Source of the DNA: Pyrinomonadaceae bacterium | GTDB lineage: Bacteria > Acidobacteriota > Blastocatellia > Pyrinomonadales > Pyrinomonadaceae | Direction: 5' to 3' | NCBI GenBank assembly: GCA_035633995.1 | Contig: DASQDV010000194.1 | Span: 1 to 25,979 of the forward strand | DNA length: 25,979 nt | In this document: piece after piece, positions 1 to 25,979 of the stretch | How the letters are laid out: each line of letters begins with the position of its first letter | Position numbering within the stretch: the stretch's first letter is position 1 | The notes under the pieces: generated by a model | Seen by the model: only the letters and a program-made list of their open reading frames with translations | Databases searched by the model: none | What the model was told of the DNA's origin: nothing | Made by a program: the position numbers and the translations under genes

Positions 1-221
1 CGCACGAGCGGGTGGCTGCAAACGATGCGGTGCAATTCCGCCCAGAGGCGTGTCACGTCGGAACGGCGCAGCGAATCAACCCAGTGCGCGTTGGTGCCGC
101 GCGCGGGTCGTTCGTTGAGGGCAGCCGGGGAGCGCTGCTCCGGCGCGTGCAACTCTTCTTCGGTGGCGCTGGTCATGGGATTATCGAATGGGTGATTATG
201 ATCGGCAGATGTTGCAGCCAT
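1..221 (-). CDS. Hypothetical protein, N-terminal part only (runs off the left edge); possibly sigma-factor-like
   Basis: Hand translation of the minus strand, not in the ORF track: ATG at 221 (alternative ATG at 176) gives MAATSADHNHPFDNPMTSATEEELHAPEQRSPAALNERPARGTNAHWVDSLRRSDVTRLWAELHRIVCSHPLVR with no stop before base 1. Composition shifts to non-coding-like DNA upstream. Function is not assignable from this fragment. Confidence 0.55.
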   Translation of the reverse strand, partial: MAATSADHNHPFDNPMTSATEEELHAPEQRSPAALNERPARGTNAHWVDSLRRSDVTRLWAELHRIVCSHPLV

Positions 222-413
222 GTTATTAAGTGATGTTGGTCAGGCTAATTTGTCGGGCGGGCACTGTGATGAGGCTGTCTGCTTCAGGCAAGTTTTAGAC
301 AAGAGGCCGGCTTAGCTGTTGTCGCTCCTCTTTCGTTCGACCGTGCATGCGCTGAAGGTTCGACGGGCGCTGCCGCGTGCAAAATTCGCTGTCGCGCGTG
401 CCCTCTCACCGAG

Positions 414-456
414 TTGCCCGTCCCGGCCAACCTGCGAAGCCTGGCCGGGCGGGCAA
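414..456. other. Strong GC-rich inverted repeat (15-bp stem, one bulge, 12-nt loop)
   Basis: TTGCCCG-T-CCCGGCCA (414-429) pairs with TGGCCGGG-CGGGCAA (442-456); loop ACCTGCGAAGCC. No U-tract follows on either strand, so it is not a canonical intrinsic terminator. Confidence 0.7.
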
Positions 457-674
457 AAACCCAAAGTTTCAAAGCTCAACCTGCTTCCGTTCTCTGTTCA
501 CCCTGAATCGAAGTGTCGCTTATTATCTAATGGGAGGGGCGGGAAACGCAATAAGCAACCTTTCCATGTCAGGCGCGAGAACCGATAGGATCATGACTTT
601 GAACGATCCCATTTCCGAAGCCGCTAACGCGCGCTAGGGCGTGTGAACGCGTCTCGGAGGTTCGTGCTTCCAAA

Positions 675-695
675 TTTTCGGGGAGAGACCGAAAA
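675..695. promoter_or_regulatory. Perfect 7-7-7 inverted repeat, candidate operator or hairpin
   Basis: TTTTCGG-ggagaga-CCGAAAA in the divergent intergenic region. Confidence 0.3.
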
Positions 696-978
696 GATAA
701 GCAACCCGCATGCTCTGTCTGGTAGTACTGGTGTGGATAGACTGTGCCGTTGACCGCTAAGGGGAACAGGCGCGGTCAGCCACGTAGGGGAGTCAGGAAA
801 CTAATCGCGTCTCCCGACGACAAAATAATACTAACAGTTAGCCGCAGAATGAGCAACATCTTTTTACATTCACCCCAAGGCATTGAAAAAAAGGAAGAAA
901 TCGCGTTTTCGCGCCGCTCCGGTTATGGAACTTCGCACCCATTAACGATTTCTCTTAACTGACCAAGCGAAGCGCCCA

Positions 979-1006
979 TTGACAAAGGGTTCTAGGGCTG
1001 TATGAC
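979..1006 (+). promoter_or_regulatory. Candidate sigma70 promoter for the zf-HC2 gene
   Basis: Perfect -35 TTGACA (979-984), 16-bp spacer, -10-like TATGAC (1001-1006), about 145 nt upstream of the ATG at 1153. Confidence 0.45.
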
Positions 1007-1152
1007 GCCTCACCTAGTCAGCGCCCCGGCCTGTTCGTGCTGTGCCTTATAAACGTGCGGCGCGCTTCGACGAGAGTCTGCGGCAACAGATTCGGGCTTC
1101 CGGCAGTCCGTTGCTCGCAAGGCTCGGTCGGCGATGTAGAAGGAGAGGAACC

Positions 1153-1476
1153 ATGGGTTCTGTCAGCACAGCCTATTTTTGCAAACACAAAACCTGCCCG
1201 TCTGCCGAAATGCTGCTCTGCTACACGCAGGCGACGCTCGCGCCGGAGCTGCGGCAGCAGATGTCCGCGCACCTCAACGCCTGCGACTTTTGCGATGCGG
1301 AAATGTACCTGCTCGCGAAATTCCCGCCCGCCGGGGAGGTCATCTGCCCGAAGGTCAAAATTCCGCGCCCCCTCTACCGCCTCGCCAAAGATTTGCTCTC
1401 CGTCTCGACGAGCGCCGCCGGGCGCGCCGTGGAGATTCTCTACGAAAGGGAGCGGCTCTCCCTGACCGACGCCTGA
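1153..1476 (+). CDS. Small zf-HC2 / ZAS (zinc-binding anti-sigma) domain protein, 107 aa
   Basis: CPSAEMLLCY...L...MSAHLNACDFCDAEM matches the HxxxCxxC zinc motif with an upstream Cys. A strong SD (AGGAGAGG, 1141-1148) precedes ATG 1153, favouring it over the GTG at 1042. No transmembrane segment. Confidence 0.75.
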   Translation: MGSVSTAYFCKHKTCPSAEMLLCYTQATLAPELRQQMSAHLNACDFCDAEMYLLAKFPPAGEVICPKVKIPRPLYRLAKDLLSVSTSAAGRAVEILYERERLSLTDA

Positions 1477-1624
1477 GCCGCCGGGCGAGCGGGCTGCCCG
1501 CGTCAAATTCTCCGGACGCTGTTTACTAACACACACTCTCTCTGCGCCCCCGTTCGTCTCCCCAACCTTCTCTCCCCACAATTTCCTACGGAAAATTCTT
1601 TCGCACGCCAGTTCTCTCTTGCCC

Positions 1625-3532
1625 TTAATCGTCTTTCGCCGCCGCGCTGCCTGCGCCCTCGTAAATTCCCTCGATCAACGCGCCGAACTTTTCGTCAACC
1701 ACGCGCCGTTTGATCTTGAGCGTCGGCGTCATCTCCCCGCCGTCAATCGAAAACTCTTCGGCGAGCAGCGCGACGCGGCGCACGCGCTCGTAGTCGTGCA
1801 GGGGCGCGGTCAAGGCCGCCACCTCGCGCTGCACGAGGCGCACGGCGGCGGGGTTGCGGCTGAGCGCGGCGTTGTCGTTCTTGACGGGCTTCTTCTTCTT
1901 GCCCGCCGCCGCTGTTGTAGTAGTGGAAGTTTCGCCCGCGTCGCCGCTTTCGGCGAGCGCGCTGCGCAGCGCGTCCCAGTCGGGCACGATGAGCGCGGCG
2001 GGCGTCTTGCGCCCCGCGCCGACGACGACGACCTGATTGACGAGCGCGCTCTGCTTGATAAGACTCTCGACCTGCTGCGGCGCGATGTATTTGCCGTTCG
2101 ACAATTTGAACAGCTCTTTCTTCCTGTCCGTGATGAAAAAATGGCCGTGCTCGTCGCGGTAGCCCACGTCGCCCGTCTTGAACCACCCTTCGGCGTCCAA
2201 GACTTCGGCGGTTTCGCGCGGGTGCTCGTAATAGCCGAGCATCACGTTCGCGCCGCGCACGAGAATCTCGCCCGACTCGTCCAGTTTCATCTCAACGCCC
2301 GGAAACGGCAGGCCGATTGAGCCGACCTTGTTGTCTTCGGGGCGGTTCGCGGAAGTGATGCATGTCTCCGTCATGCCGTAGCCTTGCAGGATGGGAATGC
2401 CCGCCGCCAGAAACGCGTAGGAGAGCGCGGGCGACAAAGGCGCTCCGCCCGACACGAAGAAACGCAGGCGGCCACCCACGCCCTCGCGCCATTTCGAGAA
2501 GACGAGACGCGAAGCGATGTCCTGCTGCAACTCAAGCAGCGGCGGCACGCGCTCGCGCTTATCAACAAACTCCGCGTAACGCTTCCCCGTCTCCAAAGCC
2601 CATGTGAACAACTTCTGCCGCCACCCTCCAGCCGACATGCCTTTCTTCACGATGCGGTGATAGACCTTCTCGAACAGGCGCGGCACGGCGGTCATGATCG
2701 TCGGGCGCACCTCGCGCAAATATTCCGCGAGTTGATCGACGGACGGCGCGTAATAGACCGAGACGCTGTTGTAGCAGAAGACGTAGAAGACCGTGCGCTC
2801 GAAGATGTGCGAGAGCGGGAGGACGGAGAGCGATACGTCGTCCGGCCTGATCGGCAGAGCGCGCGTGATGGCGAGGACGTTCGAGACGAAGGCCGAGTGC
2901 GCGAGCATGACGCCTTTCGGCTCGCCCGTCGTCCCCGAAGTGTAGATGATCGTCGCCAGATCGTCGGCGCGAATCGCGCCCATGAGGCGCGCAAACTCCG
3001 CAGGGTCTTGCCGGTCGCGCTCCGCCCCGGCGCGTTCCAACTCGTCGAGCGCGAGCGCGTCTTTGTGTTCCGCCGCGTCTTCGGCGTCGAAGAAGACGAG
3101 CCGCTCGATCTTGCCGTAGCCTTCTATCCCGGCGCGCGCGTGGCGGTAAACTTTTTTGCCGGAGACGAACAGCACGCGCGCGCCCGAATCCGAGAGGATG
3201 TAGCGCACCTGCTCGACGGCCTGCGTCGTGTAGATGGGCACGTTCACCGCGCCGAGACTCAGGATGGCAAGGTCTGTGATCGACCATTCGGGGCGGTTCT
3301 CCGAGAGCAGCGCCACGCGGTCGCCCGCACGCACGCCGAGCCGTGACGCCAGCCCCAGCGCGACCGCGCGCACGCGCCCGGCAAACGTCCGCCCGGAGAT
3401 GTGCTCCCACGCGCCCTCGCTCTTGCGATTGAGCGCGGCGGGATTCGCGTGGTGTTGCAGCGCGTTGAGACAGAGTTCGGGCAGCGACATGCGTTGTTTC
3501 GGTTCGTGATCAGTGTTGGCAACTTGGGTCAT
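1625..3532 (-). CDS. fadD: Long-chain fatty acid-CoA ligase (AMP-dependent synthetase, FadD15-like)
   Basis: Motifs IIYTSGTTGEPKG, LSVLPLSHIFER, SGGAPL, GYGMTET, GWFKTGDVG, ITDRKKELFKLSNGKYIAPQ and the C-terminal TPTLKIKR. Confidence 0.9.
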   Translation of the reverse strand: MTQVANTDHEPKQRMSLPELCLNALQHHANPAALNRKSEGAWEHISGRTFAGRVRAVALGLASRLGVRAGDRVALLSENRPEWSITDLAILSLGAVNVPIYTTQAVEQVRYILSDSGARVLFVSGKKVYRHARAGIEGYGKIERLVFFDAEDAAEHKDALALDELERAGAERDRQDPAEFARLMGAIRADDLATIIYTSGTTGEPKGVMLAHSAFVSNVLAITRALPIRPDDVSLSVLPLSHIFERTVFYVFCYNSVSVYYAPSVDQLAEYLREVRPTIMTAVPRLFEKVYHRIVKKGMSAGGWRQKLFTWALETGKRYAEFVDKRERVPPLLELQQDIASRLVFSKWREGVGGRLRFFVSGGAPLSPALSYAFLAAGIPILQGYGMTETCITSANRPEDNKVGSIGLPFPGVEMKLDESGEILVRGANVMLGYYEHPRETAEVLDAEGWFKTGDVGYRDEHGHFFITDRKKELFKLSNGKYIAPQQVESLIKQSALVNQVVVVGAGRKTPAALIVPDWDALRSALAESGDAGETSTTTTAAAGKKKKPVKNDNAALSRNPAAVRLVQREVAALTAPLHDYERVRRVALLAEEFSIDGGEMTPTLKIKRRVVDEKFGALIEGIYEGAGSAAAKDD

Positions 3533-3540
3533 GCTGGTAA

Positions 3541-4719
3541 TTAACTGGCGATTGTCTGCATCGTCTCGGCGGACGACTCGCCCTGCTGCTGCGCTGTCCC
3601 GACCGCCGCGCTGCGCCCCGACGCGCGCCAGCCCTGACCGCCCAGAATCACCACCTCGCGCAAACCCGCGCGCTCGAACCAGCCCGCCACTTCGGCGCGG
3701 CTGTAGCGATTTTCAATCGGGGCGGAGAAACGGTCGAATTGATCCGTGTAGAGCACGCGGAAGGAGTATTTGCGATAGTGGCCGAGCGGCACGCGGTCGG
3801 CCAGAGGTCGCGTCGGCGGAAGGCTCGCGAGCACGCGCGCGGGCAGCACGAACGCCACTTGAAAACCGGCGGCCAACACCCACGACAGACGTTGCAACCA
3901 CGCGTGCGGCATGCGCGTCGTCACCTGTCGCGCCTGCGTCACCACTTTGAGCAGGGCGCGCTTCCACGCGGCCTCGCCTTCGAGATTCCAGTACAAATAA
4001 ATGTTGATGAACTCGTCGGGGCGCAGGTACCGGAGCAAACTTTGAAAGCCGCGTTCCGGGTCGGGCAGGTGATGCAGGACGCCGAGACTGTAAACGAAGT
4101 CGAAAGTCTGCGGTCGGAAAGGCGGGTGATAAATGTCGGCCTGAACGAAGTGTGTATTCTGGTTCGCGCGATTGTTCGCGGCGGCCACTTCGATGGCCTG
4201 ACTGAAATCCATCGCGACGACTTCGCGCGCGCCCGTGCGGGACATGTAGAAAGTGTGCCGCCCCGTGCCGCACCCGGCGTCGAGCACGAGCCGCCCTGTG
4301 AAATCTTCCGGCTTGAAGCGCTCGAAGTACCAGCGAAAGTTCGCCTCGTAGTCGGGCAACATCTCGGAGAACGCCTGCCACTCGTAACCGAAACTTTTGG
4401 CCGTGTCCAACTGCGACGAGAGCGCGCGGTCGTCCGCGCCCGGTGCGGCGCGTTGTGCGTCTGCGTCGCGTTGCAAATCGGGCGGGAGGCGCGCGTGGTG
4501 TGCGCGGAAAAACTCCGGGTGCATCTCCCACAACATGCTTTGCAGCGCGGGCGGCAACAGTCGCGGGATGCCCCCGATAACGGGATAACTCGTCGCGCAG
4601 GAGACGCAACGGAGGAAGCCGCTTTGAATTTCGCTCGCCGTCGTCAACTCGAAAGTTTCGAGCGACAGGTCGGCGGCGCACAGCGGGCACACGATCAATG
4701 TTAACAACTTCTGCTTCAT
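3541..4719 (-). CDS. Class I SAM-dependent methyltransferase with N-terminal Trm112-like domain
   Basis: LIVCPLC...LRCVSCATSYPVIGGIPRL (Trm112-like) followed by VLDAGCGTGR and FDFVYSLGVLHH. ATG at 4719 preferred to the GTG at 4752. Confidence 0.85.
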   Translation of the reverse strand: MKQKLLTLIVCPLCAADLSLETFELTTASEIQSGFLRCVSCATSYPVIGGIPRLLPPALQSMLWEMHPEFFRAHHARLPPDLQRDADAQRAAPGADDRALSSQLDTAKSFGYEWQAFSEMLPDYEANFRWYFERFKPEDFTGRLVLDAGCGTGRHTFYMSRTGAREVVAMDFSQAIEVAAANNRANQNTHFVQADIYHPPFRPQTFDFVYSLGVLHHLPDPERGFQSLLRYLRPDEFINIYLYWNLEGEAAWKRALLKVVTQARQVTTRMPHAWLQRLSWVLAAGFQVAFVLPARVLASLPPTRPLADRVPLGHYRKYSFRVLYTDQFDRFSAPIENRYSRAEVAGWFERAGLREVVILGGQGWRASGRSAAVGTAQQQGESSAETMQTIAS

Positions 4720-4738
4720 AAAATTCAGTCGCCCGCTT

Positions 4739-6397
4739 TCAAACGCCGCCACCGCCGCCCGTCAAAACTTCATTGCGCCCCTGAGCGACCTGCTGCGGCG
4801 GGCGCGCGGCCTCGCTCGCGGAACTGCTGCTCCGTCGTTTGCGGCGTGAGCGGCGGCCTTTGCTCGCGGCGGGGTCTTCGACGCGCCCGTCCAGGGTGGC
4901 GAGCGCGGCGAGCACTAAAAAGAGAAGCGCGTTCGAGGTCATGTGCAGGGAGAACTCGAAGAAGCTGTGAACGAGCACGGCGAAGCAACCGGCGAGCGCG
5001 CCCGCCGCCACGCCGCGACGGAATTTATCTTTTGAATTGAGGCGCGCAAAACCGTAACGAAAGAGCGCGTAGAGAAAGACGAGGCCGAGGAGGCCGCCGA
5101 TGATGCCCGCGTCGGCAAGTATCTGCAAGTAGTCGTTGTGCGCCTGCTCTAACCGGCTTGCGCCGTTTAAAACGTCGTAGCGCGTGTAGGCGACGCTGAA
5201 CGCGCCGAGTCCCGCGCCGATGAGCGGGTGGTGCTTGATCACTTCCCAAGTGCCCTGCCAGAACTGCACGCGCCCCGAAGTCGGGTCGTCTGCGTTCACC
5301 GTGCCGAACAGGCGCGACAAAGATTCCTCGCCGCCCAGATAGACCGACCCGGCGAGCAGCGCCACGACGAGCGCGAACCCGATGCCGACCCTCACCAGCG
5401 CCGCGCGCACGCGCGACTCGGCCGCCGCCTCCGTGTTCTCCTCCGCCTCGCGCTTATCTTTGCGCCTCACGAGTCCCGCGATGGCCGCGAGAAACAGGAC
5501 TTCCGCGCCGAGGCTGAGTATGCCGCCGCGCGACGAGGTCAGGATGAGCGCCAGCCCCATGATGGCGGCGGCGAAGATGTAGAGCAGGCGGCGCTCGACG
5601 GCGACCGCGCCCGAGACGAGCAGGCCGAGCGGCAGCGCGAGCGTCAGTTCCATGTAGGCGGCGAAGTGGTGGCGGTTGATGAAGGGGCCGAAGGGCATGG
5701 CGAATCTCGGCTGGCGAAACCAGTAAATCTGCGAAGGATTGGTGAAGTACTGGAACATGCCGAAGAGCGCGAGCAGGAAGCCGAAGATCGTGATGACGCG
5801 CACGAAGAGGCGCAGGCGCGCGGGGCTGTCCGTGAAGACGAGCGTGGCGCAAAAATAGACGATGAGCGACCCCAGTTGAATCAGGGCAAAGCGCGTCGAG
5901 TAAGGGTCGAGCGTCAGCGTGTTGACGGGCGCGTTCGTCAACCCGCCGACACCTGCTGCGCCGCCCGCCTCGCCCGCGCCGCCGAGCGGCAGCAACTGCA
6001 CCAGCCCGACGAGGAAGAGGCCGACGAGCGGCAACTGCAAGAGGTTGCGGCTGAGGCGCAGACGCCGCGTGCGCCATGCGTCGAGCGTCCAGAGGAGCAC
6101 GACGAGACACGCGCCCGCTTGAAAGAAGGCGAGCGCCCACGATTGCACCGTGCCGAAGGCGAGCGTCGAGAGTATCACGGCGAGGCACAGTATGAGGACG
6201 AGGAAGCGGCTGGCGAGCGTGTGCTGCTCCGGCGGCTGGCGCGTGCGCGCCGATGATGTCGCGGCGGCAGCGGGACGCCCCGGCTCCGGCAGCGGCGTCA
6301 CCGCCGCCGTCTCCGTCGTCGTAGCGCCCTTCGTCGTGTCAGGCGCGTCGCCCGGGTGCGCGAGCGGCGGCGGCGCGTTGGAGGTTGAAGTTGTCAT
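4739..6397 (-). CDS. O-antigen ligase (Wzy_C / WaaL-like) family membrane protein
   Basis: About 12 hydrophobic segments; motifs GPFINRHHFAAY, LTSSRGG, RVQFW...HPLIGAGLGAF and AHNDYLQILADAGIIG. The start overlaps the upstream gene by 59 nt, so it is somewhat uncertain. Confidence 0.85.
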   Translation of the reverse strand: MTTSTSNAPPPLAHPGDAPDTTKGATTTETAAVTPLPEPGRPAAAATSSARTRQPPEQHTLASRFLVLILCLAVILSTLAFGTVQSWALAFFQAGACLVVLLWTLDAWRTRRLRLSRNLLQLPLVGLFLVGLVQLLPLGGAGEAGGAAGVGGLTNAPVNTLTLDPYSTRFALIQLGSLIVYFCATLVFTDSPARLRLFVRVITIFGFLLALFGMFQYFTNPSQIYWFRQPRFAMPFGPFINRHHFAAYMELTLALPLGLLVSGAVAVERRLLYIFAAAIMGLALILTSSRGGILSLGAEVLFLAAIAGLVRRKDKREAEENTEAAAESRVRAALVRVGIGFALVVALLAGSVYLGGEESLSRLFGTVNADDPTSGRVQFWQGTWEVIKHHPLIGAGLGAFSVAYTRYDVLNGASRLEQAHNDYLQILADAGIIGGLLGLVFLYALFRYGFARLNSKDKFRRGVAAGALAGCFAVLVHSFFEFSLHMTSNALLFLVLAALATLDGRVEDPAASKGRRSRRKRRSSSSASEAARPPQQVAQGRNEVLTGGGGGV

Positions 6398-7664
6398 ACC
6401 AAACTTTACCGAAAATGGGACAGGTGGCAGCGGGACATTGCGGGCTGACGATGCGCAGCGTCACCGCGCGCGTCTCCGCGCCCGTCGTGAAATCGAGCGC
6501 GACGGCGCGCCAGTCCGCCGTGCCGATGGCGAGCGGCTCGGAGGCGGCGAGCACGCTCCCCGGCTGCGCGGCGTCCACCACCTCTGTGGCGAGCGTCGCC
6601 TCGCTTTTCAAATCTTCCGTCCGCACGTAATAGGCGATGCGGTAACGCGTCTGCGGTTCGACCGTCACGAGTTGCGAGATGTTGCGGAAGTCGAGCGTGC
6701 CCGGCGTGCTGAAGGCGAGGCGGAGGCTGCGCGCCCCCTCCTGCTGCACGCGCTCGTCGAGTCCCATCTGCACGCCCGCCACCGGCGTCACCTGCCACTC
6801 GAAGGGACTCTTGCCGGGCGGGCCGACCGCCGCCTCGAAACCGCCGTTCGTGAAACGCTCTCGCTCGGCGCTCGTCGGCGTCCCGTCCACGACCGCGAGT
6901 TCCCGGTGCATCGTCAACACTTCGTGAAAGCGTTTTGCTTCCAGCAAGCGCAGCAACAGTTTTTCGCCCGTCTCGCGTTGCGCCTTGCGCTCGCCCGCGT
7001 CGAACTTCTCCCACAACCGGAGCGCATCATCGAGCCGCTTCTGGTTGATCAGATAGTCCATCAACGCGCCGCGCGCGCCCGCCGACTCGCCCGCCGCCTT
7101 GAGCACCGACTGGATGTCGCCGTTGTAAAAACGCCACGACAGTTCGAGCATCTGCGGGCGGAACATTTGCGGGTTCGCGTCGCCCGCGCGCCGCAACTCT
7201 GCGAAAGCCTCTTCGATGCGCCCCTGCCTGAGCAGCAGGTTTCCGAGATACCAGCGCGGCGCCGGGTAATTCGGCGCGAGTTCGACGGCGCGGCGCAGAG
7301 CCTCTTCGCCGCCGCGCGCGTCGCCGATCAGCCCGCGCACGCGCCCCAACTCCATGAAGAGCCGGAAGTCGTTCGGCGACAGGCGCGCCGCCTCTTCGTA
7401 ACGCCGCGCCGCCTCCGGCAACTCTTCGGGCAGAAAACTCCGCTCGCGCAAACGCGCAATTGTGAAATGCGCCTGCGGGTCGTCGGGCGCGAGCCGCGCC
7501 GCCGCCTGCGCCGCCTGAATGTCGGGCAGCCATTCCGCCATCGTGTTCGCGATGCACCAGCGCACCCCGTACCACGTGCCGACGGCGGCGACCAGCAGCG
7601 GCACGATCAACAACACGCGCGCCCAAGACGCGCGAAGCTCCACTGTTGTGATCTGATCTTTCAT
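6339..7664 (-). CDS. TPR protein with N-terminal membrane anchor and C-terminal carbohydrate-binding-like domain
   Basis: One N-terminal TM segment (VLLIVPLLVAAVGTWYGV), TPR-like repeats (YEEAARLSPND, LRRAVELAPNY) and a CBM4/9-like beta domain (FTNGGFE...VEPQTRYRIAYYVRT...VWYDNFNL). Confidence 0.75.
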   Translation of the reverse strand: MKDQITTVELRASWARVLLIVPLLVAAVGTWYGVRWCIANTMAEWLPDIQAAQAAARLAPDDPQAHFTIARLRERSFLPEELPEAARRYEEAARLSPNDFRLFMELGRVRGLIGDARGGEEALRRAVELAPNYPAPRWYLGNLLLRQGRIEEAFAELRRAGDANPQMFRPQMLELSWRFYNGDIQSVLKAAGESAGARGALMDYLINQKRLDDALRLWEKFDAGERKAQRETGEKLLLRLLEAKRFHEVLTMHRELAVVDGTPTSAERERFTNGGFEAAVGPPGKSPFEWQVTPVAGVQMGLDERVQQEGARSLRLAFSTPGTLDFRNISQLVTVEPQTRYRIAYYVRTEDLKSEATLATEVVDAAQPGSVLAASEPLAIGTADWRAVALDFTTGAETRAVTLRIVSPQCPAATCPIFGKVWYDNFNLQRAAAARAPGRRA

Positions 7665-7666
7665 TT

Positions 7667-7784
7667 AGTCAGTTGTCAGTTGTCCGCAGCCAGTTATTTT
7701 ATCTCTTACGCAAGCTGAGATTTTAACTTTAGACCGTCGCTCGTGAATCACAAACAACGAACAACTGACTAGGGACACCGGACA
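7667..7784. repeat. 118-bp intergenic inverted-repeat element with heptamer-repeat arms (copy A)
   Basis: Left arm AGTCAGT TGTCAGT TGTCCGC AGCCAGT; right arm ACAAACA ACGAACA ACTGACT AGGGACA CCGGACA. Homologous to 12064-12181 (50 of 62 identical over the right part). Confidence 0.8.
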
Positions 7785-7789
7785 GCTTC

Positions 7790-9592
7790 TCAGTTCAACT
7801 GGTCAATCTGTATGCGCATCCGTTTGAGCGTGACCTGCGCGGCCTCGCAGTCCTGGAGGATGGTGGCGAGCCGCTCTTCGGTGATCTGCGTGCTTGAGAT
7901 CAGGACTTCGGCGACGCGCTGCTCCTCGCAGATGTGGCGCAGCGAGCCGTTGCCGCCGAACACGCGCAGGCCGTGTATGACTTTCCCTTTTTTGAGCGGG
8001 TCGTCGTCCACGAAGCCGACGGGCGTGAGTTGCAGTTCGCGGTTGTTGAGCACCTCGCGCAAGAGCAGTTCGCCGCCGTCGCCCGCGCCGTAGATCAGTA
8101 CGCGCCGCGTGCCGCGCGCGTCGGCGACGGGCAGCGCGTGGCGAAACAGGCGAAAGGCGAAACGGCTGCCCGCGAGCATCATAAAGAGCATCATCGTGTC
8201 GAGCACGAAGACGGCGCGCGACAACCCCTCGAAGCGAAACGCGACGAGGAGCGCCAATACGCTCCCGATTGCGCCGAGCACGACGGCCTTCGCAAACACC
8301 ACGACGCCGTCAATGCTGATGTAACGCCACAACCCGCGATAGACGCCCGCCGCCAGAAACGCGAACATCTTGACGCAGACCAGCACCGGCACCGTGCGCA
8401 GAAACAGATTCCACGCGCCCTTGTCCGACATCGGGCCGAAAAGCAGGGTGTACGCGCTGTAGTAGGACAGGATGATCAGCACGACATCGAGCATTACCTC
8501 GAAGATGCGCCGCTTGTAAGAGAGGTCTACGAAGAAGGCGACGAGCGGTTTCTCGCGCGCGCGCTGCACCTCTTCCTCTTCGTAAACTTTGACCCCCGCC
8601 AGATAGACGCCGAGCAGCGCGAGCACGACCGTGAAGCCGACGATGGCGACGATGCTCACGTCCAGCCTCACGCGGCTGATGAGCAGCGCGAGCACGCCCG
8701 ACAGCCCCGCGAACCCGTAGAGCATCCAGACGGCGCGGCGCTCCGTCATGCCGAGCGCGACGAGGCGATGTGAGGTGTGGTCGCGCCCGCCCTGCGAGGC
8801 GCTGCGCCCGGAGAGTTTGCGCAGGATGGTCACGAATGTCGTGTCGAAGATCGGGATCAGGAGAATCAGGACGGGCACGGCGAGCACGATCATAAACGAG
8901 CGCGAGCGCGCGCCCGACGCGCTCAGCAAGGCCGCGCTCGCCAGGAAGAAGCCGATGAACATCGAGCCGCAGTCGCCCATGAAAATCGTCGCGGGGTTGG
9001 AGTTGTAGGCGAGGAAGCCGACGAGCGCGGCGCAGAAGACGGCGAGCATCAGAGCCTCCGCCGGGCGACCGTTGACGAGGAAACTCGCGGCGAGGAAAGC
9101 GGCGGCGATGGCGGCGATGCCGGCGGCGAGGCCGTCCATGTTGTCGAGCAAATTGAGCGCGTTCGTGATGCCGACGAGCCAGAAGATCGTGATCGCCATG
9201 TTGAGCGAGGGCGAACTGCTCCACGGCAGAGCCAGCCCGTAATAGACGATCAAACTCGCGCCCATCACCTGCCCGATCAACTTCTGGTAGGGCTTGACGT
9301 GAACGATGTCGTCAACCAAACCGACGAGGAACAGAAACCCGCTCGCCGCAAGCACGACCCACCCGTAAGGCCAGTTCGGCATCTGCCGGACGAAGACGAG
9401 GTACGTGACGGCGACGGTCAGGAACACGGCCAGCCCGCCCAGCATCGCCGTCGGCTTGCTGTGCCAGCGATCCGGCTTCGGCTGCGCCACCATGCCCCAA
9501 TGGCGCGCCAGCGAGCGCACCACCGGCGTCAACACCAGCGCGAGTGCAAACGACACAATGACGGGAAGGAGATTTAAACTACCGGCGTACAT
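7790..9592 (-). CDS. WecA/TagO/MraY-like undecaprenyl-phosphate sugar-1-phosphate transferase fused to a C-terminal TM + Rossmann (CoA_binding_3-like) region
   Basis: PKPDRWH...LGG, NALNLLDNMDGL, IFMGDCGS and RDHTSHRL are PNPT motifs; the C-terminus has RRVLIYGAGDGG and PVGFVDDDPLKKG. Confidence 0.85.
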   Translation of the reverse strand: MYAGSLNLLPVIVSFALALVLTPVVRSLARHWGMVAQPKPDRWHSKPTAMLGGLAVFLTVAVTYLVFVRQMPNWPYGWVVLAASGFLFLVGLVDDIVHVKPYQKLIGQVMGASLIVYYGLALPWSSSPSLNMAITIFWLVGITNALNLLDNMDGLAAGIAAIAAAFLAASFLVNGRPAEALMLAVFCAALVGFLAYNSNPATIFMGDCGSMFIGFFLASAALLSASGARSRSFMIVLAVPVLILLIPIFDTTFVTILRKLSGRSASQGGRDHTSHRLVALGMTERRAVWMLYGFAGLSGVLALLISRVRLDVSIVAIVGFTVVLALLGVYLAGVKVYEEEEVQRAREKPLVAFFVDLSYKRRIFEVMLDVVLIILSYYSAYTLLFGPMSDKGAWNLFLRTVPVLVCVKMFAFLAAGVYRGLWRYISIDGVVVFAKAVVLGAIGSVLALLVAFRFEGLSRAVFVLDTMMLFMMLAGSRFAFRLFRHALPVADARGTRRVLIYGAGDGGELLLREVLNNRELQLTPVGFVDDDPLKKGKVIHGLRVFGGNGSLRHICEEQRVAEVLISSTQITEERLATILQDCEAAQVTLKRMRIQIDQLN

Positions 9593-9660
9593 ATCTAACT
9601 GTCTGTTGGTTTCGGTTTGAAGTCGCCTGAAAAGCTATTCGATGTAGAGTGAGAAATCAA

Positions 9661-9730
9661 GTGAGCAGTAAGAGAATGAGCAGTGAGCAGTGAAAAACAG
9701 AACTGCTTACTGCTCATCGCTCACTGCTCT
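9661..9730. repeat. Inverted repeat with TGAGCAG/CTGCTCA heptamer arms
   Basis: GAGCAGTAAGAGAATGAGCAGTGAGCAG (9663-9690) pairs imperfectly with CTGCTTA CTGCTCA TCGCTCA CTGCTCT (9703-9730); 12-nt loop; 5 nt from the epimerase stop codon. Confidence 0.8.
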
Positions 9731-9735
9731 CTCTC

Positions 9736-10698
9736 TTACTGCCCGCTCTGGTGCTCGATCACTTTTTGCAGGATGCCGTCGAGTTTCTCCGTCGGTTTGA
9801 ACCCGGTGAGCGCGCTCACCTTCGTGATGTCGGGAACGCGGCGCGGCATGTCCTCGAAGCCCTCTTCATAGGCTTCGTCGTAGGGCATGAAGATGATCTC
9901 GGAGTCGGATTTCGTCAACTCCTTCACGCGCTCGGCCACTTCGAGAATGGAAACTTCTTCGTTCGAGCCGATATTGAAGACTTGCCCGACCGCTTCGGGA
10001 GCGTCCATCAACTTCATGAGCGCCCCCACCACGTCGCCCACGTAGCCGAAGCAGCGCGTCTGTTTGCCGTTGCCGTAAACCGTGATCGGGCGACCGGCGA
10101 GCGCCTGTCGCACAAAGGTCGGGATGACCATGCCGTACTGCCCGGTCTGGCGCGGCCCGACCGTGTTGAAGAGGCGCACCACGACCGTCGGCAGTTTCCG
10201 CTCGCGCCAGTAGGCGAGCGCGAGAAATTCGTCAATCGCTTTCGAGCAGGCGTAAGACCAGCGCCCCTTCGTGGTCGCGCCCATCACGAGGTTGCCGTCT
10301 TCGCGGAAAGGCACTTCGGTCGAGAGGCCGTAGACTTCCGAAGTCGAGGCGACGAGCACCTTCTTCTTCTTCTTGTTGGCGAGATTCAGTATGACTTCCG
10401 TGCCGCGCACGTTCGTCTCGATGGTTCTGACCGGGCTTTCCACGATCAGTTTCACGCCGACCGCCGCCGCCAGGTGAAAGACCACGTCGCACTGGTCAAC
10501 GAGTTCGGCGCAGACCGGCACGTTATGCACGCTCTCAATCGTGTAATGAAAACGCGGGTGCTGCTTCAGGTGCGCGATGTTCTCGATGCTGCCCGTCGAG
10601 AGATCGTCGATGACGTAAACTTCGTCGCCGCGTTCCAGATAAGCGTCCGACAGATGCGACCCGATGAAGCCCGCCCCGCCCGTGATTAAAACTCTCAA
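9736..10698 (-). CDS. NAD-dependent NDP-sugar epimerase/dehydratase (extended SDR)
   Basis: ITGGAGFIG, HLAAAVG, ASTSEVYG, YACSK (YxxxK), RLFNTVGPRQ. TTG start with GGAGA SD. Confidence 0.9.
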   Translation of the reverse strand: MRVLITGGAGFIGSHLSDAYLERGDEVYVIDDLSTGSIENIAHLKQHPRFHYTIESVHNVPVCAELVDQCDVVFHLAAAVGVKLIVESPVRTIETNVRGTEVILNLANKKKKKVLVASTSEVYGLSTEVPFREDGNLVMGATTKGRWSYACSKAIDEFLALAYWRERKLPTVVVRLFNTVGPRQTGQYGMVIPTFVRQALAGRPITVYGNGKQTRCFGYVGDVVGALMKLMDAPEAVGQVFNIGSNEEVSILEVAERVKELTKSDSEIIFMPYDEAYEEGFEDMPRRVPDITKVSALTGFKPTEKLDGILQKVIEHQSGQ

Positions 10699-10701
10699 AA
10701 A

Positions 10702-12063
10702 TTAATCTCCTTTCACACGCGCCGACTCAATGGCGGGCACGCCCCCCTGCTTTGCCCCGACCACCGCCGCCACGCGCGGCGACGGCAATAGTTCGCTGTA
10801 AAGATTCAGCACGTCTTTCACCAGACGCTCCTTCGAATAATGCTCCACGACAAACGCGCGCCCGCGCTCGCCGAGCGTGCGCCGCAAGTTTTCGTCCGCC
10901 GCGAGCCGCCGCAAGGCTTCGCAAAAAGCCTCCGCATCATTCGTCCGCACGCGCACGCCGCGCTCGCAGACCGCGTAAGCTGCTGCTTCTGCTGCCGTCG
11001 CCGCCGCACCGGGCTGGCCGACGAGATCAACCACGCCGCCGACGGCGGTTGCCACGACCGGGCGCGCGTTCGCCATCGCCTCGATGAGCGTCAGGGGCGT
11101 GCCCTCGTTCAGAGATGAGAGCGCGACGATGTCGAGCGCGGCATAAAAATTTTCCGGGTCGTCGCGCATTCCCGTAAACGTCACATGCGGCGCGATGCCG
11201 AGCGTGCGCGCGTGCGCTTCGAGTTCGCCGCGCAAGTGGCCGTCGCCGACGACGACGAAGCGCACGCCGCTCGCCCCCGTTGTCTCGCCGTCTGATTCGA
11301 GCGCCGCGTCGCTGCCCTCGCCGTCGTGCCGTTTCAGGTAGAGCGCGGCGGCTTCGAGGAACAACTTGTGGTTCTTGATCTCCGTCAGACGCCCGACGAT
11401 GCCGATGAGCAACTCGCCCGCACGCGCGCCCAACTCCGTGCGCGCCGCCGCGCGCCGCTCGCGCCAACCTGCGAATGCCTGAACGTCCAGCCCCAGCGGA
11501 ATCACTTTGAACTGGCGAGCGCGCCCGACGCCGAACTGCTCGTGTATCTCGCGGTACTGCTGCTGGCTGATCACGACGATCCTGTCCGTCGCCGCGCGCG
11601 CGAGGAGTTTTTCGATGGTCAAAAACACCTGCGTCTTCAAGCGCCCGTAGTAACTATGAAAAATGTGCCCGTGATACGTGTGCACGAAGCGACAGGCGCG
11701 CGGTCGCCCCGCGAGCGCCGACGGCGTCAGCCAGCGATAGAGTAGCCCAGCGACGCGCCCGACCGTTCCCGCCTTCGCCGTGTGCGTGTGCACGATGTCC
11801 GGCTGCAAACGCCGGAACAGGCGGTACAGTTTCCAGATCGTCACGGCGTCCTTCGGCGACACCTCGCGGCTCATCTGGGGCAGAATGATCGGGTGGACGC
11901 CCTGTTCCGCCGCGAAGTAGCTCATGTCGTCTTCGCCCGGCGGCACCACCCCGGCGATCAACTCCGACTCGATCCCGAAGCGCCGCGTCGCCGCCGTCAG
12001 CCAGGCCACATGCTTCGCCGGGCCGCCCACGTTCAAACGCGCGATGATGCGAACAACCTTCAT
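10702..12063 (-). CDS. Glycosyltransferase family 4 (GT-B)
   Basis: MKVVRIIARLNVGGPA, VHTHTAKAG, HTYHGH, GRLTEIKNH, SLNEGTPLTLIEAMA (EX7E). Confidence 0.9.
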   Translation of the reverse strand: MKVVRIIARLNVGGPAKHVAWLTAATRRFGIESELIAGVVPPGEDDMSYFAAEQGVHPIILPQMSREVSPKDAVTIWKLYRLFRRLQPDIVHTHTAKAGTVGRVAGLLYRWLTPSALAGRPRACRFVHTYHGHIFHSYYGRLKTQVFLTIEKLLARAATDRIVVISQQQYREIHEQFGVGRARQFKVIPLGLDVQAFAGWRERRAAARTELGARAGELLIGIVGRLTEIKNHKLFLEAAALYLKRHDGEGSDAALESDGETTGASGVRFVVVGDGHLRGELEAHARTLGIAPHVTFTGMRDDPENFYAALDIVALSSLNEGTPLTLIEAMANARPVVATAVGGVVDLVGQPGAAATAAEAAAYAVCERGVRVRTNDAEAFCEALRRLAADENLRRTLGERGRAFVVEHYSKERLVKDVLNLYSELLPSPRVAAVVGAKQGGVPAIESARVKGD

Positions 12064-12181
12064 AGTCCGTCGTCCGTAGCCAGTTGTCAGTTGTTTTCGT
12101 CCGGCCTAACCTGAGAGCCTTATCTTTAGCTCGTCGCTCATGAGCCACGAACAACGGACAACTGACGATGGACAACGGACG
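12064..12181. repeat. 118-bp intergenic inverted-repeat element with heptamer-repeat arms (copy C)
   Basis: Five heptamers per arm in register: AGTCCGT CGTCCGT AGCCAGT TGTCAGT TGTTTTC versus ACGAACA ACGGACA ACTGACG ATGGACA ACGGACG. The left arm abuts the GT4 ATG with no gap. Confidence 0.85.
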
Positions 12182-12186
12182 GCCTT

Positions 12187-12738
12187 TCAATCTTCCATTG
12201 TATAAATCGTCGCCGGATCGTCTTCGTGCCTGATCTCGTCTATTTCGGCGCGTTTGCCTTCGCCCATGTAGAGGCTGTTGGGGCAGTTGATGACGATGCC
12301 TGCCACGCTCCCGACGTTGCGATAAGCGTGGACGACGCCTTTCGGGACGAGCACCGCTTTCGGGTTGTCCGCGCCGACGTAGAGCGTCATCACCTGGTTG
12401 TAAGTTTCCGAATCCCGCCGGTTGTCCCACAAACGGAGCTTGAAATTCGAGGGGCCGATGAAGACGAAGAAGTCCGCCTGATCGACGTGCTCGTGCGGGC
12501 CGCGCTGCACATGCGGCTCGGTCGAGGAGATGTAAGACATGACCGGGAAATATTCCGCCTCCATCTCGTCGTGGCGGAACAACTCGGCGAGCCAGCCGCG
12601 CTCGTCCACGAACTTGCGCACGTCGCGGACGACCACATCGCGAATCTTCCCGCGCTTAAACTGCGGCGACGCCGTTTCCTGCTGCGGCTGCTGCTCCTCC
12701 TCCTCCTTCGGCGTCTGGCGCTTAGGCGTGGATTGCAT
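12187..12738 (-). CDS. dTDP-4-dehydrorhamnose 3,5-epimerase family protein (RmlC-like cupin)
   Basis: DERGWLAELFR, RGPHEH, VPKGVVHAY; overlaps the nucleotidyltransferase gene by 17 nt. Confidence 0.75.
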   Translation of the reverse strand: MQSTPKRQTPKEEEEQQPQQETASPQFKRGKIRDVVVRDVRKFVDERGWLAELFRHDEMEAEYFPVMSYISSTEPHVQRGPHEHVDQADFFVFIGPSNFKLRLWDNRRDSETYNQVMTLYVGADNPKAVLVPKGVVHAYRNVGSVAGIVINCPNSLYMGEGKRAEIDEIRHEDDPATIYTMED

Positions 12739-13486
12739 TAACGGCCTCCTTCCGGTTCTCCATCTTGTTGGCGCCCGTCTCGGCCACGAGCGTCCCGGCG
12801 TGCAGCAAACTCTCGAACGTGCCCGCGTCAGTCCACCAGCCTTCGAGTTCGTTCCAGGTCATCTCGCCGCGCTCGATGTAGGCGTTGTTCACGTCTGTGA
12901 TCTCAAGTTCGCCGCGCTCCGAAGGCTTGAGCGTCTTGATGATCTCGAACACTTCGGCGTCGTACATGTAGACGCCGATCACGGCGTAGTCGGACTTCGG
13001 CTGTTTCGGCTTCTCCTCGATGCGCACGACGCGCGACCCCTTGAGTTCGGGCACGCCGAAACGCTGCGGGTCGGAGACCTGCTTCAGGAGTATCTTTGCG
13101 CCGCCGCCCTGATGCCGGTAGGCGCGCACCGCCTGACAGATGTTGCCCTCGATGATGTTGTCGCCGAGGACGATGCAGACGGGTTCGCCGTCGGCGAAGT
13201 CTTCGCACAGAGAGAGGGCAGCCGCGATGCCGCCCTCGCCCTCCTGATACGTGTAGTTGAGGTGCTTGAGGCCGAACGCTCGCCCGTTCTTCAACAGCTT
13301 GAGAAAATCCCCGGCGGAGTTTCCGCCCGTCACGATCATGATGTCCCTGATCCCGGCGTTCACCAAAGTCTGAATCGGGTAATAAACCATCGGCTGATTA
13401 AAAACCGGCAGCAAGTGCTTATTCGTCACCGCCGTCAACGGCATCAGACGCGAGCCGAGCCCGCCAGCTAACACGATACCTTTCAC
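12722..13486 (-). CDS. rfbA: Sugar-1-phosphate nucleotidyltransferase (RmlA/RfbA/SpsI-like)
   Basis: KGIVLAGGLGSRLMPLT, NKHLLPV, VLGDNI, EEKPKQPKSDYAV, SERGELEITDVN, WTDAGTFESL. GTG start with GGAGGA SD. Confidence 0.85.
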   Translation of the reverse strand: MKGIVLAGGLGSRLMPLTAVTNKHLLPVFNQPMVYYPIQTLVNAGIRDIMIVTGGNSAGDFLKLLKNGRAFGLKHLNYTYQEGEGGIAAALSLCEDFADGEPVCIVLGDNIIEGNICQAVRAYRHQGGGAKILLKQVSDPQRFGVPELKGSRVVRIEEKPKQPKSDYAVIGVYMYDAEVFEIIKTLKPSERGELEITDVNNAYIERGEMTWNELEGWWTDAGTFESLLHAGTLVAETGANKMENRKEAVNAIHA

Positions 13487-13511
13487 AATATCTGTCCTCC
13501 GAATAAAAGTT

Positions 13512-13629
13512 CGTCCATTGTCCGTAGTCAGTTGTCAGTCGCATGTGGCTGACGAGCGTTAAGCTGAAAATTAAACCTTCATGCCGGGGCAGCACGAAAC
13601 AACTGACCACTGACTACGGACAACTGACA
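13512..13629. repeat. 118-bp intergenic inverted-repeat element with heptamer-repeat arms (copy D)
   Basis: TGTCCGT AGTCAGT TGTCAGT (13519-13539) is 20 of 21 complementary to ACTGACC ACTGACT ACGGACA (13602-13622). The arm ends 1 nt from the asnB stop; the internal AAGCTGA motif is shared with copy A. Confidence 0.85.
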
Positions 13630-13630
13630 A

Positions 13631-15517
13631 TCAATCAATAAACCGCTGAAACCATAACTCAAGCATGAGCAACGTCCATAACTGGTGCGCGTAGTCGCGC
13701 TCGCCGCGCGTGTGGAGTTCGACCATGCGCGCGACGGCTTCGGGGCGGAAGAAGCCGCGCCCGAGCGCCTTCTCCGAGAGCAGCGTCTCGCGCAGGAACG
13801 CGTTCATCTCGCCGCGCAGCCAGTGGCCGATGGGGACGCCGAAGCCCATCTTGCGCCGCTGCAAATTCTCCGCCGGGAGCAGTTTCGCCAGCACGCGCTT
13901 CAAGAGATATTTCGTCGTCAAGCCCCGCAGCTTCAGGTTCTCCGGCAAACTCGCGGCAAACTCTATCACGTGATGATCGAGAAACGGAGAGCGCGCTTCG
14001 AGCGAAACGGCCATGCTCGCAATGTCAACTTTGACGAGCAGGTCGTTCGGCAGGTAAGTCATCGTATCGGCCAGGAGCGACGCGTCCACCAGCCCCGCGC
14101 CGTTGGCGTGCGCAAACCAGGGCGCGACGAAATCGGCGGCTTCGTGTCCCTGCATCTCGCGCCGGAAATCCGCCGTGTAGAGGTCGTCTTTCGCCGATGC
14201 GTCGAGCACGCTGATCCAGCGCATGTAACGCTCGACGGTCGGGAGCGAGGCGGCGTCGAGAAAGCGTTTGAGGTCGCGCGCGCGCGAGCGCCGCGTCTCC
14301 GAAGTCGGGTAAAGCGCAACCGCATTTTTGATCAAGCCTTCGCGCAGCAGGCCGGGGACGCTGCGGTACTTGCCCGCGAGTTTCATCGCGGCGTAGCGTT
14401 CGTAACCGGCGAAGCACTCGTCGCCGCCGTCGCCGTTCAGGGCGACGGTGACATGGCGGCGCGTCTCGCGCGAGACATAGTAAGTCGGGATCGCGCTGGA
14501 GTCCGCGTAAGGCTCGCCGTAATGTTCGACGAGCGTGGGCAGCACTTCCATCGCGTCCGGGCGCACGATGAACTCGTGGTGCTCCGCGCCGACGTGTTCG
14601 GCGACGCGGCGCGCGTGGTGCAATTCGCTGAAATCCTGTTCCTCGAAACCGATGGAGAAAGTTTTGACGGGCGTGCTCGACACTTCGCTCATCAGCGCGA
14701 CGACCGCCGACGAATCCACGCCTCCCGACAAAAACGCGCCGAGCGGCACTTCCGACATCAGGCGCACGCGCACGGCCTCGCGCAAAATCTCTACGGCGCG
14801 CTCGCCCGCCTCCGCCTCGCTCATACGCGTCTTCTTGGAAAAGTCCGGCTGCCAGTAACGCTCGATCTTAATCTCGCCGTCGCGCGGCGTGTAGCGCAGA
14901 GTGTGGCCGGGTTCGAGTTTGCGTATGTCTCGATAGACGGTGAGCGGCGCGGGCACGCACATGAAGGTGAGGTAGTGGTGGATGGCCTCGCGGTCGATCT
15001 CGCGGCTGACATCAGGGTGCTGAAGGAGCGCGGCGAACTCCGAGCCGAAGACGAATTGATCGGCGAGTCGCGCGTAGAGCAGCGGCTTTTTGCCCACGCG
15101 GTCGCGCGCTAAAAACAGCTCACCGCGCCGCTCGTCCCAGATGGCGAAGGCGAACATGCCGCGCAGGTGCTTGGGACACTCCGTGCCGTACTGTTCGTAG
15201 GCTTCGAGGACGACTTCCGTATCGCAGTCGGTGTGAAACACGCGACCGAGTTCTTCCAGACGCTTGCGGACTTCCTTGTAGTTGTAGATTTCGCCGTTGA
15301 AGACGATCCAGCTTGTGCGCTGTGCGTTGTGCATCGGCTGCTGGCCGCTCTTGAGGTCGATGATGGCGAGGCGGCGCATGGCGAGGCCGACCGACTCGTG
15401 CAGATAACTGCCCTCCTCGTCCGGCCCGCGATGGCGGATCGCCTCGTTCATACGCGCGAGCACGCCCGCGTCCACCGCGCGCCCCTCGCGCCGCACCATG
15501 CCTGCGATTCCACACAT
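13631..15517 (-). CDS. asnB: Asparagine synthase (glutamine-hydrolysing) family amidotransferase, glycan-locus type
   Basis: N-terminal MCGIAG, HRGPD, RLAIIDL, FNGEIYN, RDRVGKKPL, FLSGGVDSS, LNGDGGDE, KVDIASMA, EARSPFLD. Confidence 0.92.
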   Translation of the reverse strand: MCGIAGMVRREGRAVDAGVLARMNEAIRHRGPDEEGSYLHESVGLAMRRLAIIDLKSGQQPMHNAQRTSWIVFNGEIYNYKEVRKRLEELGRVFHTDCDTEVVLEAYEQYGTECPKHLRGMFAFAIWDERRGELFLARDRVGKKPLLYARLADQFVFGSEFAALLQHPDVSREIDREAIHHYLTFMCVPAPLTVYRDIRKLEPGHTLRYTPRDGEIKIERYWQPDFSKKTRMSEAEAGERAVEILREAVRVRLMSEVPLGAFLSGGVDSSAVVALMSEVSSTPVKTFSIGFEEQDFSELHHARRVAEHVGAEHHEFIVRPDAMEVLPTLVEHYGEPYADSSAIPTYYVSRETRRHVTVALNGDGGDECFAGYERYAAMKLAGKYRSVPGLLREGLIKNAVALYPTSETRRSRARDLKRFLDAASLPTVERYMRWISVLDASAKDDLYTADFRREMQGHEAADFVAPWFAHANGAGLVDASLLADTMTYLPNDLLVKVDIASMAVSLEARSPFLDHHVIEFAASLPENLKLRGLTTKYLLKRVLAKLLPAENLQRRKMGFGVPIGHWLRGEMNAFLRETLLSEKALGRGFFRPEAVARMVELHTRGERDYAHQLWTLLMLELWFQRFID

Positions 15518-16942
15518 TTAAGAATCTATCCTCTCGGAAAGCCCGCGCGCGATCTCAGCCCACTCGCTGTCGCGTTCGCGCCGCCACTGCTCGTAACGCC
15601 TGCGCGCCAGACGCTCCTGCGCCGCGCGCATCAACGCTTCCTTCTTCATCCGCGCCAGACGCTCACGCTCCTCGCTGCGCTCCTTCAAAAGCACGGCGCC
15701 GACCGACACGAAGATAAAATAGAAGACCAAAAGCTGCGACCGCTGCCGGTACGCCGTCCCCACGTTCCCCTGAAAGATCGAGTACGCCAATGTCAGCATC
15801 GTCGTGAAGATCAAAATCGGCAACGCCTGCCGCATACGGTAGCGCAGCGTGAACCAGATGCCCATCACGAGCAGCGGGAAGGATGCCCACCAGATGAACA
15901 TCTCTGGCAAGGTGATGCTCTGCCGCAGATTAGCCAACTGCCACGGAAATGGCGCGAACAACAGATACACCATGCCGAGCGGGATGGTTTGGAGCGCGCC
16001 CGAAGCGGTTGAAACGTCCACATCGCGCCCGAAGCCGGATTCGGTGGTCGCCAAATCGGCGCGGCTTCGCTGCACGCGTTCGAGGCTGCCGAACTCTTCA
16101 AACTGCTGGGTCGCGCGGCGCAGCACGCCGAAGTAAGTCATCGTCAACCCGATGGCGACGAGGACGACGAACTGCCGCATCAGAGATTGACTCGTGACGC
16201 GCCGCATCCCGATCATGAACGCCCCGCCCGCCGCCGCAATCGCCATGTAAAAGATGTAGAAGCGCAAGCTCAACAACCCGAGCAGCGCGCCGACGAGGAC
16301 GAGAAAAAATTTCGCGCTGAGTTGCTCGCCGAGCTTGAGCGTCGCCAGCATCGCGGCGACCAGACAGAAGATGATCGGCCCGTCTTTTAACCCCTGCGAC
16401 GACCACAGGACGAGTGAGGGGAAGAAGGCCACGAACAGCGCCGTCAAACGCGAAACGCGCGTGTTCTCAAACATGTGCTGCGCGCAGAGGTAAGCCAGCG
16501 GCGCGGTCGCCGCGCCGATCACCCCGTTGACGTACTGCACTGCGAGCAGGTTGCGCCCGATAGCGGCGTAGATGCCGCCGATCAGGTAGGCCATGCCCCA
16601 GCCGACCGACTCGTAACCCTGTAGCGGATTCTTGTAGAACGGGTCGCCCTGCCACGACTTCAACATCCACGTCCCGAGTTGGTCGTAGGCCGTCGCGTCG
16701 CCGCCGAAGAAGTCCTGTAGTTCGAAACCGAAGATGAGCGTGCCGACGAGCATCCTGACGAGCAGCCCGGCGATGAAAATATAGAACAGGAACGCGCGAT
16801 CAATTTCGATGCGACGCACGGCGAAGCCTGCGACGAGCGCGGCGACGAGGCAGACGAGCACCGCCGGCGCGCCGTAGGTCGGCACAAACACGGCGATGAC
16901 CAAACACATCGCCAATGCCATCACGGTAAGAACTGCGTTCAT
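15518..16942 (-). CDS. Polytopic membrane protein, GT-C/PMT-like or Wzy-like (paralog 2)
   Basis: About 11-12 TM segments; FFGGDATAYD, SQGLKDG, QGNVGTAYRQRSQL; strong similarity to 17006-18424. Confidence 0.75.
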   Translation of the reverse strand: MNAVLTVMALAMCLVIAVFVPTYGAPAVLVCLVAALVAGFAVRRIEIDRAFLFYIFIAGLLVRMLVGTLIFGFELQDFFGGDATAYDQLGTWMLKSWQGDPFYKNPLQGYESVGWGMAYLIGGIYAAIGRNLLAVQYVNGVIGAATAPLAYLCAQHMFENTRVSRLTALFVAFFPSLVLWSSQGLKDGPIIFCLVAAMLATLKLGEQLSAKFFLVLVGALLGLLSLRFYIFYMAIAAAGGAFMIGMRRVTSQSLMRQFVVLVAIGLTMTYFGVLRRATQQFEEFGSLERVQRSRADLATTESGFGRDVDVSTASGALQTIPLGMVYLLFAPFPWQLANLRQSITLPEMFIWWASFPLLVMGIWFTLRYRMRQALPILIFTTMLTLAYSIFQGNVGTAYRQRSQLLVFYFIFVSVGAVLLKERSEERERLARMKKEALMRAAQERLARRRYEQWRRERDSEWAEIARGLSERIDS

Positions 16943-17005
16943 AACCCCTGAATCGAAAACCCCGCGCGCCTTCGCCGACGCCGCCGTAGCCCGTTCGAGC
17001 CTTCG

Positions 17006-18424
17006 CTAGATCGGCTCGCGGTTCACGAAAGCCTCCGCCGCCGAAGCCGTGTGCGCTCCCGGCGCTCTGCGCGCGCGTGTGGCGCCCTCCCTGATCGCGC
17101 GGCGCTGCTCCTCCAACGCCATAGACACCTTGCGCTGCCTGTCCTCGCGCCGCTCCTTCAAGATGACGGCTCCAACCGACACGAAGATAAAATAGAAGAC
17201 CAGAAGCTGCGACCGCTGCCGGTACGCCGTCCCCACGTTCCCCTGAAAGATCGAGTATGCCAATGTCAGCATCGTCGTGAAGATCAAAATCGGCAACGCC
17301 GGTCTCATGCGATACTTTAACGTAAACCAGATGCCCATCACGAGCAGCGGGAAGGATGCCCACCAGATGAACATCTCCGGCAGCGTGATGCTCTGCCGCA
17401 AATTAGCCAACTGCCACGGAAACGGCGCGAACAACAAATACACCATGCCGAGCGGAATCGCCTGCAACGCGCCTTCGGTCGTCGAAACGTCAACGTCGCG
17501 CCCGAAGCCCGACTCGTAGCTCGCCAGATCGGAGCGGCTCCGCTGCACGCGTTCCAGATTGGCGTAAGTTTCAAACTGTGCGGTCGCCGTGCGCAGCACG
17601 CCCAGATATGTCATCGAAAGGCCGAGCGCGACGACGATAGCCATCTGCCTGATCACGCTGCCGGGGCCGACGGGCGGGCGAACGCCGATGAGCAGCGCGC
17701 CGCCCGCCGCCGCAATCGCCATGTAAAAGACGTAGAAGCGCAAACTCAGCAACCCGAACAGGGCGAAGACGAGCATCGCAAAAAATTTGACGCTCAAACC
17801 CTCGCTCAACTTGAGCGTCGCCAGCATCGCGGCCACGAGCAAAAAGACGATGGGCCCGTCCTTGAGCACCTGCGACGACCACAGGACGAGCGAGGGGAAG
17901 AAGGCCACGAGCACCGCCGTCAAACGCGAAACGCGCTTGTTCTCAAACATGTGCTGCGCACAAAGGTAAGCCAGCGGCGCGGTCGCCGCGCCGATCACCC
18001 CGTTGACATACTGCACCGCGAGCGAATTGCGCCCGACGAGCGAATAAACGACGGCCACGACATAGCCCAATCCCCACCCGCCGCTTGAGTAGCGCTCCGT
18101 CACGTTCTCGAATTCGGCGTTGCCCTGCCAACCTTCGATGATCCACAAGCCGAGTTGGTCGTAGCCCAGCGAATCGCCGCCGAAGAAGGCTTGCAGACGA
18201 AGCATGTAGATTCCCGTCGCCACGAGCACGCGCACGAACAGCGCGGCGGCGAAGAGTTGCAACATAAACTCTTTGTCGTGCCCTTCGAGAGTCAGGTTGA
18301 AGGCGACGAGCGCAATGCCCGCGCTGCTGATCAGGATGAGCACCGCCGGCGCGCCGACGCCGGGAAACATCATGATGATGCCGATGCAGAAAATAAACGC
18401 TAGGAGAACTAGAAATCCGTTCAT
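17006..18424 (-). CDS. Polytopic membrane protein, GT-C/PMT-like or Wzy-like (paralog 1)
   Basis: About 11-12 TM segments; FFGGDSLGYD, SQVLKDG, QGNVGTAYRQRSQL; tandem duplicate of 15518-16942. Confidence 0.75.
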   Translation of the reverse strand: MNGFLVLLAFIFCIGIIMMFPGVGAPAVLILISSAGIALVAFNLTLEGHDKEFMLQLFAAALFVRVLVATGIYMLRLQAFFGGDSLGYDQLGLWIIEGWQGNAEFENVTERYSSGGWGLGYVVAVVYSLVGRNSLAVQYVNGVIGAATAPLAYLCAQHMFENKRVSRLTAVLVAFFPSLVLWSSQVLKDGPIVFLLVAAMLATLKLSEGLSVKFFAMLVFALFGLLSLRFYVFYMAIAAAGGALLIGVRPPVGPGSVIRQMAIVVALGLSMTYLGVLRTATAQFETYANLERVQRSRSDLASYESGFGRDVDVSTTEGALQAIPLGMVYLLFAPFPWQLANLRQSITLPEMFIWWASFPLLVMGIWFTLKYRMRPALPILIFTTMLTLAYSIFQGNVGTAYRQRSQLLVFYFIFVSVGAVILKERREDRQRKVSMALEEQRRAIREGATRARRAPGAHTASAAEAFVNREPI

Positions 18425-18457
18425 GGCTTTTTACTGTAGCGGGGGCTTCTACAACTT

Positions 18458-18602
18458 AGGGGACAGGGGAGAGGGACAAGGGGAAAGGCGAAAGAGGGAT
18501 AAGATTTGTCGAGCGCGACTTTTATCGAGCGTGGCTTGTATCGAATGTGCCCGGGCGCGCGTGCGTCGCTTCCTTTTCCCTTTAGCCTTTCCCCCTTCCC
18601 CT
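18458..18602. repeat. Inverted repeat with purine-rich AGGGGAA / TTCCCCT heptamer arms
   Basis: AGGGGAC AGGGGAG AGGGACA AGGGGAA AGGCGAA (18458-18492) versus TTTCCCT TTAGCCT TTCCCCC TTCCCCT (18575-18602); 6 nt from the carbamoyltransferase stop. Confidence 0.75.
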
Positions 18603-18608
18603 GACGTT

Positions 18609-20318
18609 TTACTGTTTTCGCAACACCAGATGGTTCTCCAACACGAGCGCGTCGAAGTTCGCGCCCTGAAAAGTTTTGATGGCGTCCGAGGGGCGGCAGA
18701 CGATGGGTTCCTGAATGTTGAAAGAGGTGTTCAGGAGCATCGGGCAGCCGGTCAGTCGCTCAAACTCGTCGATCAAATTCCAGTAGCGCGGGTTCGTCCG
18801 GCGGCTCACGGTCTGCGGCCTGGCCGTGCCGTCTATGTGGACGACCGAGGGGAAGCGCGCGCGCTGCTCCTCTGTGACGTGCAAGACCGTCACCATGAAC
18901 GGATCGTAGTGCGGGCGACCGAAAATCTCCTCGCTCACTTCCTCCTTCATCGAAGGCGCGAGCGGGCGAAACCACTCGCGCAGTTTCACCTTCTTGTTCA
19001 ACAACTCGCGCATGTCGTAGCGGCGCGGGTCGGCGATGAACGAGCGGTTGCCGAGCGCGCGCGGCCCAAACTCCATGCGCCCCTGAAACCAGCCGATGAT
19101 CGCGCCGTCCGCAATCATCTGCGCCACGCGCGGCAGCATCTCCGAATCTTCGAGCGTCTCGAACTTCAAGCCTGCGCTGCTGAGTTCGGCGGCGCACTCT
19201 GCGGACGTGAAGCCGGGGCCGTAGTAGGCATGTTCCATCCTGCGCGTGCGCGGCTGCCGGAGGATCGTGTGGTGCACCATGAGCGCCGCGCCGAGCGAGC
19301 AGCCCGCGTCGCCCGCCGCCGGTTGCACGTAATAGTTTTTAAACGGCGACTCGGTCATGATCCGCCCGTTCATCACGGAGTTGAAGGCGACGCCCCCGGC
19401 CATGCACAAATTTTCTTCGCCCGTCATCTCGTGCAGGCCTTTGATGAGGTGGAGCGCGGTGTCTTCCAGAACCTTCTGCGCGCTGGCGGCGATGTTCCAG
19501 TGGCGCTCGGTCAAATCCTCGTCGGGCTGGCGCGGCGGCCCAAGCGCACGGCTGATCTCGTCGCCGAACTGGTAATGCTTGGCGAGGTGGTGATCGAGCA
19601 CGCGGATGTTGAAATTAAAATCGTAGTTGCCGTTGACGGAGAGCACGCGCTCGCGGAAGAAGTCGTAGTATACGGGTTTGCCGTAAGCCGCGAGGCCCAT
19701 CACCTTCCACTCGTCGCCGCCGAACATGTCGAAGCCGATGAAGTTCGTCACCGCCGAATAGAACTGGCCGAGCGAGTGCGGCAGCTTGATGCGCTTCAAG
19801 ACCTCTATGCGCTGGCCGTCGCTGCGTGAGAAAAGCGTCGTCGTGTCTTCGCCCGTCCCGTCCCAGGTCAGGATGGCGCTCGTGTCGAAGCCGGAGACGA
19901 AGAAGGAACTGGCCGCGTGGCACTGGTGATGTTCGAGGAAGTGGAAACGAAAATCGCTCGGCCCGAAATGTTTGCGTATAAGTTTCGGGTGGCGCAACAT
20001 GCCGAGGTAGCTCTGGCTTACCTGCGCCACGCCGCGATCCGCGCGCGCCTTGAACATATCGCGCGAGATGAGTCCCGACTTCAACGCCTGCAAAGCCTTG
20101 TGGCGCAAAATCCAGGGCTTCCAGTAGAGGCCGATGTGCTCTACGTCCTTGATGCCGATGCCCGCTTCTTCGAGGCAGTACTGCATCGCGTGGTAGGGGA
20201 AGCCGCTGTGATGTTTACGGCGTGAAAAGCGTTCCTCTTCCGCCGCCGCGACAATTTCGCCGTCGCGCAGGAGCGTCGCCGCAGAATCGCCCAGAGTTGT
20301 TAGTCCAAGAATATACAT
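18609..20318 (-). CDS. Carbamoyltransferase (NodU/CmcH family)
   Basis: AAAEEERFSRRKH, EHHQCHAASSF, WDGTGE, SLGQFY, MGLAAYG, GGVAFNSVMNG, GRMEFGPRALGNRS, REWFRPLAPS, LLNTSFN. Confidence 0.92.
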   Translation of the reverse strand: MYILGLTTLGDSAATLLRDGEIVAAAEEERFSRRKHHSGFPYHAMQYCLEEAGIGIKDVEHIGLYWKPWILRHKALQALKSGLISRDMFKARADRGVAQVSQSYLGMLRHPKLIRKHFGPSDFRFHFLEHHQCHAASSFFVSGFDTSAILTWDGTGEDTTTLFSRSDGQRIEVLKRIKLPHSLGQFYSAVTNFIGFDMFGGDEWKVMGLAAYGKPVYYDFFRERVLSVNGNYDFNFNIRVLDHHLAKHYQFGDEISRALGPPRQPDEDLTERHWNIAASAQKVLEDTALHLIKGLHEMTGEENLCMAGGVAFNSVMNGRIMTESPFKNYYVQPAAGDAGCSLGAALMVHHTILRQPRTRRMEHAYYGPGFTSAECAAELSSAGLKFETLEDSEMLPRVAQMIADGAIIGWFQGRMEFGPRALGNRSFIADPRRYDMRELLNKKVKLREWFRPLAPSMKEEVSEEIFGRPHYDPFMVTVLHVTEEQRARFPSVVHIDGTARPQTVSRRTNPRYWNLIDEFERLTGCPMLLNTSFNIQEPIVCRPSDAIKTFQGANFDALVLENHLVLRKQ

Positions 20319-20473
20319 AAGAACGGAAACGCCGCTTGTGTTTGAGCTTGCATGAACGATGCAGGCAGGCCGCGCGAGAAATTCCCTTTGAAATTAAAGT
20401 TAAACCTACCAGACTTAAACCTAAAAGTAAAAAACCGGAGGCCGGCGCGCGCCCCCTCTCTGTCTGCTGCGAC

Positions 20474-21421
20474 TTACGCCTTCGACGCCTCTTCTCCCGT
20501 GCGACGCGCCCACGCGTACATGTAGGGGCTGCGCCCCAAAGCATTCGCCACGCGTTCGACGACGCGCGTGCCGACGCGCTCGACCCCGCCCCACACGCCG
20601 CCGCGACTCGGCACGACGAGGCCGCCCGGATAAACCACCAGATTTTCGATCCGAAAGTCGTTGCGCTCCAGCACGAAGCGCAGCGAGCGCGGGCTGAAAC
20701 CCTGTATGTGATAGAGATTCCACGTCGGGCAGAGATTCACCACCCAATCCAGCCCGCGCGCTTTGTAATAAAGATTCCCCAGACTTTGATAGACGCTCTC
20801 CTCGTTCGGCGTGCTGATGTACACCAGCCCGCCCGGTCGCACCACGCGCCGCAGTTCCCTCACCGTCTCCGCCGGGTCGTACAGGTGCTCGATGACCTCG
20901 ACGAGCGTGACCACATCGAACGAAGCGTCGGGGTAGTTCATCCCTTCGAGCGTCGCCGCCGTCGCGCGCACGCCGTTCACCTCGCGCGCGTAGCGCACGA
21001 AATCTTCCGACAGGTCGCAGCCTTCCGCCTCCCAGCCGCGCGCCTGCGCCGCCGCCACCACCTCGCCGCGCCCGCATCCCACGTCCAGAAAACGCCCGCG
21101 CCGCCCCAGAAGTCTTTCAGCCTCGCGCGCCAGCTTGTCGCCCAACTGCCGCTGGCTCTCGTCCGTCACGCTCATCACGCCTTCAAAGTAGCCGGAGACG
21201 TTTGTATAACGCGTGTCCTCGCCCGACGGGTAGGGCATGGGGTTCGGGAAGATCAAGTTGCAGGTGCGGCATTTGACGATGCGCGTTTTTGCGCCCGCGC
21301 CGTCGCGGTGCGCCTCGCCGCCGCGCGAACCGAGCACGCGAAAATCGCGCCCGCCGCACACCTTGCACGCCTCGTCGCGAAACTCCCACGCCTGCTGCTG
21401 CTGATGACCGTTGCCGCTCAT
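20474..21421 (-). CDS. Class I SAM-dependent methyltransferase with N-terminal CxxC...CxxC motif
   Basis: CKVC...CRTC, FLDVGCGRG, FDVVTLVEVIEHL, YISTPN. ATG at 21421; alternative GTG at 21457. Confidence 0.85.
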   Translation of the reverse strand: MSGNGHQQQQAWEFRDEACKVCGGRDFRVLGSRGGEAHRDGAGAKTRIVKCRTCNLIFPNPMPYPSGEDTRYTNVSGYFEGVMSVTDESQRQLGDKLAREAERLLGRRGRFLDVGCGRGEVVAAAQARGWEAEGCDLSEDFVRYAREVNGVRATAATLEGMNYPDASFDVVTLVEVIEHLYDPAETVRELRRVVRPGGLVYISTPNEESVYQSLGNLYYKARGLDWVVNLCPTWNLYHIQGFSPRSLRFVLERNDFRIENLVVYPGGLVVPSRGGVWGGVERVGTRVVERVANALGRSPYMYAWARRTGEEASKA

Positions 21422-21483
21422 GTCTTCACTCGACCCGCCTCGAAACACGGCGCACACACGCGCCGACGCGCTTCAGCCGCGAC

Positions 21484-23721
21484 CTACGGCGCAACTCCAC
21501 GCTTATCCAGTATGTAACGCTTGTCGGCGAAGATGCGCCGGACGGTGCTGAAAATCGAGCGGCTGATCCAATCGTCTTCCAGACAGAAGCGCGCCACCTC
21601 CGCACGCACGGGACGCCGTTTCCTGAGCGCGGTGCGGCATTGCAGGTAGCCCTGAAAATAACCGGCCAGCCCGTAGAAAAAGTATGCGAACGAGCGAAAG
21701 CGTATGCCGCGCAGCGTCAACCAGAACAGATTGCGCACGAAGACGAGCGGCAGAAAGCGCCACGGCAGATGTTTCAGGTTGAACCACGCGGCGTTGCGGA
21801 AACCGCGCCCGTAGCGTTTCCACGAACGCTGCTGCCGGCTCTCGCGGTGATACGACAGGCAGCGCGGCTCGTAGATGACTTTGTAGCCCGCGTCCCAGAG
21901 GCGTATGGCGAGATCGTCTTCGGTGGCGTAGATGAAAAAGTCGTCGTCGAAATAGCCGCACTCGTCCAGAACATCGCGCCGGATGGCCGCGCCGCACGCC
22001 GCGAAAGAAGTGATCTCGCGCTCGCGCCCCGGCTCGGTCGGAACTAATCGTTCTTCCCACAGGTGCGTCACGAGGCTGTTCAAATGCGGGTTCATCACGC
22101 GAAACGACATGACGCCCACGTCTTTATTCGCCTCGTCTTCCCACAGCTTCACCATCGTCTCGATTGATTCGGGCGCAAGGTGCGAGTCGTCGTCGAGCAT
22201 GGCGACGTACTTGCCGCGCGCCGTCGCAAAGCCGACGTTGTAGCCCGTCATGCCGGTGTTTTCGTGCAGGCGCACGACCGTCACTTCGGGAAACTTCTCG
22301 TAGATCATCTGCGCCGTCCCGTCCTTCGAGCCGTTGTCCACGACGATCAACTCGATGTTCGGGTAAGTCAGCTTGCGTAGTTCCTGCAAACCGATCTCGA
22401 CCTCGCCCTTGCGATTCCACGCGAGCATGACGATGCTCACGAGCGGCTGCGCCTCGCCCGCGCGCGCGAGCGCGGCGGCTTCGGGGCGGACGATGCCGAG
22501 GATGGTCTGCACGAGCACGGGCGCGCGGTGGCGACCCGGACGCGTGCGGTCTTCCAGATCGCGCACGGCGAGTTTGACGTTCGTGCCGCGCAGCGCCTCT
22601 TCGTCGAACGTGAAATAGCCTTCGACGCCCTGATGCTGCGGCACGTTGGCGATCAGGTAATGGTACGCGCCCTCGCCGACGTGTTCGTTGATCTTCTGCG
22701 CGAGTTCCCTGCCCGTCGCGCCGCGCGTGTCCGCCTCTTCGACGATGTTGACGACCATGATCTTCGTCGCCGTGCTTCGCCGGATCGCATCGCTGATGCC
22801 GTCAATCATCAGCGTCGGCAAAAGCGAAGAGTGGAACGTGCCCGGCCCGTAGATGATCACGTCGGCGCGCTCCAAAGCTTCGAGCGCGCCCGGGCTTGCT
22901 GCGGTCGGCGCGTGGACTTCACGACGAATGCGCTCGCGCGCCGCCTCCAAGCCCGACTCCGCGACCCACTTGTCCAGGCCGAGCGGCGCGACGCGCTCTT
23001 TGGCGAGAAAGAGTTCGAGGATGTCGCCGTCGGCGTCCGTGATGACGGCGCATTCGCTTGGGAGCACGCGCCCGTCCGTGCAGACCGCGAACAGGTGCCG
23101 GTTCTCTTCCGAAGCGATCTCGATGCGCCCGCGCACCTGCAAAACTTCTTCGAGCGCGCGCAGAGCCTGCGTCCAACTGCGCCCGTGCTCAAGATACGCG
23201 CCGAGCAGAATGCAGTTGCCGAGCGCGCAATCGGCGAAGGAAAACTCCGCGCCCTCCGTGCTTTCGCGCCTGACGAGTTCCGCTAAAAAGAGGCGCAGGT
23301 AATCTACGAACCGCTCGCGCGCGTCGGCGGGCATGCGCGCCACCATCTTCAACAGTTCGCGCCGCTCCCCGCGTGCCAGTGCCTCGCCGCCCGTCGCGCA
23401 GAGGTCTTCGATCTCGCGCCGGAAGTCTGCGGCGCGCTCTGCCTCCGCCGGGTAACGGTACGCGAAGACTTCGTAGCGCGACCAGTAGCCGGGCGCGTCG
23501 AGGTTCATCAGCGAGAGCAGATTTTTGCGCAGGTCGGAGGGGCCGAGTTCGTCGAAGACGTAGCGCAGGCGTCCGGTGCTCAAACCGTCGTCGTAGGCGT
23601 TGACGAGACAGGTGACGCGCGCGCCCTGATCGAGCAGTTGATTGGCGAGCGTGCCGCTGCCGCGCCCGCCGCACAATATGACGACGTGAAAGCCGCTGGC
23701 CGATTGAAGCAATTCTTTCAT
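21484..23721 (-). CDS. Fusion of a YvcK/CofD-like (UPF0052) N-terminal domain and a GT2 glycosyltransferase
   Basis: N-terminal part: VILCGGRGS, VNAYDDGLSTGRLR, GPSDLRKNL, LGNCILLG, ADVIIYGPGTFHSSLLPTL, GRH. C-terminal part: LVSIVMLAWNR, IVVDNGSKDGT, MLDDD, FDDDFFIYATEDDLAIRL. Confidence 0.85.
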   Translation of the reverse strand: MKELLQSASGFHVVILCGGRGSGTLANQLLDQGARVTCLVNAYDDGLSTGRLRYVFDELGPSDLRKNLLSLMNLDAPGYWSRYEVFAYRYPAEAERAADFRREIEDLCATGGEALARGERRELLKMVARMPADARERFVDYLRLFLAELVRRESTEGAEFSFADCALGNCILLGAYLEHGRSWTQALRALEEVLQVRGRIEIASEENRHLFAVCTDGRVLPSECAVITDADGDILELFLAKERVAPLGLDKWVAESGLEAARERIRREVHAPTAASPGALEALERADVIIYGPGTFHSSLLPTLMIDGISDAIRRSTATKIMVVNIVEEADTRGATGRELAQKINEHVGEGAYHYLIANVPQHQGVEGYFTFDEEALRGTNVKLAVRDLEDRTRPGRHRAPVLVQTILGIVRPEAAALARAGEAQPLVSIVMLAWNRKGEVEIGLQELRKLTYPNIELIVVDNGSKDGTAQMIYEKFPEVTVVRLHENTGMTGYNVGFATARGKYVAMLDDDSHLAPESIETMVKLWEDEANKDVGVMSFRVMNPHLNSLVTHLWEERLVPTEPGREREITSFAACGAAIRRDVLDECGYFDDDFFIYATEDDLAIRLWDAGYKVIYEPRCLSYHRESRQQRSWKRYGRGFRNAAWFNLKHLPWRFLPLVFVRNLFWLTLRGIRFRSFAYFFYGLAGYFQGYLQCRTALRKRRPVRAEVARFCLEDDWISRSIFSTVRRIFADKRYILDKRGVAP

Positions 23722-23766
23722 CTTAAACTACGAGGTGATCCTTGAACCTGCGAACAGGCACTCAAG

Positions 23767-23858
23767 CTTTCCGCGCCTTAAAGTTTTCCTCACTTCGCGC
23801 CTTTGTGTGGAAAACCGTTTTACGCAAAGGCGCAAAGTTAAAACGTAAGGCGCGAAGT
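23767..23858. repeat. Inverted repeat built from four AAGGCGCRAAG-type units (two reverse, two forward)
   Basis: CTTTCCGCGCCTTA and ACTTCGCGCCTTTGTGT on the left; ACGCAAAGGCGCAAAGT and ACGTAAGGCGCGAAGT on the right; symmetry centre near 23816. Confidence 0.75.
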
Positions 23859-23914
23859 AGTTCTGAATCCCACTCAAAAATATCCTTCTTCAGGAAAGCG
23901 TCAATAATGCACAA

Positions 23915-24946
23915 TCAAACTCGCGCCGACAAGCGCAGAATGTGCGCCAGGAAACGTTCGGTCGCCGCCGTGCCCGCCGCGCCCGTCATGCGCGCGAGCG
24001 AGACGACGCCCGCCGCCGCTTCCGCTTCGTGCCCGCCCGCGACCGACAAACACAGCGCGCGCGGGAAGAGTTGCGGGATCACATAATCGTTCCCGCCCGC
24101 GAAGAACTCGTCGCCGACATAAACGGACGCCTCTTCCACGTCGCCCTCGCACGCGCCCGACGACGCCGAAAGTTCCGCCATCGCGTCGCGCATCGCGGCC
24201 TCTTTCGAGACGCCGCGCCGCGTGATCTCGATGCTGCTGCGCCCGCTCTCGGCCAGTTCGTAACGGTCACTCAAACGCGCGCGTTGCAGCAACTCAAGCC
24301 CGCGTGCGTAAAGTTCCGCGCGTGGATTCGTCGTCGCCGCTGCGTCGTCCGCCGCCGCGTGAATCCGCGAAGGCACGGGGCGCAGCACGAGCACCGCGCC
24401 TTCGCGCTCCGACACGCGCGCGGGCAGCGTCGAGAAATCGAAGCGCGGGAACGCCGCCTCGTACCAACGCCCGCGCGCCTTCACGTCAACTTCAAACTCC
24501 GCCCATAGAGATTCGAGCAGACGGCTGAGCGCCGGAACGTCTTCGGCGCGCAGTTGATAACGCTCCCCGTAAACTTCGTCAACCTCACGGCGCGCGCCGT
24601 CGCAGACGATCTTCGTCGCGCCGCGATTGGCATAAACTCTGAGGCGTTCGACGCATGCCGCCTTGCCCGACTCGCGCAGGTTTTCAATAACGGGCGCGAC
24701 GAGGCGCGCTTCGAGTTGCCGCCAGCCGTGCCCCGTGATGAGACAGACGCGGAAGCCGCGCCGCAGCAGTTCGGGAAGCCCGGCGGCTGCCGCGCTCTCC
24801 GCGAAAGTCTCTTCGCCCGCGCCGCCGTCGGCGCGCACGCGCGCCAGGAGCGTGTCGTCAACGTCGAGCACGAGCGCGCCCTTTTGTCGCAGACGCTCGA
24901 CGCGCCCCGCGTCCATCAATTCCTCAAGTTCGACGCGCGCGTTCAT
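23915..24946 (-). CDS. HAD superfamily subfamily IIB phosphatase/phosphomutase-like protein
   Basis: Motif I LDVDDT, motif II LITGHG, motif III GVSKEAA, motif IV YVGDEFFAGGNDY. Start reassigned to ATG 24946, which forms an ATGA overlap with the upstream stop; the track's longer 25285 start lies inside the upstream gene. Confidence 0.8.
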   Translation of the reverse strand: MNARVELEELMDAGRVERLRQKGALVLDVDDTLLARVRADGGAGEETFAESAAAAGLPELLRRGFRVCLITGHGWRQLEARLVAPVIENLRESGKAACVERLRVYANRGATKIVCDGARREVDEVYGERYQLRAEDVPALSRLLESLWAEFEVDVKARGRWYEAAFPRFDFSTLPARVSEREGAVLVLRPVPSRIHAAADDAAATTNPRAELYARGLELLQRARLSDRYELAESGRSSIEITRRGVSKEAAMRDAMAELSASSGACEGDVEEASVYVGDEFFAGGNDYVIPQLFPRALCLSVAGGHEAEAAAGVVSLARMTGAAGTAATERFLAHILRLSARV

Positions 24947-25947
24947 GCCGTCTCGACAGCGCCGCCCGCACACAACCTGTTTGCCGTCTCGCGCGCCGCC
25001 TGCTCGCACCATGCGCGCACTTCCGCGTCGCCCGCAACGGACGCACCGCGCACCTCCGCTGCGAGCGCATCGGGCAGGTAGCGGCGCAGGCTGTCGGCGT
25101 GCGGCAGGCAGACCCGCCCGCCCATCTCCCGCGCGCCGACGTAGCGCGCGGCAAGCGCGGATTGCGCGAGCGAGCGCGGGATGAGCCACGCGCTCGCGCC
25201 GCGCCACACGACGTTGCAGGGCACGCGCCGCTCGCCGCTCGCCGCGCTCCCTCGTGCGAGCGCAGAGAGCATCTCGAACAACCACGCGGCCAGATTCTCC
25301 GTGCGCTTCGATTCGACCGCGAGCACGTAAGCCGGATACGACTCGGCAAGGCGCGACACGCGGAAGTCTCCCGATTCGTAGAGCATCTCCGCCACGCCCG
25401 CCGCGCCGTGCGACATGGGAAACTCCCAGGGGTAGGCTTGAAAGTGTGCCCAGTCAACGATGGAGGCGGCGGCCTGCTCCATGTTGTGTATGAACGTCCA
25501 AGCCCCGTGTGCGCGCGCGAGGCGCGAGAGGTCGAGCACGTCTGCGTGCGTCAGTTCGGCGCGCTTCTCTTCCGGCCAGATGACGAGATGACCGGGCACG
25601 ATGCTGTTCGGGTTGGCGGCCACGTTGAGCCCGCCCGCGCGCGCGAGTTGCAGGCGGCTCATCAATTCGAGATCGAAGGTCGCCGCCTGATTTTCCGGCA
25701 AACTCCCGACGCGCGTTTTGTAATCCTCGCGCGCCTTGCTGTAAAAGACCGTGCCCCAGCCGTACTCGCCGCAAGCGTCTCCGACGGCGTGCAACACCAG
25801 CAGGCGCGAATCGTAGCGCACCAGCCCGGACGCGTGCCGCTCCCACCACAAGTCCATCAACGCGTGCGACTGCGCCGCGCCGTCGTCTTGTTGCGCGGCG
25901 GTCGCTCGCGTGGTCGTTGACGATGATGTTGAGGCCGTTTCGTTCAA
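24943..25947 (-). CDS. HIT-like (GalT/Ap4A-phosphorylase/VTC2-type, DUF4922-like) nucleotidyl transferase or phosphorylase; possibly 5'-truncated
   Basis: NPNSIVPGHLVI and FIHNMEQAAASIVDWAHFQAYP resemble the NPxxxxxxHxxI and N...AgAS..HxHxQ signatures. The frame stays open from the TTG at 25947 to the window end. Confidence 0.6.
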   Translation of the reverse strand: MNETASTSSSTTTRATAAQQDDGAAQSHALMDLWWERHASGLVRYDSRLLVLHAVGDACGEYGWGTVFYSKAREDYKTRVGSLPENQAATFDLELMSRLQLARAGGLNVAANPNSIVPGHLVIWPEEKRAELTHADVLDLSRLARAHGAWTFIHNMEQAAASIVDWAHFQAYPWEFPMSHGAAGVAEMLYESGDFRVSRLAESYPAYVLAVESKRTENLAAWLFEMLSALARGSAASGERRVPCNVVWRGASAWLIPRSLAQSALAARYVGAREMGGRVCLPHADSLRRYLPDALAAEVRGASVAGDAEVRAWCEQAARETANRLCAGGAVETA

Positions 25948-25979
25948 ACGTTCACCCGCCCGCGTGAGGACTTTCCGAC

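Follow-up and report, generated by a model that had tools for sequence, protein, structure and literature searches.

Three heptamer-armed hairpins in a Pyrinomonadaceae genome as probable gene-less copies of an abundant class of palindromic intergenic cassettes

Three palindromic sequences of 118 bp each, copies A, C and D, are located at gene junctions of the window, by which we mean the whole 25,979-nt stretch of DNA analyzed. It belongs to a MAG of a soil acidobacterium of the family Pyrinomonadaceae (genome G000, 82% complete). The original prediction was that these sequences represent a fixed-length, non-autonomous dispersed element or a structured-RNA cassette, which raises the question of what kind of element they are and how they are maintained between genes. 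In agreement with that prediction, all three are hairpins whose arms consist of phased NGTCMGT units facing ACKGACN units, and their cores of 58-62 nt contain no ORF. Copy A (positions 7667-7784, minus strand) has degenerate arms, at about 7667-7697 and 7756-7784 on the plus strand, that flank a core at about 7698-7755. Copy C (12064-12181, minus strand) has arms at 12065-12095 and 12150-12180 that are 84% complementary, with a core at about 12093-12152, and copy D (13512-13629, plus strand) has arms at about 13512-13540 and 13597-13629 with a core at about 13542-13600. All three are assigned to the same long-core subfamily of gene-less GTCMGT-armed hairpins, copies A and C matching the profile of this subfamily with nhmmer E values of 3.8e-12 and 7.8e-14, respectively.

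The upstream gene is in each case on the minus strand, and each copy ends close to its stop codon, as had been noticed before. Copy A lies 5 nt from the stop codon of a Glycos_transf_4 + CoA_binding_3 gene (7790-9592, minus strand), and the ATG of the downstream gene, encoding a TPR + CBM_4_9 protein (6339-7664, minus strand), is 2 nt from its arm. Similarly, copy C is 5 nt from the stop codon of a dTDP-sugar isomerase-like gene (12187-12738, minus strand), and the ATG of the downstream gene for a GT4-family glycosyltransferase (Pfam Glycos_transf_1; 10702-12063, minus strand) is flush against its arm. The start codons adjoining A and C are not preceded by a Shine-Dalgarno sequence. Copy D is 1 nt from the stop codon of an asparagine synthase gene (13631-15517, minus strand), and a GGAGG ribosome-binding site is present between D and the GTG start codon of the downstream nucleotidyl transferase gene (12722-13486, minus strand). 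Two other junctions of the cluster contain hairpins built of different heptamers, hereafter called dialects, with strands unassigned: a GAGCAGT-dialect hairpin (B, 9660-9747) directly 3' of the stop codon of an epimerase gene, and a G-rich hairpin (18445-18610) in which GGGGAVA units face TTTCCCC units and which produced just one chance-level, miRNA-like match in Rfam.

The gapless alignment reported for copies A and C was reproduced, with 80% identity between positions 7723-7792 and 12120-12189. That the three copies form one family holds for their hairpins and their related cores, but not for their orientation. The cores of A and C are in the forward sense of the family on the transcribed minus strand, whereas D has the opposite orientation: D and C are 70% complementary over 134 nt, and the core alignment likewise gives an inverted D. 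The AASCTGA motif that was thought to unite the copies is indeed present in all three, but not at homologous positions; in D it falls in the counterpart of the CTTTAG box of A and C and hence does not represent a homologous motif common to the three.

At least 365 heptamer-armed hairpins with many arm dialects were found in the host genome. Genome-wide, TRF detected 2116 arrays with a period of 7, compared to 414 with period 5 and 468 with period 8, and arrays are paired in inverted orientation 365 times versus 5 times in direct orientation. A triple-heptamer pattern gave 307 genome matches and its reversed control none, and the three loci of the window are far above chance expectation. Each dialect shows one single arm arrangement, which in the 92 GTCMGT-armed copies is invariably GTCMGT...ACKGAC. 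In general, a cassette has a variable middle enclosed by two arms that point inward, each made of about four 7-nt units (mean arm length 29-30 nt); the middle may be as short as a few bases, or it may be a conserved core or a PF05635 gene. Dispersed copies have non-repetitive cores in common. In the GTCMGT dialect the core is about 43 or 60 nt long and is conserved across species as well; these 43-60-nt cores are 75-95% identical among dozens of unrelated sites. When each core was compared with its nearest neighbor, identity was 81% in the median case and 95% at most, and no near-identical copies were revealed. The pattern is also present in the congeners, with 2-684 matches per genome and tens to hundreds in most (501 in G002 and 631 in G005, in the order listed). 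A fixed length, however, was not observed, as the 92 paired copies of the host genome span 85-190 nt with a median near 110. A length of about 118 nt is typical only of the long-core subfamily, which has 17 copies (117-119 nt when intact) with four heptamers, a core of about 60 nt and four more heptamers. A, C and D are very probably gene-less representatives of one dialect within a very abundant class of palindromic cassettes found between the genes of Pyrinomonadaceae.

The elements occupy a characteristic position. Among the 303 elements with called flanking genes 300 are intergenic, and the median distance from the stop codon to the start of the element is 4 nt. When gaps of 60 nt or more are considered, elements occupy 16.7% of the tandem, 14.8% of the convergent and 5.8% of the divergent ones, showing depletion between divergent genes. 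Where a gap has spare room, the element is nearer to the stop codon in 51 versus 27 cases. The core is co-oriented with transcription in 54 versus 18 cases (p = 2.6e-5). All copies examined sit between protein-coding genes, and none in helix 25 or 45 of 23S rRNA. We also observed that the arms can provide the stop codon of the upstream gene.

Orthologous junctions were compared in 19 congeners. An orthologue of copy C was found in G002, G005, G018 and G006. Across the congeners, a given junction may be empty, or it may contain a different dialect, a flipped version of the core or a PF05635 gene enclosed by heptamer arms of another dialect. No element is present at junction D of G010 and G008, which answers the proposed search for empty sites, and an empty form of this junction was also present in a soil DNA run. 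In agreement with the original observation, no target-site duplication is visible when filled and empty forms of this junction are compared. The orthologues of D in G002 and G018 have the core in the other orientation, so that 51/62 and 49/63 positions, respectively, are identical only after reverse complementing. In G009 the arms of D became TTTCAGT with the core unchanged, indicating that arms change in concert at a site. The family is not only very abundant but is also turning over fast. Together, the presence of at least 92 paired copies, their shared non-repetitive cores and the empty, replaced or flipped orthologous sites support the prediction of a non-autonomous dispersed element. On the other hand, some hairpin is retained at each junction in almost every congener, and this near-universal retention could equally mean that the host selects for a hairpin there.

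PF05635 is the only gene, and not a transposase, that was seen between such arms. This family is the 23S rRNA intervening-sequence protein S23p, a small Avd-like four-helix bundle, Avd being an accessory protein of diversity-generating retroelements. Inverted heptamer arms flank 47 of the 51 PF05635 genes examined in the genus, compared to 6 of 51 in a mismatched-locus control. Three gene-carrying cassettes of 460-467 nt, in G018, G012 and G006, have GTCMGT arms, so that the accessory gene expected within the same arms was found; the linked transposase that had also been envisaged was not, none of the four Y1 genes inspected being linked to heptamer hairpins. In G011 and G014, junction D itself is occupied by a gene-carrying cassette, and all such cassettes inspected are co-oriented with transcription. 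The 82%-complete host genome has two PF05635 genes and many dialects, and no GTCMGT-armed PF05635 gene was detected in it. Comparison of gene-less cores with the interiors of the 51 gene-carrying cassettes gave no significant similarity, which leaves a gene-carrying ancestor of A, C and D unsupported.

Could the hairpins act as RNA rather than as mobile DNA? One explanation is that they are selected by the host, a stem after the stop codon serving as a 3'-end stabilizer, a partial terminator or a device coupling stop and start, for which any dialect would do. Indeed, the sense-strand RNAs of A, C and D fold with -44.1, -60.3 and -58.9 kcal/mol (z = -4.3, -6.4 and -8.3), exceeding the antisense folds by 9-14 kcal/mol in all three window copies (the antisense fold of copy A, which has degenerate arms, is not significant, z = -1.7). 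The position of the elements shortly after stop codons, their depletion between divergent genes, the Shine-Dalgarno-less start codons next to A and C, and the fact that nearly all congeners keep a hairpin at every junction although its sequence has turned over completely are also in line with host selection. However, the folding bias is not general: no difference between sense and antisense strands was detected genome-wide (-44.9 versus -44.2 kcal/mol; 627 versus 613 G-U pairs) or within the family (44 versus 28, p = 0.12). Moreover, the main stems, with a median of 30 bp, are not followed by a U-tract, and a consensus scan for intrinsic terminators at them gave 10 sites versus 7.5 expected in shuffles, i.e. 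background. Since empty junctions are tolerated, and since shared non-repetitive cores at unrelated sites and the PF05635 cargo would be left unexplained, we regard host selection of the hairpins as rather unlikely. The structured-RNA cassette of the original prediction, with the core as a functional RNA or a protein-binding motif displayed on the arm stem, would account for the core sequence being kept across dispersed copies and species and for its co-orientation with transcription. Yet the evidence for structure did not extend beyond the arm stem: Rfam returned only chance-level matches (E = 0.47-0.87, far under the gathering scores), and RNAalifold found neither a consensus structure nor core covariation in 54 aligned cores. 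In addition, core orientation varies between sister species, as illustrated by the D core inverted relative to its orthologues, and unrelated loops replace the core at the same junctions, which together with the lack of strand folding bias makes such a cassette very improbable.

Mechanisms acting on the DNA were weighed likewise. The elements might be of the REP/REPIN type or of IS200/IS605 descent and be mobilized in trans by a Y1 transposase (RAYT/TnpA), or they might be classical MITEs of an IS family. Like REPINs, they are palindromic, intergenic, high in copy number and free of target duplication, and Y1 transposase genes are present in 13/20 congeners. Against this, no Y1_Tnp (PF01797) match was obtained in G000 (82% complete), G002 or G005, the four Y1 genes inspected in congeners had no heptamer hairpins within 1.5 kb, and the arms are tandem heptamers instead of a single GTAG- or CGTC-tagged palindrome. 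An origin of this type is therefore very improbable. The same applies to MITEs, as junction D shows no target-site duplication and the only gene seen within such arms, PF05635, is not a transposase. Alternatively, the repeats might have grown in place by polymerase slippage, without copying between sites. In many bacteria, repeats of heptanucleotides form the commonest type of long SSR and have been attributed to slippage (Mrazek 2007, as summarized in PMC4679880), and the concerted change of arms, as in G009, would fit this process. It is contradicted, however, by the cores shared at high identity among dozens of unrelated sites, by the 365 to 5 ratio of inverted to direct pairs and by the single arm arrangement per dialect. 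Growth in place is thus extremely improbable as the origin of the elements, and slippage could survive only as a mechanism by which arms grow or shrink.

We favor, as the probable explanation, that the cassettes are selfish DNA resembling rRNA intervening sequences (IVSs). They would be copied or replaced at the 3' ends of genes, their arms would be homogenized by heptamer slippage and arm-to-arm correction, and their loops would be flipped via recombination or template switching between arms. The host genome encodes an RNase III domain, and we tentatively consider it possible that the stem of about 30 bp, when present in an operon transcript, is a substrate for this enzyme, just as the 28-bp stem is in the Coxiella 23S rRNA IVS that carries S23p; such cuts would divide or trim the message between its cistrons. 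A further, more doubtful possibility is that gene-less hairpins and PF05635-carrying forms constitute one system of intervening sequences of messenger RNA. These would spread behind stop codons, their stem of about 28 bp would be cut by RNase III to split operon transcripts, the PF05635 protein would bind the arms and maintain or copy the cassettes, and the gene-less copies would be its satellites. If true, this would account for the heptamer repeats, known since 1990, of cyanobacteria, Xanthomonas, Beggiatoaceae and many other phyla.

Heptanucleotide repeats (cyanobacterial STRR, Xanthomonas GGGAATC, Beggiatoaceae TAACTGA) have been described for decades and, to our knowledge, have no accepted function or origin. 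Correia elements and REPs influence the processing of mRNAs and their stability. The initial comparison with ERIC and Correia elements proved to be a loose analogy: like these and REP/REPIN-RAYT, the present elements are small, abundant intergenic palindromes that can enter transcripts, but they have many interchangeable heptamer dialects and no tagged single palindrome, TA duplication or associated Y1 transposase. Closer parallels are found in Xanthomonas, with its convergent heptamer arrays, and in the IVSs that carry S23p. In X. campestris and X. axonopodis, GGGAATC arrays are intergenic, have mostly four units and form 70-75 pairs per genome that face each other from opposite strands and are capable of forming a stem-loop (Rehm et al. 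2015, PMC4692102). Intergenic tandem heptamers of about four units in facing arrays able to form a stem-loop are also found here, albeit with a different, not G-quadruplex-forming unit and in another phylum, Acidobacteriota. In addition, pairing extends to almost all arrays here, a conserved 43-60-nt core is present in one dialect, and there is documentation of the PF05635 link and of turnover at orthologous junctions, neither of which is documented in the Xanthomonas paper (PMC4692102). The 23S rRNA IVS of Coxiella burnetii is a selfish element of 428-444 nt with a 28-bp terminal stem, within which RNase III cuts, and an S23p ORF in the loop (PMC4990558). The gene-carrying cassettes of the genus have exactly this layout (about 430-470 nt, with terminal inverted repeats that form a stem of about 28 bp and a loop that contains a PF05635 ORF). 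The IVS differs in being located in helix 25 or 45 of 23S rRNA, not between protein-coding genes, in carrying an ORF, which A, C and D do not, and in that its cleavage by RNase III has been demonstrated, whereas here we infer it. Finally, TAACTGA direct repeats occur in marine Beggiatoaceae, cyanobacteria and Bacteroidetes (MacGregor 2015, PMC4679880). Their unit is nearly identical to the CAACTGA of the 3' arm here and, as for A and C, they lie a few bases upstream of start codons without Shine-Dalgarno sequence. They are direct repeats, with one indirect case in 170 sets (PMC4679880), whereas each array described here is matched by an inverted one, with which it forms a long stem.

The genus provides a clean comparative series, in which one junction can hold a gene-less, a flipped, an other-dialect or a PF05635-carrying form, or nothing. 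This series ties heptamer repeats to a defined protein family and to RNase III-processed rRNA IVSs; as judged from sequence, it is the heptamer arms around PF05635 genes that link the two. Genome annotation is also affected, as such elements account for about one sixth of the larger gaps that separate co-directional genes here, and their arms may provide stop codons and adjoin start codons lacking a Shine-Dalgarno sequence.

The window is a polysaccharide-biosynthesis cluster in which the called genes are nearly all on the minus strand, without exception among those that flank the elements. The gene-less hairpins A (7667-7784), C (12064-12181) and D (13512-13629) each consist of phased NGTCMGT units facing ACKGACN units around a non-repetitive middle, or core, of ~60 nt. 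They lie 5, 5 and 1 nt, respectively, from the upstream gene's stop codon, and A and C lie 2 and 0 nt from the next start codon. Their sense-strand RNA folds have energies of -44.1 (A), -60.3 (C) and -58.9 kcal/mol (D), with z values of -4.3 to -8.3, and in each case the sense fold is better than the antisense fold by 9-14 kcal/mol. The phased arms, the proximity to stop codons and the significant sense folds show that the three heptamer-armed palindromes originally proposed at these gene junctions are real. The gapless likeness of A and C, loop included, was also confirmed (80% over 70 nt). D, which had been grouped with them, shows 70% complementarity to C across 134 nt, and core alignments likewise place it inverted relative to A and C. 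Because D is inverted, the AASCTGA motif thought to be common to the three copies is not homologous; the instance in D falls within the counterpart of the CTTTAG box found in A and C. At the stem base of A is the start codon of the TPR gene (7662-7664), and at that of C the start codon of the GT4 glycosyltransferase gene (12061-12063); neither has a Shine-Dalgarno sequence. Juxtaposition of stop and start by the stem would fit the placement of these two start codons.

The genome containing the window (4.73 Mb in 912 contigs, 62% G+C, 82% complete) harbors 2116 tandem arrays of period 7, versus 414 and 468 for periods 5 and 8, respectively. Adjacent arrays form inverted pairs in 365 cases and direct pairs in only 5. 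The sequence of the arm unit, here called its dialect, varies widely (GTCMGT, GTTTCAR, GAACGATG, AAATCGT, AGTGACR, GGGGAAA, CAGAATW, CAGATGT, AGAGGTY and others), and each dialect has a single arm arrangement among the examples listed for it. In all 92 paired copies of the GTCMGT dialect, GTCMGT is 5' on both strands, the reverse arrangement being absent. Matches to a triple-heptamer pattern number 307 genome-wide, versus 0 for its reversed control. The middles of the GTCMGT copies are homologous, most being a ~43-nt core with the consensus TGCATGTGG..ATCAC..AGTTGCTAAAGAT..TTGAACA and the others longer versions. A, C and D are members of a subfamily of 17 copies whose core is ~60 nt long; its intact members measure 117-119 nt, the core having four heptamers on either side. 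The length of 118 nt taken as characteristic of the elements is therefore typical of this subfamily but is not a rule for the family, whose copies span 85-190 nt (median near 110). Beyond the heptamer consensus, the two arms of a pair are only modestly more complementary in register (88%) than at a shift of one or two units (79%), and arm lengths within pairs, as defined by TRF, correlate weakly (r = 0.12). Median length of the main stems is 30 bp, and no near-identical copies were found among the elements.

Genes were called with a purpose-built caller based on this genome's codon usage. By these calls, 303 elements have a neighbour called on both sides, and 300 of them are intergenic. Among gaps of at least 60 nt, an element is present in 16.7% of the tandem, 14.8% of the convergent and 5.8% of the divergent ones. 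Between tandem genes the element begins a median of 4 nt past the stop codon and ends a median of 12 nt before the next start, and in gaps with spare room it is nearer the stop codon in 51 cases and nearer the other side in 27. Gene-less GTCMGT cores are preferentially co-oriented with transcription (54 versus 18, p = 2.6e-5).

The cluster is kept in 19 congeners at 81-89% identity, from which four junctions were retrieved using the flanking coding sequence as anchor. The gap holding A contains GTCMGT, GCCGTCA or AGAGGTC hairpins in these genomes, and that holding C contains GTCMGT, AGCCGTC, AGCTGTT, CAGAATW or GAGCAGT hairpins. At the junction of D we observed GTCMGT hairpins with a long or short core, AGCTGTT or AGCYRTC hairpins and, in two congeners (G011 and G014), a cassette with AATCGTR arms and a PF05635 gene. 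The empty orthologous sites that were looked for were found here as well, as a 25-27-nt spacer in congeners G010 and G008. Moreover, in soil DNA run X1 a 29-nt spacer replaces D in region 13486-13633, at a depth of 26.7 versus ~46 for the filled form; this empty form belongs to a relative that co-occurs in that soil. The D core matches those of the close relatives G002 and G018 only when reverse complemented (51/62 and 49/63 identical), with the orientation of the C core unchanged, and in G009 both arms at the junction of D are now TTTCAGT with the core unchanged. This series consists of DNA-level events, namely replacement, loss, loop inversion between arms and concerted arm change; no target duplication was seen in the junction comparison. 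The series across congeners is unusually clear, which makes these elements useful for study. Within 9593-9660, a ~50-nt stretch (GCCTGAAAAGCTATTCGATG...GAGAAATCAAG) is situated between a hairpin with GAGCAGT arms and the Glycos_transf_4 gene start. In the congeners retrieved for that junction this stretch is conserved while the adjoining hairpin switches dialect, and the stretch may represent a promoter or 5'-UTR element.

When species-representative genomes were scanned with a 16-mer across the arm-core joint, repeated matches were confined to Pyrinomonadaceae MAGs (Acidobacteriota), the remaining matches being single and at chance level. The arm pattern is present in 19/19 congeners, 4/5 other genera from the family and several further families of its class, at 2 to about 1100 counts per genome. 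G027, a relative from the same class with a genome of ~8.4 Mb, contains long direct GTCAGTA/GTCAGTG arrays of at least 16-19 units alongside hairpins (for example C1:23026-23157 and C4:5-115), which appear nearer to classical STRR-type arrays.

Heptamer arms also enclose genes for PF05635, the 23S-rRNA intervening-sequence protein, an Avd-like four-helix bundle. The window's genome has two such genes, each between inverted arms at a gene junction (C438:11473-11899, CAGATGT arms; C441:4843-5268, CAGAATW arms), and genes of this family are present in 19/20 genomes of the genus. With arms defined as at least 18/21 complementary, 47 of the 51 genes examined are arm-flanked, versus 6/51 for mismatched-locus controls, and every gene-carrying cassette inspected is co-oriented with its neighbours. 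Three cassettes of 460-467 nt have GTCMGT arms (G018:C98, G012:C40 and G006:C444). The suggestion that a gene might be linked to such arms thus holds for an accessory gene; as for a transposase, no Y1/RAYT gene was detected in the window's genome. In 16 other congeners, that genome included, the junction of the GTCMGT cassettes contains gene-less hairpins of three other dialects, whose first arm heptamer often provides the upstream gene's stop codon. At C6:640-782 of the window's genome and its orthologous junctions (L192-L206) this stop is TGA in AGTGAC or CGTGAAT, or TAA in CGTAAAT, and the C-terminus of the upstream protein therefore varies among species with the dialect. The downstream gene, whose product begins MIIGICGG, may encode a uridine kinase.

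Gene-less copies and gene-carrying cassettes have in common their arms and the kind of site. A by-eye likeness had raised the possibility that the gene-less cores are remnants left by deletion of the gene; however, three core models searched with nhmmer against the three GTCMGT cassettes gave nothing better than shuffled decoys, and cores against all 51 cassettes gave nothing below E = 0.2. Because their cores lack significant similarity to any cassette interior, A, C and D cannot be called deletion derivatives. PF05635 proteins group by dialect, and related dialects are often in the same clades. Strict co-evolution of protein and dialect was nevertheless rejected: AGTGACR cassettes do not share a clade with GTGACAG cassettes, and the clusters mostly reflect plain orthology. 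The window's genome has many dialects versus two detected PF05635 genes. Movement driven by Y1/RAYT transposases was likewise rejected, as the four Y1 genes of congeners that were inspected are not heptamer-flanked and the presence of Y1 genes does not follow copy number. The structured-RNA cassette of the original prediction was not supported beyond the arm stem: a permissive Rfam scan of the whole window gave chance-level matches only, and RNAalifold found no consensus structure in 54 aligned cores. Despite the sense advantage of A, C and D, RNA-level selection via G-U asymmetry was rejected, sense and antisense being equivalent genome-wide (-44.9 versus -44.2 kcal/mol; 627 versus 613 G-U pairs) and within the family (44 versus 28, p = 0.12). 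Canonical terminators or promoters occur at elements at background level, with no canonical terminator at the main stems. Public RNA contained ~5% of sampled words, in only two soil metatranscriptomes; one 179-nt contig spans D (13475-13653) with just 24 nt on one side and may derive from DNA.

The Coxiella IVS is a selfish element of 428-444 nt with a 28-bp terminal stem, within which RNase III cuts, and an S23p (PF05635) ORF in the loop (PMC4990558). Because the gene-carrying cassettes of the genus have this same layout and an RNase III domain is encoded in the window's genome, the stems formed by the arms of A, C and D would be RNase III substrates within the operon transcript. We infer a selfish, IVS-like nature for the class, whose cassettes would be tolerated at, or targeted to, sites directly behind stop codons. 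The elements are a variant of a known but unexplained kind of repeat. GGGAATC heptamer arrays in convergent orientation, most having four units, have been described without function in Xanthomonas (PMC4692102), and TAACTGA direct repeats occur just 5' of Shine-Dalgarno-less start codons in Beggiatoaceae, cyanobacteria and Bacteroidetes (PMC4679880). Heptanucleotide SSRs are described as over-represented in bacteria (Mrazek 2007, as cited in PMC4679880). Our literature search found no publications that treat these repeats in Acidobacteriota or link them to PF05635.

Two further features of the window were observed. A different palindrome (ACTTCGCGCCTT... facing ...AAGGCGCGAAGT), with no obvious heptamer make-up, is located in the intergenic region 23740-23900, upstream of a YvcK/CofD-GT2 fusion gene. 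In addition, 15518-16942 and 17006-18424 are tandem paralogous membrane-protein genes, with 300-nt blocks at 85% identity.

Follow-up and report, generated by a model that had tools for sequence, protein, structure and literature searches.

This locus raises the question of what three consecutive genes, here termed g1, g2, and g3, contribute together to a surface glycan of a Pyrinomonadaceae bacterium. All three lie on the minus strand of the window, i.e., the whole stretch of DNA analyzed (25,979 nucleotides), which is an entire contig (C194). Besides the trio, the surface-glycan locus carries genes for a WecA-type initiating transferase and a Wzy_C protein, for transferases of the GT1 and GT-C types, for AsnB and a carbamoyltransferase, and for methyltransferases. 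A SAM-dependent methyltransferase (positions 20,474-21,457, minus strand; Pfam Methyltransf_23/11) adjoins g3, and two tandem GT-C (PMT_2, ArnT-like) membrane glycosyltransferases are encoded at 15,518-18,424 on the same strand (Pfam PMT_2). The preliminary description placed the trio at the head of the locus; since the window is a whole contig, this appearance is a contig-end artefact. The loci of relatives carry GT1, GT2, and further glycan genes upstream of the trio, and the upstream GT1 has its N-terminal half on another contig of the same genome (G000, contig C534).

The reading frame of g1 (24,943-25,857) is open up to position 25,977, i.e., to the window end, and ends with a TGA stop codon at 24,945-24,943. 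Two starts were considered, an ATG at 25,857 and a TTG at 25,947; homology with relatives begins only at about residue 29-30 of the TTG open reading frame, and therefore the ATG, giving a protein of 304 amino acids, is the likely start. Direct reading of the sequence bore out the described arrangement of three consecutive co-oriented genes, in which the stop codon of g1 overlaps the start codon of g2 by an ATGA (24,943-24,946, minus strand). The overlap, found identically as 4 nt in the close relatives L001 and L002, is consistent with translational coupling of g1 and g2. The second gene (23,915-24,946; ATG at 24,946-24,944, stop at 23,915) encodes 343 amino acids. It is separated from g3 (21,484-23,721; 745 amino acids) by a 193-nt spacer (23,722-23,914, minus strand) that is structured as a nested hairpin (-66.4 kcal/mol, z -4.4) and holds one sigma-70-like site against 0.5 expected, no more than chance in the promoter scan. 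The equivalent spacer is merely 10-13 nt in L002 and L003.

Co-localization of the genes in other genomes, on which the preliminary description had made its proposal depend, was found throughout. All 13 assessable loci of GTDB species representatives keep the order g1-g2-g3-methyltransferase, as do three further metagenome or MAG contigs. All 16 assessable loci lie within glycan loci and have the methyltransferase downstream of g3; they include a divergent 'Dongia sp.' MAG (34-67% identity). In one MAG (L026), g1 and g2 are fused in frame. PMT_2 genes recur with the cassette as well (L001, L003, L012, L015, and L033). Both g1 and g2 belong to small families, with only about 10 cluster representatives below 1e-30 among 1.84 billion proteins. 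In word-indexed searches, the longest contigs of many g1 and g2 matches equal in size those of g3 matches, which suggests shared contigs. Among 121 genomes of the family, g1 and the g3-type domain are confined to G000 and G047; the remaining genomes, except G105, have at most a housekeeping YvcK match of about 350 amino acids.

The g1 protein matches Pfam DUF4922 just above the cut-off (24.3 bits versus 23.6), a family named in the preliminary description. The HxHxQ motif attributed to it was misread: with residues numbered along the TTG open reading frame, the motif is W166-A-H168-F-Q170, with Trp at the position of the first His, and it is invariant in 25 homologs (alignment A3), as are N112-P-N-S and G119-H120. 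The AlphaFold model (pLDDT 74) is weak in the active-site loop (residues 161-173, pLDDT <50). Foldseek matched it to Apa2 with probability 0.99 and to GalT, and the alignment with Apa2 (VIA-align Z 10.8, model residues 22-316) covers the whole protein. Identity to solved members of the GalT branch is only 12-14%; more distant relatives of g1 combine DUF4922 with an ATP_transf domain. As judged from the model, g1 is predicted to be a complete two-lobed HIT enzyme of the GalT/Apa2/GDPGP1 branch (DUF4922), i.e., a nucleotidyltransferase- or phosphorylase-like protein. It shares with yeast Apa2 (Ap4A phosphorylase), GalT, ADP-glucose phosphorylase, and GDPGP1/VTC2 the two-lobed fold, the motif residues His (the nucleophile) and Gln, and the upstream N-P-N-S...G-H element. 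It differs from them in the invariant Trp, in belonging to a tiny clade almost confined to Pyrinomonadaceae MAGs, and in its linkage with HAD-IIB and YvcK-like::GT2 proteins. GDPGP1/VTC2, Apa2, and ADP-glucose phosphorylase are phosphorylases, and GalT-branch HIT enzymes such as GDPGP1 and Apa2 physiologically break down NDP-X; thus, g1 could degrade a donor instead of making it.

All four HAD catalytic motifs are present in g2, with D28-x-D30-x-T32, T71-G72, K248, and G278-D279...N286-D287 invariant (alignment A4). The well-modeled protein (pLDDT 91.5) has a HAD-IIB fold with an enlarged cap bearing the invariant arginines R181, R189, and R209. The earlier HAD-IIB assignment holds for fold and motifs; by profile, g2 stays below the TIGR01484 cut-off (25 bits) and has no match in the Pfam search. 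Its best fold match is the PMM-like alpha-phosphoglucomutase 4bnd, and ISN1, trehalose-6-phosphate phosphatases, and PMM1/2 are also among the top matches; ISN1 and the trehalose-6-phosphate phosphatases score almost equally to 4bnd, so mutases and phosphatases of the HAD-IIB class are not told apart by the fold. The model points to a phosphotransferase of the HAD-IIB class that would act as a phosphatase or as a PMM-type mutase. HAD-IIB PMMs, the atypical 4bnd, and the sugar-phosphate phosphatases have the same C2B-capped fold and four catalytic motifs; the length of 343 amino acids, the larger cap, and the profile scores set g2 apart.

In g3, a CofD-superfamily (YvcK/UPF0052-type) domain (residues 13-361, 22,639-23,685; Pfam CofD 1.8e-43, 149 bits) is fused to a C-terminal GT2 glycosyltransferase domain (residues 429-745, 21,484-22,437; Pfam GT2 1.7e-24, 87 bits), both on the minus strand. 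The superfamily and GT2 assignments of the preliminary description stand, whereas the sequence speaks against a true CofD: g3 scores only 28 bits against F420_cofD (cut-off 257), and its subfamily profile matches only UPF0052 structures in PDB (e.g., 2hzb), with no CofD or FbiA structure among the matches. The N-terminal domain has the invariant motifs G18-G19-x-G21, D44-D45-G-x-S-T-G, L-G-P-S-D63-x-R-K-N, and Y-G-x-G-T-x-H-S-S-x-x-P (subfamily alignment A5). Its nearest solved relatives by sequence are YvcK/GlmR/CuvA proteins (UPF0052; 2hzb, 2o2z, 2ppv, 2q7x, and 2p0y; E 1e-35 with the subfamily profile), UDP-sugar-binding proteins with ties to envelope sugar metabolism. From these g3 differs by a score under the TIGR01826 cut-off (127 versus 196 bits), an insertion of about 90 amino acids, the GT2 fusion, and its place in a variable glycan locus. 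The same genome has a second, housekeeping YvcK-like copy on contig C506. The GT2 domain is intact: it has the motif D510-D-D512 and ends in a tail that is amphipathic, aromatic, and basic, and no transmembrane helix is predicted in it (maximum hydropathy 1.28). It is 92-95% identical among close relatives. Chondroitin synthases, heparosan synthases, and PglI are its nearest solved relatives; DPMS and GtrB are absent from the solved relatives found.

Comparison with seven distant loci that share the YvcK-like subfamily (L004, L005, L012, and L015-L018, of which L012 belongs to G105 of the same family) lent independent support to the activation half of the preliminary description, as a nucleotidyltransferase and usually a HAD protein occur there where g1 and g2 sit. 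A canonical NTP_transf_3/IspD-type nucleotidyltransferase is adjacent in 7/7 loci, GT2 is present in 7/7, and a HAD protein, fused or adjacent, in five, including L012. GlmU was the best NCBIfam match of the two nucleotidyltransferases examined (L015 and L016), and the beta-phosphoglucomutase family that of the sole HAD protein examined (L015). One distant protein is a nucleotidyltransferase-YvcK-like-GT2 triple fusion; in L016-L018 the nucleotidyltransferase is IspD-like and has SDR neighbors; a methyltransferase adjoins the cassettes of L004, L005, and L015.

This uncharacterized canonical cassette (HAD, GlmU/IspD-like nucleotidyltransferase, YvcK/CofD-like::GT2, and a small DPMS-like GT2, with or without methyltransferase and GT-C) resembles the trio in several respects. 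The YvcK-like domains are 27-31% identical and have the insertion and the A5 motifs in common, they are fused to GT2, the HAD protein and nucleotidyl-transfer enzyme are encoded directly upstream, and an adjacent methyltransferase, PMT_2 genes, and a glycan-locus setting recur. In the trio, a HIT-fold GalT/Apa2-type enzyme stands in for the canonical nucleotidyltransferase and the PMM-like HAD-IIB g2 for the beta-PGM-like HAD-IA protein. The small DPMS-like GT2 has no counterpart next to the trio, and the fused GT2 of g3 is an intact domain with very strong conservation that falls in a non-DPMS subgroup; because of this difference in subgroup the cassettes are perhaps not strictly equivalent. 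The parallel supports a model in which g1 and g2 would fill the nucleotidyltransferase and HAD roles in dedicated supply and use of an NDP donor, and by this analogy the trio may be a non-orthologous counterpart of the widespread HAD + nucleotidyltransferase + YvcK-like::GT2 cassette.

On balance, we regard it as probable, by a modest measure, that g1-g2-g3 form one conserved functional cassette of the surface-glycan locus, by which a dedicated NDP-X donor is made and used. In the proposed pathway, g2 would supply a phosphomonoester X-1-P: as a PMM-type mutase it would convert hexose-6-P to hexose-1-P, or else it would trim a bisphosphate. His168 of g1 would then carry NMP from a nucleotide donor to X-1-P, yielding a dedicated NDP-X, for which an unusual NDP-hexose is the simplest candidate. 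The bifunctional g3 would take NDP-X, its YvcK-like domain binding or handling it and its GT2 domain adding the residue to the lipid-linked glycan, and the adjacent methyltransferase would methylate the added residue. The analysis shows how the genes are built, their folds and catalytic motifs, the strict synteny, the natural g1-g2 fusion, and the parallel with the canonical cassette; we infer the substrates, the direction of the g1 reaction, and what the YvcK-like domain does. YvcK binds UDP-sugars (PMC5482804), and Listeria GlmR is reported as an accessory uridyltransferase (PMC10128056). For the domain in g3, donor binding, hand-off, or regulation is slightly favored, at less than even odds, with CofD-type phosphotransfer close behind; GlmR-type nucleotidyl transfer is unlikely, and some weight is kept for a role outside these three.

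A different use of the donor, put forward in the preliminary description, follows the logic of coenzyme F420 synthesis, where a nucleotidyl-transfer enzyme (CofC/FbiD) is likewise paired with a CofD-superfamily protein (CofD/FbiA). By this analogy g1, with a substrate from g2, would make an NDP-activated non-sugar or sugar-1-phosphate donor, and the YvcK/CofD-like domain would catalyze a reaction in which a glycan hydroxyl attacks the beta-phosphate and NMP is released, leaving a phosphodiester-linked substituent next to the GT2-added sugar. In FbiA/CofD, the acceptor hydroxyl directly attacks the beta-phosphate of NDP-X, and the metal is held by two aspartates (PMC7253369). The g3 domain belongs to the CofD superfamily and keeps the acidic region (invariant D44, D45, and D63), so that phospho-X transfer is conceivable; the constant nucleotidyltransferase pairing, including the triple fusion, mirrors CofC-CofD, and the IspD-like nucleotidyltransferase and SDR of L016-L018 resemble CDP-polyol synthases. 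However, the domain falls in the YvcK/UPF0052 arm by both equivalog score and structure matches, YvcK proteins described as UDP-sugar binders conserve identical acidic motifs, and phosphodiester synthesis is known for no YvcK-type protein. The trio differs from the F420 system in that it lacks an F420 context, its activating enzyme is HIT-fold and not MobA-like, its CofD-like domain is fused to a glycosyltransferase, and the acceptor would be a glycan. A further point against the scheme is that the canonical-cassette enzymes examined look sugar-1-P-type (GlmU-like, beta-PGM-like), for which an ordinary NDP-sugar would suffice. We consider this scheme rather unlikely, though it deserves weight.

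The trio might instead serve proofreading or recycling, with g1 acting as an NDP-sugar phosphorylase (NDP-X + Pi to X-1-P + NDP, like GDPGP1), g2 dephosphorylating X-1-P, and the YvcK-like domain only sensing UDP-sugar and tuning GT2. Phosphorylases are the characterized relatives of g1 and are present among its fold matches, sugar-phosphate phosphatases are common among HAD-IIB enzymes, and the best-known role of YvcK/GlmR is that of a regulator that binds UDP-GlcNAc (PMC5482804, PMC7525490). However, one would not expect translational coupling, fusion, and strict synteny with a transferase in biosynthetic loci from a degradative pair, and the parallel cassettes hold there biosynthetic nucleotidyltransferases (GlmU/IspD-like where examined) that are incapable of phosphorylase action; such a role is improbable. 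Chance adjacency of housekeeping g1 and g2, unrelated to g3 and the glycan, could appeal to the structured 193-nt spacer and its promoter-like site, but is scarcely credible given the 16/16 syntenic loci, the presence of g1 in only 2/121 family genomes, exactly those two with the g3-type domain, and the spacers of L002 and L003.

Making and using a dedicated NDP-X donor remains our preferred role for the trio, and the interpretation given in the preliminary description is partly supported, namely in its activation half. In agreement with that description, literature searches found no characterized pathway or example with this three-gene combination, and the HIT/HAD-IIB version of the cassette appears new. 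In these soil Acidobacteria (Pyrinomonadaceae), the trio most likely makes a special nucleotide-activated building block and attaches it to the surface glycan.

The window is the entire contig C194 (25,979 bp) of a fragmented metagenome-assembled genome (MAG; 912 contigs, 4.7 Mb, 82% completeness). Every credible gene in it is encoded by the minus strand, and together these genes constitute a surface-glycan locus. The three genes under study, g1, g2 and g3, are real, and the ATGA overlap of g1 and g2 at 24943-24946 is read in the sequence exactly as in the preliminary description: the g1 stop codon TGA occupies 24945-24943, and g2 starts with the ATG at 24946-24944 and ends at 23915. A spacer of 193 nt separates g2 from g3, which occupies 23721-21484. 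In all relatives, homology with g1 starts at about residue 30 of the longest reading frame, which makes the ATG at 25857 the likely start of a 304-aa gene that is complete within the window. The trio is followed by genes for a methyltransferase, a carbamoyltransferase, two tandem PMT_2 (GT-C) proteins, an AsnB-type amidotransferase, a sugar-1-phosphate nucleotidyltransferase, an RmlC-like protein, a GT1 glycosyltransferase, an SDR epimerase/dehydratase, a WecA/MraY-type transferase, a TPR protein, a Wzy_C protein, a methyltransferase, and an AMP-binding enzyme. Within this series, a 183-aa ORF at 12187-12738 has Pfam matches to both dTDP_sugar_isom (RmlC-like) and Polysacc_synt_C, an odd pairing for a short protein, and the gene calls around it overlap those at 12539-13486.

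The trio had been described as heading the locus; it is instead located mid-locus, a GT1 gene and further glycan genes preceding g1 in every relative. A contig-edge fragment of the same MAG (contig C534, 3-614, locus L014) encodes the N-terminal 208 aa of this GT1, with 81% identity to the protein of the congener G047. Thus, C534 probably abuts the right end of the window, and the glycan locus runs on there. The g2-g3 spacer (23722-23914, 193 nt) has a nested hairpin fold of high stability (-66 kcal/mol, z -4.4), the arms of which include CTTCGCGCCTT and AAGGCGCGAAG. This hairpin resembles palindromic junction elements noticed earlier at other positions of the window. The equivalent gap is just 10-13 nt in the relatives L002 and L003, indicating that operon organisation is the ancestral state. 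A promoter and terminator scan of 21300-25979 revealed no excess over chance.

When GTDB was scanned with one genome per species, 17 loci encoding g1 were identified, in 15 Pyrinomonadaceae MAGs, one unclassified Acidobacteriota MAG, and one 'Dongia sp.' MAG. In each of the 13 loci of sufficient length, tblastn placed g1, g2, both g3 domains, and the methyltransferase in one constant order and orientation; the other four contigs stop inside g1 or g2. The same arrangement was observed on three further contigs, L001-L003 (in the locus set, L001 and L029 are one record, and L013 and L023 duplicate each other), and locus L026 has an in-frame fusion of g1 with g2. A lack of co-localisation had been set beforehand as the refuting outcome; the trio co-localised in all assessable loci, with glycan neighbours throughout. 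Among 121 genomes of the family, g1 and the g3-type domain are present only in the MAG of the window and its congener G047, and one further genome, G105, contains a more distant form of the cassette. The tally includes the unpublished genomes G017 and G110, which contributed housekeeping-YvcK matches only and bear on no other result. This restricted distribution indicates that the module is an accessory, locus-specific unit, and such units are typical of variable glycan loci.

The 'uncultured Dongia sp.' MAG (CAZUAL010000051.1, locus L033) contains the whole cassette, GT1-g1-g2-g3-methyltransferase-...-PMT_2, together with a Wzx-type flippase, at 34-67% identity. As the label of this MAG is alphaproteobacterial, the cassette there reflects either horizontal transfer or mis-binning. 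The g3 protein of this locus (P0034) has 730 aa; an N-terminal truncation of its CofD-like domain was rejected as an artefact of a 100-N run, with residues 1-43 located upstream of the gap. Conservation is uneven among the Pyrinomonadaceae relatives (window 21484-22461 vs 22462-25857): identity is 92-95% for the g3 GT2 domain, 61-85% for g1, and 58-80% for g2. In the congener, g3 (contig C104 of G047, L013/L007, 6876-9137) holds one in-frame TAA and is split into two ORFs, a possible pseudogene or assembly error.

A g1 profile had no match among PDB sequences, and a fold search was thus needed to classify this protein. The AlphaFold model (pLDDT 74) matches the yeast Ap4A phosphorylase Apa2 in Foldseek (probability 0.99) and aligns with it by VIA-align across model residues 22-316 (Z 10.7-10.8), followed by DUF4931 (8.2) and by GalT and ADP-glucose phosphorylase (4.3-5.9); uridylyltransferases are also among its fold matches. 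As modelled, g1 is a predicted nucleotide-binding enzyme formed by two tandem HIT-like half-barrels. The possibility that g1 lacks an N-terminal domain was ruled out, as relatives of 290-330 aa align end to end and the model matches full-length Apa2. The Pfam family DUF4922 matches g1 by a small margin (24.3 bits vs a threshold of 23.6) and at profile positions 80-144 only. The motif reported earlier as HxHxQ proved to be WxHxQ (W166-A-H168-F-Q170, numbered from the TTG at 25947): in the family alignment, the middle His and the Gln, which are the catalytic residues in the GalT-type motif, are invariant, and an invariant Trp takes the place of the first His. Further invariant elements are N-P-N-S...G-H. 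A profile search of 1.84 billion representatives retrieved about 10 close clusters only and, after a gap, DUF4922/ATP_transf proteins at E about 1e-16. Domains of the latter type related to g1 occur within very large proteins (3,000-6,500 aa; P0334, P0340, P0360, P0366, and P0380), P0340 additionally containing radical-SAM and GFO/IDH/MocA oxidoreductase domains; they seem to represent a class of multi-enzyme proteins that has yet to be explored. In P0349 and P0353, a full-length DUF4922 domain is joined to SpoIID, a peptidoglycan lytic transglycosylase activator domain, which may point to a function of other bacterial DUF4922 proteins connected with the cell wall.

The g2 protein is best classified as a divergent HAD-IIB member. 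All four HAD motifs are present, and their residues (D28, D30, T32, T71-G72, K248, G278-D279, and N286-D287) are invariant across 28 sequences. A Pfam scan of g2 gave no match, and TIGR01484 scored 25.1 bits, below its cut-off of 41.8. The structural model (pLDDT 91.5) contains the C2B cap fold, and its top fold matches in PDB and Swiss-Prot all belong to subfamily IIB. The best of these is the PMM-like alpha-phosphoglucomutase 4bnd (E 1.6e-12), followed by ISN1, trehalose-6-phosphate phosphatases, and PMM1/2, with phosphatases within one order of magnitude of 4bnd. The invariant cap arginines R181, R189, and R209 are compatible with either a mutase or a phosphatase.

The g3 protein matches the CofD superfamily (149 bits) and GT2 (PF00535, 87 bits) in Pfam, a fusion already labelled 'GT2/CofD-UPF0052' in the JGI annotation. 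By profile comparison, its N-terminal domain is of the YvcK/UPF0052 type: structures reached with the subfamily profile were UPF0052 only, with no CofD or FbiA. The F420 CofD equivalog TIGR01819 scored 28 bits against a cut-off of 257, and the YvcK model TIGR01826 scored 127 bits against 196, in three stretches. The domain differs from stand-alone YvcK (about 320-350 aa) by an insertion of about 90 aa and by the GT2 fusion, and a separate housekeeping YvcK-like gene was found on contig C506 of the same MAG. No F420 biosynthesis context was observed in the window or in 16 related loci, the neighbours of which are all glycan genes. Residues D44, D45, and D63 of g3 are invariant, and the window protein also has D57; these are candidate counterparts of the metal-binding aspartate pair of FbiA, D45 and D57 in that protein's own numbering. 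The GT2 domain has the acidic motif D510-D511-D512, read from the sequence, in accordance with a GT2 (GT-A) enzyme, and contains no transmembrane helix (maximum KD 1.28). Its nearest solved structures are chondroitin and heparosan synthases and PglI. A DPMS/GtrB/ArnC-type lipid-phosphate transferase is not supported for the HIT-type variant, given the different nearest relatives, the ArnC E of 1e-3, and the lack of a hydrophobic helix.

Comparison with seven distant loci (L004, L005, L012, and L015-L018) revealed a parallel cassette. Their g3 homologues, at 27-31% identity, have the insertion of about 90 aa and the invariant motif set in common with the window protein, and thus bear the same subfamily signature. 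An NTP_transf_3/IspD-type nucleotidyltransferase adjoins the YvcK-like protein in every one of them, and a HAD_2 enzyme is fused or adjacent to the nucleotidyltransferase in five; in one protein, the nucleotidyltransferase, YvcK-like, and GT2 domains form a triple fusion. The best match of the L015 and L016 nucleotidyltransferases is the GlmU uridyltransferase domain, and that of the L015 HAD moiety is the beta-phosphoglucomutase family. All seven loci contain a small GT2 of about 245 aa, one of which (L015) was examined and found to match both DPMS and AglJ. Recurrent members of these loci are methyltransferases and PMT_2 GT-C proteins, and an SDR epimerase/dehydratase is present in L016-L018. 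The window cassette resembles these loci in having a HAD and a nucleotidyl-transfer enzyme adjacent to the YvcK-like::GT2 protein, whereas the nucleotidyl-transfer enzyme is of the NTP_transf_3 type there and a HIT enzyme in the window clade. Phosphohexomutases occur in both HAD lineages, PMM-like HAD-IIB and beta-PGM-like, and HIT (GalT/Apa2-type) and nucleotidyltransferase enzymes both join NMP to a phosphomonoester. The two positions upstream of YvcK-like::GT2 in the Pyrinomonadaceae clade are held by non-homologous enzymes of apparently analogous chemistry.

This variant constrains the pathway: the activating step may be provided by a GlmU/IspD-type nucleotidyltransferase or a GalT/Apa2-type HIT enzyme, and the HAD partner may be beta-PGM-like or PMM-like. 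Such interchangeability suggests a route from a phosphomonoester to NDP-X, most simply from hexose 6-phosphate via hexose 1-phosphate to NDP-hexose. The most economical reading of the trio would comprise three steps: (i) g2 would supply X-1-phosphate, probably hexose 1-phosphate, (ii) g1 would move NMP onto X-1-phosphate via His168 to form NDP-X, and (iii) g3 would use NDP-X, its GT2 domain performing glycosyl transfer and the neighbouring methyltransferase modifying the product. The interpretation in the preliminary description is supported in part: synteny and the parallel cassettes support a conserved activation-and-use unit.

Three functions could be assigned to the YvcK-like domain: binding and hand-over of the donor, nucleotidyl transfer as in GlmR (PMC10128056), or a CofD-type reaction in which an acceptor hydroxyl would attack the beta-phosphate of NDP-X to form a phosphodiester, the attack described for FbiA (PMC7253369). 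The last of these corresponds to the phosphodiester transfer proposed earlier. On this reading, the YvcK/CofD-like domain would represent an unrecognised class of glycan phosphotransferase, taking an NDP donor made by a HIT-type (GalT-like) NMP transferase in place of a canonical nucleotidyltransferase and adding a phosphodiester-linked substituent (a sugar-1-phosphate, polyol-phosphate, or phospho-acid) beside the GT2-added residue. Superfamily membership and the conserved acidic motifs agree with this reaction; however, the same motifs are common to YvcK proteins, and we consider it rather unlikely. A degradative pair, with g1 as a phosphorylase and g2 as a phosphatase, would agree with the known activities of GDPGP1 and Apa2 but fits poorly with the g1-g2 fusion and coupling and with the biosynthetic nucleotidyltransferases in the parallel cassettes.

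Full-text literature searches found no characterised pathway with the combination of HIT, HAD-IIB, and YvcK-like::GT2 proteins, in agreement with the initial impression of the locus, and yielded no publication that deals with CofD/YvcK-GT2 fusions or connects bacterial DUF4922 with glycan synthesis. Each domain of the trio belongs to a known superfamily, and the HIT/HAD-IIB version is a variation on an uncharacterised cassette. The closest mention, made in passing, concerns Mycoplasma fermentans, in which a synthase has a CofD-family pseudogene and an NDP-nucleotidyltransferase as neighbours (PMC11658790).

The non-orthologous displacement of the activating enzymes limits the possible chemistry of the cassette, and a bacterial DUF4922 clade gains its first pathway context. 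In Firmicutes and mycobacteria, YvcK/GlmR/CuvA proteins are important for virulence and for the integrity of the envelope, and their biochemical role is debated between a UDP-sugar sensor, a GlmS activator, and an accessory uridyltransferase. A glycan-locus subfamily that is always wired to a dedicated nucleotide-activating enzyme and fused to a glycosyltransferase is a natural experiment on how this fold handles NDP-linked substrates. If the YvcK-like domain were indeed a phosphotransferase, the large and enigmatic YvcK/UPF0052 family would obtain a defined catalytic chemistry outside F420 synthesis. For the organisms themselves, the cassette points to modification of a surface glycan in abundant soil Acidobacteria.

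Follow-up and report, generated by a model that had tools for sequence, protein, structure and literature searches.

A YvcK-like domain fused to a GT2 glycosyltransferase in a Pyrinomonadaceae polysaccharide locus represents a distinct variant of a widespread gene cassette

INTRODUCTION

YvcK, GlmR, and CuvA proteins are important to Bacillus, Listeria, and Mycobacterium, both for an intact cell envelope and for virulence, and their biochemical activity is disputed: they have been viewed either as sensors of UDP-sugars or as enzymes. In a soil acidobacterium of the family Pyrinomonadaceae, a domain of this fold is joined to a GT2 glycosyltransferase within what Pfam and NCBIfam assignments of the neighboring genes indicate is a polysaccharide locus, which raises the question of what the YvcK/CofD fold does in glycan assembly. 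We analyzed the whole 25,979-nt stretch of DNA that carries this gene (contig DASQDV010000194.1 of assembly GCA_035633995.1; here, the window).

RESULTS AND DISCUSSION

A genuine and conserved fusion gene

The initial annotation of the window, made from its letters alone, described a continuous 745-aa frame with YvcK/CofD motifs, an Ala-rich linker, and a complete GT2 domain, and our ORF, motif, and Pfam analyses bear this description out. The frame runs from an ATG start with zero internal stops. Within the protein, GGRGS is found at aa 18, DDGLSTGRLR at aa 44, and GPGTFHSSLLP at aa 292, and the linker, PEAAALARAGEAQP, begins at aa 413. The gene and its parts are as follows.

21484..23721, minus strand: fusion gene P0001, YvcK/CofD-like plus GT2, 745 aa (ORF and translation, Pfam, orthologues)
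22486..23721, minus strand: YvcK/CofD-fold domain, aa 1-412 (Pfam, 79-sequence alignment, AlphaFold model, Foldseek)
23254..23487, minus strand: helical insert within that domain, aa 79-156, ~80 aa in four helices (alignment gap relative to 2hzb/2o2z; secondary structure of the model)
22444..22485, minus strand: Ala-rich linker, aa 413-426 (14 aa), with aa 413-419 predicted helical
21484..22443, minus strand: GT2 (GT-A) domain, aa 427-745 plus stop codon (Pfam PF00535, PF13641, and PF13632; PDB sequence matches to GT2 enzymes)
23877..23904, minus strand: match to a sigma-70-like promoter (TTGACG-16-TATTTT), within the 193-nt spacer that precedes the fusion gene

The promoter match is weak evidence: a single one was found, and 0.4 were expected in shuffled sequence.

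The fusion is genuine and conserved. Orthologues from about 38 protein clusters align over 100% of its length at 54 to 91% identity, with a variable linker (7% invariant positions), and the frame is unbroken in 16/16 related Pyrinomonadaceae-type genome loci, which come from independent MAGs and independent studies. Four genomes of the same genus carry the fusion at 91 to 92% identity. Soil-metagenome contigs from four studies (Logan) cover every bin of the gene, and their changes in the linker region are confined to paired -1/+1 indels (22456-22461), which leave the frame intact. Because no single contig spans the whole gene, this read evidence alone is modest, and it is the independent assemblies that carry weight. 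An assembly or annotation artefact, in which an overlooked stop, a frameshift, or contig chimerism made two genes look like one, is therefore very improbable and already refuted for practical purposes, despite three observations in its favor: the source assembly is a fragmented MAG of 912 contigs with 82% completeness and 6% contamination, one related metagenome contig (L089) changes frame between the two halves at the linker, and in another locus (L020) the gene is split within the first domain. The missed stop or misassembly at the linker that the initial annotation had allowed for was thus not borne out.

The N-terminal domain is YvcK-like and belongs to a clade of its own

The Pfam model CofD (PF01933) matches aa 13-361 of the fusion protein (E 1.8e-43; 149 bits, cut-off 30). 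Finer comparisons place the domain nearer to YvcK. A profile searched against PDB sequences matched YvcK at 1e-42 and CofD (3c3d) at E 0.048. We also ran the structure prediction that had been suggested as a check. Foldseek searches with the AlphaFold model of the domain (pLDDT 93.9, pTM 0.93) returned the YvcK structures 2hzb, 2ppv, and 2o2z at E 6e-21 to 1e-18, with TM scores of 0.83 to 0.86 by target, and FbiA at E 3e-10 with a TM score of ~0.6. YvcK and FbiA/CofD were the only significant fold matches, and no kinase-like fold was among them. The family label "YvcK/CofD" given by the initial annotation consequently holds for its YvcK part and not for its CofD part (profile 1e-42 versus 0.048; TM 0.85 versus 0.6). 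The domain is YvcK-like rather than CofD-like, yet it is neither an F420 CofD nor a canonical YvcK: it scores 127 bits with TIGR01826 (YvcK/GlmR, UPF0052), under the 196-bit cut-off, and 28 bits with TIGR01819 (F420 CofD; cut-off 257). The same genome encodes a separate canonical YvcK (351 bits with TIGR01826) beside glmU on another contig.

The proposed phylogenetic check gave a concordant picture. In a tree with outgroups, the fused domain falls in a clade separate from the GlmR and F420 CofD branches, with an SH-aLRT support of only 72 in a tree that includes one poorly extracted row (L108, with a branch length of 10); the F420 CofD sequences form their own branch with 100% support. That the protein is a genuine coenzyme F420 CofD (2-phospho-L-lactate transferase) fused by chance to a glycosyltransferase, as its Pfam family and the "CofD family" labels assigned automatically in the sources might imply, has next to no probability given this branch and the scores above, and given that neither cofC/fbiD nor cofE/fbiB was found over cut-off (TIGR03552, TIGR01916) in the 82%-complete genome and that no F420 cofD was found in the 7 family genomes searched.

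An alignment of 79 clade members identified invariant or near-invariant residues along the entire domain: G18, G19, G21, N41, D44, D45, G46, S48, T49, G50, R53, G60, P61, S62, D63, R65, K66, R89, D164, N169, E223, D287, S298, S299, P302, N325, and H398. One of these, R89, lies in the helical insert, which is missing from solved YvcK and CofD structures. Four YvcK residues contact the UDP-sugar (T13, N217, Y264, and R300 in B. halodurans numbering; PMC5482804). N217 and R300 align with N325 and R397 of the fusion, both kept, T13 is replaced by a clade-specific Arg (R20), and Y264 falls in an unalignable stretch. By shared motif, without residue-level superposition, D44/D45 and D63 correspond to the metal-binding aspartates Asp45 and Asp57 of FbiA (PMC7253369) and are invariant or near-invariant in the 79 clade members. 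D44/D45 likewise match, by the shared DDG motif and without residue-level alignment, D40/D41 of GlmR, on which its uridylyltransferase activity depends (PMC10128056).

Compared with YvcK/GlmR/CuvA structures (2hzb, 2o2z, 2ppv, 2q7x), the domain shares the fold, two of the four UDP-sugar-contacting residues, and the motifs GGxG, DDGxSxGxLR, PxxDxRK/N, SLGN, GPGT/SxxSSxxP, N, and R/K-H. It differs in its score under the family cut-off, its ~80-aa helical insert, its fused GT2, and its separate clade. YvcK/GlmR proteins are also stand-alone, with ~320 aa and a yvcJ-yvcK-whiA or glmU context, whereas the 745-aa fusion lies in a polysaccharide locus with HAD and nucleotidyltransferase genes.

The GT2 half is an intact glycosyltransferase domain

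Glycos_transf_2 (PF00535) matches aa 429-587 (E 1.7e-24; 87 bits, cut-off 23.3), and other GT2 Pfam models extend to aa 684. The motifs VDNGS (460s), MLDDDSH (DXD, 508-514), and TEDDL (600-604) show no variation among 33 orthologues, and the GT2 half is an intact inverting GT-A glycosyltransferase domain. Its C-terminal part (aa 650-745) is basic and aromatic and, by hydropathy, has no classical transmembrane helix. We dropped transmembrane anchoring, as no 19-residue window exceeds a hydropathy of 1.3. Both domains are under purifying selection; among the 33 orthologues, 44% of positions are invariant in the GT2 half versus 20% in the YvcK-like half. The fused GT2 is not of the ArnC/DPM1/AglJ type (ArnC 18 bits, AglJ 17 bits), whereas a small GT2 adjoining the distant fusions described below scores 102 bits for AglJ. 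We also dropped membership in the GAK system (102 versus 340 bits) and a link to mycofactocin or arsenosugars, for which there were generic MftF-like GT2 matches far under cut-off.

Neighboring genes at the locus

The fusion gene lies between two upstream partners, a downstream methyltransferase, and a conserved downstream block, all on the same strand.

24943..25947, minus strand: upstream partner 1, DUF4922/GDPGP1-like HIT-superfamily hexose-1-phosphate nucleotidyltransferase or phosphorylase
23915..24949, minus strand: upstream partner 2, HAD-IIB-like (PMM/Cof-like) phosphomutase or phosphatase (NCBIfam, Atlas, alignment)
20474..21457, minus strand: downstream partner, SAM methyltransferase (Methyltransf_23, N-terminal Cys-rich segment; Pfam)
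13631..20318, minus strand: conserved downstream block (Pfam, NCBIfam; order kept in loci L009-L024), made up of the following four genes
18609-20318, minus strand: NodU-like carbamoyltransferase (Pfam, NCBIfam)
17006-18424 and 15518-16942, minus strand: two PMT_2-type GT-C membrane glycosyltransferases (Pfam, NCBIfam)
13631-15517, minus strand: AsnB-like amidotransferase (Pfam, NCBIfam)

The HAD-IIB-like gene, whose start we set at the ATG that agrees with its orthologues, occurs in 16/16 related loci. Its NCBIfam HAD-IIB score (25 bits) is under cut-off, and its Atlas features are Hydrolase_3, PMM, and S6PP; the HAD motifs DVDDT, TG, K, and GD...ND are invariant in the alignment. A profile of this protein against PDB sequences gave PMM and P-type ATPase rows only, all non-significant.

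The DUF4922-like partner occurs in 12/16 related loci, the other contigs being cut, and its homologues are detectable by sequence within Acidobacteriota only. Pfam DUF4922 is found in 11/11 orthologues and is marginal in the protein of the window (24.5 versus 23.6 bits; Atlas score 0.96). Its model, of moderate quality (pLDDT 68), matches the folds of GDP-L-galactose phosphorylase (VTC5; 1e-7), GDPGP1 (5e-5), and GalT (3e-4). Foldseek of this model against PDB returned nothing below 1e-3 (best Apa2, 1.7e-3), and its profile matched no PDB sequence. The protein thus resembles VTC2/VTC5 and GDPGP1 in its DUF4922 family, its best fold matches, and the invariant His and Gln (H167, Q169) of the segment WAHFQAY. 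It differs in that the first His of the HxHxQ-type motif appears to be replaced.

The downstream methyltransferase is present in 16/16 loci and belongs to the same subfamily as one beside the distant fusions: in full-length BLAST comparisons it matches the neighbors of loci L007 and L008 at 1e-21 and 9e-19, versus 4e-5 for the other methyltransferase in the window.

A widespread cassette with a Pyrinomonadaceae variant

The clade of the fused domain (CofDL in the architectures below) is present in 322/185,579 species genomes from >10 phyla. Outside the Pyrinomonadaceae lineage, the clade gene is followed in 57-59/64 loci by genes for a beta-phosphoglucomutase-like HAD (beta-PGM family, 120-131 bits) and a GlmU-N-like sugar-1-phosphate nucleotidyltransferase (NT), directly adjoining on the same strand; the nucleotidyltransferases of cassette loci have weak MurU/GlmU-type similarity. 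This CofDL-HAD-NT triad behaves like a self-contained cassette inside many different glycan loci. Its cultured carriers include Geomonas limicola Red745, Sphingomonas jatrophae S5-249, Novosphingobium aquimarinum M24A2M, and Clostridium sp. KNHs205. The clade domain frequently occurs in fusions with GT2, nucleotidyltransferase, and HAD domains, and natural fusions include NT-CofDL-GT2, HAD-NT-CofDL-GT2, and CofDL-NT-HAD. The earlier statement that proteins of this fold are normally stand-alone is accordingly correct for canonical YvcK and CofD but not for this clade.

The window holds a distinct variant of this cassette. Its fusion protein has the clade motif N[AG]YDDG[LKR]ST, the helical insert, and HAD and nucleotidyltransferase neighbors, the latter as non-homologous analogues: in the Pyrinomonadaceae lineage, both partners have been swapped for unrelated proteins, the PMM-like HAD-IIB and the GDP-hexose-phosphorylase-like DUF4922 protein. 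Distant CofD-like::GT2 fusions of 670 to 690 aa (Bryobacterales, Verrucomicrobiota, Bacteroidota, Magnetococcales) share with it the domain order, the YvcK-like clade, ~30% identity, and, in some loci, the methyltransferase subfamily nearby. They differ in their GT2, which is shorter and of another subtype (~46 bits to the GT2 of the window over the N-terminal 105-127 aa); stand-alone GT2s of those same clusters reach 81 to 89 bits. They also differ in their neighbors, which are an AglJ/DPM1-like small GT2, a beta-PGM-like HAD, and an NTP_transf_3 enzyme, whereas the Pyrinomonadaceae fusion has DUF4922-like and HAD-IIB-like partners and no small GT2 was seen beside it.

GT2 coupling in the clade therefore takes three forms: one subtype fused, as in the window; the other subtype fused elsewhere; and a separate adjoining gene in some stand-alone loci, as in Geomonas limicola, where the same two modules are adjoining separate genes. 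Together with the polysaccharide cluster itself, these forms substantiate the earlier suggestion that the fusion ties this fold to glycan assembly. The CofDL tree requires one change, consistent with a single ancient fusion common to both fused lineages, but the unrelated GT2 subtype contradicts this; the separate subtypes may reflect independent fusion or a domain swap.

In this clade, the YvcK fold is set in a fixed enzymatic context of a mutase or phosphatase and a sugar-1-phosphate nucleotidyltransferase, often with a glycosyltransferase fused or adjoining, and the possible chemistry is therefore narrowed and directly assayable. The cassette thus offers a direct route to learning the role of the YvcK/CofD fold in glycan assembly. 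The Pyrinomonadaceae variant is a natural experiment, in which the partners were swapped and another GT2 was fused while the YvcK-like module was kept. That both partners were swapped for non-homologous enzymes of the same reaction types argues for NDP-hexose as the shared intermediate and points to it as the common substrate.

In the literature on CofD/YvcK-like proteins in glycan clusters, we found no published description of this clade or cassette; the nearest match is a Mycoplasma fermentans island with CofD-family pseudogenes, evidently unneeded for its glucofuranan. The initial annotation had considered that the architecture might be common and already characterized; the CofD/YvcK plus GT2 architecture does carry a name in annotation pipelines, but we found no characterization of it.

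Proposed function and alternatives

The initial annotation offered two roles for the domain, channeling a donor to the GT2 or acting as a second, phospho-transferring module, and the context favors the latter only moderately. We tentatively propose, at somewhat short of even odds, that the N-terminal domain uses an NDP-hexose made by the neighboring enzymes and, through the chemistry of CofD, passes hexose-1-phosphate to a lipid-linked glycan, which the GT2 would extend as well; the substrates are suggested by gene context. With similar caution, the fusion protein might be a two-site, membrane-peripheral enzyme of a polysaccharide-decoration pathway. The upstream PMM-like HAD-IIB and DUF4922 enzymes would convert a hexose phosphate to a nucleotide-diphospho-hexose, which the N-terminal domain would bind. 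As in CofD/FbiA, an acceptor oxygen would attack the beta-phosphate with assistance from a metal, and NMP would leave. Hexose-1-phosphate would pass to a polyprenyl-linked glycan intermediate or to polyprenyl phosphate, forming a phosphodiester or pyrophosphate link, and the fused GT2 would add a sugar to the same lipid-linked intermediate. The adjoining methyltransferase and carbamoyltransferase would tailor the product, which the two GT-C enzymes would use outside the membrane.

Several observations are consistent with phospho-sugar transfer. The N-terminal domain has the fold and the full conserved Asp/His/Arg constellation, and the linkage to HAD and nucleotidyltransferase genes and the natural fusions resemble the partner logic of CofC and CofD. 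The GT2 is coupled in three forms, its motifs are invariant, and selection is purifying on both domains. We saw no polyprenyl-phosphate glycosyltransferase of the ArnC/DPM1 type in these clusters, although the two GT-C enzymes need a lipid-linked donor. Against the proposal, the domain is much nearer YvcK than CofD by both sequence and structure, and the conserved Asp/His residues do not discriminate between the readings because they are common to YvcK. The DUF4922-like model is moderate only (pLDDT 68). In addition, phospho-group transfer is not among the documented YvcK/GlmR activities (PMC5482804, PMC7525490, PMC10128056), which comprise UDP-sugar binding with GlmS regulation (PMC5482804, PMC7525490) and the uridylyltransferase activity reported for Listeria GlmR (PMC10128056).

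With CofC/CofD (FbiD/FbiA), the fusion locus shares the superfamily fold, the metal-binding Asp pair by motif, and an obligatory nucleotidyltransferase partner, which would supply an NDP-activated donor. It differs in its very low similarity (28 bits; E 0.048), its extra HAD partner, and its nucleotidyltransferase, which is of a sugar-1-phosphate type (GlmU-N-like in the clade, HIT/GDPGP1-like at this locus) rather than CofC, and its acceptor, in place of Fo, would presumably be a glycan or lipid carrier. Functional analogues of the proposed activity are the phospho-sugar and phospho-alcohol transferases that act on envelope glycans, which include Stealth hexose-1-phosphotransferases, LicD, TagF-type enzymes, and polyprenyl-phosphate phosphoglycosyl transferases. 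The proposed reaction (NDP-X + acceptor -> acceptor-P-X + NMP), the polysaccharide cluster, and the adjoining maker of NDP-X are common to these systems and the fusion locus, but their folds are unrelated, we saw no sequence or structural match to them, and the activity is hypothetical for the fusion protein.

The main alternative, possible if rather unlikely, is that the domain acts as GlmR does, binding the neighbor-made NDP-hexose without modifying the glycan and gating or feeding the GT2 by hand-off or feedback, or serving as an accessory nucleotidyltransferase as in Listeria. HMM, profile, and fold comparisons all place it nearest to YvcK/GlmR proteins, YvcK N217 and R300 are kept, and the DDG-motif correspondence to GlmR D40/D41 fits this reading, as do the canonical YvcK gene beside glmU, a nucleotidyltransferase gene, which mirrors the cassette pairing, and the stricter conservation of the GT2 half. 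On the other hand, YvcK T13 is replaced and Y264 is not alignable, and a pure regulator is not expected to keep the metal-binding/His constellation and an 80-aa insert over 322 species of >10 phyla. HAD-NT-CofDL-GT2 and CofDL-NT-HAD megaproteins resemble biosynthetic assembly lines. A second nucleotidyltransferase would be redundant because the cassettes already encode a dedicated one, which makes a requirement for the YvcK-like domain at that step unlikely.

Donor synthesis of the MupP-AmgK-MurU type, the three-enzyme logic of the Pseudomonas MurNAc recycling pathway, is improbable. Here the HAD would dephosphorylate the sugar, the YvcK-like domain would phosphorylate C1, and the nucleotidyltransferase would make the NDP-sugar for the fused GT2. 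The tight triad does look like a self-contained precursor cassette, its nucleotidyltransferases are weakly MurU/GlmU-type, and the inspected cassette loci showed no kinase gene. However, we know of no CofD/YvcK superfamily member that uses an NTP as phosphoryl donor, the fold has no kinase-like matches, and the HAD partners are phosphomutase-like (by beta-PGM scores or PMM-like features) and would already supply sugar-1-phosphate.

Extended to the whole clade, phospho-sugar transfer would define a new class of soluble or peripheral phospho-sugar transferases, which would consume NDP-hexoses and, by CofD-type chemistry on a YvcK scaffold, introduce phosphodiester or pyrophosphate bonds into envelope glycans; we regard this generalization as doubtful. 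If it is true, the long-debated YvcK/GlmR fold would be ancestrally catalytic, and the superfamily would gain a third function alongside F420 synthesis and UDP-GlcNAc homeostasis. Hundreds of species would have it, Prochlorococcus, SAR11, SAR86, and sphingomonads among them. The cassette occurs in abundant environmental bacteria, where an unrecognized glycan modification could affect recognition by phages and grazers.

Integrity and conservation of the fusion frame

The fusion gene (window 21484..23721, minus strand) is a single 745-codon frame with an ATG start. The initial annotation described a YvcK/CofD-family domain joined by a short linker to a GT2 domain. The motifs it quoted lie at aa 18, 44, and 292 and the linker at aa 413, and Pfam places CofD (PF01933) at aa 13-361 (E = 1.8e-43) and Glycos_transf_2 at aa 429-587 (E = 1.7e-24), with three more GT2 models reaching aa 684. 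Because the frame, the motif positions, and both Pfam domains agree, this description is correct as written.

Searches of NCBI, JGI, ENA, and Logan assemblies returned approximately 38 clusters at 54 to 91% identity, with both domains across 100% of the length; the organism-named clusters among them are Pyrinomonadaceae. When we scanned one genome per species, the fused frame was unbroken in all 16 Pyrinomonadaceae-type loci (hereafter, related loci). Of six further congeneric genomes, four also encode the fusion (91 to 92% identity). Soil-metagenome contigs from four studies jointly cover every part of the gene; across the linker (22444-22485), the only changes among them are paired -1/+1 indels, which leave the frame intact. 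A missed stop or misassembly at the linker had been raised as a concern; the frame is kept in the metagenome contigs and the 16 related loci, and the independent loci, clusters, and contigs rule out misassembly as the source of the fusion for practical purposes.

Three relatives appear damaged. The gene in L020 is two ORFs (234 and 522 aa, approximately 10001-12300) with the break inside the YvcK-like domain, in L089 the frame changes between the domains precisely at the linker (3040-3160), and a copy in another genome (G047:C104:6879-9113) is interrupted by a single in-frame TAA. Sequencing errors could account for this, as could natural decay or splitting.

The N-terminal domain is nearest to YvcK

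The N-terminal domain scores below all curated cut-offs: 127 bits against 196 for YvcK, 102 against 340 for GAK-system CofD-like proteins, and 28 against 257 for F420 CofD. A profile built from 79 relatives reached E = 1e-42 against YvcK crystal structures and no better than 0.048 against CofD. The AlphaFold model from the same alignment is confident (pLDDT 93.9, pTM 0.93). It has no significant structural match beyond YvcK proteins (E = 6e-21, TM 0.83 to 0.86 by target) and, ranked after them, FbiA and CofD (E = 3e-10 to 8e-7, TM ~0.6). Unlike YvcK and FbiA/CofD, the domain has an extra four-helix insert (aa 79-156) with a near-invariant Arg. D44/D45 and D63 are among the clade-invariant residues; by shared motif they correspond to the aspartates that bind metal in FbiA (PMC7253369), and D44/D45 to D40/D41 of Listeria GlmR (PMC10128056). 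In the alignment, N325 and R397-H398 occupy the positions of N217 and R300-H301, residues through which YvcK contacts the UDP-sugar (PMC5482804). Phylogenetically, F420 CofD (support 100), YvcK, and the clade containing this domain (CofDL; support 72) are separate.

The genome also encodes a canonical YvcK (351 bits, TIGR01826; contig C506, L001 1318-2379, minus strand) directly upstream of glmU, and has no match above cut-off to cofC or cofE.

The CofDL clade and its cassette

An exhaustive search found 136 clade representatives at E < 1e-30, comprising stand-alone forms of ~400 aa and many multidomain forms, such as NT-CofDL-GT2, HAD-NT-CofDL-GT2, and CofDL-NT-HAD (NT, nucleotidyltransferase). 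Among all the proteins gathered, a set skewed towards GT2 fusions by the database search that yielded the fusion clusters, 179 of 210 extra segments are GT2-like, and the remainder are nucleotidyltransferase and HAD domains. One well-supported branch splits stand-alone from fused or long forms, and some stand-alone loci, e.g., that of Geomonas limicola, have a separate GT2 gene inside the cassette. Megaproteins of the clade (P0232, at L090 5698-9144; P0141, P0169, P0172, P0140, and L052) include HAD-NT-CofDL-GT2 of 1148 aa, NT-CofDL-GT2 of 955 aa, CofDL-NT-HAD-IIB of ~1000 aa, and open frames of ~2900 aa in Omnitrophota.

The clade motif is present in 322 of 185,579 species genomes across many phyla, including sphingomonads, Burkholderiales, Prochlorococcus, Synechococcus, Pelagibacteraceae, SAR86, Geomonas, Clostridia (L033, L037, and L040), Bacteroidota, and Melainabacteria. 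A beta-phosphoglucomutase-family HAD lies on the same strand within 3 kb in 59 of the 64 best loci from other lineages than the Pyrinomonadaceae, and a GlmU-N-like sugar-1-phosphate nucleotidyltransferase does so in 57. The YvcK-glmU pair of the fusion's own genome parallels this cassette, being a YvcK-type protein beside a sugar-1-phosphate nucleotidyltransferase. Genes resembling B12-binding radical SAM methyltransferases repeatedly adjoin distant cassettes (L007 4181-5590, L008 12878-14365, L090 12673-14193); the window has none. An island in Mycoplasma fermentans PG18 that is flanked by transposases and derives from Clostridia carries a GT2 synthase, an NDP-nucleotidyltransferase, and pseudogene halves of the CofD family (PMC11658790); it may represent a degraded version of the cassette.

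Exchanged partners and GT2 subtype in Pyrinomonadaceae

The genes adjoining the fusion are as follows:
24943..25947, minus strand, DUF4922-like gene
23915..24949, minus strand, HAD-IIB-like gene
20474..21457, minus strand, methyltransferase gene

Related loci share the order DUF4922-like, HAD-IIB-like, CofDL-GT2, methyltransferase(s), carbamoyltransferase, one or two PMT_2 GT-C, and AsnB-like amidotransferase. Neither the beta-phosphoglucomutase-family HAD nor the GlmU-N-like nucleotidyltransferase of distant cassettes occurs in any of the 16. The HAD-IIB-like stand-in has every HAD motif intact and PMM/Cof-like features. By predicted fold, the DUF4922 stand-in best matches three enzymes of hexose-1-phosphate/NDP-hexose interconversion: GDP-L-galactose phosphorylase, GDP-D-glucose phosphorylase, and GalT. 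The adjoining methyltransferase belongs to the same subfamily as that beside distant fusions.

The fused GT2 is of a different subtype from that of distant fusions (~46 bits, N-terminal part only) and far closer to stand-alone GT2s of ~340 aa from the same clusters (81 to 89 bits over 238 to 292 aa). Across 33 orthologues its catalytic motifs are invariant, as are 44% of positions in the GT2 half, 20% in the YvcK-like half, and 7% in the linker.

A full-text literature search found no paper on the CofDL clade or the CofDL-GT2 architecture; source annotation pipelines already name such proteins 'GT2 family glycosyltransferase/2-phospho-L-lactate transferase...'. What is new in this window is the exchange of both the partner enzymes and the GT2 subtype. 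The fusion protein is a real, conserved, uncharacterised putative enzyme, a variant within the CofD/YvcK superfamily.

Proposed function

The link to a hexose-phosphate mutase or phosphatase of the HAD type and a hexose-1-phosphate nucleotidyltransferase outlasts the swap of both for unrelated analogues, which suggests that the YvcK-like module binds an NDP-hexose. We tentatively favor a reaction in which the module would move hexose-1-phosphate from NDP-hexose onto a lipid-linked intermediate, with the fused GT2 extending that intermediate as well. We favor it because CofD/FbiA chemistry, in which attack by an acceptor hydroxyl on the beta-phosphate of the NDP-activated donor expels NMP, is to our knowledge the only structurally established one in the superfamily, and because CofD likewise relies on a partner nucleotidyltransferase. 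It is possible, if on the unlikely side, that the domain is a GlmR-like sensor or an accessory nucleotidyltransferase, a reading that remains strong because the domain is nearest to YvcK and the genome's own YvcK sits beside glmU. A kinase-like role in donor synthesis seems improbable. The fusion protein thus offers a defined assay for YvcK biochemistry.

Other features of the locus

The AsnB-like glutamine amidotransferase (window 13631-15517) is of the XrtA/PEP-CTERM type (698 bits) and may amidate a carboxyl group on the same glycan; 30 of 64 distant and 9 of 16 related loci have such a gene no more than 10 kb from the cassette. Gene calls at window 12187-13486 are uncertain: an RmlC-like cupin ORF (12187-12738, minus strand) overlaps a plus-strand ORF (12539-13471, 310 aa) without a Pfam match. 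The 193-nt non-coding spacer between the HAD-like and fusion genes (23722-23914) holds the region's only sigma-70-like promoter match; in a relative (L005) these genes are just 13 nt apart. Because the window (1-25979) is the whole of contig C194, the contig end truncates the cluster immediately upstream of the DUF4922-like gene. Further upstream, related loci carry at least two GT2 genes, in some cases along with another carbamoyltransferase and methyltransferase.
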